A DNA stretch of 64,000 bases from Clostridium sp. CAG:492 (GTDB lineage Bacteria > Bacillota > Clostridia > TANB77 > CAG-508): positions 5,066-69,065 of the forward strand of contig FR878232.1 of the NCBI GenBank assembly GCA_000434335.1. The letters are read 5' to 3'. Below, piece by piece: positions 1 to 64,000 of the stretch. The notes below the pieces were generated by a model. It did no database searches and was not told where the DNA came from. It was given only the letters and a program-made list of their open reading frames with translations. The position numbers were made by a program, and so were the translations under genes. Numbering within the stretch: the stretch's first letter is position 1; each line of letters starts with the position of its first letter.

Positions 1-55
1 TAAAAATTTAATCAATGTTTATTAAATACAAGTTTTTCAAAGGAGGATTTTTGTT

Positions 56-229
56 ATGTCTAGGAAAAAGACAATGATGTCTGAAGCTTTAAAAGAAGAG
101 ATAGCAAAAGAGCTTGGAGTATATGAACAAGTAAAAAAAGATGGTGGATGGCAAAATGTTTCATCTAAAGATTGTGGAAATATTGTTACTAAAGCTATAG
201 AAATTGCAAACAGAAAAGTAGAAGAATAA
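56..229 (+). CDS. small acid-soluble spore protein, alpha/beta type (57 aa)
   Basis: MSRKKTMMSEALKEEIAKELGV...GNIVTKAIEIA matches the alpha/beta SASP pattern (ALKxEIAxELGV ... GxxTKxxVE). RBS AAGGAGG at 41-47. Followed by a terminator. Confidence 0.6.
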   Translation: MSRKKTMMSEALKEEIAKELGVYEQVKKDGGWQNVSSKDCGNIVTKAIEIANRKVEE

Positions 230-233
230 AAAT

Positions 234-267
234 AAGGACGAAAATATAAATTTTCGTCCTTATTTTT
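234..267 (+). terminator. rho-independent terminator after the SASP gene
   Basis: Hairpin AAGGACGAAAA/TTTTCGTCCTT followed by a T-run. Confidence 0.6.
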
Positions 268-483
268 ATAAATATTTTTTTAATACTGTTTAGAATTACG
301 TACAAAATATATTTATAATTTATATTGTTAAGCAATTGTTTCAAAGATATTAGTAACAATATATTTTTTTCATAAAAACTTGTAAAATTTTTATATAGAG
401 CATATAATTTAAAAGAATTTTTAGGAAGGGAGAGGTAATCCGATTATTTACATAGTATTTTAATGGGATTATACGTGATTTAA

Positions 484-1878
484 ATGAAAAATTTACAAGT
501 AAGAGATATAATAGAGCAATGTGATGGAAAATTAATAATTGGTAATGTAAACATAGAATGTGTAGACTTTTGCACAGACACAAGAAAAATAAAAAAAGAT
601 GATACATATGTTGGTTTAAAAGGTGAAAAATTTAATGGTAGTGAATTTTATAAAACTGCTCTTGAATTAGGAGCAAAAGTTTGTATATTACAAGATGTAA
701 CATTAGATGAAGAAACAATAGAAAAATATAATGATAGAGCAATAATATTGGTACAAGACACATTAAAAGCATTACAGTCAATTGCAAAATATAAAAGAAG
801 TTTATATAACATACCAGTAATAGCTATTACGGGAAGTGTAGGAAAAACAAGTACAAAGGATATAATAGCAAGTGTTGTATCAACAAAATATAAAACATTA
901 AAAACAGAAGGTAATTTTAATAATCATATAGGAGTTCCATTAACAATATTACGTTTAAAAGATGAAGAAGCAATGGTAGTAGAAATGGGTATGAGCAACC
1001 TAGGTGAAATAAGCTTACTTACAAATATTGTAAAACCAACAACAGCTGTGATAACAAATGTTGGAACAGCACATATTGGAAATTTAGGCTCTCGAGAAAA
1101 TATATTAAAAGCAAAATTAGAAATATTAGAAGGATTAGCTGAAAATGGAACTTTAATTATTAATAATGATAATGATATGTTACATATGTGGAATGAAAAA
1201 AATAAAAAATATAAGGTAATGGATTTTGGAATTAAAAGTGAAAGCGATATAATGCCGGAAAATATTGAATTACAGGCAAATGAAAGTAGATATAAAGTAA
1301 AAATAAATGATAAATACTATGATGTAAGTGTACCCGTAGGAGGAGAGCCATTTATTTATAATAGTTTATGCGCAATTTGTGTTGGAGAAACTTTAAATAT
1401 AGAAACAGAAAATATAATTTCTGGTATTAAGAAATTTGAATTAACGAAAAATAGAATGGAAGTAAGCAAAGTAGGAAGCATTACAATAATAAATGATTGT
1501 TATAATGCGAATTTTGATTCAATGAAGGCTGGAATTGAAAATTTATCTAAAATGAAAGCAAACAGAAGAATTGCAATATTAGGTGATATGTTAGAGCTAG
1601 GTGAATTTTCCGAAAAATTACACAAAGCTGTAGGTGAAGAAATAGCTAAAAATAAAATTGATATATTAATTACTGTCGGTACTGAAGCGAAAAATATTGC
1701 AAAAGAAGCAGAAAATTGTGGAATGAAAAAAAGCGGAATTTATGAGTTTAATAGCAATAATGATGTAATAAATTATATAATTAACAATAAAAAAGACGAA
1801 GATTGTATATTAATAAAAGCATCAAATGGAATGCATTTTATAGAAATAGTAAATGAATTAAAAAAACGATTGAAATAG
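484..1878 (+). CDS. murF: UDP-N-acetylmuramoyl-tripeptide--D-alanyl-D-alanine ligase
   Basis: 464 aa. P-loop ITGSVGKTSTKD and Mur ligase middle and C-terminal motifs (NVGTAHIGNLGS, DCYNANFDSM, ILGDMLELG). Confidence 0.8.
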   Translation: MKNLQVRDIIEQCDGKLIIGNVNIECVDFCTDTRKIKKDDTYVGLKGEKFNGSEFYKTALELGAKVCILQDVTLDEETIEKYNDRAIILVQDTLKALQSIAKYKRSLYNIPVIAITGSVGKTSTKDIIASVVSTKYKTLKTEGNFNNHIGVPLTILRLKDEEAMVVEMGMSNLGEISLLTNIVKPTTAVITNVGTAHIGNLGSRENILKAKLEILEGLAENGTLIINNDNDMLHMWNEKNKKYKVMDFGIKSESDIMPENIELQANESRYKVKINDKYYDVSVPVGGEPFIYNSLCAICVGETLNIETENIISGIKKFELTKNRMEVSKVGSITIINDCYNANFDSMKAGIENLSKMKANRRIAILGDMLELGEFSEKLHKAVGEEIAKNKIDILITVGTEAKNIAKEAENCGMKKSGIYEFNSNNDVINYIINNKKDEDCILIKASNGMHFIEIVNELKKRLK

Positions 1879-1898
1879 CCTTTAAATGGTGCTATAAT
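1870..1898 (+). promoter_or_regulatory. sigma-A-like promoter with extended -10 (TTGAAA-N17-TGcTATAAT)
   Basis: TTGAAA at 1870-1875; TG at 1890-1891; TATAAT at 1893-1898. Lies upstream of the DnaJ-like gene. Confidence 0.4.
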
Positions 1899-1939
1899 GC
1901 AGTAAAAAATGAACAAAAGTAGAAAGGACGTTAAATATT

Positions 1940-2833
1940 ATGATTTTTAAGAATTACTACAAAATATTGGGTTTAACAAATAATATAAAATCTACACAAG
2001 AAGAAATAAAATCTGCTTATAGAGAGCAAGCAAAAAAATATCATCCTGACGTAAATGTAAATAATAAAAATGCAGAAGAAAGATTTAAAGATATAAATGA
2101 AGCATATAGAACACTATCTGATCCAATTCAGAAGAAAAAGTATGATAGAACTTGGAATAATTATGTTGGGAAAAAAATACAAAAAGCAAATTCTGGTGAA
2201 AGAGAAATTAGAGTGAATGATATTGTAAATATGTTTTTTGGAGGAAATTTAACAAAAAAAACATCAGAAGAAAAACAACAAATTAAGGGAGAAAACATAG
2301 AAGTACAAATAGATATATCTATAAAGGAGGCTTTTGAAGGAACTCATAAAATGATATCATTCAATAATGAAAAAGATAAAAATAAAAAAATAGATATTGA
2401 TATAAAAAAAGGTATAAAAAAAGGCGAAATAATAAGAATTGAAGGTAAAGGGAAAAAAGGAAAAAATGGTGGAGAAGACGGTGATTTTTTAGCTAAAATA
2501 AATATTGTAGATAATGGAACATACAAATTGGTAAATGATGATATATATGTTAATTTATATGTAACACCTTGGGATGCTGCATTAGGAGCAAAATTATCAG
2601 TTAGTGGAATTGATGGCGAAATATCGCTATTAATTCCTAAAGGAACACAAAATGGTGATAAAATATCTATTCCAAACAAAGGATATTATATAACGGAAAA
2701 TAAAAGAGGAAAACTTATAATTGAAATTAATGTAGTAATTCCAAAAAAATTATCTGAAAAAGAAAAAGAGCTATTTTTAAAATTAAAGAAAATATCAAAA
2801 TTTAATCCCAATAATATAGTAGACATAAAATAA
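1940..2833 (+). CDS. DnaJ-domain co-chaperone (CbpA-like: J-domain plus DnaJ C-terminal domains, no Zn finger)
   Basis: J-domain YYKILGL...AYREQAKKYHPDVN; C-terminal DnaJ_C-like beta region. Confidence 0.65.
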   Translation: MIFKNYYKILGLTNNIKSTQEEIKSAYREQAKKYHPDVNVNNKNAEERFKDINEAYRTLSDPIQKKKYDRTWNNYVGKKIQKANSGEREIRVNDIVNMFFGGNLTKKTSEEKQQIKGENIEVQIDISIKEAFEGTHKMISFNNEKDKNKKIDIDIKKGIKKGEIIRIEGKGKKGKNGGEDGDFLAKINIVDNGTYKLVNDDIYVNLYVTPWDAALGAKLSVSGIDGEISLLIPKGTQNGDKISIPNKGYYITENKRGKLIIEINVVIPKKLSEKEKELFLKLKKISKFNPNNIVDIK

Positions 2834-2837
2834 ATGA

Positions 2838-2867
2838 TTGACAAAATATTAAAATTGGTGATATAAT
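2838..2867 (+). promoter_or_regulatory. consensus sigma-A promoter TTGACA-N18-TATAAT
   Basis: TTGACA 2838-2843; TATAAT 2862-2867. Upstream of ORF 2931. Confidence 0.45.
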
Positions 2868-2930
2868 AAAAAATGTATTATGAGCGAAAGATAAACTATG
2901 TAGAAGGCATAGGAAAGGGGTGTATATTAT

Positions 2931-3440
2931 ATGGAATATATACAAGGCAAACATTTTAGTATAATGGATTCAAAAAAAGTTAATACAGTAATTTATGAAC
3001 TAAGTGATAATAAAGAAAATCAAAAAAAACATCCTAGATACACAATTGATAGATTAGATTCTATAGAAGAATTTAGAAATGATAAAATAAAAAGGACGTA
3101 TTTTGTTGATGAACCAAAAAAATCTGGAAACAAATTACTTTTTCTATCTTTCGAGGAAGATAAAGTTACTGTTAATATGGGAATTTTAAAAAATGATGAA
3201 GTAAAAATAACAAAAAAACCCGTACCTGTAAAATTTGATACATTGTACAAAGAAAGTGACACAGAATATTATAAAGAATTTAATTGCACACCAAACAAAA
3301 AAAGGCCTATATCAATTATTGATCCTGAAACAGGAAAAGAGGTAAAGCCAATTTTATATTATGATAGTAAAACAAATGAAATAAAAGGAAAGTGTAAATT
3401 AAAGCCAAACAAACCATATTTAGCTTTTGAAATTGTGTAA
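2931..3440 (+). CDS. hypothetical protein (169 aa), first gene of the accessory block
   Basis: Long ORF with an RBS-like GGAAAGGGG upstream. No recognisable motifs. Confidence 0.4.
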   Translation: MEYIQGKHFSIMDSKKVNTVIYELSDNKENQKKHPRYTIDRLDSIEEFRNDKIKRTYFVDEPKKSGNKLLFLSFEEDKVTVNMGILKNDEVKITKKPVPVKFDTLYKESDTEYYKEFNCTPNKKRPISIIDPETGKEVKPILYYDSKTNEIKGKCKLKPNKPYLAFEIV

Positions 3441-3459
3441 AATAAAAGGAGGTATTTTA

Positions 3460-3753
3460 ATGGGCGGTAGCGACGTCGAAGTTAGAGTAATTGTAGCAAA
3501 TGAGAATGATAAAAAAATAAGAGTTAGTGATAGCAATGTGAATAATAGAAAATTTTGGTTATCTGATGAAAACTGTGAAATAATAGCACAAGCACACACA
3601 TATAGAGTTATTAAAAAAGGAACAGAATTTATTAGAGCTAAGGTTGTAAAAGATAATAACGGCAATAAAAAATTGAAGGCTATATGCAAAGTAAGTGAAA
3701 ATTTAAAAGAGAGAATGAAAGAAATATTTAATAATAAAGAAAGAAATAGATAA
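3460..3753 (+). CDS. hypothetical protein (97 aa)
   Basis: RBS AAAGGAGG at 3445-3452 precedes the ATG at 3460. The ORF-track start at 3427 lacks an RBS. Confidence 0.4.
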   Translation: MGGSDVEVRVIVANENDKKIRVSDSNVNNRKFWLSDENCEIIAQAHTYRVIKKGTEFIRAKVVKDNNGNKKLKAICKVSENLKERMKEIFNNKERNR

Positions 3754-3775
3754 TTACAAATGAGAAGGTGAAAAT

Positions 3776-5810
3776 ATGAAAAAGCTTTTTACGGAAAAAA
3801 AGAAGAAAAAATTATTAGTTTATTTAATACTATGGCTATTGTTAGCCATAGTATTTATCATACCTATATCTGTTGCATATAAGGATTCATTAAATACAAG
3901 AGGAAATTTAGAATTAGATTCATTTCAATCAATTATTACAGGTTATCTTACTAATATTAGCATACGTGTAAAAGCATTTAGCGGAGACTATAAACAAAAT
4001 ACTATTAGTGTATTAGAATATTATTCATTTTTTTATTTAGCTTTTGGAGTTATTTTAATATTAAAAAGTAAAGATGACGGAGAGTACCATAATATAGAGC
4101 ACGGATCTAGTGATTGGTGTGAAAATGGAGAGCAATATAAAGTATTAAGTAAAAATTCTGGAATTATATTAGCAAAAAAGAATTACTTACCAGTAGATAA
4201 ACCAGGAAATGTTAATGTATTAATTGTTGGACGGATCTGGTGCTGGTAAATCTGCATCATACTCAAAACCAAATGCATATCAAAAGTTGGGATCATATGT
4301 ATTTACAGATCCAAAAGGTGAATTATATGATGACACAGCAGGATATTTGAAAAGAAATGGATATGAAATTAAAGTTTTAAATTTGGTTAATCCAAAAAAT
4401 AGTGATGGATACAATCCATTAGCACATATAAAAAGTGATTTAGATGTAGACGTTATAGCATCAACAATAATAAAGGGACAAGAAAAATCTTCCAGTACAT
4501 CTGATCCATTCTGGGATGATACAGCAGAAATGTTATTAAAATCATTAATATATTTTTTGAAATCAACAAGACCACCAGAAGAGCAGAACTTAGCAAGTTG
4601 TGCGGAGCTTGTAAGAGCCGCATCTGCAAATAGTAATGGCGGAAGTCTTTTAAAAGATATGATGAGTGTTTTACCAATAGACCATCCAGCAAGAACTTAT
4701 TACAAAAACGTTGAAGTAGCTTCTGAAAAGACATTTAGTTCAATATTAGTAACGCTACAGGCAAAACTTGGTAAATTTGATTCAAAAGATATAGCAGAGG
4801 TAACATCTACAGATACAATAAATTTTGAAAGAATAGGTAGTGTAAAAACATCTGTGTATGTAATTTCATCTGATACACATACAGCATACGATTTCTTATT
4901 AACAATATTCTTTGCACAAATGATTCAACAATTATATGATTATGCTGATAATAATGGCGGAAAATTAAAAATACCAACATTTTTTATACTTGATGAGTTT
5001 GCTAACATTGGACAAATACCAGACTTTGATAAAAAAATATCAACATCACGTAGTAGAAAAATATCATTTAGTGTTATATTACAAAACTTGGATCAATTGG
5101 AAGCAATATATGAAAAATCTTACGAAACTATAATGGGTAACTGCGATACCCACTTATTCTTGGGAAGTAACTCAACAAAAACAGTTGAATATTTTTCTAA
5201 AGCACTTGGAGAAAAAACAATTTCAAGAGAAAGTATTTCAAAAAACAAAGATAAAGATGGACATAAAAGTGGTACTGGTGAATCTGATCAAATTATGGCC
5301 AGAGCACTTATGACACCAGATGAACTTAGAAGAATGAGTATGGATTATTGTATAATTTATGAAAAGGGCTTAAAGCCTGTAAAAGCAGAAAAATTTTTCT
5401 ATTTTAAATCAAATATGATAAAAGAATTTAATAAATTAAAATTAGACCACAATGACTTTGACGCTGGTGTACGTGGAGAATGGAGAAAATTTAATCCATA
5501 TAAAGTTGGTGCTAATTTAGAAGAAGAAGAGCAGGAAAGTAATTTGAATGTTGAATCATTAGACGATTTATTTGATGATGATGAAACAACAAACTCAAAT
5601 AAAACTGAGAAAATAAAAAAGGAAGATACAGCAGAAAGCAACAACAAATTTGAAAGCGATTTAAATGAATTATTATTTGATGATGAACAGGAAGTAGATA
5701 ATACAGCAGAAACAGAAAACGGTGAAATGCTAGATATTCAGAAGGAATTAGAAGCGAAATTTGATGAACTATTTGGTTCAATAGATGATGAAAACGATGA
5801 TAATGAATAA
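3776..5810 (+). pseudogene. type IV coupling protein (VirD4/TraG family), split by a frameshift inside Walker A (ORFs 3776-4249 and 4224-5810)
   Basis: N-terminal 2-TM region. Walker A is split across the two frames: ...NVLIVG|RIWCW* in one and DGSGAGKSASY in the other. Deleting one base near 4231 restores IVGGSGAGKS. Downstream: FILDEFANIG Walker B-like and an acidic C-terminal tail. Confidence 0.7.
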
Positions 5811-6005
5811 TATAATATGTAAATTAAATATAATTGTTTTAGTAAAGAGCTATGTATAATAAATACTTGGCTCTTTTTATTAATGTTTACCGTCAATATT
5901 TTTTGACACATCAATTTCTTTATTATTTTCACTACATTGCTCTTGTTAAAATAACAATAATGTGATACCATAACAACGAAAAACAAAACAATCGGAGGCA
6001 AAAAA

Positions 6006-7724
6006 ATGAGCACAAATCTATCAAAAGAAAAACGAGAAAAAATACTAAACAACATAAAAATAATGAGATCAAAATTACAAGAAAACCCTGAACTTCTAAT
6101 AACCCTAAATGATATAGAAACAGAGCTAAAAAGAAAAAAATACGGACTAGTTTGGGAAGACCACGAAGAAAAAATAGACAAAGAGCTTTCAGACAAAATA
6201 CCAGTATTCGAAGAAAATAAGGGTTTAGAAATAAAACTAAATCCACAAAAGTCAACAAATTTCATATTAGAAGGAGATAATCTACATAGCTTATATCTAC
6301 TAGAAAAAACACACAAAAACAGTATAGACTTAATAATAATAGATCCACCATACAACAGAGGAATAAATGACTTTGTCTACGATGATAATTATATAGATAA
6401 AACAGATTCATTTAAACACAGCAAATGGATATCATTTATGAGTAGACGTCTAGAAATGGCAAAAAAACTTCTAAAAGACAACGGTGTAATATTCATAAAC
6501 ATAGATGATAATGAATTTGCTCAACTAAAATTATTATGTGACGATATATTTGGAGAAGAAAATTTTATATCATGTTTCCCATGGCATAATAGAACCTCAA
6601 TTCAAAATGATACGGATATAAGCATTAATCACGAATACATAATTGCATATGCCAAAAAAAGAAGAATAACAAATCGTAGATTAAAAGCAAGCAACAAAGA
6701 AAGTTGGTACAATTTAAATGACTTTGTAATACAACCAAAAGAAACGGACTCAAGCAAATACTCAAATCCAGATAATGATCCTAGGGGAATATGGAAAGCA
6801 GACCCATTTGATGCACCAAATGTTAGACCAAATTTAACATATGAAATAATAAATCCAGTAACAGGAGTAAAATATTTACCTCCAAAAGGAAGATGCTGGA
6901 GAACAGAGCCAGAAAAATATAAACAATTATTAGAAGATAAACGAATAGTATTTGGAAAAAACGGAACATCAAAACCACAATTAAAGGTATTTTATAATGA
7001 AGTAAAAATGAAAGGCGAAATACGAAATAGTTGGTTTGATTCTGAAACATATGATACATCAACAAATGGTAAAAAAGAATTTTTATCAATATTACCAGAC
7101 AAAAAAATATTTAATACACCAAAGCCAGTAAATTTATACAAAGAAATAATAAAAATGGCAATTTCACCTAAAGTAGAAAAGCCGGTAATATTGGATTTCT
7201 TTGCAGGCTCTGGAACAGTAGGACAAGCAGTATTAGAAGAATTTAGAGGAAAAAATGCAGAATTTATACTATGTAACAGCAATGAAAATAACATATGTAC
7301 AGAAATAACATATGAAAGAATAAAAAGAATTATACAAGGCTATACAAATCAAAAAGGATATAATGTTCAAGGAATAGAAGCAAACCTAAAATATTACAAA
7401 GTAAAATACATAGATAGATTTAACAGAGAAGATGACGGTTATTATATAGTAAATGAATTATCAAAATACACAAAAGAGCTAGCACAGCTAGAGCACGGAT
7501 TAGATTTACAAGCTGGAGAATTACAAATATTATTTTCGGATGAAGATGTAGACAAATTTACAAAAAATGAAGAAGCCGTAAGCAAATGCAAAATTATTTA
7601 CTTAGATAATAATGCACTAATTACAGAAGAGCAATTAAAATTATTTGAACAAAACGATATAAAAATTTGTTATATTCCAGATTATTATTTTGAAAAAGAA
7701 ATAATGGAGGTTGAACAATGGTAG
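6006..7724 (+). CDS. mod: type III restriction-modification methyltransferase (Mod), beta-class N6-adenine/N4-cytosine MTase
   Basis: KYGLVWE N-terminal motif; IIIDPPYN (motif IV) precedes FFAGSGTVGQAV (motif I), with a target-recognition domain between. Overlaps the res start. Confidence 0.75.
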   Translation: MSTNLSKEKREKILNNIKIMRSKLQENPELLITLNDIETELKRKKYGLVWEDHEEKIDKELSDKIPVFEENKGLEIKLNPQKSTNFILEGDNLHSLYLLEKTHKNSIDLIIIDPPYNRGINDFVYDDNYIDKTDSFKHSKWISFMSRRLEMAKKLLKDNGVIFINIDDNEFAQLKLLCDDIFGEENFISCFPWHNRTSIQNDTDISINHEYIIAYAKKRRITNRRLKASNKESWYNLNDFVIQPKETDSSKYSNPDNDPRGIWKADPFDAPNVRPNLTYEIINPVTGVKYLPPKGRCWRTEPEKYKQLLEDKRIVFGKNGTSKPQLKVFYNEVKMKGEIRNSWFDSETYDTSTNGKKEFLSILPDKKIFNTPKPVNLYKEIIKMAISPKVEKPVILDFFAGSGTVGQAVLEEFRGKNAEFILCNSNENNICTEITYERIKRIIQGYTNQKGYNVQGIEANLKYYKVKYIDRFNREDDGYYIVNELSKYTKELAQLEHGLDLQAGELQILFSDEDVDKFTKNEEAVSKCKIIYLDNNALITEEQLKLFEQNDIKICYIPDYYFEKEIMEVEQW

Positions 7725-9961
7725 GAATTAAGTTAAAAGAATTTCAAGAAAAATGTGTTGAAGAATTATTAGAGCAAACGGTATTTGGTGAAAAAAAAGA
7801 AATTTTATTGCAAGCTCCTACGGGAAGTGGAAAAACAATAATGCTATTAGAATACATAGACAGATTTTTATTAGAAAATAAAGATTATGTATTTGTATGG
7901 TTAACACCAGGCTCTGGAGAGCTTGAAGAGCAAAGTAAAAATAAAATGAATCAACTACTAAAAAATAGAACAACAAAGACATTAAACGAAGTATTAACAA
8001 CTGGATTTGAAGAGCAAGACACAGCTTTTATAAACTGGGAGAATGTAACTAAAAAAGGAAACACAGCATTAAGAGAGCTAGAAAAAAGTAATTTATATGA
8101 CAGAATAGAGCAAGCACAAAATAACGGAATAAAATTTATAGTAATAATAGACGAAGAGCACAGAAATAAAACCGAAAAAGCAGAAAGCATAACCAATTTA
8201 TTTAATGCAAAACATACAGTAAGAGTATCAGCAACAACAAAAAGAAATGATGAAGCATATAACATAAAAATAAGCGAAATGGAAGTTATAAACTCAGGAT
8301 TAATAACAAAATCATTATATATAAATCAAGGAATTGAAAATAATATTTTATTAGATGATGAAATAGAATATCTACTAAAACTTGCAATAAATAAAAGAAG
8401 ACAAATAAGAAATACCTGTACAGAACTTGGAGTAAATTACAATCCATTAGTTATAATTCAATTACCAAGTATGAGTGAAAACTTAATAGAAAAAATAGAG
8501 CAATATCTAGAAAAAGAAGGATTTACATATGACAATGGGTTATTAGCAATATGGCTTGCAGACAGAAAAGAAAATATAGAAAATATAAGTGATAACACAA
8601 GTGAACAATGCTTTTTAATAATGAAACAAGCAATATCAACAGGTTGGGATTGCCCAAGAGCAAAAGTACTAGTAAAAATAAGAGAAAATATGCACGAAGA
8701 TTTTGAAATACAAACTTTAGGAAGAATTCGTAGAATGCCAGAAGGAAAACACTACGGAAATGAAGTACTAGATAACTGTTATTTATATACATTTGATGAC
8801 GAATACACAGAAACAGTAAAACACGAACTAGGAAGACAAGCAAGCAATGTAAAAAGCTTATTTGTAAAAGACGAATTTAGAAAATTTAAATTATATAAAG
8901 AAGTAAAAAATACTGATGCAGATAACTTTGCACCAAGAGAAGCATTTTACGCAATATATGAATATTACTGTAAAGAATATAATTTAGAAAATTCACAAGA
9001 AAAACAAAGTAACGACGGAGATAATAAAGAAGAAAACAAAGAAAGCAACAAAGTAAAACTTGCAAAAGCCGGATACAATTTTAATCAAAATATTACAAAT
9101 GAAGTAGTTCAAGGAAGTGCAATAGAGCTAAATAAAAAGAATTTTATAAACAGTGAAAAAATTCGTATACAAAGTTCAGTAGATACATATAAAAATGGAA
9201 TAGATTTACGTCATTCAATAAATGTAATAGCAACAAAAATAGGAATGGTATATCAATACTTATCACCAATATTGCAAAGATTATTCCTAGGGAATGTGGA
9301 ATTTCCAGAAAAAATATTAAAATTAACTAAAAAAGAATTTTACGCATTTATTATTAATAATGAAAGAAAATTAGAATATGATATATTAAATGCAGTTATT
9401 CAAAAAAGAGAGCAAAGAGTAAAATTGCAAACAGAATTTAAAAAGGTAAAAGAATTTATATTCCCAGAGCGAATAACAGTAAAATATAACAAAAAAGATC
9501 CAAGTTTATCAGAAATGAGCAAGAATGTATATTATGGTTATCCATCAACAACAATAAAATCCTCATCAGAAGAAAAATTTGAAAAATATTGTGAAGCATC
9601 AAGTAAAATAAAATATTGGTATAAAAATGGAGAATCATCAGACGAATTTTTCTCAATAGTATACTTAGATAAAATGAACAAAGCGTGGACTTTTTATCCA
9701 GACTATATAGTAGGTGATACAAAAGGAAATATATGGATAATTGAAACAAAAGGTGGCGAAGATGCCTACGGATACTCAAAAAACATAGATATAAAAATAG
9801 AAAACAAATATGAAGCACTAAAAACATATGCACAAAAATATAATTTAAAATGGGGCTTTGTAAGAGATATAGATGAAGAGCTATACATATCAAATACAGA
9901 TGAATATATAGAAGATATGAAAAGCACAAACTGGATAAACTTAAAAAATTATGAAATATAA
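7718..9961 (+). CDS. res: type III restriction enzyme Res subunit (SF2 helicase plus C-terminal PD-(D/E)XK nuclease)
   Basis: LQAPTGSGKT (motif I), IIDEEHR (DEEH motif II), QAISTGWDCPRAK (motif VI-like). C-terminal YPDYIVGD...IWIIETKGG nuclease motif. Translationally coupled to mod. Confidence 0.75.
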   Translation: MVGIKLKEFQEKCVEELLEQTVFGEKKEILLQAPTGSGKTIMLLEYIDRFLLENKDYVFVWLTPGSGELEEQSKNKMNQLLKNRTTKTLNEVLTTGFEEQDTAFINWENVTKKGNTALRELEKSNLYDRIEQAQNNGIKFIVIIDEEHRNKTEKAESITNLFNAKHTVRVSATTKRNDEAYNIKISEMEVINSGLITKSLYINQGIENNILLDDEIEYLLKLAINKRRQIRNTCTELGVNYNPLVIIQLPSMSENLIEKIEQYLEKEGFTYDNGLLAIWLADRKENIENISDNTSEQCFLIMKQAISTGWDCPRAKVLVKIRENMHEDFEIQTLGRIRRMPEGKHYGNEVLDNCYLYTFDDEYTETVKHELGRQASNVKSLFVKDEFRKFKLYKEVKNTDADNFAPREAFYAIYEYYCKEYNLENSQEKQSNDGDNKEENKESNKVKLAKAGYNFNQNITNEVVQGSAIELNKKNFINSEKIRIQSSVDTYKNGIDLRHSINVIATKIGMVYQYLSPILQRLFLGNVEFPEKILKLTKKEFYAFIINNERKLEYDILNAVIQKREQRVKLQTEFKKVKEFIFPERITVKYNKKDPSLSEMSKNVYYGYPSTTIKSSSEEKFEKYCEASSKIKYWYKNGESSDEFFSIVYLDKMNKAWTFYPDYIVGDTKGNIWIIETKGGEDAYGYSKNIDIKIENKYEALKTYAQKYNLKWGFVRDIDEELYISNTDEYIEDMKSTNWINLKNYEI

Positions 9962-10035
9962 AACTACAAAATTGTCAAAAAAGGGTAAATACAATTTTAT
10001 AAAAGCAACTAAATGTAAAAAAATACAAAAGATGT

Positions 10036-10065
10036 ATTGACAATAGTAAACTAACTGGGATATAA
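10036..10065 (+). promoter_or_regulatory. consensus promoter TTGACA-N18-TATAAT upstream of rpsU
   Basis: TTGACA 10036-10041; TATAAT 10060-10065. Confidence 0.5.
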
Positions 10066-10136
10066 TAATGTGCGTACACAATTTAGATGTGCATCCCAAG
10101 CAAGACTAATTGCAATGCCGGAAGGAGGGGAATACT

Positions 10137-10307
10137 ATGTCAGAGACTAAAGTTAAAGATGGTAATTTAGAAGACGCATTGAAAAGATTTAAAAGACAAT
10201 GCGCTAGAAATGGTGTATTACAAGAAGTTCGTAAAAGAGAACACTATGAAAAGCCAAGTGTAAAAAGAAAAAAGAAATCAGAGGCTGCAAGAAAAAGAAA
10301 GTTTTAA
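10137..10307 (+). CDS. rpsU: 30S ribosomal protein S21
   Basis: [47 protein letters not shown]; RBS GGAGGGG. The ORF-track start at 10110 is upstream of the RBS. Confidence 0.85.
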
Positions 10308-10351
10308 TATAATATTAAATTAAAATGTAATATTAATTTTATATTTAAATA

Positions 10352-10390
10352 AAAAAGAGGTAATAACATAGCGTTTTTACCTCTTTTAGT
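10352..10390 (+). terminator. rho-independent terminator after rpsU
   Basis: AAAGAGGTAA...TTACCTCTTT hairpin plus T-run. Confidence 0.5.
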
Positions 10391-10431
10391 GTATAATACA
10401 AAAAGATAATAAAAAAGAGAGGTTGATAAAA

Positions 10432-10875
10432 ATGTTAAAAGAAAAATTATTAGAAGATTTAAAAAATTCAATGAAAGAAAAAAATATTAACAGAAAAAAT
10501 GTAATACAAATGGTAAGAGCAGCAATATTACAAAAAGAAAAAGATAACAACATAGAGCTAGATGATACACAAATAATGGAGATAATATCTAAAGAGCACA
10601 AAAAAAGAGAAGATTCATTAGAAGATTACAAAAAAGCAAACAGAGAAGACATAATAGCACAAATAGAAGAAGAAATAAATGTATTAAACGAATATCTACC
10701 TAAAAAAATGGAAAAAGAAGAGCTAGAAAAAATAATAAGTCAAATAATAGAAGAAACAGGTGCATCAAGTATGAAAGATATGGGAAAAGTTATGAAATTA
10801 GCAAAAGAAAAATGTGGTTTAGCTGCGGATGGAAGAGATATAAATGAAATTGCAAAAGTAATGTTAAATAAATAA
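10432..10875 (+). CDS. yqeY: GatB/YqeY domain protein
   Basis: MLKEKLLEDLKNSMKEKN... matches the YqeY family N-terminus; conserved rpsU-yqeY synteny. ATG at 10432 follows the RBS AGAGAGG. Confidence 0.65.
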   Translation: MLKEKLLEDLKNSMKEKNINRKNVIQMVRAAILQKEKDNNIELDDTQIMEIISKEHKKREDSLEDYKKANREDIIAQIEEEINVLNEYLPKKMEKEELEKIISQIIEETGASSMKDMGKVMKLAKEKCGLAADGRDINEIAKVMLNK

Positions 10876-10913
10876 CAAAAATTTCGACATTTTAGTACAT
10901 TAACATTTTTTTA

Positions 10914-10943
10914 TTGACTAAAAATAATTAATGTAGTAAAATT
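10914..10943 (+). promoter_or_regulatory. promoter-like TTGACT-N17-TAAAAT upstream of the VirB2-like paralog operon
   Basis: TTGACT at 10914-10919; TAAAAT 17 nt downstream. An ATGTAGT variant of the ATGTAAT motif lies in the spacer. Confidence 0.35.
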
Positions 10944-10986
10944 AAGATATAAACAAAATTTGTGTAGAGTAGGAGGAAGTAGTAAT

Positions 10987-11391
10987 ATGAAAAAAATAAT
11001 AAAAGTAATATTGTTATTAATTCTAGTATTATCTTTCTTATGTATATACACAAACAAATCTGTTTATGCTGTAATAGATCCAACAACATACACTCCGGAA
11101 GGATCAGTAGATAAAGATGTAGTTGTAAAATACGGTTCGAACATATCAAGTGCATTAACTGTAATTGGTATAGTAGTATCAGTAATATGTTTGAATATAG
11201 TTGGATTTATATTTATTGTATCAAGCCCATCAGGAAAAGCAGAATATCAAAAAAAATTAGTACCAATAGTAGTTGGAATATTAATTATGGCAATTATAAC
11301 AACAATAGTATCAGGTTTAGCATCTATAGGTGAAAGCCTTAATGGAGAAGATAATGTAGATTCTAGTTTTATAGGTCCAACAAAGCCATAG
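10987..11391 (+). CDS. VirB2/TrbC-like small membrane protein (putative T4SS pilin-like subunit), paralog 1
   Basis: Signal peptide then two TM helices separated by the loop SSPSGKAEYQKKLVPIVVG. RBS GGAGGAAG. Confidence 0.4.
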   Translation: MKKIIKVILLLILVLSFLCIYTNKSVYAVIDPTTYTPEGSVDKDVVVKYGSNISSALTVIGIVVSVICLNIVGFIFIVSSPSGKAEYQKKLVPIVVGILIMAIITTIVSGLASIGESLNGEDNVDSSFIGPTKP

Positions 11392-11406
11392 ACAGGGAGG
11401 TAGAAT

Positions 11407-11907
11407 ATGAAAATTATAAATAAAATAATAATTGCAATAATTGCAGTATTAATATTAATTTGTACATATATACCTTCAAATGCAAAAGCCGTTACGATGA
11501 AAAGTATAATTGAAGGTGGAGATATTTTTACACAAAGTGCATCAAATACTGAACTATTTAACGAGACAAATCAAAAAAGTGCTGTAGATGGTATTTATTA
11601 TATTCTACTTGGAGTAGGAATTGTATTAGCTGTTATAATAGGAATTGTATTAGGAATACAGTTTGTAACAACAGGTGTTACTGGACAAGCTAAAATAAAG
11701 GAAAAATTAATACCATATGCAATAGGATGTATAGTAATTTTTGGTGGATTTGGAATCTGGAGAGCTGTAATTAATATGTCGAATGAAGTATTAAATACAG
11801 AAAATACGGAAAATACGGAAACACAATATACTATGCCAGATTCATCTGGAGGTTCTTCTCATACAAGTACGGCTGGAGGCAGTCATGGAGGAGGTAGCTC
11901 TAGATAA
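11407..11907 (+). CDS. VirB2/TrbC-like small membrane protein, paralog 2 (Gly/Ser-rich C-terminal tail)
   Basis: Signal peptide and two TMs; loop motif GQAKIKEKLIPYAIG is homologous to paralogs 1 and 3. Confidence 0.4.
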   Translation: MKIINKIIIAIIAVLILICTYIPSNAKAVTMKSIIEGGDIFTQSASNTELFNETNQKSAVDGIYYILLGVGIVLAVIIGIVLGIQFVTTGVTGQAKIKEKLIPYAIGCIVIFGGFGIWRAVINMSNEVLNTENTENTETQYTMPDSSGGSSHTSTAGGSHGGGSSR

Positions 11908-11984
11908 TAAATTATGTTATTATTATTATTTTCTAAAAGGAAATAAGTTTAATAAATTATTAATTAATATGAGGAGGTTATTTT

Positions 11985-12356
11985 ATGAAAAAAAGCATTA
12001 AATTAATGTTAACAACACTACTAGCTGTTATGTTATTATTTAGTTTTTCACAACCAATGGTATTTGCCGCAGATTCAGGAGATATAATAAATAATTTGAC
12101 AAGTAATGATGAAAATATTATAAAGAATGGCGCAGGCAAAGTTACAGATATAGGTTCAAAAATAATGACTTGGATGTGGATAATATCAATAGTAGTTGCA
12201 GTTATAGTATTAATGTACACAGGACTTAAATTCATCGTAGGAAGTACTCAAGAAAAGGCCGAGTACAAAAAATCATTAATGCCTTTAGTTGTAGGTGTAA
12301 TTATATTAGTATTTGCAACAACAATAGTAAATGTAATATTTTCAATTAATAGTTAG
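11985..12356 (+). CDS. VirB2/TrbC-like small membrane protein, paralog 3
   Basis: Signal peptide; TQEKAEYKKSLMPLVVG loop between two TMs. Confidence 0.4.
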   Translation: MKKSIKLMLTTLLAVMLLFSFSQPMVFAADSGDIINNLTSNDENIIKNGAGKVTDIGSKIMTWMWIISIVVAVIVLMYTGLKFIVGSTQEKAEYKKSLMPLVVGVIILVFATTIVNVIFSINS

Positions 12357-12383
12357 TATAATTATTAATTTAACAACAGATAA

Positions 12384-12420
12384 AAATAGAAAACTTGAAC
12401 AGTTTTCTATTTTTTTTATA
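12384..12420 (+). terminator. rho-independent terminator after the pilin-like operon
   Basis: AATAGAAAAC...GTTTTCTATT hairpin plus a T8 run. Confidence 0.55.
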
Positions 12421-12470
12421 TAAAAAATATCTAATCTTAGGGAAATAAATTAATTGAACATAATTAAAAA

Positions 12471-12530
12471 AATATGTAAAAAAAGAATAGAAAATGTAAT
12501 AAAAATGTAACCAAAATGAAAAAAATGTGG
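12471..12530 (+). promoter_or_regulatory. cluster of ATGTAAT-type direct repeats (includes AAAATGTAATAAAAATGTAAC) upstream of the T4SS core operon
   Basis: ATGT-containing repeats at 12475, 12494, 12505 and 12524. Same motif as upstream of the three adhesin genes. Confidence 0.5.
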
Positions 12531-12633
12531 ATTATAAGGTTTGCGTAAATATTATAATAAAAAAATATATATTTAAGCATTTGACAAAAAAATAATAACC
12601 TGTAAAAATATATAACAAAAGGAGGACACTATT

Positions 12634-13074
12634 ATGGGTATGTATGAAATTCCAAGAAATACAAAAGGTGAAGGAAGAATTTTATATATTTTTTCTACTA
12701 AGGCACTAATATATACAGTAGGAGGAATATTAATAGGAGTTGTATTTAAATGGTTAATTGGTTTAATTGGAAAAGCAGTACCTTCAGCAGCATCAGTTGT
12801 AAATGTAATTGGAATTGCTTTAATCGTAATATTTGCCTTAGTAGGTTTTGCTCTTGGAACATTTAAAGTACCACAAATAGATAAATTTGAGATAACAAGA
12901 AAAGCAGGCGGAATAAGTTTAGATACAGTAGTAAAAGAATATATAAAATTTCACATAAACAAGAATAGATATTATACATATGATACAAGTGATTTAATAA
13001 AAGAAGAAATAGAAAGAAAAGAAAAAGAAGACAAAAAGGCAGAAGAAGAGAAACTTAGAAAGGAGAAAAAATAA
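12634..13074 (+). CDS. VirB3-like small T4SS membrane protein (PrgI/Orf17-like)
   Basis: 146 aa, two TM helices, directly upstream of VirB4. Translationally coupled (TAATG) to the next gene. Confidence 0.45.
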   Translation: MGMYEIPRNTKGEGRILYIFSTKALIYTVGGILIGVVFKWLIGLIGKAVPSAASVVNVIGIALIVIFALVGFALGTFKVPQIDKFEITRKAGGISLDTVVKEYIKFHINKNRYYTYDTSDLIKEEIERKEKEDKKAEEEKLRKEKK

Positions 13075-14390
13075 TGAGTGGTGATGGAATTATACAAATA
13101 CTTATTGCAGGAATTGCAATAATAATAGTTGTGTTAGTTTGTGTACTAGCATATATCTACGTGAAAGATAAAATAAAGGAAAAATCAGAAAACATTGAAA
13201 TTTCTCCTGAAACAAAAAAAGAAGATAAAAGCGACAAAAAATCTGTGTTTAGATTTATGGAATTTGATTCAATAGAAGACAATATGATAATTCAAGACGG
13301 TGGAAGTAGATATTTAATGGTAATTGAATGTAAAGGTATAAATTATGATTTGTTATCAGGTATTGAAAAAACGAGTGTTGAACAGGGGTTCTTACAGTTT
13401 TTAAATACATTAAAATATGAAATTCAAATATATATACAAACAAGGAAAGTAAATTTAAATCAAAGTATATTAGCATATAAAGAAAGAGTTGAAAAAATTA
13501 AGGAATCATTAAGATATGAAGAAGCTAAACTAGAGGATATGCAAAGAATAGGTGGAAGCACAAGAGCAGAAATATTAAAACAAATAAAAGAAGTTACTAA
13601 AAAAAGAAATTTATATGATTATGCACAGGATTTAATACAAACTACAGAGCAAATGTCAGAAGATAAAGATATTACAACAAAACAATATTATATAGTTATA
13701 CCATATTATACTGAAGAAATTACATCTGCAGGTGATTATGATAAAAGAGAAATTGGAACAATGGCGTTTTCTGAATTGTATACAAGAGCACAATCTTTGG
13801 CAAATGGTCTTTCAGAATGTGATGTAAGAGGAAGAATATTAACTTCACAAGAGCTAATAGAATTATTGTATGTAGCATATAACAGAGAGCAACACGATAT
13901 ATATGATTTTGATGAGTATTTAAGTGAATCTTGTTACCAATCGTTATATTCTGTTTCTGAAGATATTTTAGATAAAAGAATGAAAGCAATTGATGAAGAA
14001 ATTGAAAAAAAGGCAAATCAAAAAGCTATATATGCATTTGAAATGGCATCAGATGAAGTTAGAAGACGTAAAGCAGTAATTGATGAAAGAGAAAAAAGAA
14101 TTAAAGAACAAATAAATAAAAGAGCAGATGAATTAGTAAACGAACAAGAAGGAATAATGGGTTCAGAGCTAACTAAAATGACAAAAGAAAATTTAAAAAA
14201 GATGACAGAGCGAGACAAAAAAGAAGAGGAAAAAGTAGATGCAGAAAAGAAAAAAGTAAGAAAGTTAACAGAGGAAGAGCGAAAACGAAGATTGGCAATA
14301 CGAAAAAGAAAATTAATGAAAGAGAGGGAGAAAAATGGCATTATTCAAAAAGAAAATAGCACAGGAAGTAAATCAAGCAAACAAGATTGA
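13074..14390 (+). CDS. T4SS membrane protein with a VirB4 N-terminal (TrbE/CagE-type) domain and a KE-rich coiled-coil tail
   Basis: N-terminal TM. DNMIIQDGGSRYLMVIECKGINYDLLSGIEKTSVEQGFLQFLNTLKYEIQIY matches the VirB4 N-domain pattern (kDGS...G.D......E...Ln.L). Confidence 0.45.
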   Translation: MSGDGIIQILIAGIAIIIVVLVCVLAYIYVKDKIKEKSENIEISPETKKEDKSDKKSVFRFMEFDSIEDNMIIQDGGSRYLMVIECKGINYDLLSGIEKTSVEQGFLQFLNTLKYEIQIYIQTRKVNLNQSILAYKERVEKIKESLRYEEAKLEDMQRIGGSTRAEILKQIKEVTKKRNLYDYAQDLIQTTEQMSEDKDITTKQYYIVIPYYTEEITSAGDYDKREIGTMAFSELYTRAQSLANGLSECDVRGRILTSQELIELLYVAYNREQHDIYDFDEYLSESCYQSLYSVSEDILDKRMKAIDEEIEKKANQKAIYAFEMASDEVRRRKAVIDEREKRIKEQINKRADELVNEQEGIMGSELTKMTKENLKKMTERDKKEEEKVDAEKKKVRKLTEEERKRRLAIRKRKLMKEREKNGIIQKENSTGSKSSKQD

Positions 14391-16302
14391 TGAAGAAGCA
14401 AGAAAAAGAATAATAAGAAGAAAAACAATAAAAGAAATGATAGCACCAACAGGTATTGATGCCTCAAGCCTAGATCACTTAGAAATAATTTCAAATATAA
14501 ATAGATATGCACGAAGCTTTTTCGTGGCCAATTTACCACGTATGTGTACATTCCCAGAGCTATTTAGAAGTATGTATATGTTTGGTGATATAAACACATC
14601 TGTTTATATAAGTCCAATTTTGGAATCAAAATCGCAAAACGATTTAAACAGAGTAATAAATGAGCTAGAAACAGAGAGAATTTTAGCTGAAGATAGAGGA
14701 AATATAAACAGAGCAAGATTACTTGCACAAAAAAGAATGGAAACAGAAGATTTAAGAGACGAGATAGCAGCAGGATTTAATAAAATGTTTGAAGCAACAA
14801 TTGTTTCTACATTATTTGCGTATGATTTAAAAACTTTAGATACATATACAAGATTACTTTCTACAGAAATGGCCAAAAGTTTAGTTGATTTAAAGTCAAC
14901 TTGGGCAAACCAAGAGCAAGGTTTTCAAACTAATTTGCCATTAATGAGAAAGAAAATAGATGAAAAACATTTATTTGATAGAGGATCAATGGGAACCGTA
15001 TTTCCATTTGTAACAAGTGAAATAGGTCACCCAACTGGAATACCTCTAGGATATAATGCACAAACAGGAACTCCAATTTTATTCGATAATTTTCATGAGT
15101 CATTAACAAATTACAATATGGTTATTTTTGCAAAATCTGGTGCTGGTAAATCTGTAACAATGAAAACTTTAGTTTCTAGATCAGCAGTACTTATGGGAAT
15201 TGAAAGTTTAGCCTTAGATGCAGAAGGCGAGTATTCTGTAGTTGCTGAAAGTTTAGGCGGAATAAATGTTGTTATAAGCCCAAATTCGGATACTATAATT
15301 AATTTATTTGACTTAGAAACAGAAACTGTAAAAGATGAAATATTAGGTACAGAGCGAACTGTTTTAAATATTGAAAGTAAAATTGAAGATGTTACCCAAG
15401 CACTAGTTACTATGGCAAAAGGTAGTACAAAAAGTACAGAAGTAAATGAACTTACAAAACAAATAATTGCAGAGTCTGTAGCTGATGAATATGCAAGACT
15501 TGGAATAACAAATGATCCATCAAGTTTATATGAAAGTGAAGCTTCAAAAGTAGTAAATGGAGAAATAGTTAGACCAAAAAAGAAAATGCCAACTATAGGT
15601 TCGTGGTACAGACAAATACAAGAAAAAGCTGCTAATAATACAAACTCAGATTATCAGTTTCATTACAGTTATTTAATAAAGGTAATGAAACAATATGTAA
15701 GAGAGTATGATGGTCAAATGGCATATTTTGATGGACAGTCAACATTTGAATTACTAGAAGGAGCACCATTTATTAACCTAGATATTTCTGCACTAGAAGA
15801 AAGATTTGCAAGACCATTAGCACAACAAATTTTATTATCTTGGATTTGGGAGAAATTTGTAAAAAAGAATAGTGAAGATAGAAAGAAGGCAAGAAAAAAA
15901 CGTGTTTTAGTTGATGAGGCTTGGATGTTACTTCCGTATCCAGAAGCTGTAGACTTTTTAAATACAATGGCAAGACGTGCAAGAAAAAGAAATGTATCTT
16001 TAGCTGTTATATCACAGAGATTTCAGGACTTTTACGAAAAACAAGAAGTACAGGCTGTTCTTACATCATCAGAAACGAAGTTGTTTTTAGCACAAGATAA
16101 GTCTGAAATAGAGTATTTGAAAGAAGTGTTTAAGTTAAGCGAAGGTGAAGCCAACTTTTTAATAACTTGCCAAATAGGACAAGGGTTATTGAAAGTCGGT
16201 CAAGATACAGCAATAATTACAATTAGACCAACAGCAAAAGAATTTCAATTTATGGAAACTAACTTAAACAAAGTAATTGCCCAAAAATATGGAGCTTATT
16301 GA
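14335..16302 (+). CDS. VirB4-family T4SS ATPase
   Basis: Walker A FAKSGAGKSVT; Walker B RVLVDEAWML; N-terminal IAPTGIDASSLDHLEI...RSFFVANLP region typical of Gram-positive VirB4. Confidence 0.75.
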   Translation: MALFKKKIAQEVNQANKIDEEARKRIIRRKTIKEMIAPTGIDASSLDHLEIISNINRYARSFFVANLPRMCTFPELFRSMYMFGDINTSVYISPILESKSQNDLNRVINELETERILAEDRGNINRARLLAQKRMETEDLRDEIAAGFNKMFEATIVSTLFAYDLKTLDTYTRLLSTEMAKSLVDLKSTWANQEQGFQTNLPLMRKKIDEKHLFDRGSMGTVFPFVTSEIGHPTGIPLGYNAQTGTPILFDNFHESLTNYNMVIFAKSGAGKSVTMKTLVSRSAVLMGIESLALDAEGEYSVVAESLGGINVVISPNSDTIINLFDLETETVKDEILGTERTVLNIESKIEDVTQALVTMAKGSTKSTEVNELTKQIIAESVADEYARLGITNDPSSLYESEASKVVNGEIVRPKKKMPTIGSWYRQIQEKAANNTNSDYQFHYSYLIKVMKQYVREYDGQMAYFDGQSTFELLEGAPFINLDISALEERFARPLAQQILLSWIWEKFVKKNSEDRKKARKKRVLVDEAWMLLPYPEAVDFLNTMARRARKRNVSLAVISQRFQDFYEKQEVQAVLTSSETKLFLAQDKSEIEYLKEVFKLSEGEANFLITCQIGQGLLKVGQDTAIITIRPTAKEFQFMETNLNKVIAQKYGAY

Positions 16303-16384
16303 TGTTTAGAATACGTAATATATTGACAAATGCTGGCGAACAATGTAAAATTAAAGTAATGATTATTTTAGATCGGAGAGAATA

Positions 16385-19300
16385 ATGAAAAATAGTAAAT
16401 TAGTTAACAAATTTAAAAAAATATTAATAACTGTTTTATGTATTATTACAGTTTTTTTCTCTATGCCAGTAAAAGCTAAAGCTGATGCAGGAGTATTAGA
16501 AAGCGTAGCATCATTTTTATTATTAGTACCTGATGGAATACAATTATTATTAAATACATTTGTTAGTGATGAAACTGAGGATGTTAAATTTCTTATTAGA
16601 TTACAGGTAATAGATAAGAACGCTAATTTATTTACTAATGATACGGGAAGTTTATATAATATAGAAGTAACTCCGTATGATATTTTTACAGCAGGAACGC
16701 CAACATTATACGGTGAATTGATAGAGAAACGAGACGAAATAAATTATAGTGTTCAAAACGGAGAAATGACGACCGCAGATGCGGTAGCAACTATAAAGGA
16801 AAATGTTGAATCTACTGAACCGGAAGCATTTATGACGAAAAGTTTAGTTAAAATGCCTTTATTAGATGCAAATTTTTTTAAAAAAACAACGAATAGCTCG
16901 TCAAGTTCTGATGAACAGGTGAATTCTGCAGATGTTCTAAGACCGGTAGTTGCAAATGTATATAAAAACTTAAGAAATTTTGTATTAATAATAATGCTTG
17001 CAATATTACTTTACACTGGGATAAGAATAATAGTATCTTCAGCTGTTTCTGAACAGGTTAAATATAAACAATATTTGGTTAATTGGGTTGTTGGAATATG
17101 CCTAATATTTTTAATGCAATATATAATGAGTGCAATTATGAATGTAACAACGATAGTAAATAAAATGTTAATTACTAATACAGATGGAGAGAGTTATAGA
17201 ATTGGATTTGGAACAAAAGATTCCAAAGCAGCTTCTGTTTTTAGAACAATTGCAAAACCTTATAATATGAGTGAAAAAGAGCAAGCACAACGAGATGCAT
17301 ATGAGAAAAGTCTCGAATCGCCACCGACATCTGTTAAACTTAGTGATGATTTCCAGTATAACAATCCCAATCTTGCTACCCAGTATTTATCGGCTTGGTT
17401 GAATAAAAAAGCCGATGATGAAAACAAGAATAATGGTGATGGATGGACAGAATTAGCTAACAGTGATGACGAAAAGATATCGAATTTTGTAAATAGAAAA
17501 ATAGAAATTGCGGATAATGGGGCAATATTCATATTTGATAAAGACAATAAAACAGTTTATGATTATACTGCAGATATCTCGCAAACACCTATTAAGATTA
17601 ACGCTGGAATATACGATGAAAGTGTGAATGGATTTAGAGCTATATATAAGTGTAATATTGCTGAATTTTGCAGGACAATAACAACTTTCTCATCAAAATA
17701 TACACATTTATATAACAATAAAAAGACAATGATTATGACAGATTCAAGTGAAGAAAAGGAAAATGATTATGCTGTAGGAGCTTTTTGGGGATATGCATTT
17801 TTATATATATTGATTACTATAGAAACAGTTGTATTTTTATATAAATATTTAAAAAGAGTAATTTGGTTGGCGTTTTTGACAATGATAGCACCATTAATTG
17901 CAGTTATGTATTCAGTTGACAAAATTGGAGATGGAAAAGCGCAAACTTTTAATATGTGGTTCAAAGAATATTTATTTAATTCATTAATACAACCATTACA
18001 TTTATTGTTATATACTATATTTTTAGGTGCTTCAATGGAATTAATGGCAAGCAATGTAATTTATGCAATAGTTGCATATGCGTTTATGATACCAGCCGAA
18101 AAATTCTTTAAGAAAATGTTCGGATTTGATAAAGCATCAACACCAGGAGGTCTTGGAAGTCCAGCAGCAGGAATGATGGCAATGAGAGGATTAGATAAAT
18201 TAGGTGGATTTGGCCCTCACGGAAAAGGTGCTAAAGGCGGAAAAGATGCAGGCAAAACTAAAATACCATTAGCAAAAGGTAAACTTGGAGGTGGTGGACT
18301 TGCTCCAGCTGGTCCTACTGGAGCAGCTGGAGCAGCCGGAGCAACACCACTTACAGCAGCAAGAACAGGAGCAGGAGGAGCAACAGCCGGAGCAGCAGCT
18401 GGAAGTGCAGCCACTGGAAGTGCTTCTGCAGCCGCAGGTGCAGGAACAGCTGGAGGGTCAAGAAGATTAAGATCTGCAGGAGGAATTTCCTCTGGCACAG
18501 CCGGAAAAGCAAGACGAAGAGGTTCTAGTAGTGTTTTAGGCGGAATGGGTAGAGCATTAGGAAATAGAACAGCAATGAGAATAACTGGAGGTAAAAGTGC
18601 TACCTTAGGTCAAGCCTTTACAACAAGAGCTGGCTTAGCAGGTATGGCAAAAAATGGATTTAATTTTGCAGCAAGACAAATAGGCAGAACTGCTGGCGGT
18701 ATAGGAGGCTCATTAATTGGACTAGGAGTTGGAGCAGTAAGTGGAGCATTAGGAACAGCATTAACTGGAGAAGATAAATTTTCAGATGCTGTTCAAAAGG
18801 GATTATTAGCCGGAAGTGCAGCTGGAGCTAATAGAGGAACTCAATTTACAGATTGGTCAACTGGTGGAGTTGAAGATTTGTATGGTGAAGGTAGAAGATA
18901 TGCAGCAATTGATCCTGAGGATGAAAAACAACTTGAAAGAGCTGCTAGATTAAAAGCAGAAGATTGGAGCCAAGAACATATGTCTGAGGTAAGTACATTA
19001 TCAGCAGATGAATATAAAGAGAAAATGGACTTCGCAGAAGAGGCATTTAAATATACTGATGATATTGAAGATTTAGATCAATTAGAGAGAATGCAAGGAT
19101 ATTCTACTGATGCAAGTGGAAAAATAGATGAAGATAAATTCGCAGAAGCTATAGATTATGAGAAGATAACAAAGAGATTTGGTGATTTCAATGTGGATGC
19201 TAAGAAGAAAGACAATTACACTACATATAGAGCTCGCGAAATTGCTGATGGATTTAAAAATGGTACAATACAATTTAATCAAACAGAAATGACCAAAATA

Positions 19301-19405
19301 AATGGTGCAACAACAGAAGCAGATAAAGAAAAATTCATAAAAGAAATTGCAAAAGAATATGCAACAAATGAAGCAGATATAATAGCAAGATATCAAAATG
19401 GATAA
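16385..19405 (+). CDS. VirB6/TrbL-like polytopic T4SS channel protein with a Gly/Ala-rich low-complexity insert
   Basis: Signal peptide; at least 5 TM helices in the middle (TcpH/Orf15-like). A ~130-aa G/A-rich GC-rich segment follows, then an acidic C-terminal domain. Confidence 0.5.
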   Translation: MKNSKLVNKFKKILITVLCIITVFFSMPVKAKADAGVLESVASFLLLVPDGIQLLLNTFVSDETEDVKFLIRLQVIDKNANLFTNDTGSLYNIEVTPYDIFTAGTPTLYGELIEKRDEINYSVQNGEMTTADAVATIKENVESTEPEAFMTKSLVKMPLLDANFFKKTTNSSSSSDEQVNSADVLRPVVANVYKNLRNFVLIIMLAILLYTGIRIIVSSAVSEQVKYKQYLVNWVVGICLIFLMQYIMSAIMNVTTIVNKMLITNTDGESYRIGFGTKDSKAASVFRTIAKPYNMSEKEQAQRDAYEKSLESPPTSVKLSDDFQYNNPNLATQYLSAWLNKKADDENKNNGDGWTELANSDDEKISNFVNRKIEIADNGAIFIFDKDNKTVYDYTADISQTPIKINAGIYDESVNGFRAIYKCNIAEFCRTITTFSSKYTHLYNNKKTMIMTDSSEEKENDYAVGAFWGYAFLYILITIETVVFLYKYLKRVIWLAFLTMIAPLIAVMYSVDKIGDGKAQTFNMWFKEYLFNSLIQPLHLLLYTIFLGASMELMASNVIYAIVAYAFMIPAEKFFKKMFGFDKASTPGGLGSPAAGMMAMRGLDKLGGFGPHGKGAKGGKDAGKTKIPLAKGKLGGGGLAPAGPTGAAGAAGATPLTAARTGAGGATAGAAAGSAATGSASAAAGAGTAGGSRRLRSAGGISSGTAGKARRRGSSSVLGGMGRALGNRTAMRITGGKSATLGQAFTTRAGLAGMAKNGFNFAARQIGRTAGGIGGSLIGLGVGAVSGALGTALTGEDKFSDAVQKGLLAGSAAGANRGTQFTDWSTGGVEDLYGEGRRYAAIDPEDEKQLERAARLKAEDWSQEHMSEVSTLSADEYKEKMDFAEEAFKYTDDIEDLDQLERMQGYSTDASGKIDEDKFAEAIDYEKITKRFGDFNVDAKKKDNYTTYRAREIADGFKNGTIQFNQTEMTKINGATTEADKEKFIKEIAKEYATNEADIIARYQNG

Positions 19406-19415
19406 GAGGTAAAAT

Positions 19416-20426
19416 ATGTTTAAATTTTTAGATTATTTTAAAGATAATAGAAAAAAAGTAATAATAGTAATAGCGTGTGTATTGTTAATAATATACGCAA
19501 TAAAAACGTATTTTGACTATAATGAAAAAAATGAGTACAATGAAAGCAATAGCAGTAGTAGTAATAATACTACTGCTATTGTTAAAAATAATGATATTAC
19601 TAATACGAATGATAATAATATAAATCAAACAGAAAATATAGTAAAAATAGGATCTGAAAATGAGGCAGTAGAAAAGTTTGTAAACTATTGTAATAATTAT
19701 AATATAGAAACAGCATACAATATGCTAACAGATGAATGTAAAAAGTTATTATATACAAATAAAGAGGATTTTGAAAACAAATATGTAAAAAGTTTGTTTG
19801 ATAAAAAAAGAACATATCAAATTGAAAAAGTATTACAATCAAGTTCTACAGATAATGTATATAAACTTATTTTGTCTGAAGATCCAATAAACAAAGGAAA
19901 AGTAGATGAAAGTAATAATAAAATTGATTACATAACTATAGTTAATACAAATGGAACATATAAACTAAATATTTCTGGTTTTATAAAATCAGAAAGCATA
20001 AATTCAAGTAATCAAAATACTTATATGCAAATTAGTGTGTCAAGCAAATTAATATTTGTAGATTATGAAATTTATAACATTACTGCAAAAAATAATATAT
20101 TAGTAGATGCAGTTCTTGACAATATGGAAAACAATATAAAAACATATATTGAGGATGAAGATGGTAATAAATTTAGAATTATAAATGATGAATATACAGC
20201 TGAAACAACGAGAGTTCAAAATGGTAAGGAAGCAAGTTTTAGTTTAAAATTTGATAGGAAATATTCAAGTAATAATAAAGAAATTAAAAAAATAGTTTTT
20301 TCAAGAATTAATATAATAAACAGAAATTATTATCAAAAGATATTTGATCCAGAAAACAAAACAACAAGTTATAAAGAGCAAATGTCTACATATCCTAAAT
20401 ATTTGAGCTTGGAGGTAGAGCTATAG
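19416..20426 (+). CDS. membrane-anchored T4SS protein, possibly TcpC/Orf13 (VirB8-like) family
   Basis: N-terminal TM, 336 aa. Size, topology and position match TcpC-like proteins; no strong motif. Confidence 0.3.
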   Translation: MFKFLDYFKDNRKKVIIVIACVLLIIYAIKTYFDYNEKNEYNESNSSSSNNTTAIVKNNDITNTNDNNINQTENIVKIGSENEAVEKFVNYCNNYNIETAYNMLTDECKKLLYTNKEDFENKYVKSLFDKKRTYQIEKVLQSSSTDNVYKLILSEDPINKGKVDESNNKIDYITIVNTNGTYKLNISGFIKSESINSSNQNTYMQISVSSKLIFVDYEIYNITAKNNILVDAVLDNMENNIKTYIEDEDGNKFRIINDEYTAETTRVQNGKEASFSLKFDRKYSSNNKEIKKIVFSRINIINRNYYQKIFDPENKTTSYKEQMSTYPKYLSLEVEL

Positions 20427-20457
20427 AATAAAAATGACCAGGAAAGGAGGTAAGGCT

Positions 20458-23400
20458 ATGAATGATAATAATGAAGAAGATGACGATGATGTAGTAGTAA
20501 ATGATGAAGCAGTTGATACTACTGATGGAGAAGCAGATAATAACGATGAAGGTTTGCAAAGTCAAAGTGATGTACAAGATGATATGCAAAATATTGCAAA
20601 CTCGATTAATTTAAAAAAAAGAAAAAATAAAGATAAAGCATCTGGAAAAAGATTATTAGCAGCAGGAAAAGCCTTATATCATACTGGTGATGTTTTAGTA
20701 AAAGTTGGAGAAGATACACAAAGAGTAGGTAATGAGATTAAGAACCTAGGAGAAAAGCTAAAAGAAAAAGGAAAGAAAGAAGTCAAAGATGCAACAGAAG
20801 ATTTTAAAACAGGTTTAAAACTTTGTAAAACAGGAGTAGGTGCACTTGTAGGAGTTCCATTATGTTTAAGAAGTATACTAAAAATGATTAAGGGTGGAGC
20901 TACTATACTTGGTGGTAGTATACTTAAGGTAATTGGTAGTTTAATAAACTTTATGGGAAAAGCACTAGCTGCCGTAGGAAAAGCAATGAGAGCCATTGGA
21001 CAAAAGATGATGGAAATTGCCAATAAGAAAATAGCAGAAGCTGGTGGAAATATTTCTAATTTGTCTATGCCAGGAGGAAAAAATGATAAAGATGATGTTG
21101 AAGTTAATTCTATTCCCGGCGTTGGCGGATTATCAGAAACAAAATTAAGTAAAACAAAAAAAATAATAATTATGATAGCAATAGGTGCGGCGATCGTTAT
21201 AGCTTTTGTTTGGATTCTTATGCAAGATTGGGAATCGACAAAGGAAAATGGTAGTGAAGTTACAGGAGATTTAAAAAATGTTCCATATACTGTATCATCT
21301 AAAATAATGGACAATTTGGTTATTGCCACAGATGAATCTGGAGCATATACATATGGGTTTAAAAATGATGATGGTGAAATTGTTGATATAGATCAGGCAA
21401 TTGATTCAGCAATAAAATCATTAGAGGAAAATAAAAGCAAATCATTGTATTATTTGGGTAAGAATACTGATAATAGAAAAGCACTACTAAAAAAAATGAT
21501 TTTAGCGGAAATTGCAACACAATATCCAGATTTAAGTGATTCTGTTGATTTAGGTTTAAGTGGTACAAGTACTTCTGGAACATCAAGTAGTGTAAATAGT
21601 TCAAATGATACAAATAGTAATTCATCTAGTAGTTCAACAAATGTTGATGAAATTATTAAAAATATGACAATTGAAGAAAAAATATATCAAATGATAATGA
21701 TGCAAGCAATAGTAAGTGATGGTTCAAATTATGCGGATACTTCAGTTGGAGGAGTTATTGTTGCAACTAATTCTAATTATGATGCAAATTTAGCAAATAT
21801 TGGATCAAAATATAAAATAACACCTTTTGTTGCTACTGATGATGAAGGTGGAAATGTAGAAAGAGCAGCAACTGGATATAAAACAGCAAGAGAATATGGC
21901 GATTCTGAAGATTATGATGAATTATATAATTCAGAAGTAAAAAAATGCAAAGAATTATTGTCAAAAGGAATTAATTTGAATTTAGGTCCTGTTTCTGATG
22001 TTATTAGTAGTGGCGCATTATATGACCGTAGCTATGGTAGTGATTCTGCTAAGGTTGAAAAATGTATAGAAACAATACTTAAAGCAAGAGCATCAGTTAA
22101 TGTTAGTGGAAATAGTGTAGGATCTACATTAAAACATTATCCGGGTTATCCTGATAATAATACTAATACAGATACAGGAATTGCAAAGGATAATAGATCT
22201 ATTGACAAAATAAATGATAATATAAATGTATTTAAACAAGGAGTAAATAATGGAGCTAATGCTATAATGGTTTCAAATGTAATTTATACAAACTTAGATG
22301 CTAATAATCCAGCTTCATTATCACCAACAATTATTTCAGGATTAAGATCTTCTTTTTCTGGAGTTATAATGACAGATGACATTGGTTCAGCAGCTGGTGT
22401 AAGTAGTATTTCAGATAGATATAAAAAAGCTATCTTAGCTGGAAATGATATGATATTAGTGTGGGATTCTAATTTAAATGACGCATATTCACAAATAAAG
22501 GCAGCAGTTGATAGTGGCGAAATTACTGAAGAGCGTATTAATGAATCTGTTACAAGAATTTTAAATTGGAAGTTGAACGGAGGTACTTTAAGTGGAAATA
22601 ATAGTAGCTCTTCGAATAAAAACTCAGTAAAAGCAACAGCTGGAACTGGAGATGCAAAGACAAGTGAAAAATTTAACAGCTCTTCAAAAATTAATGGTGG
22701 AATTAAAGTGCAAAGAAAACTTGAAAGTGGTAGTGTAATTAATTTAAAATACACATCTACAGAAAATTTTAATGCTTTGATGGCTTCTAATAGTGATGAT
22801 ATAATAAATTATTATACATTACAAAAAAAGGCATCAAGTTCAAGTTCAAAATCTATCGAAGGTGATTTTAGTGGATCTAATAATGCAGAGATAATTTGGA
22901 ATTTTTTAACTAGTAAAGGATTGTCAGAAACGTGTACTGCTGCAATATTAGGAAATTTATATAAAGAAAGTGGACTTAACCCAGGAGTGGAAGAAAACAC
23001 ACCTGCATTAGATAAGGGATACGGTTTGGCACAATGGACATTTGAAAGACGAACACAAATAGAAACATATGCACAGGCTATGAATAAACCTGTAAGTGAT
23101 ATTGAATTACAGTTACAATTTTTATGGTTAGAAATTGATTCAGATGCAGACCATACATATGCAAACCTTCAATGGGGAGGAAGAGATGGATGGCAAGATA
23201 CTAATGGTTTATATCAACGATTTATTAATATGACAGATATAGATGAGGCAACAGCATTTTTCTGCTGGAATCATGAAAGACCAAATGAAGAATATGCTCA
23301 TTTAGAGGGCGAAGATGGAAGAAAAGCTTGGGCTAAAAAGTTTTATGATTTGTATGCAGGTAAAAAATCATCTTCAAGTTCGTCAACTACAAGTAGTAGT

Positions 23401-25521
23401 AAGAAGAATGAGGATTCATCGGATAACGAAAAATCTAATGAAAATAGTAGTGCAACAGAGCAATCTTTTGATAATTACTTATTTATTGGAGACTCAAGAT
23501 ATGAGGGAATATCTAGTGAATTATCAGCATTAGGAAGTAATGTAACAGTATGTGCTGCGACATCTTCTGCTCCAAGTGAATGGATAGATATTGCTAAAAA
23601 TGGATCTGGAACTGTTAAGGGAAAAAGCCAAACATTACCAAGTACTGTAAAAAATGTTTCAATAATGCTTGGTGTAAACAATTTATCTGAAACAGCAGAA
23701 ATGGAATATTTAATGAATGCGTTACACGAAAAATATAGTAGTGCTACAATATATGCAAATAGTGTATTTCACGTTGGATCAGCATATTCTGGAGCAGCTT
23801 CAAATGAAGCAATAGATAAATACAATGACGAAATAAGAAATTTCTGCAATCAAAATAGCTCTTGGGCAAAATATATTGATGTTACAAATGGATTAAATGA
23901 TGAATCTGGATACTTAAAATCTGAATATGCTACATCTGATGGATTACATATTGGATCAACAGAGGGAAAAACAACATTAGTAAACAATATTGAAACAGCA
24001 ATAACTGGTGCATCTTCAACAGGAAGCACAACTACGAGCGATGTTGCTGCATCTTCATTACCAGGATATACAATTGTTGTTGCAAATAGAACTAGTACAA
24101 TAACAAATGTTGTTGAAAGTTACCAATATACAGGAACAAGTTATACAGATATTGGACATAGCAGTTATATTGATAATGGAAAAAGATGGTCAAATCCAAG
24201 TAGTGGTCCAAAAAGTAATAGAACAACAGCAGTATATTCACCAACAGCTGTTGCATACCAAGAGGCTTTGAAAAATTATACATTATACTTTAATTTTTTG
24301 TGGGCAGTTTTAGTTGATACAGAAAATATAAATCTTGTAGGAGAATGGGCAGATTTAGTTTGCGATAATGTTGGAAAAAATTCAAAAGTAGTTGTAACAG
24401 TATACTCAGATGTAGAAACTACAACAACTCAAACAGAGAATTCGAGAGTACAAAGTTTTATATCAAATGAAAATGGAATTGTTATTGATGACACATATAA
24501 TGTAACAGAAATAATATATTCAACTATATCAAAAATGAAATCAAAATTAGCTGTTACATATGCAGATACATGGTTGATGAAATATGAAAATAATGCAGAA
24601 ACGTATGATGAATATACATCAAAATCGAAAGAAAGTATAACTGAAAAAGTGGACATTGATGATGAAAATGAAACTAAATCTACAGATACTAATGATGATA
24701 AAGAAAAAAATGCAATTGAAATTTTAAAAGAAAATGATGTATCACTTAGAACAATGAAAAAAGAGAAAAAAATAATAAAAGAAATGTTAAGCTCTAGTGA
24801 AAAAGTAAGTTTTATGGTTGATATATTGGACTATATTTTGGATAAAGCAAGTGGAAATGATACAGAAGAAAATGCATTATCGAAATTATTAGATGTAAGT
24901 TCATTTAATTTGAATACATTTACTCCAACAAGTGGAACTTCGTCAAATGGAGAAGCACTTGCAGGTGGTTCAATAGAAAGTGTAAATGGAGGAGGATATC
25001 GAACTAAATTTACAACTGGAGGTAGAACATTTGTTGAATATAAACAAGGTTGGGGGAATACTGCACCTTGGGGGAATGTATATGTAAATGGCTGGAGTAG
25101 TGGAAGCAATATGGGAAATTCTGGATGTGCATTAACATCAATTGCAGTTATCGCAACTGGATATGGCGTTAATATTTCACCTCAAGATGTTGCTGATCTT
25201 GTAAATAGTGGCGAATATAATTGGGGAGATCTTTTAGGTATAACTAAACATTACATTGGAAAATCTTGTGAGTGGCAAACAACTGGAGATATTCAACATG
25301 CAATAATAAATCAATTAAAAGCTGGTAAGCCTTGTATGGTGCATACTACTGTTAATTATCCAGATGGACATTTTCTTACAGTTTTGGCATACAACGAGGA
25401 GACACAAGAAGTTTATGTTTCTAATGTTGGTGGATGGTATGATGATGATCCAACAAGAAATGGTTGGCAACCAGTAGAAAAATTGAGTGAATATGATGAA
25501 TGTATGTTAATTGGTGATTAG
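20458..25521 (+). CDS. multidomain cell-wall hydrolase (GH3 NagZ-like, lysozyme-like muramidase, SGNH esterase, C39/CHAP-like Cys peptidase) with an N-terminal TM
   Basis: KHYPGYPD and GVIMTDDIGS / AGNDMIL (GH3). AAILGNLYKESGLNP...GYGLAQWT (phage-tail-lysozyme-like). FIGDSRYEG ... GVNN ... DGLHIG (SGNH). GNSGCALTSIAV ... DGHFLTVLAYN ... VYVSNVGG (papain-like). The ATG at 20458 follows the RBS AGGAAAGGAGG. Confidence 0.6.
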   Translation: MNDNNEEDDDDVVVNDEAVDTTDGEADNNDEGLQSQSDVQDDMQNIANSINLKKRKNKDKASGKRLLAAGKALYHTGDVLVKVGEDTQRVGNEIKNLGEKLKEKGKKEVKDATEDFKTGLKLCKTGVGALVGVPLCLRSILKMIKGGATILGGSILKVIGSLINFMGKALAAVGKAMRAIGQKMMEIANKKIAEAGGNISNLSMPGGKNDKDDVEVNSIPGVGGLSETKLSKTKKIIIMIAIGAAIVIAFVWILMQDWESTKENGSEVTGDLKNVPYTVSSKIMDNLVIATDESGAYTYGFKNDDGEIVDIDQAIDSAIKSLEENKSKSLYYLGKNTDNRKALLKKMILAEIATQYPDLSDSVDLGLSGTSTSGTSSSVNSSNDTNSNSSSSSTNVDEIIKNMTIEEKIYQMIMMQAIVSDGSNYADTSVGGVIVATNSNYDANLANIGSKYKITPFVATDDEGGNVERAATGYKTAREYGDSEDYDELYNSEVKKCKELLSKGINLNLGPVSDVISSGALYDRSYGSDSAKVEKCIETILKARASVNVSGNSVGSTLKHYPGYPDNNTNTDTGIAKDNRSIDKINDNINVFKQGVNNGANAIMVSNVIYTNLDANNPASLSPTIISGLRSSFSGVIMTDDIGSAAGVSSISDRYKKAILAGNDMILVWDSNLNDAYSQIKAAVDSGEITEERINESVTRILNWKLNGGTLSGNNSSSSNKNSVKATAGTGDAKTSEKFNSSSKINGGIKVQRKLESGSVINLKYTSTENFNALMASNSDDIINYYTLQKKASSSSSKSIEGDFSGSNNAEIIWNFLTSKGLSETCTAAILGNLYKESGLNPGVEENTPALDKGYGLAQWTFERRTQIETYAQAMNKPVSDIELQLQFLWLEIDSDADHTYANLQWGGRDGWQDTNGLYQRFINMTDIDEATAFFCWNHERPNEEYAHLEGEDGRKAWAKKFYDLYAGKKSSSSSSTTSSSKKNEDSSDNEKSNENSSATEQSFDNYLFIGDSRYEGISSELSALGSNVTVCAATSSAPSEWIDIAKNGSGTVKGKSQTLPSTVKNVSIMLGVNNLSETAEMEYLMNALHEKYSSATIYANSVFHVGSAYSGAASNEAIDKYNDEIRNFCNQNSSWAKYIDVTNGLNDESGYLKSEYATSDGLHIGSTEGKTTLVNNIETAITGASSTGSTTTSDVAASSLPGYTIVVANRTSTITNVVESYQYTGTSYTDIGHSSYIDNGKRWSNPSSGPKSNRTTAVYSPTAVAYQEALKNYTLYFNFLWAVLVDTENINLVGEWADLVCDNVGKNSKVVVTVYSDVETTTTQTENSRVQSFISNENGIVIDDTYNVTEIIYSTISKMKSKLAVTYADTWLMKYENNAETYDEYTSKSKESITEKVDIDDENETKSTDTNDDKEKNAIEILKENDVSLRTMKKEKKIIKEMLSSSEKVSFMVDILDYILDKASGNDTEENALSKLLDVSSFNLNTFTPTSGTSSNGEALAGGSIESVNGGGYRTKFTTGGRTFVEYKQGWGNTAPWGNVYVNGWSSGSNMGNSGCALTSIAVIATGYGVNISPQDVADLVNSGEYNWGDLLGITKHYIGKSCEWQTTGDIQHAIINQLKAGKPCMVHTTVNYPDGHFLTVLAYNEETQEVYVSNVGGWYDDDPTRNGWQPVEKLSEYDECMLIGD

Positions 25522-25534
25522 GGAGGTGCTTTAT

Positions 25535-26872
25535 GTGGAAGAAGATAAAAAGAAAATAATTGTTAGAGTTATAATTTGGATAATAATACTATTAATCATT
25601 TTGGCATTATTATTACTAAAGTTTAATAAAAAAAATAATAATACAAATACAATACAAAATAACAATGGGCAAAATTTTAATAGTACAAATAGTGGAAATA
25701 ATACAGCGGCACCTCGACTAGATACTGGTGATACTAATATAGATGAATTAAAAAGTAGTAAAATTTTAATTAAACTTCAGGATTGTATAAATCAATATTA
25801 TGATTACATTGATTCTAAAAATGCAACAGCTTTAATTAATGTATTAGATGCAGATTATATAAAGGAAAAGTCAATAAATGAAAAAAATGTTATAAATAAT
25901 GTTGATGTAATAAATGAAGAAACTAAAATTTTTATAGAAAAAGCGTATTCACAAGTGTTATCATATGATAAAGAATATAAGTGCTATGTTTACGGTGAGG
26001 CATATAATAATAATTTAAAAAAAATTTCTAATTATATGTATATAGTGTATTTAAATACATTTGATAAAGCTTTTTATATAATACCTTGTGGTACAATGAG
26101 TGAAAGTGAATTTTCTATAAAAATAAATCAAGTTAATAATAATACAACAAAAACTAGTACAGAATCTACAAGGGTTAAGTTAAATAATTATAATAAATTT
26201 GAATTTTCTTCTGATAGTGAATTAATTAAAAATATAATTTTAAATGATTTTAAATATTATAACTTTTTGCAGGTTAATGATAAAAATAGACAATATATGT
26301 TATTAGATGAAAATTATAGAAGTAAACGATTTGGAGGAATAGAAAATTTTAATTCGAATTTTCAATACCTAAATATGAATTTACAATATGTTAAAAGAAG
26401 TTATTATAATGACAGAACAATATATATAGGAATTGATAATAATGGAAAATATTATATTGTTTCTGAAAAAACACCAACTAACTTTAGTATAATGTTAGAC
26501 TCATATACAATACCCCTATCAGAAACAACAAAAAAATACACATCATCGTCTGAGCAACAAAAAGCTTGTATGTGCTTAGAGCAAGTGAAAGAAATGATTA
26601 ATAATAAAGATTATAAAAGTGTTTATAATCATCTAAATAATACATTCAAAAACAATAATTTTGAAACACAAGATAAATTAGTATCATATATAAAGGGAAA
26701 ATTTTATGACTTGAATAATTTTGAGTATGAATCATATCAGGTTTCAAATAATAGCTATATAATTACTGTAAAGATAATAGATGCTACTGATGAAACTAAA
26801 AGTTTTACAATGAGTTTTGTAGTAAAATTAGCAGATAGCATAGAAAAATTTGAAATGTCATTTGGAATTTAA
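25535..26872 (+). CDS. membrane-anchored hypothetical protein (in the T4SS operon)
   Basis: GTG at 25535 follows the RBS AGGGAGGTG. N-terminal TM; Asn-rich. Confidence 0.4.
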   Translation: MEEDKKKIIVRVIIWIIILLIILALLLLKFNKKNNNTNTIQNNNGQNFNSTNSGNNTAAPRLDTGDTNIDELKSSKILIKLQDCINQYYDYIDSKNATALINVLDADYIKEKSINEKNVINNVDVINEETKIFIEKAYSQVLSYDKEYKCYVYGEAYNNNLKKISNYMYIVYLNTFDKAFYIIPCGTMSESEFSIKINQVNNNTTKTSTESTRVKLNNYNKFEFSSDSELIKNIILNDFKYYNFLQVNDKNRQYMLLDENYRSKRFGGIENFNSNFQYLNMNLQYVKRSYYNDRTIYIGIDNNGKYYIVSEKTPTNFSIMLDSYTIPLSETTKKYTSSSEQQKACMCLEQVKEMINNKDYKSVYNHLNNTFKNNNFETQDKLVSYIKGKFYDLNNFEYESYQVSNNSYIITVKIIDATDETKSFTMSFVVKLADSIEKFEMSFGI

Positions 26873-26889
26873 TATGTTATTAAAGGAAA

Positions 26890-26935
26890 AAGTTTGAAAG
26901 CAGTACAATTTATACGGTTTTTCAAACTTTATTTC
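26890..26935 (+). terminator. rho-independent terminator
   Basis: AAAGTTTGAAA...TTTCAAACTTT 11-bp stem followed by a T-rich run. Confidence 0.5.
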
Positions 26936-26960
26936 TTAAAAGAAAGGAAAGTGAATATAA

Positions 26961-28460
26961 ATGAGTGATATGAAAGAGCTTACAAGAACGATACAAAGTG
27001 ATGTATTAAAGTTAATGCAAGAGCAGGATAATGAAAACGAAAGATTTTTATATGCAATTCCATATAATGAGTTTTATTTAACACAACCATCAAATGAAAA
27101 CGAAGTAGCACTAAAGCTTAATGAAATAGTCCTAATTGTAAAGGAAATGATAGTTAATAAGTTTGGTGAAACAAAACGAAAATTTGAATTATATAATAAT
27201 GAGTTACAAAAAATTGGGACAGCAGTTGAAGGAGAAAACTTTATTGCTGATAAAGAAATTTTATGTAGTATTATTGAAATGCAGCAAAGAGCGTTAAACA
27301 ATCTAGGAGGTAATTATAGAATTGCTGGCATAGATTCAATAGATACTGAAGGGAAAATTGAGTCATATTTTGAAATGATAAACAGAAAACTAGTTGTTTT
27401 GAATGAAAGGCAAAAAGAAAAATATGATATGTTAAAACGTAATTATGAAAGAAGTATATCTGGTGTAAGTTATAATAAAAAAGTAGATAAAAACGAAAAA
27501 TTTAACAAAGGAATTAGCGAGCAGATAGAAAATGGAAACATAAATAATGGAGAAAATGCAGAAGCAATGAAAGAAATTGCCGAACAAGATTTAGGTTTTG
27601 AAATTTCAAAAATAACTCCAATTGAGGATGACTTATTTTATGATAATAATCCGCAAATAGATAGATATAGAGCATTTCTTGTAGTTGATAGAGAAATGAA
27701 ACCTCAAATTGTTGCTATGAAAAATGGAAAATTAGAAAAAGCAGACGGTTTTGATGAAGCAACCAAAAGAACAGGTGAAGCAGCTATAATGAGAAATGAT
27801 GGTAAAAATTTAGAGCAAAATCATACATATGGTGAAATAAGAAGAAATAACGATGGAGCTGATAGCTTGGTTTACTCAATAGAAATAGGAACATATGGAG
27901 AACCAAAATTATTAGAGAAGAGACCTAATGGAGGTAGTAAATTTCAGCAACAAAATGAATATTTAGTAAGAGAGGTACAAACAAGTAATACAAATTATGA
28001 AGATATCAACAGAGAAGGTGATACTAGAGAAAATATAACTCGACAAATTTTTTCTGAAAGACCAGGTTATAATGATGATAGTCATCCAGACAATATAAGT
28101 GAACAAAATAAGAAGATTGTAAGTGATATGGCCGATAATAAAGAAAGTGATTTTACTCCTGAATCATTAGCAGAAGATAAAAATATTAAAGCAAATGAAG
28201 CAATGAAAAAGATAAAAGAAGAGCTAAAAAAACAAGGAATAGACTACAATTCATCTGATGATGAGAAAATAAGGAATGATGTTATGAGTTCTATAGAAAA
28301 TAATGGAAAGATTTTTTGTGAAGAAGAAGTACAACAATATTGCAAAAATTTTAAACAATATAAAATAGAACAAGAACAGGAAAATAAAAATTCAAAAGAT
28401 GATGAAGATGAGGGAAGAAACAGATTAGAAGAAATATTAAAAAAGTTTAAGGGATACTAA
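26961..28460 (+). CDS. hypothetical acidic protein (499 aa)
   Basis: Long ORF with an RBS. No recognisable domain. Confidence 0.4.
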   Translation: MSDMKELTRTIQSDVLKLMQEQDNENERFLYAIPYNEFYLTQPSNENEVALKLNEIVLIVKEMIVNKFGETKRKFELYNNELQKIGTAVEGENFIADKEILCSIIEMQQRALNNLGGNYRIAGIDSIDTEGKIESYFEMINRKLVVLNERQKEKYDMLKRNYERSISGVSYNKKVDKNEKFNKGISEQIENGNINNGENAEAMKEIAEQDLGFEISKITPIEDDLFYDNNPQIDRYRAFLVVDREMKPQIVAMKNGKLEKADGFDEATKRTGEAAIMRNDGKNLEQNHTYGEIRRNNDGADSLVYSIEIGTYGEPKLLEKRPNGGSKFQQQNEYLVREVQTSNTNYEDINREGDTRENITRQIFSERPGYNDDSHPDNISEQNKKIVSDMADNKESDFTPESLAEDKNIKANEAMKKIKEELKKQGIDYNSSDDEKIRNDVMSSIENNGKIFCEEEVQQYCKNFKQYKIEQEQENKNSKDDEDEGRNRLEEILKKFKGY

Positions 28461-28555
28461 AAAACATCTTGAATAAATTTCCATATTTATATTATAATAT
28501 GAATATGAAAATTTATTTTTTTGCTCTAACAAGCGAAAAGAAAGGATTTTATGGT

Positions 28556-29821
28556 ATGAATTATAATAAAAGTATAATTAAAAATGGAATTACATTTCAC
28601 AAGGTAACAACAAATAAGTTTAAAACAAATTTATTTGCAATATTTTTAACTACACCAATTACAAGGGAAACAGTAACAAAAAATGCTTTAATTAGTGCAG
28701 TTTTAAGACGAGGAACTAATAATATTTCAACACAAGAGGGTATATCAAAAGAGCTTGAAAATATGTATGGAGCAAGTTTTGACTGTGGTATCGAAAAAAA
28801 TGGAGATAACCAAATTTTAAAATTTTATATTGAATCAATTAACGACGAATTTTTACCAAAGCAAGAAAATTTAGCACAAAAATCTTTACAATTATTATCA
28901 GATATAGTTTTTAATCCTTATACAGAAAATGGAACTTTCAAAAAAGAATATGTAGATGGAGAAAAAAATACTTTAAAACAATTAATAGAAGGAAAAATTG
29001 ATAACAAGACTAAATATGCTTTAGATAGATGCCTAGAAGAAATGTTCAAAAATGAGCCATATGGATTATATAAATTTGGATACACAGAGGACCTAGAAAA
29101 AATTACAGAGCAAGATTTATATAATCAATACCAAAATTTAATATCAAATTGTAAAATAGATGTGTTTGTATCTGGTTTCAATATAGAAAATTTAAACGAG
29201 AATGAAATTTTAGCTGATTTAAACGAAAGAACAGCAACATATATACCAACAGACATAAAAACAGAAGACAAGCAAATAAATAAGCCAAAACAAATTACAG
29301 AAAAAATGAATATTACACAAGGCAAATTGATGATAGGATTAGATATAAATGATTTAAAGGAAGATGAGCAATATATCGCATCAATGTACAATGTAATATT
29401 AGGAGGAGGGGCAAATTCTAAACTATTCCAAAACGTAAGAGAAAAAGCGAGTTTAGCCTACACAGCAGGTTCTGGATATTTAAAAGCTAAAAGCATAATA
29501 ATAATTAGATGCGGAATAGAAATTAAAAATTACGAAAAAGCTGTAGAAATAATAAAAGAACAATTAAACCAAATGTTAACAGGTGATTTTTCAGAAGAAG
29601 ATATAGAAAGCGCAAAACAACTAATATATGCATCAGTAAAAAGCATACCAGATACTCAAGACGGGGAGCTAATGTACTACTTTGCTCAAGAGCTATCAAA
29701 TAAATTTGTTAGTTTAGATGAATATATAACTAATATAAAGAAAGTGACAAAAGCGGAAATATTAAAAATAGCACAAAAAATAAAAATAAATACAATATAT
29801 TTCCTAACGGGCCAAGAATAA
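28556..29821 (+). CDS. M16-family peptidase, non-catalytic partner subunit
   Basis: M16 fold-like, lacks the HxxEH motif, paired with the downstream catalytic M16 gene. ATG at 28556 chosen over the upstream ORF-track start. Confidence 0.5.
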   Translation: MNYNKSIIKNGITFHKVTTNKFKTNLFAIFLTTPITRETVTKNALISAVLRRGTNNISTQEGISKELENMYGASFDCGIEKNGDNQILKFYIESINDEFLPKQENLAQKSLQLLSDIVFNPYTENGTFKKEYVDGEKNTLKQLIEGKIDNKTKYALDRCLEEMFKNEPYGLYKFGYTEDLEKITEQDLYNQYQNLISNCKIDVFVSGFNIENLNENEILADLNERTATYIPTDIKTEDKQINKPKQITEKMNITQGKLMIGLDINDLKEDEQYIASMYNVILGGGANSKLFQNVREKASLAYTAGSGYLKAKSIIIIRCGIEIKNYEKAVEIIKEQLNQMLTGDFSEEDIESAKQLIYASVKSIPDTQDGELMYYFAQELSNKFVSLDEYITNIKKVTKAEILKIAQKIKINTIYFLTGQE

Positions 29822-29949
29822 AAATTTAATTTAGTGACGGATTTTAAAGTTTATAGAATTTGAAAAATTAGTAAACTAGCAAATTTTAAAAAATTTGTAA
29901 TTCACAAAATGCAAAATTTAGTAAATGAAAGGAGAACTTTTATAAAAGG

Positions 29950-31227
29950 ATGAAAATATTAGATTGTTTAAAAATAAAAGAAAAAGCATATATTGAAGAC
30001 CTTGATAATGGACTAAAGGTTATTATTGTTCCCAAAAAGGAAAGTACCAAAAAATTTGTAATATGGGGAACTAAATTTGGTTCAATTGATAATAAATTTA
30101 TATTGCCAGAAACAGGTGAAGAAGTTACTGTTCCAGATGGCGTTGCACACTTTTTAGAGCATAAAATGTTTGAGCAACCAAATGGAACAAACAGCCTAGA
30201 TACAATGATGGCTTTAGGACTAGATGCAAATGCATATACAACAAATGACCATACTGCATATTTATTTGAATGTAGTGAAGACGAAAATTTTTATAAAGGT
30301 TTAGATGAACTTATGGATTATGTTCAAAGTCCATATTATACAAATGAAAATGTTGAAAAAGAAAAAGGAATAATTGGCCAAGAAATAATGATGTATGACG
30401 ATGACCCAGGATTTCAGTTATATTTAAATACTTTAAAATGCTTATATTCAAAATGTCCAATTAGAATTGATATAGCTGGAAGTATTGATTCTATAGCACC
30501 AATAAATCCAGACATATTATACAAGTGTTATAATACATTTTATAATCCATCAAATATGGTGCTTGTTGTATGTGGAAATTTTGAACCACAAAATATTTTA
30601 GAAGAAATAAAAAAACGTTTAAAACCTTCTAAAAATATTGGAGAAATACACAGAATTTATGAAGAAGAGCCAAAAGAAATAAATGAAAAACATATGGAAA
30701 AATCAATGTCTGTAAGTATGCCAATTTTTATGATTGGTATAAAAGACAAAATTGTAAATCCATCAGAGCGTGTAAGAAGACATATGGCTATTGAAGTTAT
30801 TTTAAATTTACTCATAGGTAAAAGTTCTAATTTGTATAAGAAATTATATGAAGAGCAAATATTACTAGGAGAAGCAGATTCTGAATATGAATTTTCAAAT
30901 CAATATGCACATATATTAATAAGTGGACAGTCAAATAATCCACAATTGGTACAAAATATGTTGATAACTGAAATTGAAAAGTTAAAAAATAATGGTTTTG
31001 TGGCAGAAGATTTTGAAAGAATGAAACGAAAAATATATGGAGAATTTGTAACAGAGTTTAATGATGTTGCAAGCATTTCCAGAATGTTTTTGGCAGATAC
31101 CGTAAAACAAATTAATTCATTTGATTATGTAGATGAATATGACAATATTACAATGGAATACGCAAAAGAGCTATTGAATGAAGTGTTTGTAGAAGATAAA
31201 ATGGTATTGTCAGTAATTAAAAATTAA
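29950..31227 (+). CDS. M16-family zinc peptidase (insulinase-like), catalytic subunit
   Basis: Inverted zinc motif HFLEH followed by the downstream Glu region. Confidence 0.65.
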   Translation: MKILDCLKIKEKAYIEDLDNGLKVIIVPKKESTKKFVIWGTKFGSIDNKFILPETGEEVTVPDGVAHFLEHKMFEQPNGTNSLDTMMALGLDANAYTTNDHTAYLFECSEDENFYKGLDELMDYVQSPYYTNENVEKEKGIIGQEIMMYDDDPGFQLYLNTLKCLYSKCPIRIDIAGSIDSIAPINPDILYKCYNTFYNPSNMVLVVCGNFEPQNILEEIKKRLKPSKNIGEIHRIYEEEPKEINEKHMEKSMSVSMPIFMIGIKDKIVNPSERVRRHMAIEVILNLLIGKSSNLYKKLYEEQILLGEADSEYEFSNQYAHILISGQSNNPQLVQNMLITEIEKLKNNGFVAEDFERMKRKIYGEFVTEFNDVASISRMFLADTVKQINSFDYVDEYDNITMEYAKELLNEVFVEDKMVLSVIKN

Positions 31228-31265
31228 GTTTTATAGAAAAATATAGTTTATAAAAGGTAAAAAAT

Positions 31266-32057
31266 ATGATTATAAAAACAGGATTTATTTCAAGAGTTGC
31301 CTTTACAATTGCAGGAATTGATATTTATTGGTATGCAGTTTTAATAGTTTCTGCAATTGTAATTGGAATAATATGGTCACTATTAAAAAGTGGCAGATAT
31401 AACATAAAATTTGATACAATTTTAGATTTATGCATATTTATGATTCCAATTTCAATTTTATGTGCAAGAGCATATTACGTGATATTTAATTTAAATTATT
31501 ACACAAATAATCCATTGGAAATATTAGATTTTAGAAATGGAGGACTTGCCATTTATGGAGGAATTATAGGTGCAGTTATAACGATAATTGTTTTTTGTAA
31601 AATTAAAAAAGTAAATATTTTAAATTTGACAGATTATATTGCACCAATAATTCCATTAGGACAAGCAATTGGAAGATGGGGAAACTACATAAATATTGAG
31701 GCATATGGAATAGAAACAAATTTACCATTAAAAATGGAAATAATAGAAAATGGAGTTACAAAATATGTGCATCCAACATTTTTATATGAGTCAGTTGGAA
31801 ATTTTATTTTATTTTTAATACTATTAAAAATGAGCAAAAATAGGAATTTTTCTGGACAAATTACTCTTTTATATTTTATAGGGTATGCGTTTATTAGATT
31901 TTTTATAGAAGGTCTTAGAACAGATAGCTTAATGATTGGAAATATAAGAGCTTCACAATTGTTATCATTAATTATTTTTATAATTTGTACAGTAGTTTAT
32001 ATAGTAATTGCAAAAAATAAAAGAATTAAATTGAAAGAGCGAGAAAATGTAAAATAG
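31266..32057 (+). CDS. lgt: prolipoprotein diacylglyceryl transferase
   Basis: Polytopic membrane protein with the Lgt signature AIGRWGNYIN. 263 aa. Confidence 0.75.
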   Translation: MIIKTGFISRVAFTIAGIDIYWYAVLIVSAIVIGIIWSLLKSGRYNIKFDTILDLCIFMIPISILCARAYYVIFNLNYYTNNPLEILDFRNGGLAIYGGIIGAVITIIVFCKIKKVNILNLTDYIAPIIPLGQAIGRWGNYINIEAYGIETNLPLKMEIIENGVTKYVHPTFLYESVGNFILFLILLKMSKNRNFSGQITLLYFIGYAFIRFFIEGLRTDSLMIGNIRASQLLSLIIFIICTVVYIVIAKNKRIKLKERENVK

Positions 32058-32370
32058 ATTATAAATATTATTGGGTTAACTAAAAAATATACAATTAGTG
32101 CAAAATGCTTTGTACAAAATTGTATATTTTTTATTGTGAGCATTAAACGATAAAAGAATAAGAAAAATAAAGAAATCCTGCATCTTTACTTAATGAGTTT
32201 ACATATAGCGGTATACAGAAATGCAAAAAATGTCATATTTTGTCGTACGAAAAATGCCTGAAAACGCAGTAAAATGAGAAGTTTTGTTGACTATTAAAAT
32301 TTTATATGTTATTCTAAATATAGTATATACATAAAATAGCAAGCATCAAAGTAAGAAGGAGATGGTTACT

Positions 32371-32523
32371 ATGTTACTAGATCAGATTTGTGAAGTTAGA
32401 AACAAGTTGAACAAAAGCATATTAACTGAAGATTTCAAGTGCACATATGAATTGAGTATAAAATTAGATGAGTTAATTGCAGCATATTATGAAGAACAAA
32501 AAATTTCAAATAAATGTATCTAA
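32371..32523 (+). CDS. Spo0E-family sporulation regulatory phosphatase-like small protein (50 aa), absent from the ORF track
   Basis: MLLDQICEVRNKLNKSI...ELSIKLDELIAAYYEEQ matches the Spo0E-like helical hairpin motif. RBS AGGAGA 9 nt upstream; terminator at 32559-32582. Confidence 0.45.
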   Translation: MLLDQICEVRNKLNKSILTEDFKCTYELSIKLDELIAAYYEEQKISNKCI

Positions 32524-32737
32524 ATGAACAACAGATATAAATTTTATATAAAAAATTGGAATGGCAACATTCCTTTTTTTGTGGATAATAGTGGATTTTA
32601 AATCAGATAGACTTATGCTTTTTGTGATAATTTTGTGAGAATGTGGATTTTAATGTTAAATCTATATACTGAAACAAATACTAAATGTAGATTTGTATTA
32701 TTAAAGCTTAAAAAAATAAAATTTTACGAAAAAAGTA

Positions 32738-32766
32738 TTGACAAACATTACCTAAAATATTATAAT
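32738..32766 (+). promoter_or_regulatory. consensus promoter TTGACA-N17-TATAAT for tRNA-Leu
   Basis: TTGACA 32738-32743; TATAAT 32761-32766. Confidence 0.55.
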
Positions 32767-32804
32767 AAGTCTTGTCGTAAGACAAATGCCAGTTTATAAC
32801 AAAT

Positions 32805-32892
32805 GCAGATGTGGCGGAACTGGCAGACGCACAGGACTTAAAATCCTGCGGTTGAATAAACCGTGCCGGTTCGATTCCGGCCATCTGCACCA
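32805..32892 (+). tRNA. tRNA-Leu (anticodon TAA), long variable arm, encoded CCA
   Basis: Cloverleaf: GCAGATG acceptor; anticodon loop CUUAAAA; TPsiC arm GGTTCGATTCC; ends GCACCA. Confidence 0.85.
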
Positions 32893-32893
32893 A
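32882..32893 (+). repeat. attL: 12-bp direct repeat CATCTGCACCAA at the tRNA-Leu 3' end
   Basis: Identical 12-mer at 41278-41289, downstream of the integrase. Confidence 0.6.
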
Positions 32894-33126
32894 GAATACA
32901 GATTAGAAATCAAATTTCTAACCTGTATTTTTTTGCGTGATTTCAAGAAAAAAGCTACATTTTATAGGTGCTTTGGAACTGTTCCAAAAAGTTCTAAAAA
33001 ATGCCCTATAATGTATATAAAATGTCGGGATTGCATGTCGGGAAAATTTTTAATCTTTGATAATTCTATCAAATACTCCCTTTATTTATTATTAGTCCTA
33101 TTCTGAGTATCAGAAAGGATATAGAA

Positions 33127-33501
33127 ATGGAATTTATACCATACAAAGCTCATGAATGTTTTGAACATTTATATTATCAAATACCAATGGAGTTATTCCT
33201 TAACAAAAATTATAAAGATAATTTAAATTCAGATAGCAAAATTCTTTATGGCTTTTTACTAAATAGACTAACATTATCAGCAAAAAATAATTGGGCTGAT
33301 GAAGAAGGAAATGTTTTTCTAATATTTACTAGAAAAGAAGTACAAGAATTACTGGGTTTATCTGATAAAACAGTTACAAAAGCTTTTAAGCAATTAAAGG
33401 ATTGTAAATTAACATATGAGAAAAAGCAAGGCGCAAATAAACCTAATTTGATTTATGTTGGAAAGATAGAACATGATAAAAATCTTATACAACATTCGTA
33501 A
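33127..33501 (+). CDS. RepA_N-family replication initiator (N-terminal wHTH domain), possibly truncated or frameshifted
   Basis: LYGFLLNRLTLSAKNNWADEEGNVFLIFTRKEVQELLGLSDKTVTKAFKQLKD is the RepA_N signature. Only 124 aa; the overlapping ORF 33473-33694 may be its displaced C-terminus. Confidence 0.5.
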   Translation: MEFIPYKAHECFEHLYYQIPMELFLNKNYKDNLNSDSKILYGFLLNRLTLSAKNNWADEEGNVFLIFTRKEVQELLGLSDKTVTKAFKQLKDCKLTYEKKQGANKPNLIYVGKIEHDKNLIQHS

Positions 33502-33699
33502 AAATTACGAGTCCAAAATCGTAAAATCTACGGCTCACGACACGGAAAATTTACGACCAAATTATAACAATAATAATTATAACAATAAAGTAAAAGGTAA
33601 AAATAGTTATTCAAATTATGAGCAAAGACATTATGATGATTTAAACTTCTTATATGCAAATAATAATTTTGAAAATAATGATGAAACGGAGTGATTTTA

Positions 33700-34062
33700 A
33701 TGAATTTAGAATATATAAAATATGGAGATTATAATTTACCTAATATATCAGTTCCTGAAGAAAGTAATGAAACAAAAGGAAAACATTTTGGTAAATATGG
33801 ATTATTAAGATTAACATTTTTGAAAGAGAATAGACAAGTTTTATACCAAGAATTATTACTTAATAATAAATTACACGAGCATTTAGTAAAAACAGATGAA
33901 GAAACAAATATAAAAGTAAATAACTTAATAAAAGAACTTGCAGAGCAAGAAAATGTTGACGAGAATTTAAAAGCAACTAACCAATTAGAATGGGTTCAAA
34001 AAATGAACAACATTAAAAATCGTGCAGAAGAAATAGTATTTAATGAGCTAATTTATGTATAA
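33700..34062 (+). CDS. TnpV-like transposon-encoded protein
   Basis: GKYGLLRLTFLKENRQVLYQELLLNNKLHEHL...LEWVQKMNNIKNRAEEIV resembles the Tn4451 TnpV family. ATG at 33700 follows the RBS ACGGAG. Confidence 0.5.
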   Translation: MNLEYIKYGDYNLPNISVPEESNETKGKHFGKYGLLRLTFLKENRQVLYQELLLNNKLHEHLVKTDEETNIKVNNLIKELAEQENVDENLKATNQLEWVQKMNNIKNRAEEIVFNELIYV

Positions 34063-34204
34063 ATATCTCTGACGATATTTTGAAAGCAAGCGTCGCATTT
34101 ATACTCCCGTACAAATACAGCTTGTCAGTTTTGAAACAAAAATGATTAATGGGGAAATTCTTCCCCAAACCCCTTTATTTTTTTAAGAAAGGAGTGCAAA
34201 TTTT

Positions 34205-34528
34205 ATGAGAAAAAGAAATATAAAAAAACAAATATGGATAAATTTTCAAGAAGATAATTTACTAAAAAAGAAATCAAAAGAAAGTGGATTAAGTGAATCT
34301 GAATTTATAAGAAGTTTAGTAAGAGGTTATAGAATAAAAGCACAACCTACTGAAGAAATAAAATCTTTTCAAAGAGAGTTATATGGAATAGCGAATAATA
34401 TAAATCAAATTGCAAGAATTGCAAATTCAAGATTAAGTGTTTCACACGATGATTATTCATATATTTCAAAAGAGCTTTCTGATTTTATTTTGAGATTTGA
34501 AAAAGAACTTTATTCAAGACAAAAATAA
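34205..34528 (+). CDS. MobC-family relaxosome accessory protein (RHH)
   Basis: SESEFIRSLVRG (RHH) and YGIANNINQIARIAN (MobC motif). Immediately upstream of the relaxase. Confidence 0.6.
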   Translation: MRKRNIKKQIWINFQEDNLLKKKSKESGLSESEFIRSLVRGYRIKAQPTEEIKSFQRELYGIANNINQIARIANSRLSVSHDDYSYISKELSDFILRFEKELYSRQK

Positions 34529-34542
34529 GGAGGCTTGCTGCT

Positions 34543-35841
34543 ATGGCTATTATAAAATATAAAGTTATACAAAAGAATTTAGAAGCTGTAATAAACTATG
34601 CCAAAAATGGAGATAAAATAGAAAAAGGGATACTTGTATGTGGCATAAATTGTTTGCCAGATACAGCATATTTCCAAATGATGCTCACAAAAAAGACATT
34701 TCATAAAGAAGATGGAAGGCTAGGTTATCATATAATTCAATCATTTAATGGAAAAGAGGTATCTCCTGAAAAATGTAATAGCATAGGTGTTGAATTTGCC
34801 AAAAGTCTATTTGGAGATAAATATCAGGTTTTAGTATGTACTCATATAGATAAAGAAAATGTCCATAATCATATCGTGCTAAATTCAGTTTCTTTTGTAG
34901 ATGGGCTTAAATACCACAATTCTAATGCAGAACTTGCTTTTTTAAGAGAAACAAGTGATGATTTATGTAGAAAGTATGGTTTATATGTTATTGAAAGTGA
35001 AAAAGCTGATAAAGAAAATGCTATTGCTAGAAATAGAACAAATAATTATAATCGCAATAGTGGCAAAATGGAGCTAATAAAAAACGATATTGATGAGGCA
35101 ATAAAGAATGCTAAAAAATATAAAGACTTTATTGATAACTTGGCTTATAAAGGCTATTATGTTAAAAAAAACAATAATGTAATATCTGTATCAACTCCAT
35201 ATTTTAATAGAAATATAAGACTTTCAAGAGCCTTTGGAGAAGATTATACCTTTGAAAATATTAAAAATAGAATTTATTATAGAGATTATCAATTTAAAGA
35301 AGATAAAGTATATAAAATTAGAATATATGAAGGTGTTAAAATTAATTCTGAATTATTAAAAATATCACCATTTTATAGATTATATGTGCATTTCTTATAT
35401 ATTTTAGGAAAATTACCACCTAAAATACGTTATGAAGAAAGAACACCAGAATATTACAGAGAAATAAATAAATTTAATAAGCTATGTGATGAGCTAAATA
35501 TGATTAGTGATTATAGCTTAACATCAATTACAGATATTCAAAATTTAAGGATTAAATATCTTGAAGAAATTTCACCTTTAAAAGCTCAAAGAGAAAAATA
35601 TAGAAAATTATATAATATAACCCAAAATGATGCCGATAAAACGATTCTCAAAGCAAAAATTAATCATTTAACTGAAGATATTGATAGATTGAATTCTAAA
35701 ATACAAACTTGCAGAAGAATTATTACTAAATTTGAAAAAGGAGAAAAAGAAGATTGGCTAATTCAGAAAAGATTTGAAAATAATAAGGAAATAAGTGAAA
35801 AAGAGATTTTGAAAAATAAAGATAATAGAAGAATAAGATAG
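34543..35841 (+). CDS. relaxase/mobilization nuclease (MobA/VirD2-type His-triad relaxase)
   Basis: HIDKENVHNHIVLN (HxDxxHxHxH motif III) with an N-terminal catalytic Tyr region. 432 aa. Confidence 0.65.
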   Translation: MAIIKYKVIQKNLEAVINYAKNGDKIEKGILVCGINCLPDTAYFQMMLTKKTFHKEDGRLGYHIIQSFNGKEVSPEKCNSIGVEFAKSLFGDKYQVLVCTHIDKENVHNHIVLNSVSFVDGLKYHNSNAELAFLRETSDDLCRKYGLYVIESEKADKENAIARNRTNNYNRNSGKMELIKNDIDEAIKNAKKYKDFIDNLAYKGYYVKKNNNVISVSTPYFNRNIRLSRAFGEDYTFENIKNRIYYRDYQFKEDKVYKIRIYEGVKINSELLKISPFYRLYVHFLYILGKLPPKIRYEERTPEYYREINKFNKLCDELNMISDYSLTSITDIQNLRIKYLEEISPLKAQREKYRKLYNITQNDADKTILKAKINHLTEDIDRLNSKIQTCRRIITKFEKGEKEDWLIQKRFENNKEISEKEILKNKDNRRIR

Positions 35842-35961
35842 CGATTAAATTTGCAATATTATGTAAAATATGGTATAATAAAAATTAGATACCGAATGGT
35901 ATTATAAAAAATAAATGGGCTATTTCAAGCCAAGTCCTATATGGGCGGAAAGGTTTTTATT

Positions 35962-36378
35962 ATGAAGATTAACAACAACTCTGCACTCTACACCAACTGT
36001 GTCTTCCTGGGTGGCACTTGTGCCAATTCTACCTGGAGAACCGATCTCATCAGCAAACTCAAGGACTCTGTTCCTTACTTCGACCCTCAGGTTCCTGACT
36101 GGACTCCTGAAGATGCCGAGCGTGAGGATGCATGCAAGCCCGTTGCTGGTATCAATGTTTTCGTCATCACTGGCGATGCACTCGGTACCTACTCTGGTTT
36201 CGAAATCTGTGAGGAAGCTCACCGTGCTCCTGAAAAGTTGGTTTTCGCCACTGTTGGTGAATTGCCTGAAAATCAGGTCAAGGGCATTGGAAAGATTAAG
36301 AAAGCTCTGATTGCAAAGGGATGCCGTGTTTGTGAGACTCTTGACGAGATCGCTGAAATTATCAACCAGGCATATTAA
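35962..36378 (+). CDS. high-GC (~50%) foreign gene; nucleoside 2-deoxyribosyltransferase-like (Rossmann/SLOG-like) protein, function unknown
   Basis: GC3-rich codons (CTG, GGC, ACC) in a 27% GC background. VFLGGTCA...GDALGTYSGFEICEEA resembles the NDT-like fold. ATG at 35962 follows GGAAAGG. Confidence 0.4.
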   Translation: MKINNNSALYTNCVFLGGTCANSTWRTDLISKLKDSVPYFDPQVPDWTPEDAEREDACKPVAGINVFVITGDALGTYSGFEICEEAHRAPEKLVFATVGELPENQVKGIGKIKKALIAKGCRVCETLDEIAEIINQAY

Positions 36379-36431
36379 TCCCAGTAAAAACAAGGTATTT
36401 GGTAGCTAGAACTCTTACAGCCTTATACCTC

Positions 36432-36470
36432 CACCGAATATTCAAGTATTCGGTGGTTTCTTTTTATTTT
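36432..36470 (+). terminator. bidirectional rho-independent terminator between convergent genes
   Basis: ACCGAATATTCAAGTATTCGGT hairpin followed by a T-run. Confidence 0.55.
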
Positions 36471-36784
36471 AGATTATTTTGATCAATCCAATGCAAAAAT
36501 TCCATATTTCCACCTTTAATTTCATAATACGAAATTTCAGCTATTTCATAATCATGTATTTTCTTGATTTCATTTTCTATTTCAGTAAATAAGCTTTCTT
36601 TTGTTCTAAATTCTAATTTATATTCATCGCATTCTTCTAATTCATTATTCCACCAATATTTGGAATGAACTTTAGAAAGTTGACATCCAGCTACTAATCT
36701 TTTTTCTAGTAATGTATCTACAATTTTATTTGCTATTTCTTCCTTATCACAAAATGTTGTTACAATTATATATTCATTTAGCAT
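36464..36784 (-). CDS. cutA: CutA1 divalent-cation tolerance protein family (PII-like fold)
   Basis: IIVTTF...LVAGC...SKYWW...HDYEIAEI...GGNMEFLHWIDQ matches conserved CutA positions. Confidence 0.55.
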   Translation of the reverse strand: MLNEYIIVTTFCDKEEIANKIVDTLLEKRLVAGCQLSKVHSKYWWNNELEECDEYKLEFRTKESLFTEIENEIKKIHDYEIAEISYYEIKGGNMEFLHWIDQNNLK

Positions 36785-36934
36785 TGATTTTCACTCCTTA
36801 AATTTAATATTAATGTTTTAGCATTCTTATAAGTTGTAGAATTTTCTCCATATCTACTTTTGATATCTTCAAGTCTTTTGATATAACCAACATCATGATT
36901 AAATCCTAATACAAATAAATCTTTTAATTCCATT

Positions 36935-37168
36935 TTAAACCTCTTTATTTAAAAATCTTTTTTCTGCTTCAATTACCTTAGCATTATTTTTTATTAATGG
37001 TTCTTCTATACCATCCTCATTTATGCAATTAATGTATTTAAAATCTCCACCAATTCTTGTATACTGATTTCCACCATCTATTGAACAAGCACCACACTTG
37101 CAACTTACACAATCGTGTAAATTTTTTGATTCAATTATATCATTACATTTTAAACATCTAATTTTCAT
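36935..37168 (-). CDS. small Cys-rich (zinc-ribbon-like) protein
   Basis: CLKCN...CVSCKCGAC...CIN Cys clusters. Overlaps the upstream nuclease gene stop. Confidence 0.35.
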   Translation of the reverse strand: MKIRCLKCNDIIESKNLHDCVSCKCGACSIDGGNQYTRIGGDFKYINCINEDGIEEPLIKNNAKVIEAEKRFLNKEV

Positions 37169-38195
37169 TATCTAATCCTTCTAACCTTTTCTTTATTTCT
37201 TCAGGAGATGGTAATAAATCTTTCATTTGCTCTGGTAAAGAATCATGAATCTTATATGTTGCAACTCCAATAGGTTTGTCACTATTACTCAAAGCATATT
37301 CTACAACAGTCCTATTTTTTTCTTTACAAATTATAATACCAATTGATGGATTTTCACTTTCCATTTTAACCTGTTTATCTAATACTGTTAAATAAAATTG
37401 TAATTGACCAACATATTCTGGTTTGAATTCGCCTATTTTTAATTCTATTGCAACTAAACTCTTTAAACTTCTATGATATAGAAGTAAATCAATATAAAAA
37501 TCATTTCCATCAACATTTAGATGATATTGATTACCCATAAATGCAAAATTTCCACCCATTTCTCCAAGAAAATCCTTTATATTGTCAACTAAAGCTCTTT
37601 CTAATTCTCTTTCAGAATGTTGTTCAGATAGTTCCATTATATCAAATATATACTCATCTTTTACTGCAAGTTTAGCTTGATTTACATACTTCTCAGGCAA
37701 AGTTTCATCGAAATTTGTCTGATTGATTAAATACTTTTCATAAGATTTATTTTCAATATGGTTAATTAGTACATCTTTCGACCAACCATATTTTTTTGTC
37801 ATCTTTATATAAAATTCTCTTTCCAGATTATCTTTGCATTTTTCTGTTATAACAATATTTTTAGTCCAACTAATTTCTCGCACGAGTGGTGCGAGATTTT
37901 CTATATCTTTATATGTAATATAAAAATTTCTCATTCTCCATAAATTGCTTGCAGAAAATCCTTTTACTTCTGGGAATTCTTTTTGAATTTCTTTTGCTAA
38001 AACTTCAACAATTGATTTTCCCCAGCCCTTTTCTTGCTGTTGGTTATATATTTCTTCTCCAATTCCCCAATACAAGTTAATTAGCGTTGTATTTACAGCT
38101 TTCATAGCTTCATATTGACTTTCTCTTATTTTATTTTTAATTTCAACAATAAAATTATTGTATTCTGCATTTATTAGATTGTTTTCCATTTTCAA
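37158..38195 (-). CDS. YhcG/DUF1016-family PD-(D/E)XK nuclease
   Basis: N-terminal ...TLINLYWGIGEEI...GWGKSIVEVLAKEIQKEFPEVKGFSASNLWRMRNFY is the YhcG signature. C-terminal D...ELK PD-(D/E)XK core (IDLLLYHRSLKSLVAIELKIGEF). Confidence 0.65.
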   Translation of the reverse strand: MKMENNLINAEYNNFIVEIKNKIRESQYEAMKAVNTTLINLYWGIGEEIYNQQQEKGWGKSIVEVLAKEIQKEFPEVKGFSASNLWRMRNFYITYKDIENLAPLVREISWTKNIVITEKCKDNLEREFYIKMTKKYGWSKDVLINHIENKSYEKYLINQTNFDETLPEKYVNQAKLAVKDEYIFDIMELSEQHSERELERALVDNIKDFLGEMGGNFAFMGNQYHLNVDGNDFYIDLLLYHRSLKSLVAIELKIGEFKPEYVGQLQFYLTVLDKQVKMESENPSIGIIICKEKNRTVVEYALSNSDKPIGVATYKIHDSLPEQMKDLLPSPEEIKKRLEGLDNEN

Positions 38196-38213
38196 CCTCC
38201 CAATAACATAAAA

Positions 38214-39161
38214 CTATTCAATATAATTATTTTTCTTTTGTCTGCTTTTGTTTATATTTTCTCTATTTCTACATTGTATAGTGTCATATTCAGACTTAAT
38301 ATTTTCTGCAATAAATGGTTTACCACAATGTTTGCATAGTTTTACTTCTGTTCTTCCAGAAGTTTCATTTAGAAGTAAGATAGTTTCTATTATTTCACTT
38401 AAAGACATAAAATTCCATTTGAATTTTATTTGCCCATCTTCAGCACTATATGAAATATTAGGCTTTTTTAAGCTATCTCCAGTGATACTTTCTTGATATA
38501 CTTGTCTTATATCTTCTGATACATCATCATAAAGGTAAGCACAAATTAAAAGCTTTTTATTGTATATAATTGTTGCAAAGTTAATAATTTCTGCAATAGT
38601 TTCAGCATAATTTTTTGAAAAAATTACATCATTAAGTCTATCTCCTTCAATTTGTTCAAAATCATCATTAAGACCAGTATTTCTGTGATAATCGTTTGCT
38701 TTCATTGTATTCGACCAGTCAATTTTTGAATCTTTCCAAAAATATTTCTTTTCAAATTCCAATGCACTTATAGAAGTATTATATCCTAAATTTACAGGGA
38801 TATCTCCATTATCCATAAATTCATAATTTTCTGGCAAATATCTAAAATTACCAAGTAATCCATAATTGCTTACAAATTCAAACACCAAATTTTGGAATTT
38901 TTCCATTTTACTTTGTGCTTCAATTGTTACTTCCTTATTGCCAAGTTTAAACATTTCATTACCAACTGATTCTTTTCCTATTACTAATAAATCTTTTAAT
39001 ATTTGATTTTTTACTTCAAATGGATCATAGGTACTTGGCTTTGCATTTTTATCTGGGAATATGTAATATTTATCGTCTTTTTTTTCAATGATATACTTAC
39101 TGTACTTACACCATTTTGCAGTAAATTTAATCTTTTCTTCTTTAATCATTTCACACCTCAT
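38214..39161 (-). CDS. hypothetical protein with a C-terminal zinc ribbon (CKHCG...CRNRE), operonic with the YhcG nuclease
   Basis: 315 aa. Likely start at the internal MIKEEK (39149), which has an AGGTG RBS. No recognised domain. Confidence 0.4.
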   Translation of the reverse strand: MRCEMIKEEKIKFTAKWCKYSKYIIEKKDDKYYIFPDKNAKPSTYDPFEVKNQILKDLLVIGKESVGNEMFKLGNKEVTIEAQSKMEKFQNLVFEFVSNYGLLGNFRYLPENYEFMDNGDIPVNLGYNTSISALEFEKKYFWKDSKIDWSNTMKANDYHRNTGLNDDFEQIEGDRLNDVIFSKNYAETIAEIINFATIIYNKKLLICAYLYDDVSEDIRQVYQESITGDSLKKPNISYSAEDGQIKFKWNFMSLSEIIETILLLNETSGRTEVKLCKHCGKPFIAENIKSEYDTIQCRNRENINKSRQKKNNYIE

Positions 39162-39359
39162 AAAAAATCTTATAAAATTTTATAAAACTAGTTGACTTTT
39201 ATAATAATATGTTATAGATTTGTAATAGCTAAGCTACTATACTATTTCGATAAGAAATAGTAAATATCTTACAACTATGTCTATATTATATAATTTTTAA
39301 AAAATATTGTCAATAGATGGTCACTTTACAAAAAACTTAAATTGAAGGGAGGATTGCTT

Positions 39360-39563
39360 ATGAATAAGGTACAAGTAAAAGAAAAGCCAATGCCAGTTAT
39401 TTATACTACTGCAGATATTTGCAAAATGTTTCATATTGGTAGAGTAAAATGTTTAGAGCTATTTCACAGAGCTGATTTTCCAGCACAGAAATATGGCAGA
39501 GGTTTTGGAATTGAAGCAAATGCTTTAGCAAATTATATGAGCTCTAGACACATTATTTCTTAA
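39360..39563 (+). CDS. excisionase-family HTH DNA-binding protein (Xis-like)
   Basis: YTTADICKMFHIGRVKCLELFHRADFPAQKYGRGFGIEANALANYM matches the excisionase/MerR-like HTH pattern. RBS GAAGGGAGG. Confidence 0.45.
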   Translation: MNKVQVKEKPMPVIYTTADICKMFHIGRVKCLELFHRADFPAQKYGRGFGIEANALANYMSSRHIIS

Positions 39564-39715
39564 AAAGAAAAAGAGATTTAGAAATGGCACTTCTAAACCT
39601 CTTACAAATCACATGGGAATGTCTTCCTATGTAAATTCTCTGAAATTATTATAGCACAAGTAAGTAATTACTTGCAAGACATTCCCTTTAAATTTTATTA
39701 TGAAGGGAGTAAAAA

Positions 39716-40027
39716 ATGAGCAAGAAAAAAGAATTTGTCGAAGGTATTGACTATGTTATTACTATAAGAAAAAGAAAGAAATTTATAAAAAATTCAAAGA
39801 AAAATATTTGTCCTATATGTGAAAATTGCAATCATAAAAATTTGTGTTTGAATAGAAGAAACAAAGAAACTATGGAAAGGTGTAACAAGTGCAAAAATTG
39901 TAGTGATTGTGAAAATTGCGATAAATTTCACTTTTATGATGAATATGAAGGAAGGTTGTTAAAACTTGGAACAAATGCAAATACAGGCAAAGCAATTAGA
40001 CAATCATTTTCTGGTAAGTCTGAATAA
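39716..40027 (+). CDS. Cys-rich hypothetical protein, in frame with the downstream integrase across a TAA stop
   Basis: CPICENCNHKNLC...CNKCKNCSDCENC. The C-terminal ...GKAIRQSFSGKSE resembles an integrase arm-binding segment. Confidence 0.35.
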   Translation: MSKKKEFVEGIDYVITIRKRKKFIKNSKKNICPICENCNHKNLCLNRRNKETMERCNKCKNCSDCENCDKFHFYDEYEGRLLKLGTNANTGKAIRQSFSGKSE

Positions 40028-40192
40028 ATCATTTTAGAAAAATTAAGAACACAGTTTATAAAAAATAAAGAAGAAGGAATAAAAGAAACAATTTATACAC
40101 CAAATGAAGTTTCAATAATTGAACTTGCTAATGAAATTGAAGAAAATAAATTCAGACTTTCTAAAACACATGGTTCAGGATACAATAGAAAT

Positions 40193-41167
40193 ATGCAGAC
40201 AATAAAAGCGTGTAGTGCATATAATTTTATGTTTAAGCCTATTCAGAATGTAACAAGAACAGACATAGAAAGATTTTTACAGGCAGAAAAGCACAAATCT
40301 AATTCTTCTATTTCAAAAGAGTATGCTATTATCAAAAATGCATTTGCACTTGCTTATAAAAAACATTTAATTGATAGAGATATTGCATTAGATTTTAATA
40401 TTGATCCAGTAGAAAAACCTAAAAGTGAAAAACAAGATAAAGATGTTGTTGCTTTTACAATAAGAGAAGAATATACACTAATTCAGTATATAAATACACA
40501 TTATTCAAAATACAATAATATGCTTTTGTTAGCACTTTATACGGGAATGAGAATTGGAGAAGTTCTAGCATTAACAATTAACGATTTTGATTTTGATGAA
40601 GGTTATGGAACAATTAGTGTAAATAAAACTTTAACTAAAAATAAAAGTGGAAAAATAATAATTGGAAATGTTACTAAAACCAAAAATGGAAAAAGAAATT
40701 TGCATTTAGATAAAGTTTCAAAAGAAGTTGCACTAAAAGCAATTGCGGAAATGACTCAAAATAAAAGAAACCTAATATTCCTTCGCAGAGATGGAAAGCT
40801 ATATTATGATAGTCAAATAAATAGTGCATTTAAAAGAATTTGTAAAAATGCTGGGATAAAAGTAATTATGACTAAACATAGAAAAGTGTCTAAATCAAAA
40901 GGAGTTCACTATGTAAATGAACAGACCAGTGAGGCACATACACATATGTTAAGACACACATTTGCAACTAGATGTATTGAAGCAGGAATGGATTTAGCAA
41001 CACTGCAAAAAGTTTTAGGGCATGCTAATATTCAAACAACTATAAATATTTATGGAGATATATTTGATTATCATCAGAAAAATCAAATGTATAAATATAC
41101 AGAATATATGGACAAAATGAATGAAAAATATGAAAAACTATTTGAAAATAGTACGATACAAGAATAG
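40193..41167 (+). CDS. tyrosine site-specific recombinase/integrase
   Basis: Catalytic-domain motifs [11 protein letters not shown] (box I R), HMLRHTFAT (box II) and [15 protein letters not shown] (Tyr). The reading frame is open from 40028 with no ATG before 40193. Confidence 0.75.
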
Positions 41168-41199
41168 AACAATAATAAATAATTTGATAGAAAATATAT

Positions 41200-41216
41200 T
41201 CCCGACAATGTCGGGA
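41200..41216 (+). promoter_or_regulatory. 17-bp palindrome TCCCGACA-A-TGTCGGGA near attR; the same half-site is present twice near attL (33023-33043)
   Basis: Perfect 8-bp inverted repeat. Direct copies of TGTCGGGA at 33023-33030 and 33036-33043. Confidence 0.4.
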
Positions 41217-41277
41217 CAAAGATACGAAATTTGAAATCAACTGGTATTAAAGGAAAAGATGGCAAAAATAATTTGCT

Positions 41278-41289
41278 CATCTGCACCAA
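41278..41289 (+). repeat. attR: 12-bp direct repeat CATCTGCACCAA
   Basis: Identical to the tRNA-Leu 3' end at 32882-32893. Confidence 0.6.
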
Positions 41290-41351
41290 AGTAATACCAA
41301 GGATTTGAGTGATTCTCGAGGTATTATTTTTTTTGCCAAAAATTCAAAAGT

Positions 41352-41396
41352 TCTACAAAAATTTTTTTACTATATTTTTTGTAGAACTTTTTAGTT
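41352..41396. terminator. 15-bp-stem symmetric hairpin (AAAAGTTCTACAAAA/TTTTGTAGAACTTTT), a likely bidirectional terminator
   Basis: Perfect inverted repeat flanked by A/T runs, downstream of the minus-strand gene ending at 41530. Confidence 0.45.
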
Positions 41397-41529
41397 ACAA
41401 TTTTAATAAATTACTTACTACATCACCAGTTACTACTTGGCAGATTTGTCAAGATAAGTATATATATTTGCAGTAGTATTGTAACTGGAGTGACCAAGCC
41501 AATTTTGAAGTCTTTTACTGAATTTTAGT

Positions 41530-42630
41530 CTAATTATAGATTTTTTCTTTTTCAAAATATTTTTCGAACTTCTTTAGTTTAGAAGTGTATTCCTTTTCAT
41601 TTATATTATCAGATTCTAAAGTTTCCTTTTTAGAAATATTACCGTTTTCATTTAAATATATCTTATTCTTAATGTATTTATATTCCGTTGATGCATCAAA
41701 AAAGCATATTTTTACAATTCTATATTCATAATACTCTTTTGAATTAATGGATTTATACATGCAATGTATAGTTTGGTTATTTTCATAACCATAAGAGCTA
41801 GATTTTAAAAGTCTGCCAGTATTATCATAATTATTATCAATTCCAGTCTCTTGGTAATCTGAATATTGATCTACTTTTACTTTATTTTTTATATATATTA
41901 GATTTCCATTAGAAATCATTGGAGTCATTAATAGCAAAGAGTTATCATTACTTTGAGAATTTTTTAAATTATTGTTTTCTGTAGAATAACCAAGTGGAAT
42001 AATATTTAATAAATCACAAAAATTACTAAAATTAATTTCTTTTAAGTTTTTTTCATATGCAATTTCTATAATTGAGTCTTCAGTGTCATTTTTTTCGGTT
42101 ATTAAAATACAATCTTTATTTTGGTAATTAATAGTTTTATAATTCAGAGTATAGTGCTCTTTGTATTCATTTTCAGTGTCTGTATATTTTGTAATAGTAT
42201 TATCAACTATTAGTTCATCATTTTCTAAATAGTTGAAAGTGAGATTTAAAATATCCTTGTTATTTGACAAAGAATTTGATATAGTTTCATACATTTTAGA
42301 TATTTTGTTATTTTCATTGTATTCTATTTGTATATAATCTTTATTGTTTAAAATCACCTCTGTAATTCTATTGTTATCATCATATTTGTATTTAAAATTA
42401 AATTCTGAAATTTCATTGTTGTTTGGTGATTTGTATTTGTAATATGTTAAATTTCCTTTTTCATCAAATTTTTCGTCTAGGATAATTTTATCGTTTTTCA
42501 TTAGACCCTGTCTATTTAATGTATAGGTTTCTAAAACAGATTGATTAGATTTATTGAAAAATACAAAAAATCCCAATGTAAGTATAAAAATAATAATTAA
42601 AACAAGTAATAACTTTTTTTTGTTTGACAT
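41530..42630 (-). CDS. membrane-anchored/secreted Asn-rich hypothetical protein
   Basis: The start MSNKKKLLLVLIIIF at 42630 follows the RBS GGAGGA. The ORF-track N-terminal extension lacks an RBS. Confidence 0.45.
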   Translation of the reverse strand: MSNKKKLLLVLIIIFILTLGFFVFFNKSNQSVLETYTLNRQGLMKNDKIILDEKFDEKGNLTYYKYKSPNNNEISEFNFKYKYDDNNRITEVILNNKDYIQIEYNENNKISKMYETISNSLSNNKDILNLTFNYLENDELIVDNTITKYTDTENEYKEHYTLNYKTINYQNKDCILITEKNDTEDSIIEIAYEKNLKEINFSNFCDLLNIIPLGYSTENNNLKNSQSNDNSLLLMTPMISNGNLIYIKNKVKVDQYSDYQETGIDNNYDNTGRLLKSSSYGYENNQTIHCMYKSINSKEYYEYRIVKICFFDASTEYKYIKNKIYLNENGNISKKETLESDNINEKEYTSKLKKFEKYFEKEKIYN

Positions 42631-42789
42631 ATAAAGTCCTCCTTTTTCATATATGTACATTATAGCATAGTTGGGATATTTTGTATATAAATGGCAATAA
42701 TAAATTTCTGATTTTAGAAAAAAAGACACATAATTAAAACTTATGATACAATGTTGGGGTCGAATCAAACATTGAAAGAAAGAACTTAC

Positions 42790-43062
42790 AACACAGAAAT
42801 ATGTAAACTATTAGGGCTATGAGCTTAGCAGATTTCACATTAAAGCCCATTCAAATTGTTCTTAATTAGAAGAAGCACAAAAATTAGTTGAAAGATTAAA
42901 AGCAGAAGGAAAAATGCAGTAATTGGTCCTAAAGCTCCTTGGAAGAACGAAGATGGGCAACCAGTTAACAATCAATCTAAAAATGCTGTAGGAATTTACA
43001 TAGTAAAAGAAAGGGAATATAAAGAATTAGGCAATGACGAAGATGCACGATGAGAAAATAAA
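42790..43062 (+). pseudogene. gene remnant: protein-like segments in three frames
   Basis: Fragments SLADFTLKPIQIVLN, EEAQKLVERLKAEGK and NAVIGPKAPWKNEDGQPVNNQSKNAVGIYIVKEREYKELG lie in different frames with no start or RBS. Confidence 0.3.
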
Positions 43063-43068
43063 ATAGAA

Positions 43069-43097
43069 AAAACCAAGGTACTCCTTGGTTTTTTATA
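43069..43097 (+). terminator. rho-independent terminator
   Basis: AACCAAGGTACTCCTTGGTT hairpin plus T-run. Confidence 0.5.
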
Positions 43098-43111
43098 AAT
43101 TTTACAAAAAC

Positions 43112-43146
43112 TAAAAAGCACGAGCGAAAATCACTCGTGCTTTTAG
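43112..43146 (-). terminator. terminator for the minus-strand gene 43173-43679
   Basis: AAGCACGAGCG...CTCGTGCTT hairpin flanked by A/T runs. Confidence 0.45.
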
Positions 43147-43172
43147 TCAACCAGATTATGCACCTCCATTCT

Positions 43173-43679
43173 TTATTCCTTATCAAGTTGTTGATCTAGT
43201 TCTATTTCTTTGCAGCCAAAATAAATGAAAAATTCCGTGATTATTACTGAAATTATGGTTCCAAAGATGGAAACGATTCGGTCAAAAATGTTGGTGATAT
43301 GTTCTACGTATTCCTTTATTTGCATATCATCTTCATTTTCAGGCCTCGTTATTTCGTATGTCATCCCCTTGCCGGGGACATCATCAGTCATAACGTCCGT
43401 GCTTCCATAGAAAACATTCACCTCATCATCAGAAACATATGTTTGGTATACAATCTGTCCCTTATAGATGATACGGATTTCTCCATCAGTATTCACAGTG
43501 CATGTCATATCTTTGTCGATGGTTTTTAAATTTACATCATTAAGCTCTAAAAGTGCGGCTATTTCCAATTTGGAATTTGGCGTTGTAGTCCATACATAGT
43601 GGACAACAAAAATACCAAAAACCAATACTGCAATAAGCAGAATTGTTTTGAAAATATTCAATTTGGTAGTTTTCCGCAT
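43173..43679 (-). CDS. hypothetical membrane protein (N- and C-terminal TMs) with locally raised GC (~37%)
   Basis: RBS AAGGAGGA precedes the ATG. Composition differs from the flanks. Confidence 0.45.
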   Translation of the reverse strand: MRKTTKLNIFKTILLIAVLVFGIFVVHYVWTTTPNSKLEIAALLELNDVNLKTIDKDMTCTVNTDGEIRIIYKGQIVYQTYVSDDEVNVFYGSTDVMTDDVPGKGMTYEITRPENEDDMQIKEYVEHITNIFDRIVSIFGTIISVIITEFFIYFGCKEIELDQQLDKE

Positions 43680-44026
43680 AGTATTCCTCCTTTATAATGT
43701 TTTTATATAAAATCCGATTACATCGGATAGAATTAAGTAATTAGGGGTCAATCTATTTAAAATACATCATTGGAACTTGGTTCAAGATGCATATAATTTT
43801 TAATCTGATTTTCAATGTGCTCACCAGTATACATACGGGTTATTTGCATAAAACTTTAATACACTTATATATCATAATGCATTTTACATAAAATGTCAAC
43901 CATTTTACTAAAATCCTTTAAACACTTATTATTACAATTTATAAGAAATGAAAAAATATAAATAGTAAAATTAAATGAATTAACAAAGATAAATCCAGAT
44001 GAAAAATAAATCATAGTATATACAAT

Positions 44027-44050
44027 AAAAATGTAATAAAAATGTAATAA
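44027..44050 (+). promoter_or_regulatory. 22-bp tandem repeat AAAATGTAATAAAAATGTAATAA upstream of adhesin gene 1
   Basis: Identical 22-mer at 47167-47189; near-identical copies at 61786-61825 and 12491-12512. Lies ~50 bp upstream of a TTGACT -35-like hexamer. Confidence 0.5.
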
Positions 44051-44168
44051 TTGCCAATTAAACGTATTTCCCTAGCAAAAACCTCCCAAAATGCTAAAAA
44101 TATAAATTTGACTTACAAAAAAAATAATTTAAAATATAGTTAAAATAAAAAGAGGGAGGATTTGAGGA

Positions 44169-46976
44169 ATGAGCAAGAAATTTACAAAAATATCTATAGT
44201 GTTTTTTATAATATTGCTATCAATATTATTTAACAAAACTTCAAATGCAGAAACTTTTCAGCCTATGGGCATAGGTACTAACGATAGAAACACAACAAAC
44301 GCATTTTATAGGACAGTAGGTTCAGACAAGCAAATGTGGCAATACACAAAAGATAATCGAAGTACTGTTACCGAAAATGTATATTGTGCTAGTGAAGGAA
44401 AAAGCTTTGTAGGACCTCATAAATATGAAGGTTATGACCTTTATTATGAAAAAGGGAAAAGTGATTATTCTGTAATTTCTGCAAATTATAATAAAATATT
44501 GTGGATATTAGATAACGCATATGTGGACAAAAATGTAGATTCAGCTACTCAATCTGCAATGATTGAAAACTTAAAAAAAGTTACAAATGGAAGCGTTGAT
44601 TCACAAATTGACTACATAAACTCACATGCATACAAAAATGAATTATTTTATGAAATTACACAATGCCTATTATGGAGTTATACTAAGAATGCTAGCAATT
44701 TAGGTGGTATCACCAATATTAAATATGGAGCTACAAATTATACACAAGCAATGGACGTTTATAATGCTTTAAAAAAGGTTGCGGATACTAAAGGTAATTA
44801 TGAATCTTTAAATGTAAATGCAAATGAAGTTAAAACATATATAAATTCATTATCTTTTGATAATACTGCCGCAAAAATTGAAGGAAATGTTGTTGGTCCA
44901 TTTACATTAAATAACTATAATGAAAAATATAATTTTCCATCTGAATGGTTTGTTACAGTAAATGGGAGAGTAAATAAGGATTATAGTGTTAGAAGAGAAG
45001 AAAATAAATTTTATATAGAATTTAATTCTAATTTACCATCTACTTGTAATGTAAATGTTGATTTAGTTATGCAATATATTATTACAACTGGTAAATTTTG
45101 GTTTCAAGATGATGAAGGTCAAGAGCTAATTACTGTAAATAAAGAGCGTGTTATAAATGATATTTCAGCCAATGTTGCACAAAGTAGTAAATACTTTTTA
45201 GATGCAGTAAAACTTGAATATGGAAGTAGTAATAGGGTTCCAGGGGCAACAATTTCGATAAAATCTGAAAATGAAAGTGTTGTATATAAAACTGGTAAAA
45301 CTGGAGAAAATTGGGGAAGTTTAAAAACAGAAGATTTTACAACTTCAAAAACTTTTATTATTACAGAAGATGAAGCTCCAGATGGTTATATTAATTCTTT
45401 AAGTGGTATTAAAATTAAACTAACAGTGCAAAAAAATGGTACATCGTTTAATTCATATATTAAAATTTATAAAGATGGCAAAGATGTTACTTCTAAATAT
45501 AATAGGTTTGTAATATTATCAACTTTAAAATCTGATGACGATTCGGTTAGAATTGGTTTATATATTAGAGATATAAAAAACGTAAATTATAATTTATGTG
45601 TTATAAAAAGAAGTGCAAAAACTCAAAAAGGTTTAGCTAATGCTAAATTTGATGTTTATGAAAGTGATATGAAAACTGTAAAAGGTAGTTTAGTAACAGC
45701 TACAAATGGTTATTCTAATTTTATTTCTTATGACGTTAATGATTTGAATTCTGGTTTAAGTAAAATTTATGTAAAAGAGGTTGAGGCTCCTGCTGGTTAT
45801 GAACTTAATAACGAAAATGAGCCTATTGAAATACAACCTTATGTTGATGAATATGGTAATATAACTATTAACGAAATTAACACAGATACACTTAAAACAT
45901 ATGTGCAAGATATTGGTGGTGTTCAAACTATTACTGTAGAAAAATTTGATTCTTTAAAAAATGGTAATTATAATATTAAAATTGTTAAAATTGATTCTAA
46001 AGGAAATACTGTTTCTTCTAATGAAACAAAATTTATGGTAAATGATACCGAACTAGCAACAACAAATGGTGTTTTAGATGTTGTTACTGGTAAAAAAATA
46101 ACAGAGGATAACCAAACAGATACATATAATATAACTGAAAGTGCAGCACCTGATGGATATGGCAAATATAGTGGTAATATTAGTTTAAATGTTATTGGAA
46201 AAGAAGATGAAAATGGATATCAATTAAATAAAGATGCTACATATTTAGAGGTTAATGGCGAAAAAGTTGAGCAAGGTAAATTTTCTAGTGATGGATTTGT
46301 TTATTGGGATATTAATGATAATACTATATGTTTAAAACTTAAAAATAGTTGTTTTGATTTAGCTCTTCGTAAATGGGTAACTGAAGCGATTGTAACCGAA
46401 AATGGTAAAACAGTTACAACTAAAACTGGACATAGTGCAGATGATGATCCAGAGTCTGTTGTTAAAGTTGATTTAAAAAAGAGCAAGTTAAATGATGTTG
46501 TTGTAAAATTCAAATATTCAATTAGAGTAACAAATGAAGGTGAAATTGCAGGTGAGGCAACAGAAATTAGAGATGATATACCTGCTGGATTAAAATTTGT
46601 TGCAGAAGATAACCCTGACTGGAAAGAAGAAAATGGCCAAATTGTTACAAATAAATTGGCTAATACAACATTACAACCTAACGAAAGTGCAGAAGTTGAA
46701 ATTATATTAACGTGGATTAATAGCGAAAAGAATATGGGCGTAATGGTTAATACTGCTGAAATAAATAAAGACCATAATGATTATGGAGCTAAGGATATTG
46801 ATTCAACACCTGGTAATAAGGTTCCAGGAGAAGACGATATAGATGATGCACCAGTAATGATTACAGTTAAAACTGGTACATATATTATAAGCGTAGTTTC
46901 ATTAATATGTGGTGTAGTGTTAATATTATCAATAGGAATTGTTTTTATAAAAAAGAAAGTTATTAGTATCTATTAA
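44169..46976 (+). CDS. surface protein with an N-terminal thioester-domain-like adhesin region, Ig-like repeats, a C-terminal DLALRK (DUF11-like) domain and a TM anchor
   Basis: Signal peptide. VYCASEG (Cys) and EITQCLLW (TQxxxW) fit the TED Cys/Gln motifs. C-terminal FDLALRKWVT...VTNEGEIAG...DIPAGLKFV, then TM plus a basic tail (no LPXTG). Confidence 0.55.
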   Translation: MSKKFTKISIVFFIILLSILFNKTSNAETFQPMGIGTNDRNTTNAFYRTVGSDKQMWQYTKDNRSTVTENVYCASEGKSFVGPHKYEGYDLYYEKGKSDYSVISANYNKILWILDNAYVDKNVDSATQSAMIENLKKVTNGSVDSQIDYINSHAYKNELFYEITQCLLWSYTKNASNLGGITNIKYGATNYTQAMDVYNALKKVADTKGNYESLNVNANEVKTYINSLSFDNTAAKIEGNVVGPFTLNNYNEKYNFPSEWFVTVNGRVNKDYSVRREENKFYIEFNSNLPSTCNVNVDLVMQYIITTGKFWFQDDEGQELITVNKERVINDISANVAQSSKYFLDAVKLEYGSSNRVPGATISIKSENESVVYKTGKTGENWGSLKTEDFTTSKTFIITEDEAPDGYINSLSGIKIKLTVQKNGTSFNSYIKIYKDGKDVTSKYNRFVILSTLKSDDDSVRIGLYIRDIKNVNYNLCVIKRSAKTQKGLANAKFDVYESDMKTVKGSLVTATNGYSNFISYDVNDLNSGLSKIYVKEVEAPAGYELNNENEPIEIQPYVDEYGNITINEINTDTLKTYVQDIGGVQTITVEKFDSLKNGNYNIKIVKIDSKGNTVSSNETKFMVNDTELATTNGVLDVVTGKKITEDNQTDTYNITESAAPDGYGKYSGNISLNVIGKEDENGYQLNKDATYLEVNGEKVEQGKFSSDGFVYWDINDNTICLKLKNSCFDLALRKWVTEAIVTENGKTVTTKTGHSADDDPESVVKVDLKKSKLNDVVVKFKYSIRVTNEGEIAGEATEIRDDIPAGLKFVAEDNPDWKEENGQIVTNKLANTTLQPNESAEVEIILTWINSEKNMGVMVNTAEINKDHNDYGAKDIDSTPGNKVPGEDDIDDAPVMITVKTGTYIISVVSLICGVVLILSIGIVFIKKKVISIY

Positions 46977-46980
46977 TATT

Positions 46981-47029
46981 AAAGCTTGATGTATTAAATA
47001 ATGTGTTTAATACATCAAGCTTTTTTTGT
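46981..47029 (+). terminator. strong rho-independent terminator (17-bp stem)
   Basis: AAAGCTTGATGTATTAAA...TTTAATACATCAAGCTTT followed by T7. Confidence 0.7.
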
Positions 47030-47166
47030 TGCTTTTTTTATATAATTTTGTATTTAATTAAAATTTTTTGGTAAATACACAAATTGGTTGATTAGTATTT
47101 GGGCTACGGAATTAAGGAAAAAAGAATTTTAGTCGAATAATTTAGTTTTTGTTACGAAAAAAGTAT

Positions 47167-47190
47167 GAAAATGTAATAAAAATGTAATAA
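47167..47190 (+). promoter_or_regulatory. 22-bp tandem repeat AAAATGTAATAAAAATGTAATAA upstream of giant adhesin gene 2
   Basis: Two 11-bp direct repeats one helical turn apart. Followed by TTGACT-N16-TAAAAT promoter-like hexamers at ~47236-47263. Confidence 0.5.
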
Positions 47191-47311
47191 ATACATAAAC
47201 AAATAAAATCCGTAGAATAAGTGTAGTTTTTTTAATAAATTTGTAATTTGACTTATATTTATAAATCATTAAAATGATGTTAAGATAAAAAACTTTTGAA
47301 GGGAGATTATC

Positions 47312-50300
47312 ATGAACGTTAAGAAAAGATGGTTTATTATTCCAATAGTTATTGTGTTTGCCATAACAATATTTTTATTGGCACATAATAATAATAAATT
47401 TAGCAGTTTTATGAGCTCTTTAGTTAAACAAGATGAAAATAAAAGTTGGACTAGAGATGAGGATAAAACTTATGTTAAAAATGATACAATTAATAAATAT
47501 GGAGAAAGCGTACAAAAAATTAATTTGTATACCATAAATGGTGGAATTGATTCTAGCGTTTTTGGATGGTGTATGAATAAAGGTGCAGCTTTATATGGAT
47601 ATGGAAATACTGGAGGATGGGGCTATGTTGATACGATAGATAAAAACTGGTCATCAGATAAAGGTAGTGTTAACTGGTTAATGGATAACATTATAAGATA
47701 TGGTAAAAGTGTTGAGAATACCGAAAAGGATTTTTATAAAAATAAATTGAATAGTTATGGAATTTCAGTAAATGGATTAGATGATGATCAAATATTTACG
47801 TTAGAGCAATATGCTTTATGGAAGTATACCAATAATCATTCTGTAAATAATGATAGATTAGATGGAAAGCTTGTAAGTAAAGCTAATGCTAATAGTAAAT
47901 ATTCATTAAATAAAACTAAGTTTGATATTGATAATTCTTCTGTAAAAATTAATTATAGTAATAATGTTGCAGTAGTTGGTCCATTTAATGTAAAAAATAA
48001 TGGATTTATGCATATTACAGCTAAAGCTAATAATGTTAATTTAGAAATGTTTAGTGATGCAAATTGTCAAAATAAAATATCTGAATATACTAATTATGCT
48101 GGAAATATTTATGTAAAATTAAACAATCCAAATAATAATACAAATATTGTTTTAAGTGGATATGAATATATAACAAAAGCTAGATATTATACTACAATTG
48201 ATAATACTCCAAATAATGAATCAAATCAACCATTTTTAATGATTGATAGAACTAAATCAGATGGAAGTAAATCTTTTAATTATGTAGTTTCTGGTAGTTA
48301 CCACATTAATGTTAAGAAAAAATCTACAACTAATGCTAACCAAAAAGTTGGTGCTAAATTTAAATTAACTCAAAAACTTTATGGTGCTAATACAGCTAAA
48401 GAATCAACTGTAGAAATAAAAAATACAGAAGAGCAAAAAACTGTAACTTTTAATGGTAAAGATGTTATTGATATTGATAAAGATGGCATAGGAGTTGGAA
48501 AACCAGATACATATACTATTTCGGAAGTTGAAGTGGAAGATGGATATCAAAAATTAGATTTATCTGGTGTAACTTTATATGTTTACAAAAAAATTGATGG
48601 TACTAAGTTACAAGTTGATTATGTAAGAGCAGTTATTAATGGTAAAAACGTAGATATTTATGCTGGAAATAGTGCAGAGCTTACTGTTAAAAATACAAAT
48701 GATTTAAAAATTGAAGTTAGCTCTACAGCATTTGCAATTGAAGTAAAAAATGCTCCTATTTTGGGAAGCTATAATATGAAAATTGCTAAAAGAGATGCTA
48801 ATACAAATTGGAGTGAATCTACAAATAATTCAACTTTAAATTTGGCAGATGCGAAGTTTAAGGTCAGACAATACATAAATATTGATGAACAAACATATAA
48901 TAATGCATTTAGGCAAGGTCAATCTTCAGATGTAGAATCATTTTTAAGTACAATGTCTGCTGTGGGAAATAAAAAAGAAGATAAATATCCTATAAGTCAA
49001 GAAAATAATTGGGTGTCTATATATAATAGTGATATAGAAATTAATAAAAATAGTGCTAATAAAATAGATATTTATGCTATAAATGAGGAGTCTGCTCCTT
49101 CTGGTTATAATAAAAATGCTAATGTTATGTATTTAAAAGTTACCAAAAAGGTAAATAGTAATGGTGATAAATATTGTATTGATAGTGTTAAATTTATTAA
49201 TTCGGCAAATGGTCAAGTAATTGATGAAAGAACTCCTAATGTTGTTACAAAAAATGAAAATGGAGGATTTACATATTACGTAAATAAAAGTGGCAATTAT
49301 AAAGTAGCATTTGATTCTTCTTCAATTTTTGTTACTTATGCGAATAATCAAATTGAAGGAAATTATAATTTACAAATATTAAAAAGATCTAGTGCTAATG
49401 ATTGGGAAAAGGATATAAATGATAAATCTAATACTTTAGCAGCAGATTTTAGTGTAAGACAATATTTAAACCAAGATAATACAGATTTTAATAATAAATT
49501 AAAACAATCTAATAATAATATTGAAACAGCTTTAAATGGTTTAACAAAGAGCGAAAAAAATGTTAAAACTCAAAAAGATGCTTGGACTACAATTTATGAT
49601 AATGTAAAAATAACTAAAAATGATGTAAATTTAATTGATATATATGCTTTAACAGAAACTAATGCTCCTGATGGTTATAATAAAAATAATAATACTATGT
49701 ATTTAAAAGTTTATAAAACTGTTAAAAGTGAAAGCAATGGTACAAATAAGTATTATATAGATAAAGTAAAATTTATGTCTGCAAATGGAAATGAACTTGA
49801 CGAAAATGTAACTGATATACAAAAAACAAATAATGGAAATTATGTTTATTATAAAAATAAATCTTTAAAATATATGTTTGCTTATAATTCAACTTCAATT
49901 ATGGTATTTTTTACAAACCAACCAATTGATGGTAGTTATAAAATGAACATTGTAAAAAGAGATATAAATGATAATTCAAATTCAACAACAAATTTAGGCA
50001 GTGCAGAGTTTGCGGTTAACCAATATTTAAATGGTGTTGAAGATAATGATAAATCTGATGATAAAGCCGATGCAATTGGTTATACAAGTAATAGTAAAAA
50101 TTCTGTTAAATTAGAAAAAGGTGTTACTCAAGATATTTACTATTCAAATTCTAATGTTGTAAAAATAACAGATATTACTAAAGTTGATGCATATACTTTT
50201 GAAGAAAAATCGGCTCCTGCTGGTTATGAAAAATCAAACTTAAAAGTTTTATTACAGGTTTATAAAACTAAAAAAACTAATTCTTCTGGAAATTTTGAGT

Positions 50301-64000: not shown

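Follow-up and report, generated by a model that had tools for sequence, protein, structure and literature searches.

How transfer is switched on in the conjugative elements of gut Firmicutes is largely unknown, and the elements considered here come from organisms that have never been cultured. The window, meaning the whole 64-kb stretch of DNA analysed, raises this question at one short intergenic region, where an ATGTAAT repeat precedes the core operon of a conjugative T4SS. The initial annotation noted the same repeat near large adhesin genes and placed conjugation machinery and adhesins in one putative regulon. Is the repeat a regulatory element, does it join these two sets of genes, and which protein might read it?

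The gene content of the window is that of a Firmicute-type conjugative element (Table 1), with a GC content of 25–34% per 2-kb window and about 26% for most of its length. The element is represented by at least 18 metagenome contigs, whose source label, where given, is human gut; no near-identity match to 11900–16400 was found among PLSDB plasmids. The T4SS core operon runs on to about 28460 and includes TraC-like, VirB4-like and cell-wall hydrolase genes. Among relatives, the hydrolase domains of the protein encoded at 20434–25521 vary (glucosaminidase, Hydrolase_2, GDSL lipase, NlpC/P60). Between the helicase and pilin genes, at 10110–10875, the conjugative cluster also encodes ribosomal protein S21 and a YqeY-like protein. 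The S21 gene is found at this position in every syntenic relative examined (also L012–L028) and YqeY in most of them; in L025/L026 the gene at that position has no recorded Pfam match. In the adhesin region, the ORFs 47312–57514 (3400 aa) and 57714–61637 (1307 aa) make up a single adhesin frame of about 4,770 aa. A frameshift in an A7 run near 57493–57499 (window 57480–57720) interrupts it; the candidates are an error of assembly, a pseudogene and phase variation by slippage.

The sequence details first described for the T4SS promoter region are all present. AAAATGTAATAAAAATGTAACC occupies 12491–12512, flanked by ATGTAA at 12474 and ATGTGG at 12525. The upstream pilin operon ends in a hairpin and T-run (−12.2 kcal/mol, z = −5.0), a structure skipped by a terminator scanner because its stem holds too few G–C pairs. 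The -35-like TTGACA lies at 12581–12586, followed by a 17-bp spacer and TG-n-AAAAAT, and the gene at 12634 belongs to the PrgI family (VirB3-like), with a weak Pfam score of 25.5 bits against a cut-off of 27. What the initial annotation described was the repeat itself; it did not include the 11-bp direct-repeat organization typical of response-regulator sites, or a second conserved box (box2) downstream.

The repeat is real and not a product of chance. The word ATGTAAT alone is not enriched in the window (42 occurrences versus 35 expected), while AAAATGTAA is (17 versus 7.1 expected, a count reached in 0 of 100 shuffles). The 20-mer AAAATGTAATAAAAATGTAA is found exactly at 12491, 44028 and 47168, and with a single mismatch at 61784; allowing up to three mismatches, the window holds eight matches versus 0.58 expected. 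These four copies are all on the forward strand and all intergenic, preceding the T4SS core operon and three adhesin units, and three of them come after the hairpin terminator of the preceding gene; the copy at 44028 lies in a spacer common to a divergent ORF at 43679. Tandem Repeats Finder independently reported 11-bp arrays at 12465–12528, 44024–44050, 47157–47191 and 61783–61828. One point needs correcting: the three motif-bearing adhesin units are those that begin at 44169, 47312 and 61949. The ORF at 57714 lacks the motif and is the frameshifted continuation of the 47312 ORF.

In each array the conserved unit is a hexamer, TGTAAT or TGTAAC, recurring every 11 bp. The arrays at 12495 and 61788 are alike in their order (TGTAAY, TGTAAY, TGAAAA and a fourth hexamer) and in their 11-11-9 spacing. 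The core of each array, TGTAAT-N5-TGTAAY, is an exact instance of TGTWAH-N5-TGTWAH and also fits the refined form TGTWAHA-N4-TGTWAHA. The former pattern has six matches in the window versus 1.84 expected, among them 12495–12511, 44032–44048, 47172–47188 and 61788–61804. Seven other contigs of the same element span the array (L012–L018), and all have the same repeat count, with one base substitution just outside the 20-mer as the sole difference in L013 and L017. This constancy speaks against a slipped-strand phase-variation repeat. Plasmid iterons, which are repeats of 17–22 bp beside a rep gene or origin, were also rejected: the unit here is 11 bp, it precedes four unrelated operons, the RepA_N gene is at 33127, and similar arrays are found in the chromosomes of metagenome-assembled genomes (MAGs). 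A search of 12300–12700 against Rfam returned no RNA family.

The array is the distal part of a three-part module. Downstream of the TGTAAH hexamers lies box2, with the consensus WTSCSTAR, and downstream of box2 a sigma-A-type promoter of the form TTGACW-N16–18-TAAAAT-like. The box2 core starts 40, 40, 40 and 41 bp upstream of the -35 (at 12540, 44067, 47207 and 61844), and the combination box2-N32–34-TTGACW has four occurrences across both strands of the whole window, all of them at the four modules, versus 0.12 expected. A ribosome-binding site and an ATG follow in each case (12634, 44169, 47312, 61949). The arrays lie 75–100 bp upstream of the -35 and about 105–125 bp upstream of the inferred start site, and box2 is centred at about -72. 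Apart from the hexamers, box2 and the promoter, the upstream regions of the four copies are dissimilar.

Table 1. Positions in the window of the control modules and of the genes around them
Feature	Position	Strand	Description
Coupling protein gene	4224–5810		
DNA methylase and helicase genes	6006–9961		
VirB2-like pilin genes	10960, 11985		
Intrinsic terminator of the VirB2-like pilin operon	12382–12417	+	Hairpin then T-run; equivalent in syntenic relatives
Degenerate array of 11-bp units	12465–12528	+	Consensus TAATAAAAATG, 6.1 copies (Tandem Repeats Finder)
Hexamer starts in the T4SS array	12475, 12495, 12506, 12517, 12526	+	TGTAAA, TGTAAT, TGTAAC, TGAAAA, TGTGGA
Core direct repeat	12495–12511	+	TGTAAT-N5-TGTAAC; exact WalR/VicR consensus match
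Box2 of the T4SS promoter	12540–12548	+	TTTGCGTAA; same spacing in all four modules and in about 20 orthologous promoters
Sigma-A-type promoter of the T4SS core operon	12581–12609	+	TTGACA-N17-(TG)n-AAAAAT; TTGACA and GTAAAAT kept in orthologues
Ribosome-binding site and PrgI/VirB3-like gene	12619–13074	+	AAGGAGG; first gene of the T4SS core operon
TraC-like gene	13074		
VirB4-like gene	14335		
Hydrolase gene	20434–25521		1695 aa; GH3, lysozyme and C39 domains; inside the T4SS operon
RepA_N gene	33127		NikA also encoded
Relaxase gene	34543		
Integrase gene	40193		
Large adhesin ORFs	44169, 47312, 57714		SpaA/TED/DUF11; further ORF from 61949
Module of adhesin gene 44169–46976	44032–44135	+	TED/SpaA/DUF11 adhesin
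Parts of this module	44032–44048; 44067–44075; 44108–44135		TGTAAT-N5-TGTAAT; box2 TTTCCCTAG; TTGACT-16-TAAAAT
Module of giant adhesin 47312–57514	47172–47275	+	Adhesin continued by 57714–61637
Parts of this module	47172–47188; 47207–47215; 47248–47275		TGTAAT-N5-TGTAAT; box2 AATCCGTAG; TTGACT-16-TAAAAT
Module of the ORF from 61949	61788–61914	+	ORF runs off the window
Hexamers of this module	61788, 61799, 61810, 61819		TGTAAT, TGTAAT, TGAAAA, TGTAAT
Remainder of this module	61844–61852; 61886–61914		Box2 TTTCCGTAA; TTGACT-17-AAAAAT

To our knowledge, box2 matches no described site. In some promoters it has an inverted partner adjoining the -35, as in L051 (TTGCGTAA-N21-TTACGCAA-gaTTTGATT), in L032 and at 61844–61885 of the window (TTCCGTAAT...ATTACGTAG-TTTGACT); the arrangement is not shared by all modules, with 12540–12580 and these promoters among those compared. 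Where present, the partner hints at a separate dimeric factor. Several assignments of box2 fail on geometry. A promoter for an ECF sigma factor, with TGTAAC as -35 and the CGTA of box2 as -10, would have a gap of 12, 22 or 32 bp and not a fixed 16–17; the GG-N10-GC spacing of a sigma-54 site is absent; and, read as a WalR half-site, box2 lacks a consistent partner and falls out of helical phase with the array, at 28 bp. By inspection, Spo0A, CcpA and CodY boxes do not fit.

Comparison with relatives shows which of these elements are kept. Syntenic clusters were fetched via the PrgI-like protein, which has more than 1,200 homologues, and not via the motif. Where PrgI is 54–78% identical (49% in one case), the spacer between pilin and PrgI genes has diverged while the module elements remain in the same order: terminator, two to five TGTAAW hexamers with a 10–11 bp period, box2, TTGACW (TTGATT in L032 and L051) and a TAAAAT-like -10. 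Box2 reads TTTGCGTAA, TTTGCCTAA or ATTCCGTAR in these orthologues and always starts 39–40 bp upstream of the -35. Its distance from the start of the last hexamer is 15, 25/26 or 35/36 bp, in steps of one helical turn. When the alignment is anchored on box2 alone, the hexamers and the -35 are the only other conserved columns, and within the array it is the hexamers that are conserved, the 5-bp stretches between them being variable (AAAAA, TATTT, GAAAG, ACTAT, AATAT, ATATA).

The module is not uniform across the family. L022 and L031 have decayed arrays in which the period is kept, with two TGTAAT 33 bp apart, and in L033 the array is nearly lost. Clusters at 43–52% identity (group B) carry an inverted array of two or three (A/G)TTACA-N5 units followed by ATTAAA-N5, with spacers that are not A-tracts, and a further set (group C; L066, L094, L099 and others) has a short spacer without an array. 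Among cultured bacteria, the T4SS closest to this one are carried by plasmids of C. beijerinckii and C. botulinum, with about 40% identity in the VirB4-like protein; they lack the module and so supply no annotated precedent. In a related element (L027/L028), extra TGTAAT arrays are found at about 1145 and 3361, before the methylase/helicase operon and near glycosyltransferase genes; in the window, the stretch before the methylase gene (5810–6006) has no array.

The module is likewise kept before adhesin genes. Homologues of the 44169 adhesin (46–51% identity) sit in adhesin arrays on contigs of 96–390 kb, and five such orthologues on other contigs carry the module, with hexamers 36 and 25 bp before box2 and box2 (AATCCGTAR, TATCCGTAT or TTTCCCTAA) 39–40 bp before TTGACW. 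An adhesin homologue of 35% identity in a housekeeping context lacks it. Whether adhesins travel with the T4SS had been suggested as a comparative check, and they do not strictly do so: no T4SS gene was called within 10 kb on either side of the module-bearing adhesins, so the module is not confined to the conjugative element. The proposal of a single motif linking the T4SS core operon and adhesins draws support from these comparisons, as the module precedes all four units, is found nowhere else in the window and is kept in both sets of orthologues. Since it is kept in distant relatives, the T4SS and adhesin genes are probably switched together. A role of the adhesins in mating-pair stabilization is speculation. 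Taken as a conserved functional cis-module common to the T4SS operon and the adhesins, the region is very probably interpreted correctly.

The identity of the protein that reads the array is a more tentative matter. We consider the chances about even that 12465–12528 is the distal element of a conserved three-part control region at which a host WalR-type regulator is predicted to co-regulate conjugation and adhesins. A binder from the OmpR family as a whole is predicted with somewhat better than even confidence, and a WalR-type orphan in particular with confidence at or a little under even. Direct TGTAAH repeats one helical turn apart have both the layout and the sequence that winged-helix regulators of the WalR/VicR/YycF branch recognize. 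As in WalR/VicR sites, two TGTWAH words stand in direct repeat with 5 bp between them, in an intergenic, promoter-upstream position conserved in orthologues. Phosphorylated dimers or oligomers of such a regulator, assumed to be host-encoded, would sit head to tail on the array, and a second factor would occupy box2 on the same face of the helix, with or without which the regulator would modulate transcription. The stepwise offsets between array and box2, together with the fixed distance from box2 to the promoter, point to a single nucleoprotein complex, assembled on one DNA face, that would act on RNA polymerase at the sigma-A promoter. Because the -35 boxes are near-consensus, the sign of regulation cannot be read from the sequence. 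For the T4SS operon and the three adhesin units, activation would be the most likely effect, with activation or counter-silencing favoured, and conjugation machinery and surface adhesins would then answer one signal.

A candidate for this regulator comes from chromosomal arrays. An extended-motif scan with one genome per species found 11 loci, all in uncultured gut Clostridia or Clostridium MAGs, in which the unit is repeated two to seven times in tandem in intergenic DNA. The genes behind these arrays encode a sortase with a secreted protein, a VWA protein with a sorting-signal-like C-terminus, three prepilin-like proteins and a response regulator; the sortase, VWA and prepilin-like genes point to a surface-protein regulon. 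Box2 is absent from these chromosomal arrays (L001–L011). At one locus (L004, 1012–1060) a five-unit array follows the ftsH stop codon and precedes the ftsH terminator, rather than standing before a promoter. A scan of viral contigs with a 2.5-unit motif gave four matches, three of them in giant-virus MAGs, and was uninformative.

The response regulator behind one of these arrays (L006) is of the WalR type. Its best NCBIfam model is YycF (331 bits versus a cut-off of 340), followed by MtrA (248 bits), and the five best PDB matches of its DNA-binding domain are all WalR, VicR or YycF (113–119 bits; MtrA 84). The recognition-helix stretch RTVDVTVRR(I/L)REKIE is the same except for I in place of L, and the wing residues are almost unchanged. 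Among the best-scoring 120 of 7,999 database clusters below the E-value limit, the regulator is 80–98% identical. In four chromosomal contexts (L116–L119, gene 6001–6744) it has housekeeping neighbours and no histidine kinase within 6 kb, and is therefore called an orphan. In two lineages (L006 and L116/117), TGTAAY-N5-TGTAAT-N5-TG(A/T)AAA adjoins the weak -35 CTTGTA of the regulator's own gene. An array abutting the weak -35 of its own gene is the classical layout of positive autoregulation in the PhoB/OmpR family. A third lineage has only one TGTCAT at this promoter. Across about 50 kb of non-redundant chromosomal DNA around the regulator genes and L115, the strict motif is found only at the regulator promoter.

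Several observations weigh against assigning the T4SS array to this protein. A distance of about 105–125 bp is far for direct contact with RNA polymerase, near-consensus -35 boxes may need no activator, and it is unusual for WalR to have arrays of 3–7 units like those at the MAG loci. The word TGTAAH is a simple one for DNA of 26% GC, the WalR reading gives no account of box2, which is missing from the chromosomal arrays, and the array is decayed in some orthologues (L033, L022/L031) and lacking in others (group C). The orphan regulator may be a paralogue with a different role. It is also absent from the window and the T4SS loci, and its presence in the host of the element is assumed: tblastn of the WalR-type regulator against the window and the loci fetched by that stage gave no match except its own source (L006), no response regulator is encoded in the window or any fetched T4SS locus, and a look-up of cluster members tied no T4SS-bearing MAG to a regulator-bearing one. 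A literature search found no report linking a WalR-type regulator to a conjugative T4SS. A stronger version of the WalR reading, in which the highly conserved orphan of this clade of human-gut Clostridia would be a master switch turning on giant adhesins and the T4SS of a large family of conjugative elements together, via the TGTAAH arrays and a second factor on box2, is graded as doubtful. If true, it would mean that gene transfer in the gut is gated by a host cell-envelope signal, through a Gram-positive counterpart of ArcA/TraJ control that was arrived at independently.

The rival that survives best, though we still hold it to be rather unlikely, is that another sequence-specific protein binds the array and the WalR match is coincidental. 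Candidates are other OmpR-family regulators that use a related half-site, such as PhoP-, CovR- or RpaB-like proteins, and a factor encoded elsewhere on the element. The group B arrays go on as ATTAAA-N5-ATTAAA, which resembles the CovR word ATTARA. Direct repeats closely resembling the present array, with TGTWA/TTACA words spaced at 11 bp, are the sites of PhoP, RpaB and ArcA (PMC4168254, PMC7303359). Box2, being specific to the T4SS and adhesin modules, could be the site of an element-specific factor, and the window spans only 64 kb of the element. However, no DNA-binding regulator was found in the window besides an excisionase-like small ORF, and the same array precedes chromosomal genes in many MAGs, including the gene of the WalR-type regulator itself. 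Adhesin arrays that carry the module away from T4SS genes likewise favour a host factor over an element-encoded one.

An improbable reading is that the array works as intrinsically curved DNA, in which phased A-tracts every 11 bp would form a structural enhancer without a dedicated protein. Clostridium promoters are known to be stimulated by phased A-tracts on their upstream side, the units in the window each carry an A4–5 tract in helical phase, and the offsets between array and box2 step by about 10 bp, as expected if the helix face matters. Yet it is the TGTAAH hexamers that are conserved and not the spacers, which are often not A-tracts, and this makes pure curvature unlikely. Nor does the array, at about -105 to -125 (75–100 bp upstream of the -35), occupy the position of an UP element, and a 20-mer identical at three sites is more than curvature requires. 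A phased A-tract or UP-like element was rejected on these grounds.

We hold it very unlikely that the repeats lack a regulatory role, being low-complexity or AT-rich minisatellite sequence, or copies within the element of one promoter cassette, shared by common descent only. On the side of this reading, the window is 26% GC and rich in short A-rich tandem repeats, ATGTAAT alone is not enriched, copy number ranges from 2 to 7 across loci and one array follows a stop codon. Against it, the hexamer-box2-promoter geometry is fixed across orthologues of 46–78% identity with the intervening bases randomized, the flanks of the four window copies are unlike, near-identical copies of the element show no variation in copy number, and the module is found nowhere else in the window.

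Under the preferred reading of a host WalR-type site, the module gives a prediction, one regulator for mating machinery and adhesins, and a named candidate protein. It also provides a sequence signature for co-regulated surface and transfer genes in metagenomes. Should transfer really be gated by an envelope-sensing regulator of the host, horizontal gene flow in the gut would depend on the host cell's physiological state. The same logic, host-state gating of transfer, is already established for F-like plasmids in enterobacteria.

In sequence, the closest family is the WalR/VicR box. The consensus of WalR/VicR (YycF) is TGTWAH-N5-TGTWAH (PMC4168254, PMC9210968), refined in S. mutans VicR to TGTWAHA-N4-TGTWAHA (PMC4168254). 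VicR footprints were obtained in both orientations and include the surface adhesin gene wapA (PMC4168254). Known targets of WalR/VicR comprise wapA, gtfB/C, gbpB and wall hydrolases (PMC4168254, PMC9210968), and the whole genome of C. difficile has only 29 exact intergenic matches to the consensus (PMC9210968). The arrays described here share with these boxes the hexamer direct repeats, the 11-bp spacing and the exact consensus, and the inverted arrays of relatives parallel VicR sites in either orientation; the wall hydrolase of 1695 aa in the T4SS operon is likewise in keeping with WalR/VicR regulons. Unlike those boxes, the arrays can have 3–7 units, lie about 105–125 bp upstream and are coupled to a fixed second box. 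The targets also differ, in that they belong to a mobile element and consist of a conjugative T4SS operon and giant adhesins, and the candidate is an orphan without an adjacent WalK.

Other OmpR-family systems share part of this layout. RevR of C. perfringens is an orphan YycF/PhoB-like regulator of this family that controls secreted and surface-related genes (PMC4877802), and by description (orphan, YycF-like, clostridial) it resembles the regulator of the gut clade. Like Pho boxes (PhoB/PhoP), whose units are hexamers or heptamers, the arrays string together several direct-repeat units in tandem, spaced by one turn of the helix, and the promoter of the candidate regulator, with its array abutting a weak -35, has a Pho-box-like arrangement for positive autoregulation. 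In contrast to Pho boxes, which adjoin the -35 or take its place, the T4SS and adhesin arrays are far from the -35, and only a part of the hexamers conforms to TT(A/T/C)ACA, the word of B. subtilis PhoP.

In function, the closest analogue is the PY promoter of F-like plasmids (R1, F, pSLT). There, the host supplies ArcA, whose site TGTTAA-N5-TGTTAA spans -76 to -60, and the plasmid supplies the activator TraJ, which recognizes an adjacent inverted repeat (-51 to -38), both being needed for expression of the transfer operon from a promoter with a non-canonical -35 that is silenced by H-NS (PMC7303359). The two systems have in common a similar repeat word (TGTTAA fits TGTWAH), a second separate site and, for the module as predicted here, a tie between conjugation and a host two-component signal. 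PY is Gram-negative, however, and in the present module the array lies at about -105 to -125, box2 is a single site of 8–9 bp at about -72, the -35 is TTGACW and adhesins share the module; no TraJ homologue was found in the window. The module is thus an analogue, and not a member, of ArcA/TraJ-type PY control: its nearest functional counterpart is a promoter of enterobacterial plasmids, while its nearest relatives in sequence are the boxes of WalR/VicR.

What the first reader, a model, noticed from the sequence alone, without database searches (positions are those of the whole stretch)
20458..25521. 1688-aa four-enzyme peptidoglycan-remodelling protein encoded inside the T4SS operon
A single ORF combines, in order: an acidic N-terminus plus TM; a GH3/NagZ-like N-acetylglucosaminidase region (KHYPGYPD, GVIMTDDIGS, AGNDMIL); a phage-tail-lysozyme-like muramidase (AAILGNLYKESGLNP...GYGLAQWT); an SGNH/GDSL esterase with all three blocks (GDS, GVNN, DGLH), possibly a peptidoglycan O-deacetylase or esterase; and a C-terminal C39/CHAP-like Cys peptidase (GNSGCALTSIAV...DGHFLTVL). 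Conjugation-associated hydrolases (Orf14/TcpG-like) normally have one or two catalytic domains. This combination could cut glycan strands and peptide stems and also strip O-acetyl groups that block lysozymes.
Basis: partly seen in the sequence, partly recalled or inferred. Interest (0 to 1): 0.65.

Follow-up and report, generated by a model that had tools for sequence, protein, structure and literature searches.

The report
Giant multi-enzyme wall cutter of T4SS
One 1,687-residue membrane-anchored protein in a chromosomal type IV secretion gene cluster of an uncultured gut Clostridia bacterium carries four different cell-wall-degrading enzyme domains on a conserved scaffold of unknown fold, which is more domains than any studied secretion-system wall hydrolase has.

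Summary
The ORF 20458-25521 (+) is intact, has a strong ribosome-binding site, and is identical to an NCBI protein of Clostridium sp. CAG:492 named only "beta-N-acetylhexosaminidase".

All four domains pass Pfam's curated cut-offs:
- GH3 (E 1.7e-39)
- phi29-gp13-type lysozyme (E 4.7e-32)
- SGNH/GDSL esterase (E 1.1e-8)
- C39_2 papain-like Cys peptidase (E ~1e-8)

Catalytic Glu, Ser/Asn/His and Cys/His are conserved. The GH3 domain keeps its nucleophile Asp but has N-[ST]-D where NagZ enzymes have the Asp-His dyad.

- Three conserved non-catalytic segments with no solved structural match form a scaffold, and the enzyme domains sit in slots between them.
- The GH3 slot holds GH73 in many relatives and is empty in others.
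- One relative carries six Pfam catalytic families.
- The T4SS lies between housekeeping genes, is syntenic across species, and has VirB2-like pilins.
- No relaxase lies within the gene cluster.
- VirB4 is 84-89% identical between genomes in which the hydrolase is only 32-44% identical.

Best reading: a VirB1-like wall-breaching subunit, and a new, highly modular variant of that kind. Whether it cuts the producer's wall or a partner's is open. No enzyme activity was tested.

The parts
20458..25521 (+). Whole gene: 1,687-aa membrane-anchored multi-domain hydrolase (stop codon included)
20458..20607 (+). Acidic N-terminal tail (aa 1-50: 18 D/E, 0 K/R), predicted cytoplasmic
20644..21000 (+). Cytoplasmic Lys-rich region with Gly at every 7th residue (aa 63, 70, 77 ... 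181). The Gly positions are nearly invariant in the family. Function unknown.
21163..21219 (+). Single strong transmembrane helix (Kyte-Doolittle mean 3.09 over 19 aa), the membrane anchor
21226..21543 (+). Scaffold segment 1 (ends ...AEIATQYPDL). Invariant residues across the family, no Pfam hit.
21667..22566 (+). GH3 N-terminal (NagZ-type) domain. Nucleophile Asp in GVIMTD (D640) is kept. N570-T571-D572 stands where NagZ has D-[ST]-H.
22681..22833 (+). Scaffold segment 2 (GGIKVQRK...LKYTS...NYYTL). It follows segment 1 directly in relatives that lack GH3/GH73.
22879..23355 (+). Phage_lysozyme2 (phi29 gp13 N-domain type) glycosidase. Glu837 in YKESG is invariant in 20/20 family members and aligns with the Glu of gp13 SES.
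23482..23952 (+). SGNH/GDSL esterase: GDS (S1013), GVNN (N1074), DGLH (D1161, H1164)
24046..24933 (+). Scaffold segment 3, the 'mid domain' (YTLYFNFLW motif). The AF2 model shows very long beta-hairpins plus a helical part. No Pfam hit and no PDB match. Only 52 cluster representatives in 1.84 billion proteins.
25114..25422 (+). Peptidase_C39_2 papain-like Cys peptidase (C1557, H1638)
10960..12356 (+). Three small proteins with VirB2 topology (signal/TM plus two TM helices). The third hits T4SS_pilin (46 bits) and TrbC/VirB2 (39.4 bits).
12634..14390 (+). PrgI/VirB3-like protein (146 aa) and a conserved 438-aa single-TM protein
14335..16302 (+). VirB4 ATPase, 84-89% identical in the syntenic loci
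16385..20426 (+). 1,006-aa protein with six hydrophobic segments (VirB6-like role inferred) and a 336-aa single-TM protein. Both are syntenic and evolve fast.
25511..28460 (+). 453-aa single-TM protein and 499-aa protein. These are the conserved last two genes of the module and have no Pfam family.
4224..5810 (+). VirD4-type coupling protein (528 aa, no N-terminal TM helices), 5 kb upstream of the pilin genes

Best explanation
The protein is the VirB1-equivalent (cell-wall-breaching) subunit of a Gram-positive-type type IV secretion system that is fixed in the chromosome of an uncultured, low-GC gut Clostridia lineage (NCBI name Clostridium sp. CAG:492; by name the GTDB genus CAG-492 of order TANB77). 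Predicted topology puts the N-terminus inside the cell: an acidic tail, a Gly-heptad cytoplasmic region and one TM anchor. Outside the membrane, a conserved three-part scaffold carries enzyme modules joined by Ser/Thr/Asn-rich linkers. Inferred division of labour, none of it tested: the SGNH esterase removes O-acetyl (or similar ester) groups that block lysozyme-type enzymes. The gp13-type lysozyme cuts the glycan backbone. The GH3 domain removes or cuts at GlcNAc, a job done by GH73 in the same slot in relatives. The C-terminal papain-like Cys peptidase cuts peptide stems or cross-links. Together they would open a local channel through a thick wall next to the VirB4/VirB6-like machinery. Shown here: domain identities, catalytic-residue conservation, gene context, synteny, modular turnover. 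Inferred: substrates, order of action, topology, and whether the wall cut is the producer's own or a partner's.
For: Domain HMMs pass curated cut-offs. Catalytic Glu, GDS Ser, block III Asn, block V His, and Cys/His are conserved across 18-20 of 20 family members. Solved relatives: NagZ-type GH3, phi29 gp13 lysozyme domain with the Glu aligned, and SGNH hits to 2hsj (E 1.7e-12). SGNH also hits sialate O-acetylesterases 7pzg and 6njc (E ~1e-7), while the O-acetyltransferase PatB scores only E 0.5. The papain-like fold Alr0975 has its Cys and His aligned with ours (E 2e-4). There is one strong TM helix after a 235-aa N-terminal region. The gene always lies between the same T4SS genes (VirB4, ~1000 aa, ~330 aa, hydrolase, ~450 aa, ~490 aa) in loci L001-L009 and L012. 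Other T4SS clusters carry related module sets. An ICE-like locus has VirB4, a GDSL+M23+lysozyme2 hydrolase, VirD4 and an integrase. The C. botulinum plasmid p12/29 has a C39_2+3D hydrolase two genes after VirB4. [quoted passage not shown] O-acetylation of MurNAc C-6 sterically blocks lysozymes (abstract of PMC6174289).
Against: No activity data exist for any domain. The GH3 domain has N-[ST]-D where 'all known NagZ enzymes' have the Asp-His dyad (PMC6572805). It may therefore have different chemistry or be a binding module. In PrgK only the middle domain is the active wall-degrading one and the other two look regulatory (PMC12857230), so having a domain does not mean it acts. None of the SLT, CHAP or LytM domains that define the described VirB1 classes is present. 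The SGNH substrate is unknown. The very fast divergence and module turnover of this protein, next to a nearly frozen VirB4, is not what acting only on the producer's own conserved wall would predict.
Confidence: 0.7

Rival explanations
1. The protein is mainly an outward-facing weapon or entry tool. The chromosomal, pilin-bearing T4SS would serve a host-dependent (epibiotic or parasitic) or predatory lifestyle, as proposed for Patescibacteria. The hydrolase would then breach the wall of another bacterium (host, prey or recipient) rather than, or in addition to, the producer's own wall.
For: The T4SS sits between housekeeping genes (YqeY upstream; two M16 peptidases, Lgt and tRNA-Leu downstream) at the same position in at least five divergent MAGs. 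No relaxase or integrase lies inside the module. The nearby relaxase belongs to a separate element beyond the tRNA-Leu gene. VirB2-like pilins are present, a feature the review says is otherwise seen among Gram-positive systems only in Patescibacteria (PMC12857230). In Saccharibacteria, lysozyme and peptidase genes just downstream of virB4 are essential for epibiotic growth (PMC12102498). TANB77 is uncultured and has reduced genomes (PMC11680825). VirB4 is 84-89% identical while the hydrolase is 32-44% identical and swaps its enzyme modules. That pattern fits adaptation to varied foreign walls.
Against: A VirD4 coupling protein is present, and a mobilisable element with a relaxase lies 7 kb away and could use this T4SS for ordinary DNA transfer. 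The protein is membrane-anchored in the producer, like self-acting PrgK and TraG. Other surface-exposed T4SS proteins of the cluster diverge just as fast, so fast divergence is not specific to the hydrolase. Nothing here shows cell-cell association or host dependence. The relation of this VirB4 to the Patescibacteria clade was not tested. Weak T4SS_pilin hits also occur in a C. botulinum plasmid cluster.
Confidence: 0.2
2. It is not a true four-enzyme protein. One or more domains, GH3 first of all, would be catalytically dead or regulatory carbohydrate-binding modules, as reported for the LytM and CHAP domains of PrgK.
For: The NagZ Asp-His dyad is replaced by N-[ST]-D in every GH3-bearing family member. 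Three members also have TDG instead of TDD after the nucleophile. The GH3 slot is dispensable: it is empty in P0018 and P0019 and holds GH73 in others. Block V Asp or His of the SGNH domain is lost in a few members. The PrgK precedent comes from PMC12857230.
Against: The GH3 nucleophile Asp and the KH[YF]PG and DDEGG motifs are conserved. The same N-T-D variant is kept in five stand-alone membrane-anchored GH3 proteins 53% identical to this domain, and in the solved protein 5bu9. That suggests a functional subclass in which Asp could be the acid/base. GH3 and GH73 in one slot points to a shared glucosaminidase role. The other three domains keep full catalytic sets.
Confidence: 0.3
3. It is a housekeeping autolysin or peptidoglycan-recycling enzyme, as the database name 'beta-N-acetylhexosaminidase' implies, and merely lies next to T4SS genes.
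For: The NCBI name. NCBIfam gives a partial hit to the NagZ equivalog, 97.8 bits against a cut-off of 207. The locus is chromosomal.
Against: The NagZ equivalog cut-off is missed by a wide margin and covers under 20% of the protein. The gene keeps its exact position inside the T4SS module in every locus examined. Its scaffold domain is found in only 52 cluster representatives out of 1.84 billion. The two distant relatives whose loci were looked at lie next to cluster genes: the P0045 locus (L012) has VirB4, o1006-like, o336-like and o453-like genes, and the P0050 locus (L014) has an o453-like gene. Recycling NagZ enzymes are small single-domain proteins.
Confidence: 0.04

Closest known systems
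PrgK of Enterococcus faecalis pCF10 (VirB1 class DELTA)
   Same: Membrane-anchored, with a long intracellular N-terminal part, several extracellular wall-hydrolase domains including a muramidase and a Cys peptidase, and encoded inside a Gram-positive T4SS operon (PMC12857230).
   Different: PrgK has three domains (LytM, muramidase, CHAP), none of which Pfam finds here. The window protein has GH3, a gp13-type lysozyme, SGNH and C39_2, plus a three-part scaffold of unknown fold. It is about twice as long as the plasmid-borne relatives seen here.
TraG of pIP501 (class ALPHA) and Orf14 of Tn916 (class BETA); from my own knowledge also CwlT of ICEBs1 and TcpG of pCW3
   Same: T4SS-encoded wall hydrolases that pair a glycan-cutting domain with a Cys peptidase (PMC12857230; CwlT and TcpG are recalled, not tested).
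   Different: They have two catalytic domains at most. They are not known to carry an esterase, GH3 or the scaffold segments. They sit on mobile elements with their own relaxase.
Bacteriophage phi29 gp13 tail enzyme (PDB 3csr/3csq)
   Same: The lysozyme domain is the same Pfam family (PF18013), gives a direct sequence match (E 1.3e-7) and has the catalytic Glu aligned. gp13 also couples it to a peptidase to drill through a Gram-positive wall (the drilling role is from my own knowledge).
   Different: gp13 is a soluble 365-aa tail protein whose partner domain is a LytM peptidase. It has no membrane anchor, esterase or GH3.
ICE-like loci L010/L011 (IMG/VR contigs) and C. botulinum plasmid p12/29
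   Same: In L010/L011 a T4SS hydrolase between VirB4 and VirD4 carries GDSL + M23 + Phage_lysozyme2. Its SGNH domain is 56% identical to the window's. In p12/29 a C39_2 + 3D hydrolase lies two genes after a VirB4 that is 39.5% identical.
   Different: Both have fewer domains and a different order. No GH3 was found in either, and no scaffold-segment similarity was detected. The L010/L011 VirB4 is only 24% identical. Both lie on mobile elements.
Patescibacteria (Saccharibacteria) chromosomal T4SS with lysozyme and peptidase genes downstream of virB4
   Same: A chromosomal monoderm T4SS with VirB2-like pilin genes, no relaxase in the cluster, and wall-hydrolase genes next to virB4 (PMC12102498; PMC12857230).
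   Different: There the enzymes are separate genes in a different phylum. Homology of the VirB4 clade or of the hydrolases to the window's was not tested.
NagZ / LpqI / B. subtilis YbbD (GH3 beta-N-acetylglucosaminidases)
   Same: Same GH3 N-terminal fold family, with conserved KH[FY]PG, DDEGG and nucleophile [ST]D motifs.
   Different: The Asp-His dyad is replaced by N-[ST]-D. The domain is an insert in a giant T4SS protein rather than a stand-alone recycling enzyme.

Membership tests
VirB1-like T4SS peptidoglycan hydrolases of Gram-positive systems | Encoded within a T4SS gene cluster next to VirB4, VirB6-like and VirB8-like genes | tested here: met
   Same strand, 31 nt after the preceding cluster gene. 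The order VirB4, 1006 aa, 336 aa, hydrolase, 453 aa, 499 aa is conserved in L001-L009 and L012.
VirB1-like T4SS peptidoglycan hydrolases of Gram-positive systems | Membrane anchor with extracellular enzymatic domain(s) | tested here: met
   One strong TM helix at aa 236-254, with all enzyme domains C-terminal to it. Topology is predicted, not shown.
VirB1-like T4SS peptidoglycan hydrolases of Gram-positive systems | Belongs to a described class (ALPHA, BETA or DELTA) built from SLT, CHAP, LytM or PrgK-type muramidase domains | tested here: not met
   No SLT, CHAP or LytM/M23 Pfam hit at E <= 1. The domain set is GH3 + PF18013 + GDSL_2 + C39_2.
VirB1-like T4SS peptidoglycan hydrolases of Gram-positive systems | Degrades peptidoglycan and is needed for T4SS function | not testable with these tools
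   Needs zymography or muropeptide analysis, plus genetics in an uncultured organism or a surrogate.
GH3 NagZ-type beta-N-acetylglucosaminidase | GH3 N-terminal domain with nucleophile Asp in the [ST]D motif | tested here: met
   PF00933 136.6 bits. GVIMTD aligns with GVVVTD and GLVYTD of 5bu9 and 4yyf and is conserved in 11/11 GH3-bearing members.
GH3 NagZ-type beta-N-acetylglucosaminidase | Asp-His catalytic dyad (D-[ST]-H after KHFPG), said to be used by all known NagZ enzymes (PMC6572805) | tested here: not met
   The loop reads N-T-D and contains no His in the window protein; most of the other GH3-bearing members also have none there. D-S-H of 4yyf aligns to N-T-D. Of the 120 nearest GH3 clusters, 115 have a [ST]-H in that loop (113 of them D-[ST]-H) and 5 have N-T-D. 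The NCBIfam NagZ equivalog scores 97.8 bits against a cut-off of 207.
Phage_lysozyme2 (phi29 gp13 N-terminal lysozyme) | Family HMM match and catalytic Glu | tested here: met
   PF18013 111.5 bits. 3csr E 1.3e-7, with E837 aligned to the Glu of gp13 'SES'. The Glu is invariant in 20/20. That it is gp13's catalytic Glu45 is from my own knowledge.
SGNH/GDSL hydrolase | Blocks I (GDS), III (GxN) and V (DxxH) | tested here: met
   GDS is invariant in 19/19. The block III Asn is kept in all 19 SGNH-bearing members. Block V His is present in 17 of 19, and Asp is variable. PF13472 scores 36.3 bits against a cut-off of 32.9 on the isolated stretch.
O-acetylpeptidoglycan esterase (Ape-type) function | Specific de-O-acetylation of MurNAc in peptidoglycan | tested here: inconclusive
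   The nearest solved relatives are a PAF-acetylhydrolase-like protein (2hsj) and sialate O-acetylesterases (7pzg, 6njc). PatB scores only E 0.5 and no Ape1 hit appears. This fits a sugar O-acetyl esterase, but the substrate is not determined.
Peptidase_C39_2 / papain-like (clan CA) Cys peptidase | Family HMM match with conserved Cys and His | tested here: met
   PF13529 scores 36.4 bits against a cut-off of 24. Cys and His are conserved in 18/20 and align with the Cys and His of Alr0975.
Patescibacteria-type chromosomal T4SS | Chromosomal location, no relaxase in the cluster, VirB2-like pilin array, wall hydrolases next to virB4 | tested here: met
   The features are as listed in PMC12102498.
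Patescibacteria-type chromosomal T4SS | VirB4 belongs to the monophyletic Patescibacteria clade | not tested
The best plasmid VirB4 is 40.8% identical, from Clostridium.

The most novel reading that the evidence does not exclude
The cluster is a Firmicutes counterpart of the essential Patescibacteria T4SS. It would be a vertically inherited, pilin-bearing, relaxase-less secretion organelle of a reduced-genome uncultured gut lineage (TANB77). Its giant hydrolase would be a scaffolded, swappable toolkit for drilling into other bacteria's walls. The three conserved scaffold segments, with their roughly 25-30-residue beta-hairpins, would oligomerise into the wall-spanning conduit that Gram-positive T4SSs are thought to need but that has never been identified.
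Probability: 0.15. Interest if true: 0.85.

Novelty: new variant of a known kind. Interest (0 to 1): 0.6.

Why it matters
How Gram-positive type IV secretion systems cross a 30-100 nm wall is an open question, and the few studied hydrolases have one to three domains. This family shows a different design: a conserved scaffold with slots that take up, swap or lose enzyme modules. It includes an esterase and a GH3 not described before in T4SS hydrolases. The papers retrieved in my searches describe nothing comparable, and none of 72,556 plasmids encodes more than one domain's worth of it. The family gives testable candidates for de-O-acetylation-assisted wall breaching and for a GH3 subclass without the Asp-His dyad. 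The surrounding T4SS is also of interest. It is chromosomal and very widespread in gut metagenomes, with about 7,000 VirB4 clusters. It belongs to an uncultured order that has drawn medical interest (PMC11680825). A working model of its surface machinery could help explain why these bacteria resist cultivation.

Tried and rejected
- **Fusion artefact:** rejected. The identical protein is present in several sources, and 40%-identical orthologues have the same architecture.
- **ATG at 20434 as the start:** rejected in favour of 20458, which has a Shine-Dalgarno sequence and matches the NCBI protein length.
- **Phage origin of the lysozyme+SGNH pair:** the two IMG/VR 'viral' contigs that matched are ICE-like, with VirB4, VirD4 and an integrase.
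- **Fold of scaffold segment 3:** the AF2 model (pLDDT 69.9) found nothing significant in the PDB. The best matches were secretins at E 0.01 and TM about 0.2, which I treat as noise from long beta-hairpins.
- **Fold of scaffold segments 1+2:** the model (pLDDT 80, pTM 0.71) found nothing either, best E 0.28.
- **SGNH as an O-acetyltransferase (OatA/PatB-like):** not supported, since PatB scores E 0.5 against esterases at 1e-7 to 1e-12. It is not excluded.
- **C-terminal domain against the PDB with a single sequence:** only spurious nanobody hits. A family profile was needed.
- **Relaxase as part of the T4SS:** rejected. It lies beyond tRNA-Leu with RepA_N, TnpV, NikA and an integrase, and is absent at that place in L008 and L009. 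Attachment repeats for that element were not found.
- **Pairwise BLAST of the window protein against the p12/29 hydrolase:** not significant, E 0.69, although both contain C39_2.
Full report
**1. The observation**

The + strand carries one uninterrupted reading frame ending at 25521. Two in-frame ATGs are possible. The one at 20458 follows AAAGGAGGT by 8 nt and gives 1,687 residues. That is the length of the identical protein P0001, which NCBI names "beta-N-acetylhexosaminidase [Clostridium sp. CAG:492]". Residue numbers below start at 20458.

**2. The four catalytic domains**

A Pfam scan of the whole protein gives three hits above the curated cut-offs:
- Glyco_hydro_3: E 1.7e-39, 136.6 bits.
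- Phage_lysozyme2: E 4.7e-32, 111.5 bits.
- Peptidase_C39_2: E 2.1e-6, 28.8 bits against a cut-off of 24.

Scanned on its own, the stretch between the lysozyme and the C-terminal part hits Lipase_GDSL_2 (E 1.1e-8, 36.3 bits against 32.9). The C-terminal stretch alone hits C39_2 at 36.4 bits.

Solved relatives agree with these calls:
- NagZ-type GH3 structures, best 5bu9 at E 2.2e-22.
- The lysozyme domain of the phi29 tail protein gp13, 3csr at E 1.3e-7, with our Glu837 opposite the Glu of gp13's SES motif.
- For a family profile of the SGNH domain: 2hsj (E 1.7e-12) and two sialate O-acetylesterases (E ~1e-7). The peptidoglycan O-acetyltransferase PatB scores only E 0.5.
- For a profile of the C-terminal domain: the papain-like Alr0975 (E 2e-4), with catalytic Cys and His aligned.

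In an alignment of 20 family members:
- The lysozyme Glu is invariant.
- GDS is invariant in the 19 members that have the SGNH domain.
- The block III Asn is kept in all 19 of those members.
- Cys and His of the peptidase are present in 18 of 20.

**3. A caveat on the GH3 domain**

The nucleophile motif GVIMTD and the KHYPG and DDEGG motifs are conserved. The loop that carries the Asp-His dyad in NagZ enzymes (KHFPGxG-x4-D-[ST]-H) reads KHYPGYPDNNTNTD here. D-S-H of 4yyf aligns with N-T-D, and the best solved match, 5bu9, also reads N-T-D.

A paper on LpqI states that all known NagZ enzymes use the Asp-His dyad (PMC6572805). Among the 120 nearest GH3 clusters, 115 have a [ST]-H in that loop, and 113 of those read D-[ST]-H. 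Only five have N-T-D. Those five are stand-alone 363-366-aa proteins, 51-54% identical to our domain; the two whose N-termini I checked begin with a hydrophobic anchor.

I therefore do not file the domain as NagZ. It is a GH3 of a rare subclass in which an Asp may replace His as acid/base. That last point is inference.

**4.

The most conserved columns of the family lie outside the enzymes, in three segments that hit no Pfam family:
- aa 257-362, ending AEIATQYPDL.
- aa 742-792, GGIKVQRK...LKYTS...NYYTL.
- aa 1197-1492, YTLYFNFLW...ADTWL.KYEN.

In relatives P0018 and P0019, segment 1 is followed directly by segment 2. In the window protein GH3 sits between them. In many relatives a GH73 glucosaminidase sits there instead. 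One example is P0021, with GH73 at 336-439 between the segment-1 and segment-2 motifs. In a more distant set of relatives the three segments are contiguous at the N-terminus and the enzymes follow them.

An AF2 model of segments 1+2 of P0018 is fairly confident (pLDDT 80, pTM 0.71). A model of segment 3 is moderate (pLDDT 69.9) and shows four very long strands plus a helical part. Neither model has a significant match in the PDB. Domain borders coincide with Ser/Thr/Asn-rich linkers.

**5. The family is rare and highly modular**

A search of 1.84 billion cluster representatives with segment 3 found only 52 proteins. Pfam counts in the 24 closer relatives were:
- C39_2: 19
- lysozyme2: 17
- GDSL: 17
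- Hydrolase_2: 14
- GH73: 11
- NlpC/P60: 9
- GH3: 2

The 22 distant relatives also include M15, M23 and CHAP. P0016 (2,322 aa) has six Pfam catalytic families in one chain. The window protein is therefore one member of a toolkit family, not its extreme.

No plasmid in PLSDB encodes more than one domain's worth of the protein; the best coverage is 18%.

**6. Genomic context**

- Upstream: VirD4 (4224-5810), a type III restriction-modification pair, YqeY, three small proteins with VirB2 topology, PrgI/VirB3, a 438-aa protein, VirB4, a 1,006-aa protein with six hydrophobic segments, and a 336-aa single-TM protein. One of the three small proteins passes the T4SS_pilin and TrbC cut-offs.
- Downstream: 453-aa and 499-aa proteins, then two M16 peptidases, Lgt and tRNA-Leu.

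The order from the pilins to the 499-aa gene is kept in L001-L009. The M16-M16-Lgt continuation is kept in five of those loci; a sixth (L003) runs out within the second M16 gene. All are from gut "Clostridia bacterium" MAGs of humans and deer.

Identities to the window proteins:

| Protein | Identity |
|---|---|
| VirB4 | 84-89% |
| M16 peptidases | 70-80% |
| Lgt | 68-73% |
| Hydrolase | 32-44% |
| 1,006-aa protein | 30-66% (partial matches) |
| 336-aa protein | 30-41% |
| 453-aa protein | 25-42% |
| 499-aa protein | 31-40% |

In L012, VirB4 is 87% identical. The hydrolase there is a 1,036-aa GH73+lysozyme protein that shares only 27% identity in segment 3.

VirB4 of this type forms about 7,000 clusters in the protein collection. 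The top 120 are 81-94% identical to the window's, and one lies on a 1.77-Mb contig. The nearest plasmid VirB4 is 40.8% identical.

The relaxase at 34543-35841 belongs to a separate element that starts after tRNA-Leu. That element carries RepA_N, TnpV, NikA and the relaxase, followed by a YhcG nuclease and an integrase. It is missing at that position in L008 and L009.

**7. How it most likely works**

By position, membrane anchoring and domain content, this is the VirB1-equivalent of the system. [quoted passage not shown] It sorts them into classes with at most three domains, PrgK being the three-domain case (PMC12857230).

The inferred logic is as follows:
- The esterase removes O-acetyl groups, which sterically block lysozymes (PMC6174289 abstract).
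- The lysozyme cuts the glycan backbone.
- GH3, or GH73 in relatives, acts at GlcNAc.
- The Cys peptidase cuts peptides.

Related pairings recur in other T4SS hydrolases:
- GDSL + M23 + lysozyme2 in an ICE-like locus. Its SGNH domain is 56% identical to ours although its VirB4 is only 24% identical, which points to exchange of single domains.
- C39_2 + 3D in C. botulinum p12/29.

None of the enzyme activities is shown. In PrgK two of the three domains seem regulatory, so some domains here may not be catalytic either.

**8. Whose wall is cut?**

Three features parallel the T4SS of Patescibacteria: the chromosomally fixed position, the lack of a relaxase inside the module, and the VirB2-like pilins. 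That T4SS is essential for epibiotic growth, and lysozyme and peptidase genes follow its virB4 (PMC12102498; PMC12857230). CAG-492 is a genus of the uncultured, reduced-genome order TANB77 (PMC11680825). Linking the window's organism to that genus rests on the name alone.

The fast module turnover beside a nearly frozen VirB4 would fit action on foreign walls. Against this:
- A coupling protein and a nearby mobilisable element fit ordinary DNA transfer.
- The other surface proteins of the cluster diverge equally fast.
- The relation of this VirB4 to the Patescibacteria clade was not tested.

I keep this as the main rival and as the basis of the novel reading.

**9. Verdict**

- Observation: confirmed.
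- Interpretation: supported, with the GH3 caveat and a correction to the framing. The system is a chromosomal T4SS, not evidently a conjugative element, and the protein is an enzyme toolkit built on a scaffold.
- Novelty: a new variant of a known kind, the VirB1-like T4SS wall hydrolases.
- Interest: moderate to high, because the architecture, the scaffold and the surrounding T4SS are all undescribed, as far as my searches of the literature went, and can be tested directly.

Noticed in passing
window 10960-28460 (with VirD4 at 4224-5810): The T4SS itself is unusual. It lies between housekeeping genes, is syntenic across species, has three proteins with VirB2 topology, and has no relaxase inside the module. 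Its VirB4 forms about 7,000 metagenomic clusters, the top 120 of them 81-94% identical. A 2025 review says VirB2 is otherwise absent from Gram-positive T4SSs except in Patescibacteria.
   Followed up: partly
window 32805-41167: tRNA-Leu (32805-32892) is followed by RepA_N, TnpV, NikA/MobC, a MobA/VirD2-type relaxase, a YhcG nuclease and a tyrosine integrase. This looks like an integrative mobilisable element with no T4SS of its own. The ORF 32786-33106 is spurious, because it overlaps the tRNA. No att repeats were found.
   Followed up: partly
window 3776-5810: The VirD4 ORF (528 aa, TTG start at 4224) lacks the usual N-terminal TM helices. An overlapping upstream ORF in another frame (3776-4249, 157 aa) has two TM helices. 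The coupling protein is either split or frameshifted.
   Followed up: no
window 20644-21000: The cytoplasmic N-terminal region of the hydrolase has Gly at exactly every seventh residue over about 18 heptads (aa 63-181). These positions are nearly invariant in the family. I know of no matching motif.
   Followed up: no
window 21667-22566; proteins P0068-P0072; PDB 5bu9: There is a small GH3 subclass with N-T-D in place of the NagZ Asp-His dyad. It includes stand-alone 363-366-aa GH3 proteins (hydrophobic N-terminal anchor in the two checked) 51-54% identical to this domain, and one structural-genomics entry.
   Followed up: partly
L010 4234-12804 and L011 (IMG/VR contigs): Contigs filed as viral carry VirB4, a GDSL+M23+lysozyme2 hydrolase, VirD4 and an integrase, so they look like integrative conjugative elements. 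Their SGNH domain is 56% identical to the window's although VirB4 is only 24% identical, which suggests exchange of single domains between T4SS hydrolases.
   Followed up: partly
window 44169-61637: Three very large surface proteins (935, 3,400 and 1,307 aa) carry SpaA, thioester (TED) and DUF11 domains. Two of them end in xKTG plus a hydrophobic stretch and a basic tail, which resembles a variant sortase sorting signal.
   Followed up: no
window 6006-9961: A DNA methylase and a ResIII helicase-type subunit, apparently a type III restriction-modification pair, sit between VirD4 and the rest of the T4SS genes.
   Followed up: no
L015 (C. botulinum plasmid p12/29) 8985-17461: This is the nearest plasmid relative of the VirB4 (39.5% identity). 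Two proteins there give sub-threshold T4SS_pilin hits, and the hydrolase is made of C39_2 plus a 3D domain. VirB2-like proteins may therefore be more common in clostridial T4SSs than reviews state.
   Followed up: partly

Follow-up and report, generated by a model that had tools for sequence, protein, structure and literature searches.

Positions 32894-41289 of the window analysed here, a 64,000-nucleotide stretch of Clostridium sp. CAG:492, are occupied by an insert of 8,396 bp lodged in the 3' end of a tRNA-Leu(UAA) gene. We interpret this insert as a decayed integrative mobilizable element (IME) that is most likely defective in excision and vertically inherited, a reading to which we assign a probability of roughly 0.8. 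IMEs are an ordinary kind of mobile DNA and the established paradigm is unchanged by this element. The class definition and the analogues discussed below were taken from PMC5704250, the module identities were drawn from Pfam, NCBIfam, PADLOC and PHROGs, and all the sequences compared are metagenome assemblies. The features are the following:

32805-32892, + strand: tRNA-Leu(UAA), integration target, intact (ARAGORN tRNA-Leu(taa); Rfam RF00005, 59.4 bits, at 32805-32889)
32882-32893, + strand: attL core CATCTGCACCAA, last 11 nt of the tRNA plus one base (exact repeat)
32895-32936, + strand: element-borne hairpin and T-run directly after the tRNA, likely a replacement tRNA terminator
33022-33043, + strand: two direct copies of ATGTCGGGA with 13-nt spacing, left arm, candidate arm-type Int or Xis sites
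33127-33694, + strand: RepA_N-type replication-initiator gene, disrupted (PF06970, 1.5e-23)
33691-34062, + strand: TnpV-family protein (PF14198, 3e-37)
34063-34204, + strand: candidate oriT region, intergenic, upstream of mobC (from fold and conservation)
34205-34528, + strand: relaxosome accessory protein, NikA-like/MobC (PF21983, 1.1e-14; PF05713, 3.9e-08)
34543-35841, + strand: PF03432 MobA/VirD2-like relaxase of MOBP/Q type, apparently intact (PF03432, 1.7e-38)
35941-38195, both strands: variable cargo slot (Pfam), with the five genes below
35941-36378, + strand: nucleoside deoxyribosyltransferase-like protein (Pfam)
36464-36784, - strand: CutA1 (Pfam)
36778-36933, - strand: ORF of 51 aa
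36935-37168, - strand: DUF7695 zinc-ribbon protein (Pfam)
37158-38195, - strand: YhcG/DUF1016 PD-(D/E)xK nuclease (Pfam)
38214-39161, - strand: conserved backbone gene, called as 311 aa, divergent from xis-int; orphan with a C-terminal CxxC...C zinc-ribbon-like tail
39342-39563, + strand: probable excisionase or directionality factor, 67-73 aa (from size and position)
39716-41167, + strand: tyrosine integrase pseudogene, frame of 483 codons with an in-frame TAA at 40028-40030 (E104*) (translation and alignment of relatives)
41200-41216, both orientations: inverted pair TCCCGACA-A-TGTCGGGA, right arm, candidate arm-type site
41278-41289, + strand: attR core CATCTGCACCAA, ending on the last base of the element (exact repeat; junction in contig L029)
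41290-41336, + strand: original chromosomal hairpin and T-run of the tRNA, outside the element, marking attB (contiguous with the tRNA in L029)

Integration site and limits of the element

An earlier note on this DNA had described an 8.4-kb element bounded by 12-bp repeats at tRNA-Leu(TAA), and both repeat copies were indeed found, on the + strand. The 12-mer is not frequent by chance, a possibility that the note had raised against its own proposal, as exactly two copies exist in the 64-kb window where 0 are expected, and 100 dinucleotide-preserving shuffles returned 0 matches. No third core was found near the element even when one mismatch was allowed, and the window holds one element with two cores. 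Since the tRNA ends at 32892, the left copy corresponds to its last 11 nt, including the CCA, plus one base, while the right copy starts 111 bp beyond the integrase stop codon. Integration into the 3' end of tRNA-Leu(UAA) is site-specific, with the core duplicated and the tRNA unharmed; ARAGORN and Rfam agree that the gene is still intact, as had been claimed.

The hairpin at the left end has two 16-nt arms (32895-32910 and 32914-32929, 94% complementary) separated by a 3-nt loop and followed by TTTTTTT, and it is kept in all eight aligned left ends. The motif TGTCGGGA occurs four times in the 64 kb (0.10 expected), always in the arms of the element. Its left-arm offsets from the core are kept in relatives, and the right-arm pair, placed 78 and 69 bp before the core, has the same position in most of them.

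The limits of the insert are given by a related metagenome contig (L029) in which the same tRNA is joined directly to the right flank of the window, that is, by an unoccupied site that defines both junctions. The attB of this contig matches the join of the two flanks of the window, base for base across the junction, and 95/100 and 182/190 bases downstream of the core are identical to the sequence after 41289. The comparison with a strain lacking the insert, which the earlier note had proposed, thus yielded an empty site, though in a diverged relative and not in an isogenic strain, since the right flank is 95% identical to that of the window but the left only about 75%.

Related elements

We found 23 related loci in gut MAGs, and about 20 related elements from gut Clostridia share the site and a common layout composed of RepA_N, TnpV, MobC/NikA, PF03432 relaxase, variable cargo, the orphan 311-aa gene, the Xis-like gene and the integrase. 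They also share the tRNA-terminator hairpin and the four TGTCGGGA motifs at fixed arm positions. The attL of the relatives carries the same core, and in several of them the tRNA-Leu(taa) is the same, the core is present at both ends, and gene order and ends are conserved. It had been considered that relatives might carry these genes without the repeat or the tRNA linkage; instead, about 20 of them sit at the same tRNA. Tandem arrays exist at tRNA-Leu in some relatives, with three cores in L005, L013 and L017, and in L016 a left end of the same family directly follows attR. Modules are exchanged as well, given that relaxases can be only ~33% identical among elements with integrases ~85% identical. 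A tRNA-Leu-targeting IME family therefore circulates in uncultured low-GC gut Clostridia and swaps Mob modules and cargo, including candidate defence and nucleotide-metabolism genes.

Replication, mobilisation and cargo genes

The RepA_N, TnpV-like, MobC, relaxase and tyrosine integrase genes that had been reported between the repeats are all present according to Pfam. The repA gene has suffered a 2-bp deletion between 33493 and 33494, visible as a gap in the row of the window in a five-sequence alignment, and it now reads as 124 aa (33127-33501) followed by an out-of-frame remainder of 73 aa (33473-33694). In six relatives it is intact, as a single ORF of 182-184 aa, and the intact RepA_N of the relative L010 matches a PHROG of DnaD-like helicase loaders (1e-24). 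The truncated 124-aa RepA was found on 9 contigs; the five places listed come from five samples.

The candidate oriT region has a predicted single-strand DNA fold of -20 kcal/mol (z = -4.0 versus shuffles), and its first ~118 nt are 97-98% identical to L010, which alone among the relatives shares this Mob module. A nick site could not be recognised in these 142 bp. The relaxase, 94% identical to that of L010 over 431 aa, has sub-threshold NCBIfam matches to SAG1250 and TraI/MobA(P) relaxases and displays the motifs INYAK (residues 17-21), GYHIIQSF (61-68) and HIDKENVHNHIV (101-112). VirB4, VirD4 and other type IV secretion system (T4SS) domains were absent from the ORFs of the element in Pfam and NCBIfam searches, which bears out the earlier view of mobilisation genes without a T4SS. 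A MobC/NikA-like protein and a PF03432 relaxase without mating-pore genes are the anatomy of an IME, as is a discrete insert bounded by direct repeats at a specific target whose gene is left intact.

In the cargo slot the YhcG protein has a strong match to the PADLOC candidate defence family PDC-S02 (3.9e-148), and the YhcG/DUF7695 pair is common to L019 and L025. The closest relative, L010, carries radical-SAM, aldo-keto reductase, deaminase-like and Fic genes in the slot instead. The 311-aa backbone gene is present in most relatives (77-99% identity), and its protein has only 241 homologues in 5.8 billion proteins. No Pfam domain was found among the best 120 of these 241, all at least 85% identical, and the AF2 model of the protein (pLDDT 38) is too poor to be used.

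Integrase, Xis-like gene and probable decay of the CAG:492 copy

The earlier note had taken the 324-aa ORF to be the integrase. It is instead the C-terminal fragment of a 483-aa gene that is cut by E104*, the products annotated being one of 103 aa (39716-40027) and one of 324 aa (40193-41167). The column of E104 holds Glu in 10/10 aligned relatives, and the codon is GAA in 6/6 relatives versus TAA in CAG:492. The gene matches the Pfam family Phage_integrase (1.3e-29); the homologues among the best 120 listed have 480-486 aa and 86-93% identity, and no intact copy closer than 93% is found in the database among the matches listed. The truncated product is present on 6 contigs. The catalytic motifs have been kept (GMRIGE 277-282, HMLRHTF 410-416, LGHANI 434-439, NIYGD 444-448). 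The AF2 model of the integrase (mean pLDDT 80) predicts an N-terminal domain of three strands plus a helix, followed by the core-binding and catalytic domains. In this model E104* falls where the helix of the N-terminal domain starts, and M160, the first Met after the stop, is part of the second predicted core-binding helix.

The small gene that had been described as an Xis-like HTH does precede int immediately, and nearly all relatives have it there too, with 80-99% identity; the Xis assignment stands on this position and on a sub-threshold HTH_17 match (E = 0.012), a MamR-type match (4.1e-05) being below its cutoff too.

The CAG:492 copy therefore carries two lesions, int E104* and the repA deletion. 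Both are present in L033, which comes from another sample and is 99.73% identical over 8.8 kb, and also in L035; judging from these sequences, both are fixed in the host lineage, being seen in several samples. The recurrence of the lesions in other samples makes the CAG:492 copy most likely a vertically inherited, excision-defective IME, and with both of them fixed it is probably unable to excise on its own. The IME definition includes a recombinase able to excise and integrate the element, which this copy probably lacks as its int frame is broken by the TAA. Most relatives possess one, so the family qualifies as IME and the CAG:492 copy is a decayed member. The split integrase, made of the 103-aa N-fragment and a re-initiated C-fragment, could retain some activity, and for the copy to become mobile again, a related integrase would have to be provided in trans.

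Alternative readings

It might be argued that the element is a fully functional IME that still excises and is mobilised, the integrase fragments cooperating or translation restarting, and RepA being dispensable. The catalytic motifs of the C-terminal part of Int, the relaxase, MobC, TnpV, the Xis-like gene and both att cores are all intact, and the ATG of M160, which is kept in all relatives, opens the 324-aa ORF. In phage lambda, moreover, the isolated arm-binding domain of Int can modulate C-terminal fragments in trans. We nevertheless consider this unlikely. According to the model the arm-binding domain loses its helix to the stop, and a protein restarted at M160 would be short of about 1.5 core-binding helices, whereas the best 120 homologues listed conserve the full-length protein. 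The repA lesion is a second and independent one, strains that have diverged by 0.3-0.5% carry the lesioned element at one and the same locus, as expected of vertical inheritance, and, as weak negative evidence, the attP junction pattern had 0 matches in three scans, two of metagenomes and one of viral contigs.

A functional element could perhaps be mobilised by the T4SS next to it. A conjugative-type system does neighbour the element, as had been noted, comprising a VirD4-type coupling protein (4224-5810), a VirB2-like pilin, a PrgI-like protein, a VirB4-like ATPase (14335-16302) and a hydrolase, with the VirD4-type and VirB4-type genes 17-29 kb upstream of the element. No relaxase or recombinase belonging to this system was detectable by Pfam in the window, and the system may be non-functional in conjugation. 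Its use in trans by the CAG:492 copy is doubtful because the copy probably cannot excise.

Another reading, which we regard as very unlikely, is that of a CIME-like remnant mobilizable in cis or trans, a defective copy with att sites still usable. It would move only after an incoming family member had inserted in tandem at the tRNA and provided the integrase, the two then excising as one composite. In favour of this, neither the att cores nor the four arm motifs have been damaged, the relatives show tandem arrays at tRNA-Leu, and ICE/IME families are documented to undergo accretion and cis-mobilisation (PMC5704250). However, no second integrase was found in the window, and such an event would describe what may become of the element more than what it is, overlapping with the decayed IME that we favour. 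Membership of the CIMEs was rejected: att sites are retained, but the Mob genes are intact and int is only point-mutated, which indicates an early stage of decay. Lastly, the presence of a RepA_N gene and of a TnpV that matches a PHROG family could suggest a chance repeat, an integrated plasmid remnant or a phage satellite rather than a mobile element of this kind. This can hardly be sustained. The repeat went unmatched in the shuffles, the precise empty site of L029 contradicts it, and many relatives have kept the ends, the integrase and the tRNA target. Capsid, terminase and primase matches were absent in Pfam and PHROGs, and no similarity to PLSDB plasmids extends beyond the tRNA itself.

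Proposed mechanism of the family

The anatomy of the family suggests that a heterobivalent tyrosine integrase and the small Xis-like protein would recombine an 11-12-bp core (CATCTGCACCA[A]) common to attP and the 3' end of tRNA-Leu(UAA). The integrase would probably be placed by the candidate arm sites TGTCGGGA, present as two direct copies in the left arm and as an inverted pair in the right arm, and the element would rebuild the tRNA 3' end and supply its own terminator hairpin. The predicted attP junction in the circle is ...AATAATTTGCT-CATCTGCACCAA-GAATACAGATTAG... and the predicted repaired attB is ...TTCCGGC-CATCTGCACCAA-AGTAATACCAAGG... After excision the MobC/NikA-like protein and the relaxase would nick oriT, probably within the 142-bp region upstream of mobC, and a conjugative system resident in the same cell would export the strand through its VirD4-type coupling protein and T4SS, while RepA_N would support replication of the excised circle. 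Cargo is carried in the single variable slot, which in CAG:492 includes the YhcG-type nuclease of a candidate defence family. The cleanly delimited set of attB, attL and attR, along with the candidate arm sites, is usable for experimental tests of the family.

Comparison with known elements

NBU1 of Bacteroides uniformis is a classical, canonical IME that has a tyrosine integrase, a tRNA-Leu 3'-end target and a short common core, and that encodes its own MobP-type relaxase and oriT but no T4SS, being mobilised by co-resident conjugative elements (PMC5704250). The CAG:492 family also integrates through a short core at the 3' end of tRNA-Leu and would work in the same way, although NBU1 belongs to another phylum and the likeness is one of mode of working, not of sequence relationship or membership. 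In contrast to NBU1, the CAG:492 family adds RepA_N, TnpV and the MobC/NikA accessory gene, and its integrase has a Cys-rich N-terminal insertion and is structurally closest to Tn1549 Int. Among Firmicutes, the streptococcal tRNA-targeting IMEs (e.g. IME_Sag2603_tRNAlys) use a tyrosine integrase at tRNA 3' ends, swap modules for integration and for mobilisation, often decay, and accumulate as tandem arrays in one att site (PMC5704250). Module swapping, arrays and decay are also seen in the CAG:492-type family, which differs in target tRNA, hosts (uncultured gut Clostridia) and gene set.

The best Foldseek match of the integrase model was Tn1549 Int (6en2; E = 1.2e-14, ~21% identity), and the model has the small N-terminal DNA-binding, core-binding and catalytic domains of the Tn1549/Tn916 integrases. 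These integrases choose AT-rich targets, with coupling sequences that are not identical, whereas the CAG:492 family uses one tRNA gene and has an identical 11-12-bp core at both ends, without such low specificity. The N-terminal domain differs as well, owing to an 8-Cys insertion that has no Pfam match.

Tn4451/Tn4453, from which the TnpV family takes its name, is like the CAG:492 element a clostridial mobilizable integrated element, and both share a TnpV homologue (PF14198). Tn4451 has a large serine recombinase and no excision factor (PMC5704250). As no serine recombinase domain (TnpX/TndX) was found in the CAG:492 element by Pfam or NCBIfam, and a tyrosine integrase is present instead, its membership of Tn4451/Tn4453 was rejected.

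The Cys-rich domain and the annotation of the integrase

The sole unusual feature of the element is the Cys-rich N-terminal domain of its integrase. The insertion has eight invariant Cys arranged as two copies of CX2CX2CX5C, without match in Pfam or PHROG; among 1.84 billion representative proteins it turned up in only 55 clusters. It is conceivable, albeit improbable, that its ligands are Fe-S clusters or a regulatory metal and not structural zinc, in which case binding to the arm sites would track the redox or metal status of the strictly anaerobic host; plain structural zinc is compatible with the evidence too. If the former were true, IME excision and integration would be redox- or metal-responsive, a new kind of control for tyrosine recombinases.

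In the GenBank record the two int fragments are labelled 'putative transposon integrase' and 'unknown'. These labels conceal an integrase pseudogene and a probably immobile island, which calls for caution in genome annotation.

Boundaries of the insert and the empty site

The 12-mer CATCTGCACCAA was proposed in the earlier note as the att repeat of an 8.4-kb integrative mobilizable element (IME) in tRNA-Leu(TAA). It has exactly two copies in the 64-kb window (32882-32893 and 41278-41289) and is therefore not a sequence that recurs frequently; none of 100 dinucleotide-preserving shuffles of the window contained a match. The single tRNA of the window is tRNA-Leu(taa), at 32805-32892 by ARAGORN and in agreement with Rfam, which detected no further RNA family in 32000-42000. 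The left repeat is composed of the final 11 nt of the tRNA (CCA included) and one further base, so the tRNA gene remains intact, as had been claimed. The right repeat lies 111 bp past the stop codon of the integrase ORF.

The comparison with a genome lacking the insert was made possible by a look-up of the downstream-neighbour protein (366 aa), which retrieved the metagenome contig L029 (ENA ERZ28635075); for the upstream neighbour, the same look-up led to a contig ending within the tRNA. In L029 the downstream-neighbour gene adjoins the same tRNA-Leu(taa) and the element is absent. The core in this tRNA is directly followed by AGTAATACCAAGG..., which is the window sequence after 41289, with 95/100 and 182/190 identical bases 3' of the core, and the joined left and right flanks of the window align to L029 without a break across the junction. 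The insert therefore corresponds to 32894-41289, 8,396 bp with one core copy counted. The left flank of L029 is about 75% identical to that of the window, which makes it a relative and not an isogenic strain. Composition alone would not have exposed this island, the GC content being 27.3% in the element and 27.5% in the window.

The predicted junctions are AAATAATTTGCT/CATCTGCACCAA/GAATACAGATTAGAAATC for attP and GATTCCGGC/CATCTGCACCAA/AGTAATACCAAGGATTTG for attB. The attP pattern had no match in metagenome_contigs (two scans, the second relaxed) or in viral_contigs, a result that is uninformative on circles either way.

L029 also carries, 3' of its empty tRNA-Leu site (2200-3860), a segment of about 1.46 kb with an Abi_2 (abortive-infection-type) gene, flanked by a direct repeat, about 190 bp long, of the sequence downstream of the tRNA (108 nt at 97% and 80 nt at 91%). 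The arrangement resembles the outcome of a second, distinct insertion or duplication at the tRNA-Leu locus.

Gene content of the element

The RepA_N, TnpV, MobC, His-motif relaxase and integrase genes listed from the sequence were all matched by Pfam.

Pfam matches of the element backbone
RepA_N: PF06970, E = 1.5e-23
TnpV: PF14198, E = 3e-37
NikA-like / MobC: PF21983 / PF05713, E = 1.1e-14 / 3.9e-08
Relaxase: PF03432, E = 1.7e-38
Integrase: PF00589, E = 1.3e-29

The histidine motif of the relaxase, HIDKENVHNHIV, occupies residues 101-112, and no homologue of this protein was found in the PDB sequence search. The Xis-like HTH protein stands in part: the small gene upstream of int is present, but its HTH support is sub-threshold (HTH_17, E = 0.012; a MamR-type model, 4.1e-05, under its cutoff). 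The cargo encodes a nucleoside-deoxyribosyltransferase-like protein, CutA1, a DUF7695 zinc-ribbon protein and a YhcG/DUF1016 PD-(D/E)xK nuclease, the last of which matches the PADLOC candidate defence family PDC-S02 (E = 3.9e-148).

One further gene belongs to the backbone:
38214-39161, (-) strand, orphan backbone protein, 311-315 aa, kept across the element family

Among 5.8 billion proteins it has only 241 homologues, and identity is at least 85% in the 120 listed. Its C-terminus is zinc-ribbon-like; Pfam, PHROGs and PADLOC gave no significant match, and the AF2 model (pLDDT 38) has no usable fold.

In L036 (ERZ28573236), a contig whose element is otherwise 99.5% identical to that of the window, the relaxase (1706-2815) is called as 369 aa against 432, which may be further decay or an assembly difference.

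Two lesions in the window copy

The tyrosine integrase gene of the earlier note is disrupted in the window copy. Read in one frame, positions 39716-41170 comprise 483 codons interrupted by one in-frame stop, and therefore the 103-aa ORF and the 324-aa 'integrase' both derive from a single gene, the latter being its C-terminal piece. The best 120 homologues, among thousands in the 5.8-billion-protein database, have 480-486 aa and 86-93% identity, and this database contains no intact integrase closer than 93%. The column of the stop (E104*, 40028-40030) is Glu in 10/10 aligned relatives; six relatives read GAA in place of the TAA of the window, which one G-to-T change explains. The two fragments are deposited in NCBI as CDA31024.1 ('unknown') and CDA31025.1 ('putative transposon integrase'); exact protein matches, among them LGT (CDA31010.1) and DnaJ (CDA30988.1), assign the DNA to Clostridium sp. 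CAG:492, a human-gut metagenome species.

The AF2 model of a full-length relative (mean pLDDT 80) has its best PDB match in the Tn1549 Int chains (E = 1.2e-14). Its N-terminus, with a strand at 13-23, a Cys-rich insertion at 32-68, strands at 71-81 and 96-100 and a helix at 103-120, shows the three-strand-plus-helix layout of arm-binding domains, and is followed by the core-binding helices and the catalytic domain. The frame is cut at the onset of helix 103-120, and the next start codon, M160, is inside the second core-binding helix; on this model the 324-aa product would have no arm-binding domain and an incomplete core-binding domain. Its catalytic motifs are intact. By analogy with lambda-type integrases, an enzyme without its arm-binding domain should be incapable of normal excision, an expectation founded on the conserved arm motifs of the family.

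The RepA_N gene carries a 2-bp deletion between 33493 and 33494 relative to four relatives. It is a single ORF of 182-184 aa in six relatives and of 124 aa in the window, where the conserved C-terminal 60 residues are shifted to another frame as a '73-aa ORF'.

Reassignment of the stop codon was judged implausible for the in-frame TAA. Sequencing error, which would make both lesions artefacts, is ruled out by their presence in independent assemblies. The truncated 324-aa Int is found on 6 contigs and the truncated 124-aa RepA on 9, the five places listed for the latter being five different samples. Carriers of the element include the samples ERR209839, SAMEA14102169 and SAMN02334040 and the runs behind ERZ27245025 and ERZ27229744. 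Both lesions recur at the same chromosomal position in L033, a contig of a different sample, which over 8.8 kb differs from the window by 24 substitutions without gaps (99.73% identity). A single origin of the lesions, with vertical inheritance of the element ever since, is the simplest explanation; the window copy is a decayed family member. The int ORFs are also shortened in several relatives (L015, L020, L021, L023 and L025), which fits the frequent decay of IMEs, although MAG assembly errors are possible in these relatives; L010 and L008 are examples of intact ones.

A cysteine-rich insertion in the integrase

One unusual feature of the element is the Cys-rich insertion in the N-terminal domain of the integrase (39716-40075, residues 1-120). 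It consists of two copies of CX2CX2CX5C, and its eight cysteines (C32, C35, C38, C44, C56, C59, C62 and C68) are invariant across integrases 30-47% identical, with the proteins P0003 and P0130-P0159 among these relatives. The ligand may be zinc or Fe-S. Neither Pfam nor PHROG matched the insertion, and the PDB sequence search with the N-terminus gave insignificant zinc-finger-type and zinc-binding matches (E = 0.5-0.9). The domain occurs in 55 clusters among 1.84 billion representative proteins.

A family of elements at one tRNA gene

Scanning a single genome of each species yielded 23 loci, all of them in gut-sample MAGs of uncultured Clostridia and Bacillota. The linkage of repeat and tRNA is retained in these relatives: in the loci with enough flank (L008, L016, L017 and L024), int is preceded at a distance of 9-10 kb by tRNA-Leu(taa), and the same core marks the end of the tRNA and recurs about 115 bp past int. 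The conserved order shown by tblastn is tRNA, RepA_N, TnpV, MobC, relaxase, variable cargo, the orphan 311-aa gene (reverse), Xis-like, Int and core. Of the relatives with integrases about 85% identical, most have relaxases of only about 33% identity (tblastn). The locus L010 has a Mob module 94-96% identical to that of the window, and its cargo slot, with radical-SAM, aldo-keto reductase, deaminase-like and Fic genes, is unlike the window cargo. Modules are exchanged among family members.

Three cores per locus are present in L005, L013 and L017, and in L016 attR is directly followed by another left end of this family. The tRNA-Leu site is therefore an accretion hot spot, and accretion at one att site has been described for ICE/IME families (PMC5704250). 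Another, unrelated element family uses the same tRNA, its left end beginning with (C/T)GACGTATCTGTTCGAAC. Hybrid junctions, with the core altered to CCAATGGCACCAA, were observed in L021 and L026.

The anatomy of the element fits the canonical IME definition (PMC5704250), and the family appears undescribed so far although conceptually standard. The closest functional analogue is NBU1, with a tyrosine integrase, a tRNA-Leu 3' end target and a MobP relaxase, and the closest evolutionary pattern is that of Firmicute tRNA-targeting IMEs, with module swapping, decay and tandem accretion. The integrase is structurally similar to the Tn916/Tn1549 type, yet without the low target specificity of those elements. 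A Tn4451-type element is ruled out by the absence of a serine recombinase, and a known plasmid by PLSDB megablast, in which the whole element matched at the tRNA only. Prophage or satellite, plasmid remnant and chance repeat were also considered and rejected.

Cis elements at the ends and candidate oriT

Alignment of eight left ends and eighteen right ends showed that conservation starts directly after the core on the left and runs to TTTGCT directly before it on the right; since it stops at the core on both sides, the exchanged segment is the 11-12-bp core. The left end opens with a conserved hairpin and T-run (32895-32929, 16-nt arms, 94% complementary), which would end the tRNA transcript once the native terminator (41290-41336) is displaced. 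Four copies of the motif TGTCGGGA are present in the window, where 0.10 would be expected:
33023 and 33036, direct pair
41200-41216, inverted pair

Their offsets from the cores are unchanged in most relatives, and these motifs are obvious candidates for arm-type integrase or Xis binding sites. The 142-bp region 5' of mobC (34063-34204) has an unusually strong single-strand DNA fold (z = -4.0) and is a candidate oriT, within which no nick site could be named; its first ~118 nt are 97-98% identical to L010.

Conjugation genes and other neighbours

A set of T4SS genes is found upstream of the tRNA, within 2931-26872:
4224-5810, VirD4-type coupling protein
11985-12356, VirB2/TrbC-like pilin
12634-13074, PrgI-like protein
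14335-16302, VirB4-like ATPase
20434-25521, hydrolase of 1,695 aa (GH3/lysozyme/C39)

Housekeeping genes (Mur ligase, DnaJ, YqeY, M16 peptidases and LGT) are interleaved with this set, and synteny with L029, which is diverged and free of the element, extends from the hydrolase to LGT. Pfam identified neither a relaxase nor a recombinase among the ORFs of the region, which may be a decayed ICE or a T4SS resident in the chromosome. The PF03432 relaxase and the VirD4-type coupling protein make a plausible pairing for the putative use of this system in trans; this is moot if the window copy cannot excise.

Inside the T4SS region (6006-9961), a DNA methylase gene (N6_N4_Mtase, 572 aa) overlaps that of a ResIII/DEAD helicase-type protein (747 aa), and the two look like a Type III restriction-modification pair. 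At 18001-19000 the GC content rises to 43% in the 27% GC window, inside a 1,006-aa ORF (16385-19405) with no Pfam match; a T4SS surface protein with a repetitive stretch of biased composition may be encoded here. Three very large surface proteins, of 935, 3,400 and 1,307 aa, lie shortly after the tRNA locus (44169-61637), the first two with precomputed SpaA, TED (faint) or CLIPPER domain matches. They are adhesin or pilin-like proteins, of a type often tied to Gram-positive conjugation or colonisation.

Follow-up and report, generated by a model that had tools for sequence, protein, structure and literature searches.

A mobile cassette carrying a GC-rich PF15891 gene in AT-rich gut Clostridia, and the possible maintenance of its base composition

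The cassette and its mobile island

The window analysed here, a stretch of 64,000 nucleotides with an overall GC content of 0.275, encodes on its forward strand a 138-aa protein of the PF15891 (Nuc_deoxyri_tr2) family (35962..36378, GC 0.475, GC3 0.489). An in-frame ATG at 35941 would give a 145-aa product; the family alignment sets the start at MKIN, corresponding to the 138-aa form, and the over-long database gene calls of 145–179 aa are due to upstream ATGs in the leader. The gene is the central part of a compact unit, in which an extended −10 promoter is followed by a three-hairpin leader, a GAAAGG Shine-Dalgarno sequence, an AT-rich ORF start, the ORF itself, and a one-way terminator.

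Upstream lie a tRNA-Leu(UAA) (32805..32892, +), identified by ARAGORN and Rfam and forming the probable integration target at the left side of an island, and four Pfam-assigned genes on the same strand: a RepA_N-type protein (33127–33501), TnpV (33691–34062), and a mobilization module consisting of a NikA/MobC-like protein (34205–34528) and a MobA/VirD2-type relaxase (34543–35841). On the other side, a tyrosine recombinase of the phage-integrase family (40193..41167, +, Pfam) is the probable island integrase. The mobile setting assumed by an earlier sequence-only reading of this DNA is thus borne out, with an integrase, a relaxase and NikA/MobC present and no full conjugation apparatus in the island. 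The unit is cargo, situated between the relaxase and cutA of a probable integrative mobilizable island beside tRNA-Leu, in the chromosome of a low-GC member of the gut Clostridia. The stretch at 32.8–41.2 kb resembles Firmicutes integrative mobilizable elements in what genes it carries and in lying at a tRNA-Leu, although att repeats were not found here (no convincing direct repeat of at least 14 nt flanks the island). In its arrangement the unit does not fit an integron-type gene cassette: it has its own promoter, the nearest recombinase lies 3.8 kb away beyond other genes, and the trailers are ordinary terminators with no shared sequence.

The intrinsic terminator (36431..36466, +) comprises an 11-bp stem, CCACCGAATAT/GTATTCGGTGG, with one G-T pair, a TCAA loop and a T-run. 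Next to it, cutA (36464..36784, −; CutA1, Pfam E=7e-26) is convergent with the PF15891 gene, as had been proposed, and is host-like in composition (GC 0.24, GC3 0.12). The accompanying proposal that the two genes share a terminator is unsupported, because the hairpin (36431–36456) and its T-run score on the + strand only; the terminator also travels with the ORF in allele swaps. The cutA gene recurs beside the cassette in shuffled allele combinations, and its copies retain a GC3 of 0.11–0.15 while diverging to a dS of 0.25–0.6.

The predicted enzyme

The protein matches the PF15891 profile over residues 14–87 with 40.4 bits (E=4e-10) against a curated cut-off of 30, and the same family is found in all homologues. 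An AF2 model (pLDDT 94.1) has a beta-alpha order running from strand 14–18 and helix 25–30 to a last helix at 127–137. Its best solved match in Foldseek is PDB 4mcj (E=1e-4, TM 0.65), with further matches to YtoQ (8of6), TIR domains and MilB, and with viral NDT-like models in BFVD also sharing the fold. Judged from this model, the fold assignment is confirmed: the protein is an NDT/TIR-like, flavodoxin-fold member of PF15891 whose function is a prediction. The suggested likeness to nucleoside 2-deoxyribosyltransferases therefore held up, through the PF15891 score and the matching folds of 4mcj and YtoQ. The gene does not correspond to any known housekeeping or resistance gene, and no match to defence, phage or other families was obtained in PADLOC, PHROGs or NCBIfam.

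Its closest known counterparts are the members of PF15891, among them BDI_0649 of Parabacteroides distasonis (PDB 4mcj) and phage and giant-virus NDT-like proteins, to which it is linked by the HMM match, the fold, and a small, single-domain, flavodoxin-like build with an FLGG... glycine-rich first loop. It belongs to a narrow clade, to which other family members are at most 42% identical, and which forms a handful of 50%-identity clusters (three at E<=1e-30) among 1.84 billion representatives. The rest of the family differs in having host-like base composition and in lacking the leader of the cassette. The fold class is also common to NDT/DNPH1 (PF05014), YtoQ (8of6), the CMP N-glycosidase MilB and TIR NADases, at TM 0.45–0.6 and with no match at the sequence level: PF15891 was the only Pfam family reported, no PF05014 match was found at E<=0.01, and no solved PDB chain matched at E<=10.

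Glu81 is invariant in 25 alleles and belongs to the motif GTYSGFE, where helix 3 begins. It is a candidate equivalent of the catalytic Glu of NDT/DNPH1, a placement made by resemblance to the motif D-x-G-[ST]-x-x-E rather than by superposition. E81 would act in the cleavage or transfer of an N-glycosidic bond on a (deoxy)nucleoside or nucleotide, and gut bacteria with small genomes may use the enzyme for nucleoside salvage or detoxification. Between closer alleles dN/dS is 0.04–0.14. A literature search on PF15891 function found no demonstrated activity for any family member.

Promoter and leader RNA

A consensus scan finds a promoter that scores 10/12 and has the TG, with a −35 element TTGCAA at 35851–35856 (+) and, after a 17-nt spacer, an extended −10 element TGgTATAAT at 35871–35879 (+); this architecture is conserved at the loci of relatives. 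Transcription would start near 35886, a few nucleotides ahead of a 5′-proximal hairpin (GAUACC-GAAU-GGUAUU, 35888..35903, +) that is present in the MFE fold. In most relatives this hairpin carries a GAAA tetraloop, and in other alleles it reads UACC-GAAA-GGUA or GGCC-GAAA-GGC. Hairpin A (GGGC...GCC, 35918..35931, +) is variable in stem length and loop, with five pairs changed on both sides; 94% of its cells are paired, compared to 25–42% in slid controls, a level attained by none of 500 shuffles. Hairpin B (GUCC-UAUAU-GGGC, 35934..35946, +), which abuts the Shine-Dalgarno, is invariant in 14 aligned leaders and covaries in a second leader type, as GCCC-UUCG-GGGC and GUCC-GAAA-GGAC; its stem reaches 7 bp in one allele (L015). 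The Shine-Dalgarno GGAAAGG (35947..35953, +) ends 8 nt before the ATG within an invariant GGGCGGAAAGG, is invariant in both leader alignments (A2 and A3), and is single-stranded in the MFE fold.

The leader is a compact, covariation-supported RNA motif, and it is absent from Rfam: no covariance model of Rfam 15 matched it even at E<=10, and the only Rfam match at gathering score in the window is the tRNA. The invariant Shine-Dalgarno sequence occurs just once in the window, and in the 1.35 Mb searched the leader is present once per locus and always before this enzyme gene. When metagenomes were scanned for AAGTCC-N3-10-GGGCGGAAAGG, more than 120 matches were returned, mostly chance occurrences in GC-rich contigs, with only those in low-GC contigs being informative. 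A conserved upstream ORF within the leader was rejected, as the upstream ATGs switch frame between alleles.

These properties invite comparison with a riboswitch, in which the leader would bind a nucleobase, a nucleoside or a related metabolite as a small aptamer and so control translation of the enzyme. Its conservation, structure and covariation, its absence from Rfam, and its single copy ahead of a nucleoside-enzyme gene speak for such an element. However, the conserved bases are found in stem B and the Shine-Dalgarno rather than in loops or junctions, the loops vary freely, and hairpins with GNRA or UUCG tetraloops replace hairpin B. Furthermore, the predicted fold leaves the Shine-Dalgarno unpaired, with no anti-SD partner seen, and the same leader precedes unrelated genes at two further loci (L127 and L068), which leaves the riboswitch an improbable account. 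Unrelated cargo genes that themselves form GC islands, as at L127, have also taken up the leader.

Other parallels are provided by the 5′ mRNA stabilisers of Gram-positive bacteria, such as the ermC/aprE-type leaders, the cryIIIA STAB-SD and hbs mRNA. The likenesses are a hairpin a few nucleotides from the inferred 5′ end, a hairpin abutting a Shine-Dalgarno (GAAAGG, complementary to the 16S rRNA 3′ end), and a strong 3′ hairpin. The cassette leader differs in being a specific family, AAUGGGC-hairpin-CAAGUCC-loop-GGGCGGAAAGG, and in travelling with particular cargo genes.

Base composition, origin and possible maintenance

The sequence-only reading had described the gene as a GC-rich island with codon usage unlike that of its neighbours, and windowed GC confirms the deviation. 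In 300-nt windows GC peaks at 0.497 (36000–36299), and elsewhere within 6 kb on either side of the ORF it lies between 0.20 and 0.34. The GC3 of 0.49 ranks first among the window's 38 non-overlapping ORFs of 100 aa or longer, for which the median is 0.145 and the runner-up real gene reaches 0.36. A-ending codons and TTA/ATA are avoided in favour of codons ending in C, T or G; at 4-fold sites the ORF has T.57, C.29, A.11 and G.03, compared to A.53, T.40, C.03 and G.04 for the genes of the window. Codons 1–8 have a GC of 0.33, against 0.48 for the remaining codons. The GC excess is limited to the coding region and arises from synonymous codon choice. The sole other GC-rich patch in the window (18.0–19.2 kb) still has A/T-rich 4-fold sites and, unlike the ORF, owes its GC content to amino-acid composition.

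Several sources of such a signal were rejected. Spurious ORFs in other frames are present as had been noted (35920–36393, −, 157 aa; 35999–36310, +, 103 aa), but 12 of 25 alleles break the antisense frame, which rules it out as an overlapping gene. A nucleotide element hidden within the ORF was dismissed because nearly all conserved residues show synonymous variation. Host-adapted translational selection does not fit either: in the carrier hosts, enolase, rpsF, Ldh, PPase and ClpB use A/T-ending codons, with a GC3 of 0.087 and zero C or G at 4-fold sites for enolase of the L011 host, a GC3 of 0.19 for rpsF, and no shift in composition for Ldh, PPase and ClpB. The composition of the ORF therefore differs from the expression-linked codon usage of its hosts.

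The excess is shared by the whole clade. Each of the 27 sampled alleles (identity of 46% or more) is GC-rich, lies within flanks of 0.24–0.46 GC, and exceeds those flanks by 4–31 points, or by 15–31 points in all but three. Most of them come from uncultured gut Clostridia, where genes of 0.42–0.59 GC stand 15–31 points above AT-rich flanks of 0.24–0.34, and Saccharibacteria carry genes of 0.51–0.61 GC in flanks of 0.40–0.46, an excess of 5–20 points. An operon-embedded copy (L207) on a contig of 37% GC is nearly host-like, at merely 4 points above. Distant PF15891 genes (at most 42% identity) match the composition of their hosts. Within AT-rich hosts, GC-richness has long characterised the entire clade. 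Codon patterns vary by allele, with a GC3 of 0.31–0.76 and with many G-ending codons in L011 and almost none in the window allele. Such heterogeneity speaks against one uniform selective optimum.

The gene had been interpreted as a recent acquisition from a distant donor. This reading, in which the gene has yet to ameliorate and its relatives are independent imports from an unsampled GC-rich pool, has several observations in its favour. The composition is atypical and sits on a mobile island; other single-gene GC islands occur in the same hosts, such as a GNAT gene of GC3 0.55 in L001; different donors could explain the heterogeneous codon patterns; and the cassette is far more similar between elements than are their backbones, which points to recent exchange. 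In the closest trio of alleles, 8–9% of sites vary in the cassette and 51% in the relaxase. Between backbones, identities are 96.6% for the leader, 66% for the ORF, 44% for the trailer and 90–93% for cutA, so that backbones with a common leader and cutA carry trailers that are only 44% identical. The ORF and terminator have been swapped as a module among diverged backbones, and these comparisons support horizontal transfer of the cassette itself.

It is the combination of a distant donor and recency that lacks support as stated. Among 185,579 species genomes (GTDB) no GC-rich donor was found, and IMG/VR, PLSDB and GenBank phages contained no clade members, only relatives of 29–48% identity, with no near-identical DNA on plasmids or phages. 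The promoter and leader are AT-rich, of Firmicutes type, and co-inherited with ORFs whose proteins are 66–72% identical; divergence therefore took place in hosts of this type. Alleles have reached saturation at synonymous sites, and the most recent changes are not decaying towards AT. At third positions of the closest trio there are 12 GC>AT and 12 AT>GC changes, where ~7:1 would be expected, implying an equilibrium GC3 of 0.51 for the ORF against 0.12 for the flanking relaxase; the departure from neutral host bias (P ~4e-6 to 4e-4) rests on small counts and on the assumption that the alleles diverged inside AT-rich hosts. Per AT site, the ORF has undergone 12/68 AT>GC changes and the leader inherited with it 1/84 (P=3e-4), a difference that recombination with GC-richer alleles could mimic. 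Deeper trios are heterogeneous, and the GC>AT excess of L013 (12:4) and L014 (13:2) is as recent import would predict. Overall, import from a GC-richer donor is unlikely. The parts of the original claim that survive are the compositional island and its mobility. The cassette resembles islands of the amelioration model and "moron" insertions in its atypical GC, its own promoter and terminator, its mobile setting, and neighbours that differ between genomes. It departs from ameliorating islands in that its composition persists across saturated alleles, no donor was found, and recent substitutions show no AT bias.

GC-biased gene conversion offers an alternative, whereby frequent recombination of the cassette, coupled to biased mismatch repair, would fix AT>GC changes in the exchanged tract. 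The mosaic exchange of ORF and terminator is clear, and the AT>GC excess of the ORF relative to the leader is in the right direction. Such a bias would be strand-symmetric, however, whereas the 4-fold sites of many alleles show a strong asymmetry (C.29/G.03 and T.57/A.11 in the window allele; C.56/G.13 in L016). The enrichment also ends at the ORF boundaries, with a GC of 0.33 in the leader and 0.385 in the trailer against 0.48, although all are exchanged together, and the first 8 codons are still AT-rich. Gene conversion is accordingly highly improbable.

The asymmetry (C far above G, T far above A) points instead to the level of mRNA or translation. One explanation at this level is codon-based control, in which A-ending codons, read by U34 tRNAs, are deliberately avoided, with rare codons either throttling a dosage-sensitive putative N-glycosidase or keeping the gene translatable while the main host tRNAs are limiting, hypomodified or cleaved. 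A at 4-fold sites is 0.06–0.32 in every allele and 0.5–0.63 in hosts; Lys, Glu and Gln codons are G-ending in 33–89% of cases (64% in the window allele), compared to 10–18% in AT-rich hosts; conserved Asn, Asp and Tyr (NAY) favour C- over T-ending codons at 7 of 9 positions; and the codons preferred by the ORF are the rarest of the hosts. Against throttling, high output is what the consensus promoter, presumably stabilising leader and AT-rich initiation region suggest, and the heterogeneity among alleles counts against codon control in general, which we regard as distinctly improbable.

The explanation we prefer, at about even confidence, is that 35851–36466 constitutes a self-contained mobile cassette whose GC-rich coding region, poor in A-ending codons, is actively maintained. 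The likeliest cause would be selection acting on the transcript or on its translation. RNase Y of B. subtilis targets AU-rich, weakly structured regions (PMC11780869), and protection from RNase J1 and RNase Y by ribosomes and structure in this species is described in PMC5737220 and PMC11780869. With a GC-rich, A-poor body and hairpins at both the 5′ and 3′ ends, the mRNA might escape the AU-directed decay of Firmicutes and yield much protein. The drift of L013 and L014 towards AT, and the nearly host-like L207 copy, run against maintenance. Universal selection for mRNA secondary structure is unsupported: folding is more stable than in synonymous shuffles for only 6 of 13 alleles, and the group to which the window allele belongs shows no such gain (z ~0). 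This result also goes against the stability route.

More tentatively, and with the odds against it, the GC-rich coding region may be adaptive, as part of a portable, "hardened" module for high, host-independent expression in extremely AT-rich bacteria, made up of the consensus promoter, the new family of three-hairpin leaders, the AT-rich initiation region and the strong terminator. Such a module would evade AU-directed mRNA decay, use tRNAs on which the host barely draws, or both.

Atypical GC is the standard cue for recent horizontal transfer, and the clade described here retains its excess in hosts whose enolase, rpsF and ldh lack any; our literature search on persistent GC-rich cassettes found nothing. 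If selection maintains the composition, dating of transfer by composition could go far astray for certain genes carried on mobile elements, and the cassette would represent a naturally evolved means of strong expression, independent of the host, in Firmicutes of very low GC, one that could serve the engineering of gut Clostridia. It would also imply that an N-glycosidase-like product, common to gut Clostridia with small genomes and to Saccharibacteria, matters enough to warrant such strong tuning. Should the adaptive reading prove true, codon and base composition would here report function rather than ancestry, breaking the rule that atypical GC denotes recent transfer.

A GC-rich cassette and its structured leader

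A 138-aa ORF occupies 35962-36378 (+). Its GC content is 0.475 (GC3 0.489), against 0.275 GC for the whole window, its GC3 being the highest among 38 non-overlapping window ORFs (median 0.145). A 300-nt sliding profile reaches its maximum of 0.497 within the ORF, with all flanks out to 6 kb on either side at 0.20–0.34, and at 4-fold sites the ORF uses T.57, C.29, A.11 and G.03, compared with A.53, T.40, C.03 and G.04 in window genes. The sequence-only reading, which described a GC-rich gene in AT-rich surroundings, was thus borne out, and the spurious ORFs it noted in other frames are present in the DNA. The full-length antisense frame was rejected as a gene; given that 12 of the 25 alleles interrupt it, it is a side effect of TTA/CTA/TCA codon avoidance.

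Elsewhere in the window, a patch of 0.36–0.45 GC (18001-19200; 18.0–19.2 kb) lies inside a 1006-aa ORF without Pfam match (16385-19405) in the conjugative-element region; its 4-fold sites are still A/T-rich, so it reflects amino-acid composition rather than codon choice and is unrelated to the cassette. The gene at 43173-43679 (-), encoding a 168-aa predicted membrane protein with GC3 0.36 against the median of 0.145 and its own Shine-Dalgarno sequence and terminator, may be a milder compositional island. A 106-aa ORF at 32786-33106 (+), also with GC3 0.36, was dismissed as spurious, overlapping tRNA-Leu(UAA) (32805-32892).

The 138-aa ORF encodes a conserved PF15891 (Nuc_deoxyri_tr2) enzyme and belongs to an exchangeable expression cassette that is complete in itself. 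On the + strand, the promoter (TTGCAA-17-TGgTATAAT, 35851-35879) is followed by a 5' hairpin (35888-35903) a few nt from the inferred 5' end, hairpin A (35918-35931), hairpin B (GUCC-loop-GGGC, 35934-35946), and a Shine-Dalgarno sequence, GGAAAGG (35947-53), that abuts hairpin B 8 nt upstream of the ATG; after the ORF comes a terminator with an 11-bp stem and T-run (36431-36466), seen on the + strand only. The start, MKIN, is fixed by a family alignment in which M1 is invariant, the database gene calls of 145–179 aa being due to leader ATGs, in-frame or out-of-frame.

Alignment of 14 distinct leaders revealed a shared AAUGGGC-hairpin A-CAAGUCC-loop-GGGCGGAAAGG-N6-8-AUG arrangement. In hairpin A, five pairs carry changes in both partners, and pairing is kept in 94% of cells (25–42% with a slid partner); its score was reached by 0 of 500 shuffles. 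Hairpin B is invariant among the 14 leaders; a second leader type has GCCC-UUCG-GGGC or GUCC-GAAA-GGAC instead, and at one locus, L015, hairpin B is lengthened to 7 bp. An Rfam search with the leader came back empty at a threshold as loose as E<=10. A covariance model built from the leader matched once at each locus, always upstream of a clade gene (a close relative of the ORF, at least 46% identical), and at no other place in the window or across 1.35 Mb of related DNA. That this leader is a riboswitch is quite unlikely, as its loops vary, tetraloop replacements are tolerated and the Shine-Dalgarno sequence is unpaired; together with the conserved bases in stem B and the Shine-Dalgarno sequence, these features point to a stabilising, translation-promoting element rather than a ligand aptamer.

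A metagenome-wide pattern scan found the same leader ahead of unrelated genes on low-GC contigs. On L127 (reverse strand, 1752-2216), the cassette's promoter-leader precedes an unrelated 154-aa protein (MKAYQKKNYTMKAEK...) in a strong GC island of 0.48 against 0.23–0.34, and on L068 (531-965) an unrelated 144-aa protein (MRNLRFKKGAVVKF...) at 0.38 GC against 0.25; neither protein has a Pfam, PADLOC or PHROG match.

Genomic setting and exchange of the cassette

The window belongs to a low-GC chromosome of Clostridia type; it carries Mur ligase, M16 peptidases and Lgt and contains two mobile elements, one conjugative and one with the cassette. The conjugative element (4224-26900) encodes a T4SS coupling protein (T4CP), an N6/N4 DNA methylase, a ResIII/DEAD helicase, a TraG/VirB4-like ATPase and a 1695-aa ORF. 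In the second unit, tRNA-Leu(UAA) (32805-32892) is followed by RepA_N, TnpV, NikA/MobC, relaxase and the cassette, next by cutA (36464-36784), DUF7695 and a YhcG/DUF1016 nuclease, all three on the opposite strand, then by a gene without assignment and a tyrosine recombinase (40193-41167). This gene content matches that of an integrative mobilizable element; att repeats were looked for and none were found. The YhcG/DUF1016 PD-(D/E)xK nuclease (37158-38195, -) matches the PADLOC candidate defence system PDC-S02 (E=4e-148), and the 315-aa gene adjoining it (38214-39161) has no match in Pfam or PADLOC. Very large surface-protein genes occupy 44169-61637 (935 aa with thioester (TED), SpaA and DUF11, then 3400-aa and 1307-aa ORFs), and look like adhesin or pilin-type proteins.

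Segment by segment, the window and the L223–L232 group of loci share 96.6% identity in the promoter-leader, 66% in the ORF (protein 71%), 44% in the trailer/terminator, which instead matches the trailer of L117, and 90–93% in cutA, the left junction of the exchanged segment lying at the invariant GGGCGGAAAGG. With L234/L237 the pattern is the opposite, the ORF protein being 98% identical and cutA just 74%. Among the window, L233 and L234, 8–9% of sites differ in leader and ORF, 51% in the 3' part of the relaxase and 28% in cutA. Many metagenome contigs end just 5' of the promoter, some with an IS30-like transposase there. It is therefore well supported that the cassette, or its ORF with the terminator, is exchanged horizontally between diverged backbones.

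The convergent cassette-cutA pair recurs with shuffled allele combinations (L223–L232, L234–L237, L117). L223/L224 carry HD-domain and acetyltransferase genes past cutA that are absent at that place in the window, and in L225–L228 the upstream relaxase is replaced by an IS30-like transposase. In L010 (~5840-5900), the cassette lies directly 3' of a tRNA 3' end, with hairpin A missing and only GGGCGGAAAGG and the ORF kept, a pattern suggesting that an insertion or recombination event at the tRNA truncated it.

GC excess across the clade

For the close relatives, the expectation was either a GC-rich source in which the gene is native or a single isolated island; neither was found, each relative being itself a GC island. 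In uncultured gut Clostridia and Clostridium sp. CAG:571 the gene has 0.42–0.59 GC with flanks of 0.24–0.34, and in gut/rumen Saccharibacteria 0.51–0.61 with flanks of 0.40–0.46, whereas PF15891 genes no more than 42% identical are host-like (-7 to +11 points from host). None of 27 distinct alleles examined sits in a GC-rich context, the sole near-host-like copy being L207, within an operon on a 37% GC contig. Neighbours vary by locus (murE/pyrophosphatase, LytTR, NUDIX/LuxS, LysR, DUF218, IS30-like transposase, relaxase/cutA). No clade member was found in GC-rich genomes among 185,579 species genomes searched, nor in IMG/VR, PLSDB or GenBank phages; phage, plasmid and virus collections yield only relatives 29–48% identical, many in jumbo/mega-phages. 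An unsampled GC-rich reservoir, feeding repeated recent imports into AT-rich hosts, is considered unlikely. The GC-richness is coding-specific, clade-wide and old, and we found no description in the literature of a protein-coding clade staying GC-rich (by 15–31 points, in most alleles) inside AT-rich bacteria.

One carrier chromosome has another single-gene GC island (GC3 0.55 against 0.14) 4 kb upstream of its clade gene. This GNAT (Acetyltransf_3) gene (L001 3490-4029 = L008 1445-1984) possesses a promoter, a 5' hairpin and a GC-rich terminator of its own, and a leader unlike the cassette's.

Ordinary translational selection was rejected as the cause, since host-like codon use marks the enolase of L011's own host (GC3 0.087, C or G absent at 4-fold sites), rpsF adjoining another allele (GC3 0.19), and Ldh, PPase and ClpB adjoining a third; the cassette's codons are therefore its hosts' rarest. 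A codon-based throttle or insulation is judged very unlikely, and GC3 across alleles (0.31–0.76) and favoured codon endings are heterogeneous, weakening any single-optimum account. Synonymous sites are saturated (dS>1) between most alleles, which excludes that one sequence spread in a single recent sweep, and vary at essentially all conserved residues, which excludes a hidden nucleotide-level element in the ORF.

In the closest trio (window, L233, L234), polarised third-position changes in the ORF comprise 12 GC>AT and 12 AT>GC, counts that are small and that allele recombination can imitate, implying an equilibrium GC3 of 0.51, against 0.12 for the flanking relaxase. Host bias predicts ~7:1 (P ~4e-6 at GC3*=0.12, 3e-5 at 0.145, 4e-4 at 0.19), and per AT site the ORF has 12/68 AT>GC changes, the co-inherited leader 1/84 (P=3e-4). 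Deeper trios are mixed (L013 and L014 towards AT, L117 towards GC), homoplasy being a concern there. The linked control cutA keeps GC3 0.11–0.15 at dS 0.25–0.6, neighbouring ORF alleles having 0.48–0.53. The GC-richness is thus not decaying in recent, polarisable branches. Of the recent acquisition from a distant donor originally proposed, horizontal exchange stands (ORF 66% against leader 96.6% identity; 51% of relaxase sites differing), and the fresh import does not fit the lack of a donor in 185,579 species genomes, dS>1 and the 12:12 changes. That the composition is maintained, rather than freshly imported, is the favoured reading, at about even odds.

GC-biased gene conversion is strand-symmetric, yet many alleles are strongly pyrimidine-ending at 4-fold sites (C>>G, T>>A) and enrichment ends at the ORF boundaries (leader 0.33, codons 1–8 0.33, remaining ORF 0.48, trailer 0.385); this explanation is highly improbable, the asymmetry and sharp boundaries arguing for a transcript- or translation-level cause. 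Against synonymous-codon shuffles, 6 of 13 alleles fold more stably (z -2.4 to -4.1), the window's allele group not among them. Given maintenance, a specific stability or expression rationale is only tentatively offered: selection on the mRNA or its translation would maintain the composition of the ORF, in a transcript made for long life and heavy translation by a consensus promoter, 5'-proximal hairpin, hairpin-flanked Shine-Dalgarno sequence, AT-rich initiation region, GC-rich A-poor body and strong 3' hairpin. The targets of RNase Y in B. subtilis are AU-rich regions with weak structure (PMC11780869), and RNase J1 is described in one account as blocked by ribosomes and 5' structure (PMC5737220).

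The encoded PF15891 enzyme

Low dN/dS (0.04–0.14 among closer alleles, 0.18–0.26 against the most distant) indicates a functional, constrained protein, with invariant residues including F15, L16, G17, G18, T19, C20, S23, T24, W25, R26, P42, W47, E55, D56, Y77, S78, G79 and E81. Its PF15891 match exceeds the curated cut-off; NCBIfam, PADLOC and PHROGs gave zero matches, as did a sequence-level search against solved chains. A confident AlphaFold model from 31 sequences (pLDDT 94) best matches, among solved structures, the putative nucleoside deoxyribosyltransferase 4mcj (E=1e-4, TM 0.65), followed by YtoQ, bacterial and animal TIR domains, and MilB; matches among viral models are NDT-like proteins from phages and giant viruses. 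The resemblance to nucleoside 2-deoxyribosyltransferases suggested from sequence is upheld by the Pfam and 4mcj matches.

The wider family has ~1,100 representatives at 50% clustering, of which the query clade is a handful (3 at E<=1e-30), making it a new, narrow branch of a known, uncharacterised protein family. The most likely reaction for this putative enzyme would be hydrolysis or transfer of the base from a (deoxy)nucleoside or nucleotide. Distant relatives (34–47% identity) are common among GenBank jumbo/mega-phages, including Pseudomonas Psa21 and D6, Prevotella Lak megaphages, and Erwinia and Serratia jumbo phages, which hints that the PF15891 family at large may act in nucleotide metabolism. 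A putative role in nucleoside salvage or detoxification would fit its occurrence in small-genome gut Clostridia and Saccharibacteria, with more distant relatives in jumbo phages.

Follow-up and report, generated by a model that had tools for sequence, protein, structure and literature searches.

Two adhesin genes beside a conjugation gene set

The stretch of DNA analysed here (the window, 64,000 nucleotides of contig FR878232.1 from Clostridium sp. CAG:492) carries genes for a coupling protein, VirB2-like pilins, a PrgI-like protein, a VirB4-like ATPase, a cell-wall hydrolase, a relaxase, a RepA_N protein and an integrase, with the type IV secretion system (T4SS), relaxase and replication genes spanning positions 4224-35841. 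Two genes for surface proteins, here called A and B, begin ~8.3 kb past the relaxase, with the integrase and opposite-strand genes in between, and they lie on the same strand as the transfer genes, with the same uniform G+C content of 26%. A megablast search of the T4SS region against the PLSDB plasmids gave no match, and the VirB4-like protein is only ~40% identical to proteins of C. beijerinckii and C. botulinum plasmids. The features of gene A are as follows, in window positions.

44108..44135, + strand: promoter-like site TTGACT-16-TAAAAT, 5′ of gene A (consensus scan; a pattern match only)
44169..46976, + strand: gene A, a 935-aa adhesin with a thioester domain (TED), laid out as signal peptide, TED, SpaA/CnaB-type stalk, DUF11 domain and transmembrane (TM) anchor (open reading frame and translation; Pfam matches)
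44346..45188, + strand: A thioester domain with beta-sandwich insert, ~aa 60-340 (Pfam TED over aa 71-203; hhalign over aa 68-342)
44385..44387, + strand: A Cys73 (VYCAS), predicted thioester Cys (fits [YFL]C-phi-zeta; PMC6194298)
44661..44663, + strand: A Gln165 in TQCLLW, a TQxx(phi)W helper motif, not the bond-forming Gln (conservation; motif role from PMC6194298)
45120..45122, + strand: A Gln318 (GQELI), predicted thioester-forming Gln (conservation; hhalign pairing with B Q306)
46872..46973, + strand: A C-terminal anchor, consisting of ITVKTG, a hydrophobic helix and KKKVISIY (translation, hydropathy)
46981..47023, + strand: terminator-like hairpin, 20-bp stem and T run, 3′ of gene A (sequence scan)

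Gene B follows on the same strand, and the hexamers and flanking blocks found upstream of A recur upstream of B in an alignment of the two regions.

47248..47275, + strand: promoter-like site TTGACT-16-TAAAAT, 5′ of gene B (consensus scan and alignment)
47312..57514, + strand: gene B, first reading frame, 3400 aa, with N-terminal hydrophobic segment, TED and long repeat stalk
47474..48316, + strand: B thioester domain, Class II type, ~aa 55-335 (AF2 model, Foldseek against PDB, Pfam TED in 14 of 18 relatives)
47570..47572, + strand: B Cys87 (GWCMN), predicted thioester Cys (end of a beta-strand in the AF2 model)
47807..47809, + strand: B Gln166 in EQYALW, a TQxx(phi)W-type helper motif on a helix (residues 111-127 of the model fragment)
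48227..48229, + strand: B Gln306 (NQPFL), predicted thioester-forming Gln (conservation; position in the model)
57494..57500, + strand: A7 homopolymer, the point of the gene B frame change (sequence)
57501..61637, + strand: gene B, second reading frame, with further stalk repeats, four DUF11 stretches and the anchor; listed as open reading frame 57714-61637
61539..61634, + strand: B C-terminal anchor, consisting of LTIKTG, a hydrophobic helix and KDTRKSKK (translation, hydropathy)

Thioester domains at the tips

Profile searches and a structural model identify the N-terminal tips of A and B as thioester domains, by which Gram-positive bacteria attach covalently to a target. Protein A matches Pfam TED (PF08341) with 27.6 bits over the whole protein (E 4e-6) and with 30.5 bits over its N-terminal 344 aa (E 5e-7), the curated gathering cut-off of this family being 22 bits. 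The sequence of B itself finds nothing in Pfam or NCBIfam at E<=1; the family to which its tip belongs, 18 representatives recovered by exhaustive phmmer from 1.84 billion cluster representatives, contains 14 members in which Pfam TED is found (best E 5.2e-7), and hhalign joins the profile of this family to A with a probability of 98% (E 2.2e-13, 240 columns), setting Cys on Cys and both Gln on Gln. A word-indexed homologue search returned nothing with either tip and only one sequence (P0014) with the family alignment, tblastn of the A and B tips (72,556 plasmids) and of the B C-terminal module against PLSDB found no match, and sequence and profile searches of the PDB with the A tip, the B tip and the B-family profile found no TED, only chance-level matches to a glutamate receptor and an epimerase. 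A genome scan with a five-sequence family alignment led to three loci, and the assemblies with the nearest genomic relatives are of gut-type uncultured Clostridium and Bacillales. At the related loci, giant surface proteins occur in tandem.

An earlier note on this DNA had proposed TED-like tips from Cys/Gln signatures in four peptides, all of which are present in the translations where it had placed them: ENVYCASEGKSF, which contains Cys73, and YEITQCLLWSYTKN, which contains Gln165, in A; VFGWCMNKGAAL, which contains Cys87, and FTLEQYALWKYTNN, which contains Gln166, in B. The proposal is borne out by the Pfam, family and hhalign results above and by the model of the B tip, and the profile searches to which the note had looked for signs of a different fold favoured TED. 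A chance coincidence of motifs was rejected on the E-values from Pfam TED, hhalign and Foldseek.

Modelled from its single sequence, the B tip reached a pLDDT of 34.6 in AlphaFold; with an 18-sequence alignment, the AF2 model of aa 48-347 had a pLDDT of 83.7 and a pTM of 0.81. Foldseek searches of the PDB with this second model matched 6fwy (E 4e-8) and 6fwv (E 3e-6) with a probability of 1.00 over ~295-300 aligned columns. Among the matches listed, four chains only stood at E<=1e-3, all of them from these two Class II TED entries, EfmTIE86 of E. faecium (6FWY) and BaTIE of B. anthracis (6FWV). No Class I structure was present among the 50 Foldseek matches listed. The global superposition of the model on 6fwy and 6fwv is poor, with a TM-score of ~0.3, an rmsd of 10-14 Å and a sequence identity of 11-13%. 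In the model, a strand ending in Cys is followed by helices that bear the Gln/Trp motif, a beta-sandwich of ~90 residues and a long hairpin, and this predicted order matches the published description of Class II TEDs (Miller et al. 2018, PMC6194298). In that class, the sandwich stands between alpha3 and strand P, and a long P/Q hairpin runs back to the N-terminal lobe as a slipknot, a threading that the B tip may share. The ~90 residues of beta-strands past the last helix correspond to fragment residues 158-249, and Gln306 is placed between the long strands 230-249 and 261-277, two residues ahead of the second.

The B tip would resemble BaTIE and EfmTIE86 in that the Cys closes a strand, a helix bears the Gln/Trp motif and a beta-sandwich precedes the long hairpin with the presumed bonding Gln, and in all of these proteins the TED is N-terminal on a CnaB-type stalk. 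It differs from them in sequence, since it has no HMMER match to any PDB TED and carries WCMN and EQYALW in place of [YFL]C and TQxx(phi)W, and B is far longer in its stalk (4,774 aa, compared with ~600-800 aa for BaTIE and EfmTIE86). Class I TEDs, such as SfbI, FbaB and Cpa of S. pyogenes and CpTIE of C. perfringens, share the three motifs and the proposed chemistry with A and B (PMC6194298); in them, only a linker of ~10 residues takes the place of the beta-sandwich (~90-110 residues) of A and B.

The bond-forming Cys of TEDs lies in a motif defined as [YFL]C-phi-zeta (PMC6194298), which reads Y-C-A-S in A and W-C-M-N in B, with Trp replacing Y/F/L, and GWC or GYC in the relatives. Across the B family and A, this Cys is conserved in 18 of 19 sequences, the lone exception (P0013) appearing to be misaligned, and both the helper Gln and the Trp four residues on are invariant (19/19 each). 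The helper motif itself is TQCLLW in A and EQYALW in B, where E replaces T, and it lies on a helix in the B model. The earlier note had read TQxA[IV]W as the motif of the thioester Gln, an assignment that has to be corrected: in solved TEDs, the Gln and Trp of TQxx(phi)W, carried by helix alpha2, flank the thioester and are not essential to bond formation (PMC6194298), which places Gln165 and Gln166 in the helper motif, and the Cys-to-Gln spacing given in that note is therefore not the spacing of the bond. We infer that the partner of the Cys is likely the second conserved Gln, located after the beta-sandwich insert (A Q318, B Q306) and present in 15 of the 15 sequences that extend that far. 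The candidate Gln306 of B (48227..48229) falls just outside the range covered by the earlier note, 44169-48200. The spacing from Cys to this distal Gln is 245 in A and 219 in B, compared with 171-204 in solved Class II TEDs (PMC6194298).

Were the domains to act as solved TEDs do, the Cys at the end of the beta-strand (A C73, B C87) would form an internal thioester with the distal Gln (A Q318, B Q306), flanked by the helper Gln and Trp on the helix (A Q165/W169, B Q166/W170), and an amine on the target surface would attack the thioester to yield a covalent amide link, as in SfbI and Cpa. The reassignment of the Gln bears on mutagenesis or mass-spectrometry designs built on the earlier note, and we offer C73/Q318 in A and C87/Q306 in B as residues for mutation.

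Some of the same details would suit tips that have a TED-like fold without a reactive thioester, in which Cys and Gln would be structural or would take part in non-covalent binding, as in lectin-like or protein-binding adhesins. The WC and EQ of B depart from [YFL]C and TQ, the Cys-Gln spacing exceeds that of solved Class II TEDs and the global superposition is poor; we nevertheless regard a non-reactive tip as improbable, as the overall pattern is difficult to account for if no bond forms. Less probable still is an enzymatic N-terminal domain with a nucleophilic Cys (papain-like, NlpC/P60 or transglutaminase-like) in place of a TED. The conserved Cys does follow an aromatic residue, and a transglutaminase chain, 6kzb, occurs far down the Foldseek list (E 0.24, probability 0.08). 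A Cys peptidase or transglutaminase was rejected, as no such family was matched in Pfam or NCBIfam, the conserved columns contained no His or Asp partner and all significant structural matches were TEDs.

Stalk, anchor and the frame change in gene B

Behind the tips, both proteins carry Ig-like domains, in agreement with the long Ig-like stalk anticipated from the sequence. Pfam SpaA (PF17802) matches twice in A (2.5e-18), five times in the first frame of B (6.8e-42) and twice in its second frame (1.8e-12), DUF11 matches once in A (1.8e-8) and four times in B (8.5e-17), and motifs of the E..AP.GY type recur in both translations. With its reading frame repaired, the stalk of B contains at least 21 repeats of 115-135 aa each, as counted with a self-built HMM. 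A TED followed by a stalk of isopeptide-type (CnaB/SpaA) domains is part of the architecture of TIE (thioester, isopeptide, ester) proteins, and on these domain matches A and B share this part. Export would rely on the N-terminal signal or hydrophobic segment, and at the C-terminus the TM helix with its basic tail would fix each protein to the cell, while the SpaA/CnaB-type and DUF11 domains would form the stalk that lifts the tip. More generally, periscope or fibrillar adhesins (e.g. PMC9210967, PMC9704523) have an adhesive tip on a long repetitive Ig-like stalk, and how far they reach from the cell depends on the length of that stalk; the likeness to A and B is that of a general architectural class, not of a homologous family.

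BaTIE, SaTIE and EfmTIE86 are anchored through LPXTG and sortase; in A and B, xxKTG is followed by a TM helix and a terminal basic tail. Neither protein has an LPXTG-like motif near its C-terminus, no sortase family was matched among the window ORFs scanned, and A and B do not belong to the LPXTG sortase-anchored surface proteins as these are defined, although the helix and basic tail are present. A conserved APVM[IL][TSA][IV][KTR]TG abuts the TM helix in A, in B and in seven homologues, and because xxKTG is conserved directly before the helix, it may be a non-canonical sorting signal.

The anchor had been described as a TM helix with a basic tail in place of LPXTG, which holds for A, with the addition that the conserved xxKTG precedes the helix. 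It does not hold for the first ORF of B (47312-57514), which terminates in KKRRLF* and has no TM anchor within it; the anchor is encoded by the next ORF (57714-61637), in another frame, and is reached only after repair of the A7 run. A +1 frameshift in this run splits gene B, and removal of one A gives a single ORF of 4,774 aa (47312-61637) with no internal stop and with a TM helix and basic tail at its end. As sequenced, gene B may thus lack its anchor because it is frameshifted.

Roles of A and B and their wider meaning

The closest functional precedent is TIEpLS20, a Class II TED adhesin encoded by gene 34 of pLS20, which is required for pLS20 conjugation in liquid and whose conjugation function is abolished by the substitution C68S (Gago-Cordoba et al. 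2021, PMC8092201). Like A and B, it bears a TED at its tip and is encoded together with Gram-positive type IV secretion and relaxase genes, it has no LPXTG and it comes without an element-encoded sortase, sortase not being needed for its function (PMC8092201). The likeness does not extend to sequence. hhalign of the B-family profile against p34 alone was not significant (probability 0.12%), the B-family and A profile reached 0.1-0.2% against a 10-member profile of the p34 family (p34 and nine plasmid relatives), and none of the global, local and relaxed modes gave a significant result against p34; the relaxed alignment alone set the distal Gln on Gln256 of p34, which we do not treat as evidence. 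In addition, p34 is without the C-terminal TM helix that A and B have, it lies inside the conjugation operon, whereas A and B lie ~8 kb beyond the relaxase, and it is single, in contrast to the two paralogous adhesins found here, one of them giant.

Our preferred reading, to which we assign a probability of about 0.72, is that A and B are two fibrillar surface adhesins of the TIE kind, thioester-tipped and probably involved in mating-pair formation. They would join donors to recipients, through stalks that differ greatly in length (on proteins of 935 and 4,774 aa). This role is most likely because a T4SS and relaxase set lies nearby and because TIEpLS20 provides a precedent, and these are the two grounds on which we infer it.

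A and B could instead be true TED adhesins that ride on or beside the element as cargo and attach the bacterium covalently to host mucus or matrix proteins, food particles or biofilm partners, a possibility that we take seriously but doubt. Most characterised TEDs, including SfbI, Cpa and BaTIE, are host-directed (PMC6194298, PMC8092201), and the assemblies that hold the closest genomic relatives are of gut type (uncultured Clostridium and Bacillales). The two genes are located past the integrase and opposite-strand genes, outside the T4SS gene run, each has its own promoter-like site, and by sequence they could not be related to the pLS20 p34 clade. However, adhesin genes beside Gram-positive T4SS genes often serve mating-pair formation, as do those for PrgB and TIEpLS20 (PMC8092201), and A and B share strand and 26% G+C with the transfer genes; the two roles are moreover compatible, since PrgB performs both. 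A separate question is whether gene B is active at all. The single extra A at 57494-57500, removal of which restores the 4,774-aa ORF, may have left a dead or switched-off gene with a 3400-aa product that lacks an anchor and would be released or degraded, only A being at work, or, as a variant, slippage in the A run may make B phase-variable. The related locus L005 likewise has a TED and stalk ORF apart from a DUF11 anchor ORF. Yet apart from this shift no stop interrupts either half of B across 14.3 kb, which speaks against a long-decayed gene, and a miscounted homopolymer is a common error of sequencing or assembly. On balance, we consider an inactive or switching gene B rather unlikely, and continue to favour a pair of TIE-kind adhesins that probably serve mating-pair formation.

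A and B add one more case to a known kind of adhesin and involve no new mechanism, and what is known of how TEDs work is unchanged by them. Because they stand beside a type IV secretion system, two further TED adhesins extend this association beyond the plasmids of Bacillus and Listeria, into a poorly sampled, low-G+C lineage of gut type. A profile built from the B tip family would improve detection, as the Pfam and NCBIfam models miss B itself. A more elaborate scheme, in which A and B would be a matched pair of short and very long (935 and 4,774 aa) covalent ‘harpoons’ of a conjugative element, combined with an A7-slippage switch for B and with attachment either by a TM anchor that needs no sortase or by a new sorting signal, xxKTG, is unlikely and is offered as speculation. 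Were the ‘harpoon’ reading true, recipients would be captured at two distances in uncultured gut Firmicutes, and the B tip would represent a TED sub-family that is mostly missed by current family models and that has 18 cluster representatives so far.

Thioester domains at the tips of A and B

The window has a G+C content of ~26%, and nearly all of its long ORFs, including those of the two surface proteins A and B, lie on the + strand.

Genes A and B
44169-46976, +: gene A, ORF of 935 aa
47312-57514, +: gene B as listed, ORF of 3400 aa

The earlier note had read the N-terminal tips of both proteins as thioester domains (TEDs) from four quoted peptides, all of which are found in the translations: Cys73 and Gln165 of A lie within ENVYCASEGKSF and YEITQCLLWSYTKN, Cys87 and Gln166 of B within VFGWCMNKGAAL and FTLEQYALWKYTNN. 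The Pfam TED model (PF08341) matches A over residues 71-203, with 27.6 bits for the whole protein and 30.5 bits for its N-terminal 344 residues, both exceeding the curated cut-off of 22 bits. Pfam also assigns two SpaA (CnaB-type) domains and one DUF11 domain to A, to which NCBIfam adds only a DUF11-type repeat. Residues 1-400 of B matched no Pfam or NCBIfam model, and a BLASTP alignment of the two tips was confined to the Gln motif (E 0.11). Word-indexed searches returned no relatives of B; when 1.84 billion cluster representatives were searched exhaustively with phmmer, 18 relatives emerged, the closest being 40-43% identical. Pfam TED recognizes 14 of these 18 in the tip alignment A1 (best E 5.2e-7), B itself being unmatched, and a profile of the B family aligns with the A tip over 240 columns (probability 98%, E 2.2e-13), matching the Cys residues with each other and likewise the Gln residues.

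AlphaFold2 modeled residues 48-347 of B with a pLDDT of 34.6 without an alignment and of 83.7 (pTM 0.81) when A1 was supplied. A Foldseek search of the PDB with this model matched four chains at E<=1e-3, all from two Class II TED structures, Enterococcus faecium TIE86 (6fwy, E 4e-8) and Bacillus anthracis BaTIE (6fwv, E 3e-6), each with probability 1.00 over ~295-300 columns. In the model, Cys87 is located at the end of a β-strand, the TQxx(φ)W-type motif on a helix, and ~90 residues of β-structure follow the last helix. Two long strands, 20 and 17 residues in length, flank Gln306, which precedes the second by two residues. Class II TEDs carry a β-sandwich inserted ahead of the hairpin that supplies the Gln (PMC6194298), and the order of elements predicted for B appears to be the published Class II order. 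The TED link of B is indirect but consistent across relatives, Pfam, profile and fold; with that of A, made by Pfam directly, it upholds the earlier reading of both tips, and the identification of A and B as TED adhesins is well supported.

We also compared A and B with TIEpLS20 (p34), the product of pLS20 gene 34, annotated as "thioester domain-containing protein", and with nine relatives from plasmids. All ten proteins keep the Cys and the distal Gln, which is Gln256 in the numbering of PMC8092201. Profile-profile comparison of the A/B and p34 families was not significant in any mode, so that membership of A and B in the p34 clade is not detectable; their apparent link to Class II TEDs comes from structure comparison and Pfam. 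TIEpLS20 is inactive as a C68S mutant; it lacks LPXTG and does not need a sortase (PMC8092201).

The glutamine of the predicted thioester

Three TED motifs have been told apart (PMC6194298). The bond-forming Cys sits in [YFL]C-φ-ζ, and in solved Class II structures it is paired with a Gln far downstream (C71 and Q266 in BaTIE, C296 and Q467 in SaTIE, C88 and Q292 in EfmTIE86), while the Gln and Trp of TQxx(φ)W, on helix α2, adjoin the bond and hydrogen-bond the Cys backbone, being non-essential for bond formation (PMC6194298). The Gln residues that the earlier note had taken as thioester partners, Q165 of A (TQCLLW) and Q166 of B (EQYALW), belong instead to this helper motif. When A was re-aligned with the B family, a second conserved Gln appeared downstream, Q318 in A (GQELI) and Q306 in B (NQPFL; codon 48227-48229, just beyond the interval considered in that note), and this residue is kept in all 15 sequences that reach so far. 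Across the B family and A, the Cys is conserved in 18 of 19 sequences, and the helper Gln and Trp in 19/19 each. Because the distal Gln is conserved and the model order matches that of Class II TEDs, we predict thioesters between C73 and Q318 in A and between C87 and Q306 in B. The Cys-Gln spacing, 171-204 in solved Class II TEDs, would be longer in A (245) and B (219).

Stalks, anchors and control regions

A consists of a signal peptide (...NKTSNA/ETF), the TED, SpaA-type domains, DUF11, the sequence ...APVMITVKTG, a hydrophobic helix and the tail KKKVISIY. Its C-terminal module, FDLALRKWVT...DDIDDAPVM followed by a TM helix and basic tail, is common to many relatives of B. B as listed ends in KKRRLF* without an anchor, at the junction TTTT-AAAAAAA-GACGG, whose A7 run (57494-57500) contains a +1 frameshift. 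Deletion of one A joins B to the ORF at 57714-61637, giving an uninterrupted 4,774 aa (47312-61637) with an N-terminal hydrophobic segment, a stalk of at least 21 repeats of 115-135 aa plus four DUF11 stretches, and a C-terminal helix with KDTRKSKK. The C-terminal TM helix and basic tail proposed earlier for both proteins hence stand for A, are missing from B as listed, and are present in B after repair. Phase variation, sequencing error or decay are possible explanations of the frameshift. A relative from an uncultured Bacillales assembly is also split (L005:9722-13709), into an 871-aa ORF with TED and stalk and a 320-aa DUF11 anchor ORF.

As the earlier note had stated, no LPXTG-like motif occurs near the C-terminus of A or B, and no ORF scanned in the window matched a sortase family. 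A (46845-46880), B (61510-61545) and seven homologues (C-termini of P0001, P0002, P0006, P0007, P0011, P0017 and P0018) carry the conserved sequence APVM[IL][TSA][IV][KTR]TG directly ahead of their TM helix and basic tail. This sequence is laid out like a sorting signal, but without Pro and without LPXTG; it may form the final strand of DUF11 or act as a non-canonical sorting motif.

The regions upstream of A (44040-44168) and B (47180-47311) are paralogous, with AAATGTAATAA, TAATTTGACTTA, TTAAAAT and a GGGAG ribosome-binding site common to both, and each holds a promoter-like TTGACT-16-TAAAAT. These conserved blocks and the common promoter-like site suggest that the control regions are duplicated and that A and B are co-regulated. 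A strong terminator-like hairpin with a 20-bp stem follows A (46981-47023).

Conjugation genes and the proposed role of the adhesins

A full conjugation set of Gram-positive type occupies 4224-35841.

Genes of the conjugation setting
4224-5810: type IV coupling protein
6006-9961: N6 methylase and helicase
10960-12356: two VirB2-like pilins
12634-13074: PrgI-like protein
14335-16302: VirB4-like ATPase
20434-25521: cell-wall hydrolase, 1695 aa
34543-35841: MobA/VirD2 relaxase
40193-41167: integrase
within the window: RepA_N and TnpV proteins

The nearest plasmid proteins to the VirB4-like protein (Clostridium beijerinckii, Clostridium botulinum) are only ~40% identical, and a 1006-aa protein of the set that lacks a family match is possibly VirB6-like. 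The unusually large, composite protein of 20434-25521 combines glycoside hydrolase family 3, phage-tail-lysozyme and C39-like peptidase domains, and is presumably the wall-opening enzyme of the transfer apparatus. Two genes for M16 (insulinase-like) peptidases and one for a prolipoprotein diacylglyceryl transferase (Lgt) lie within the transfer gene run at 28469-32057; such cargo is unusual on conjugative elements. A tRNA-Leu gene (anticodon TAA, 32805-32892) is found between Lgt and the RepA_N and relaxase genes; it may be element-borne or indicate a site of integration. The coupling-protein gene is preceded, at the left end (484-2833), by genes for a Mur ligase family protein and a DnaJ-like protein, which may be either chromosomal flank or element cargo. 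The ~2.4 kb past B (61638-64000) have no ORF >64 aa on either strand, and could represent non-coding DNA or degraded sequence at the element edge.

The nearest genomic relatives of the B tip come from uncultured Clostridium sp. UMGS2019, Clostridium sp. CAG:571 and the Bacillales assembly, where they likewise adjoin giant SpaA/DUF11 proteins; nothing similar was found among PLSDB plasmids. In the Bacillales locus, the genes for a 2823-aa SpaA/DUF11 protein and for the TED protein are separated by one for a 193-aa cohesin-domain protein (L005:8883-9464, Pfam E 5.5e-7).

By analogy with characterized TEDs, a target amine would attack an internal thioester, so that the adhesin becomes covalently bound; SfbI is linked in this manner to a single fibrinogen Lys (cited in PMC6194298 and PMC8092201). 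The main rival to a conjugative role is that A and B are cargo adhesins directed at a host or matrix. Between the relaxase and the start of A and B lie ~8 kb that include the integrase and some genes on the opposite strand. Given the transfer genes nearby, we favor mating-pair formation as the most probable role. Formation of the bond, the choice of Gln, the target and the function of the adhesins are all inferred.

Earlier publications describe TED adhesins and the Class II fold, and also report such adhesins on conjugative plasmids and anchoring without LPXTG. The size of B, the pairing of a short with a long paralogue, the A7 frameshift and the xxKTG-TM ending are notable, if unsurprising. 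A and B are new, divergent TED adhesins, and the tip of B belongs to a small sub-family barely detected by standard models.
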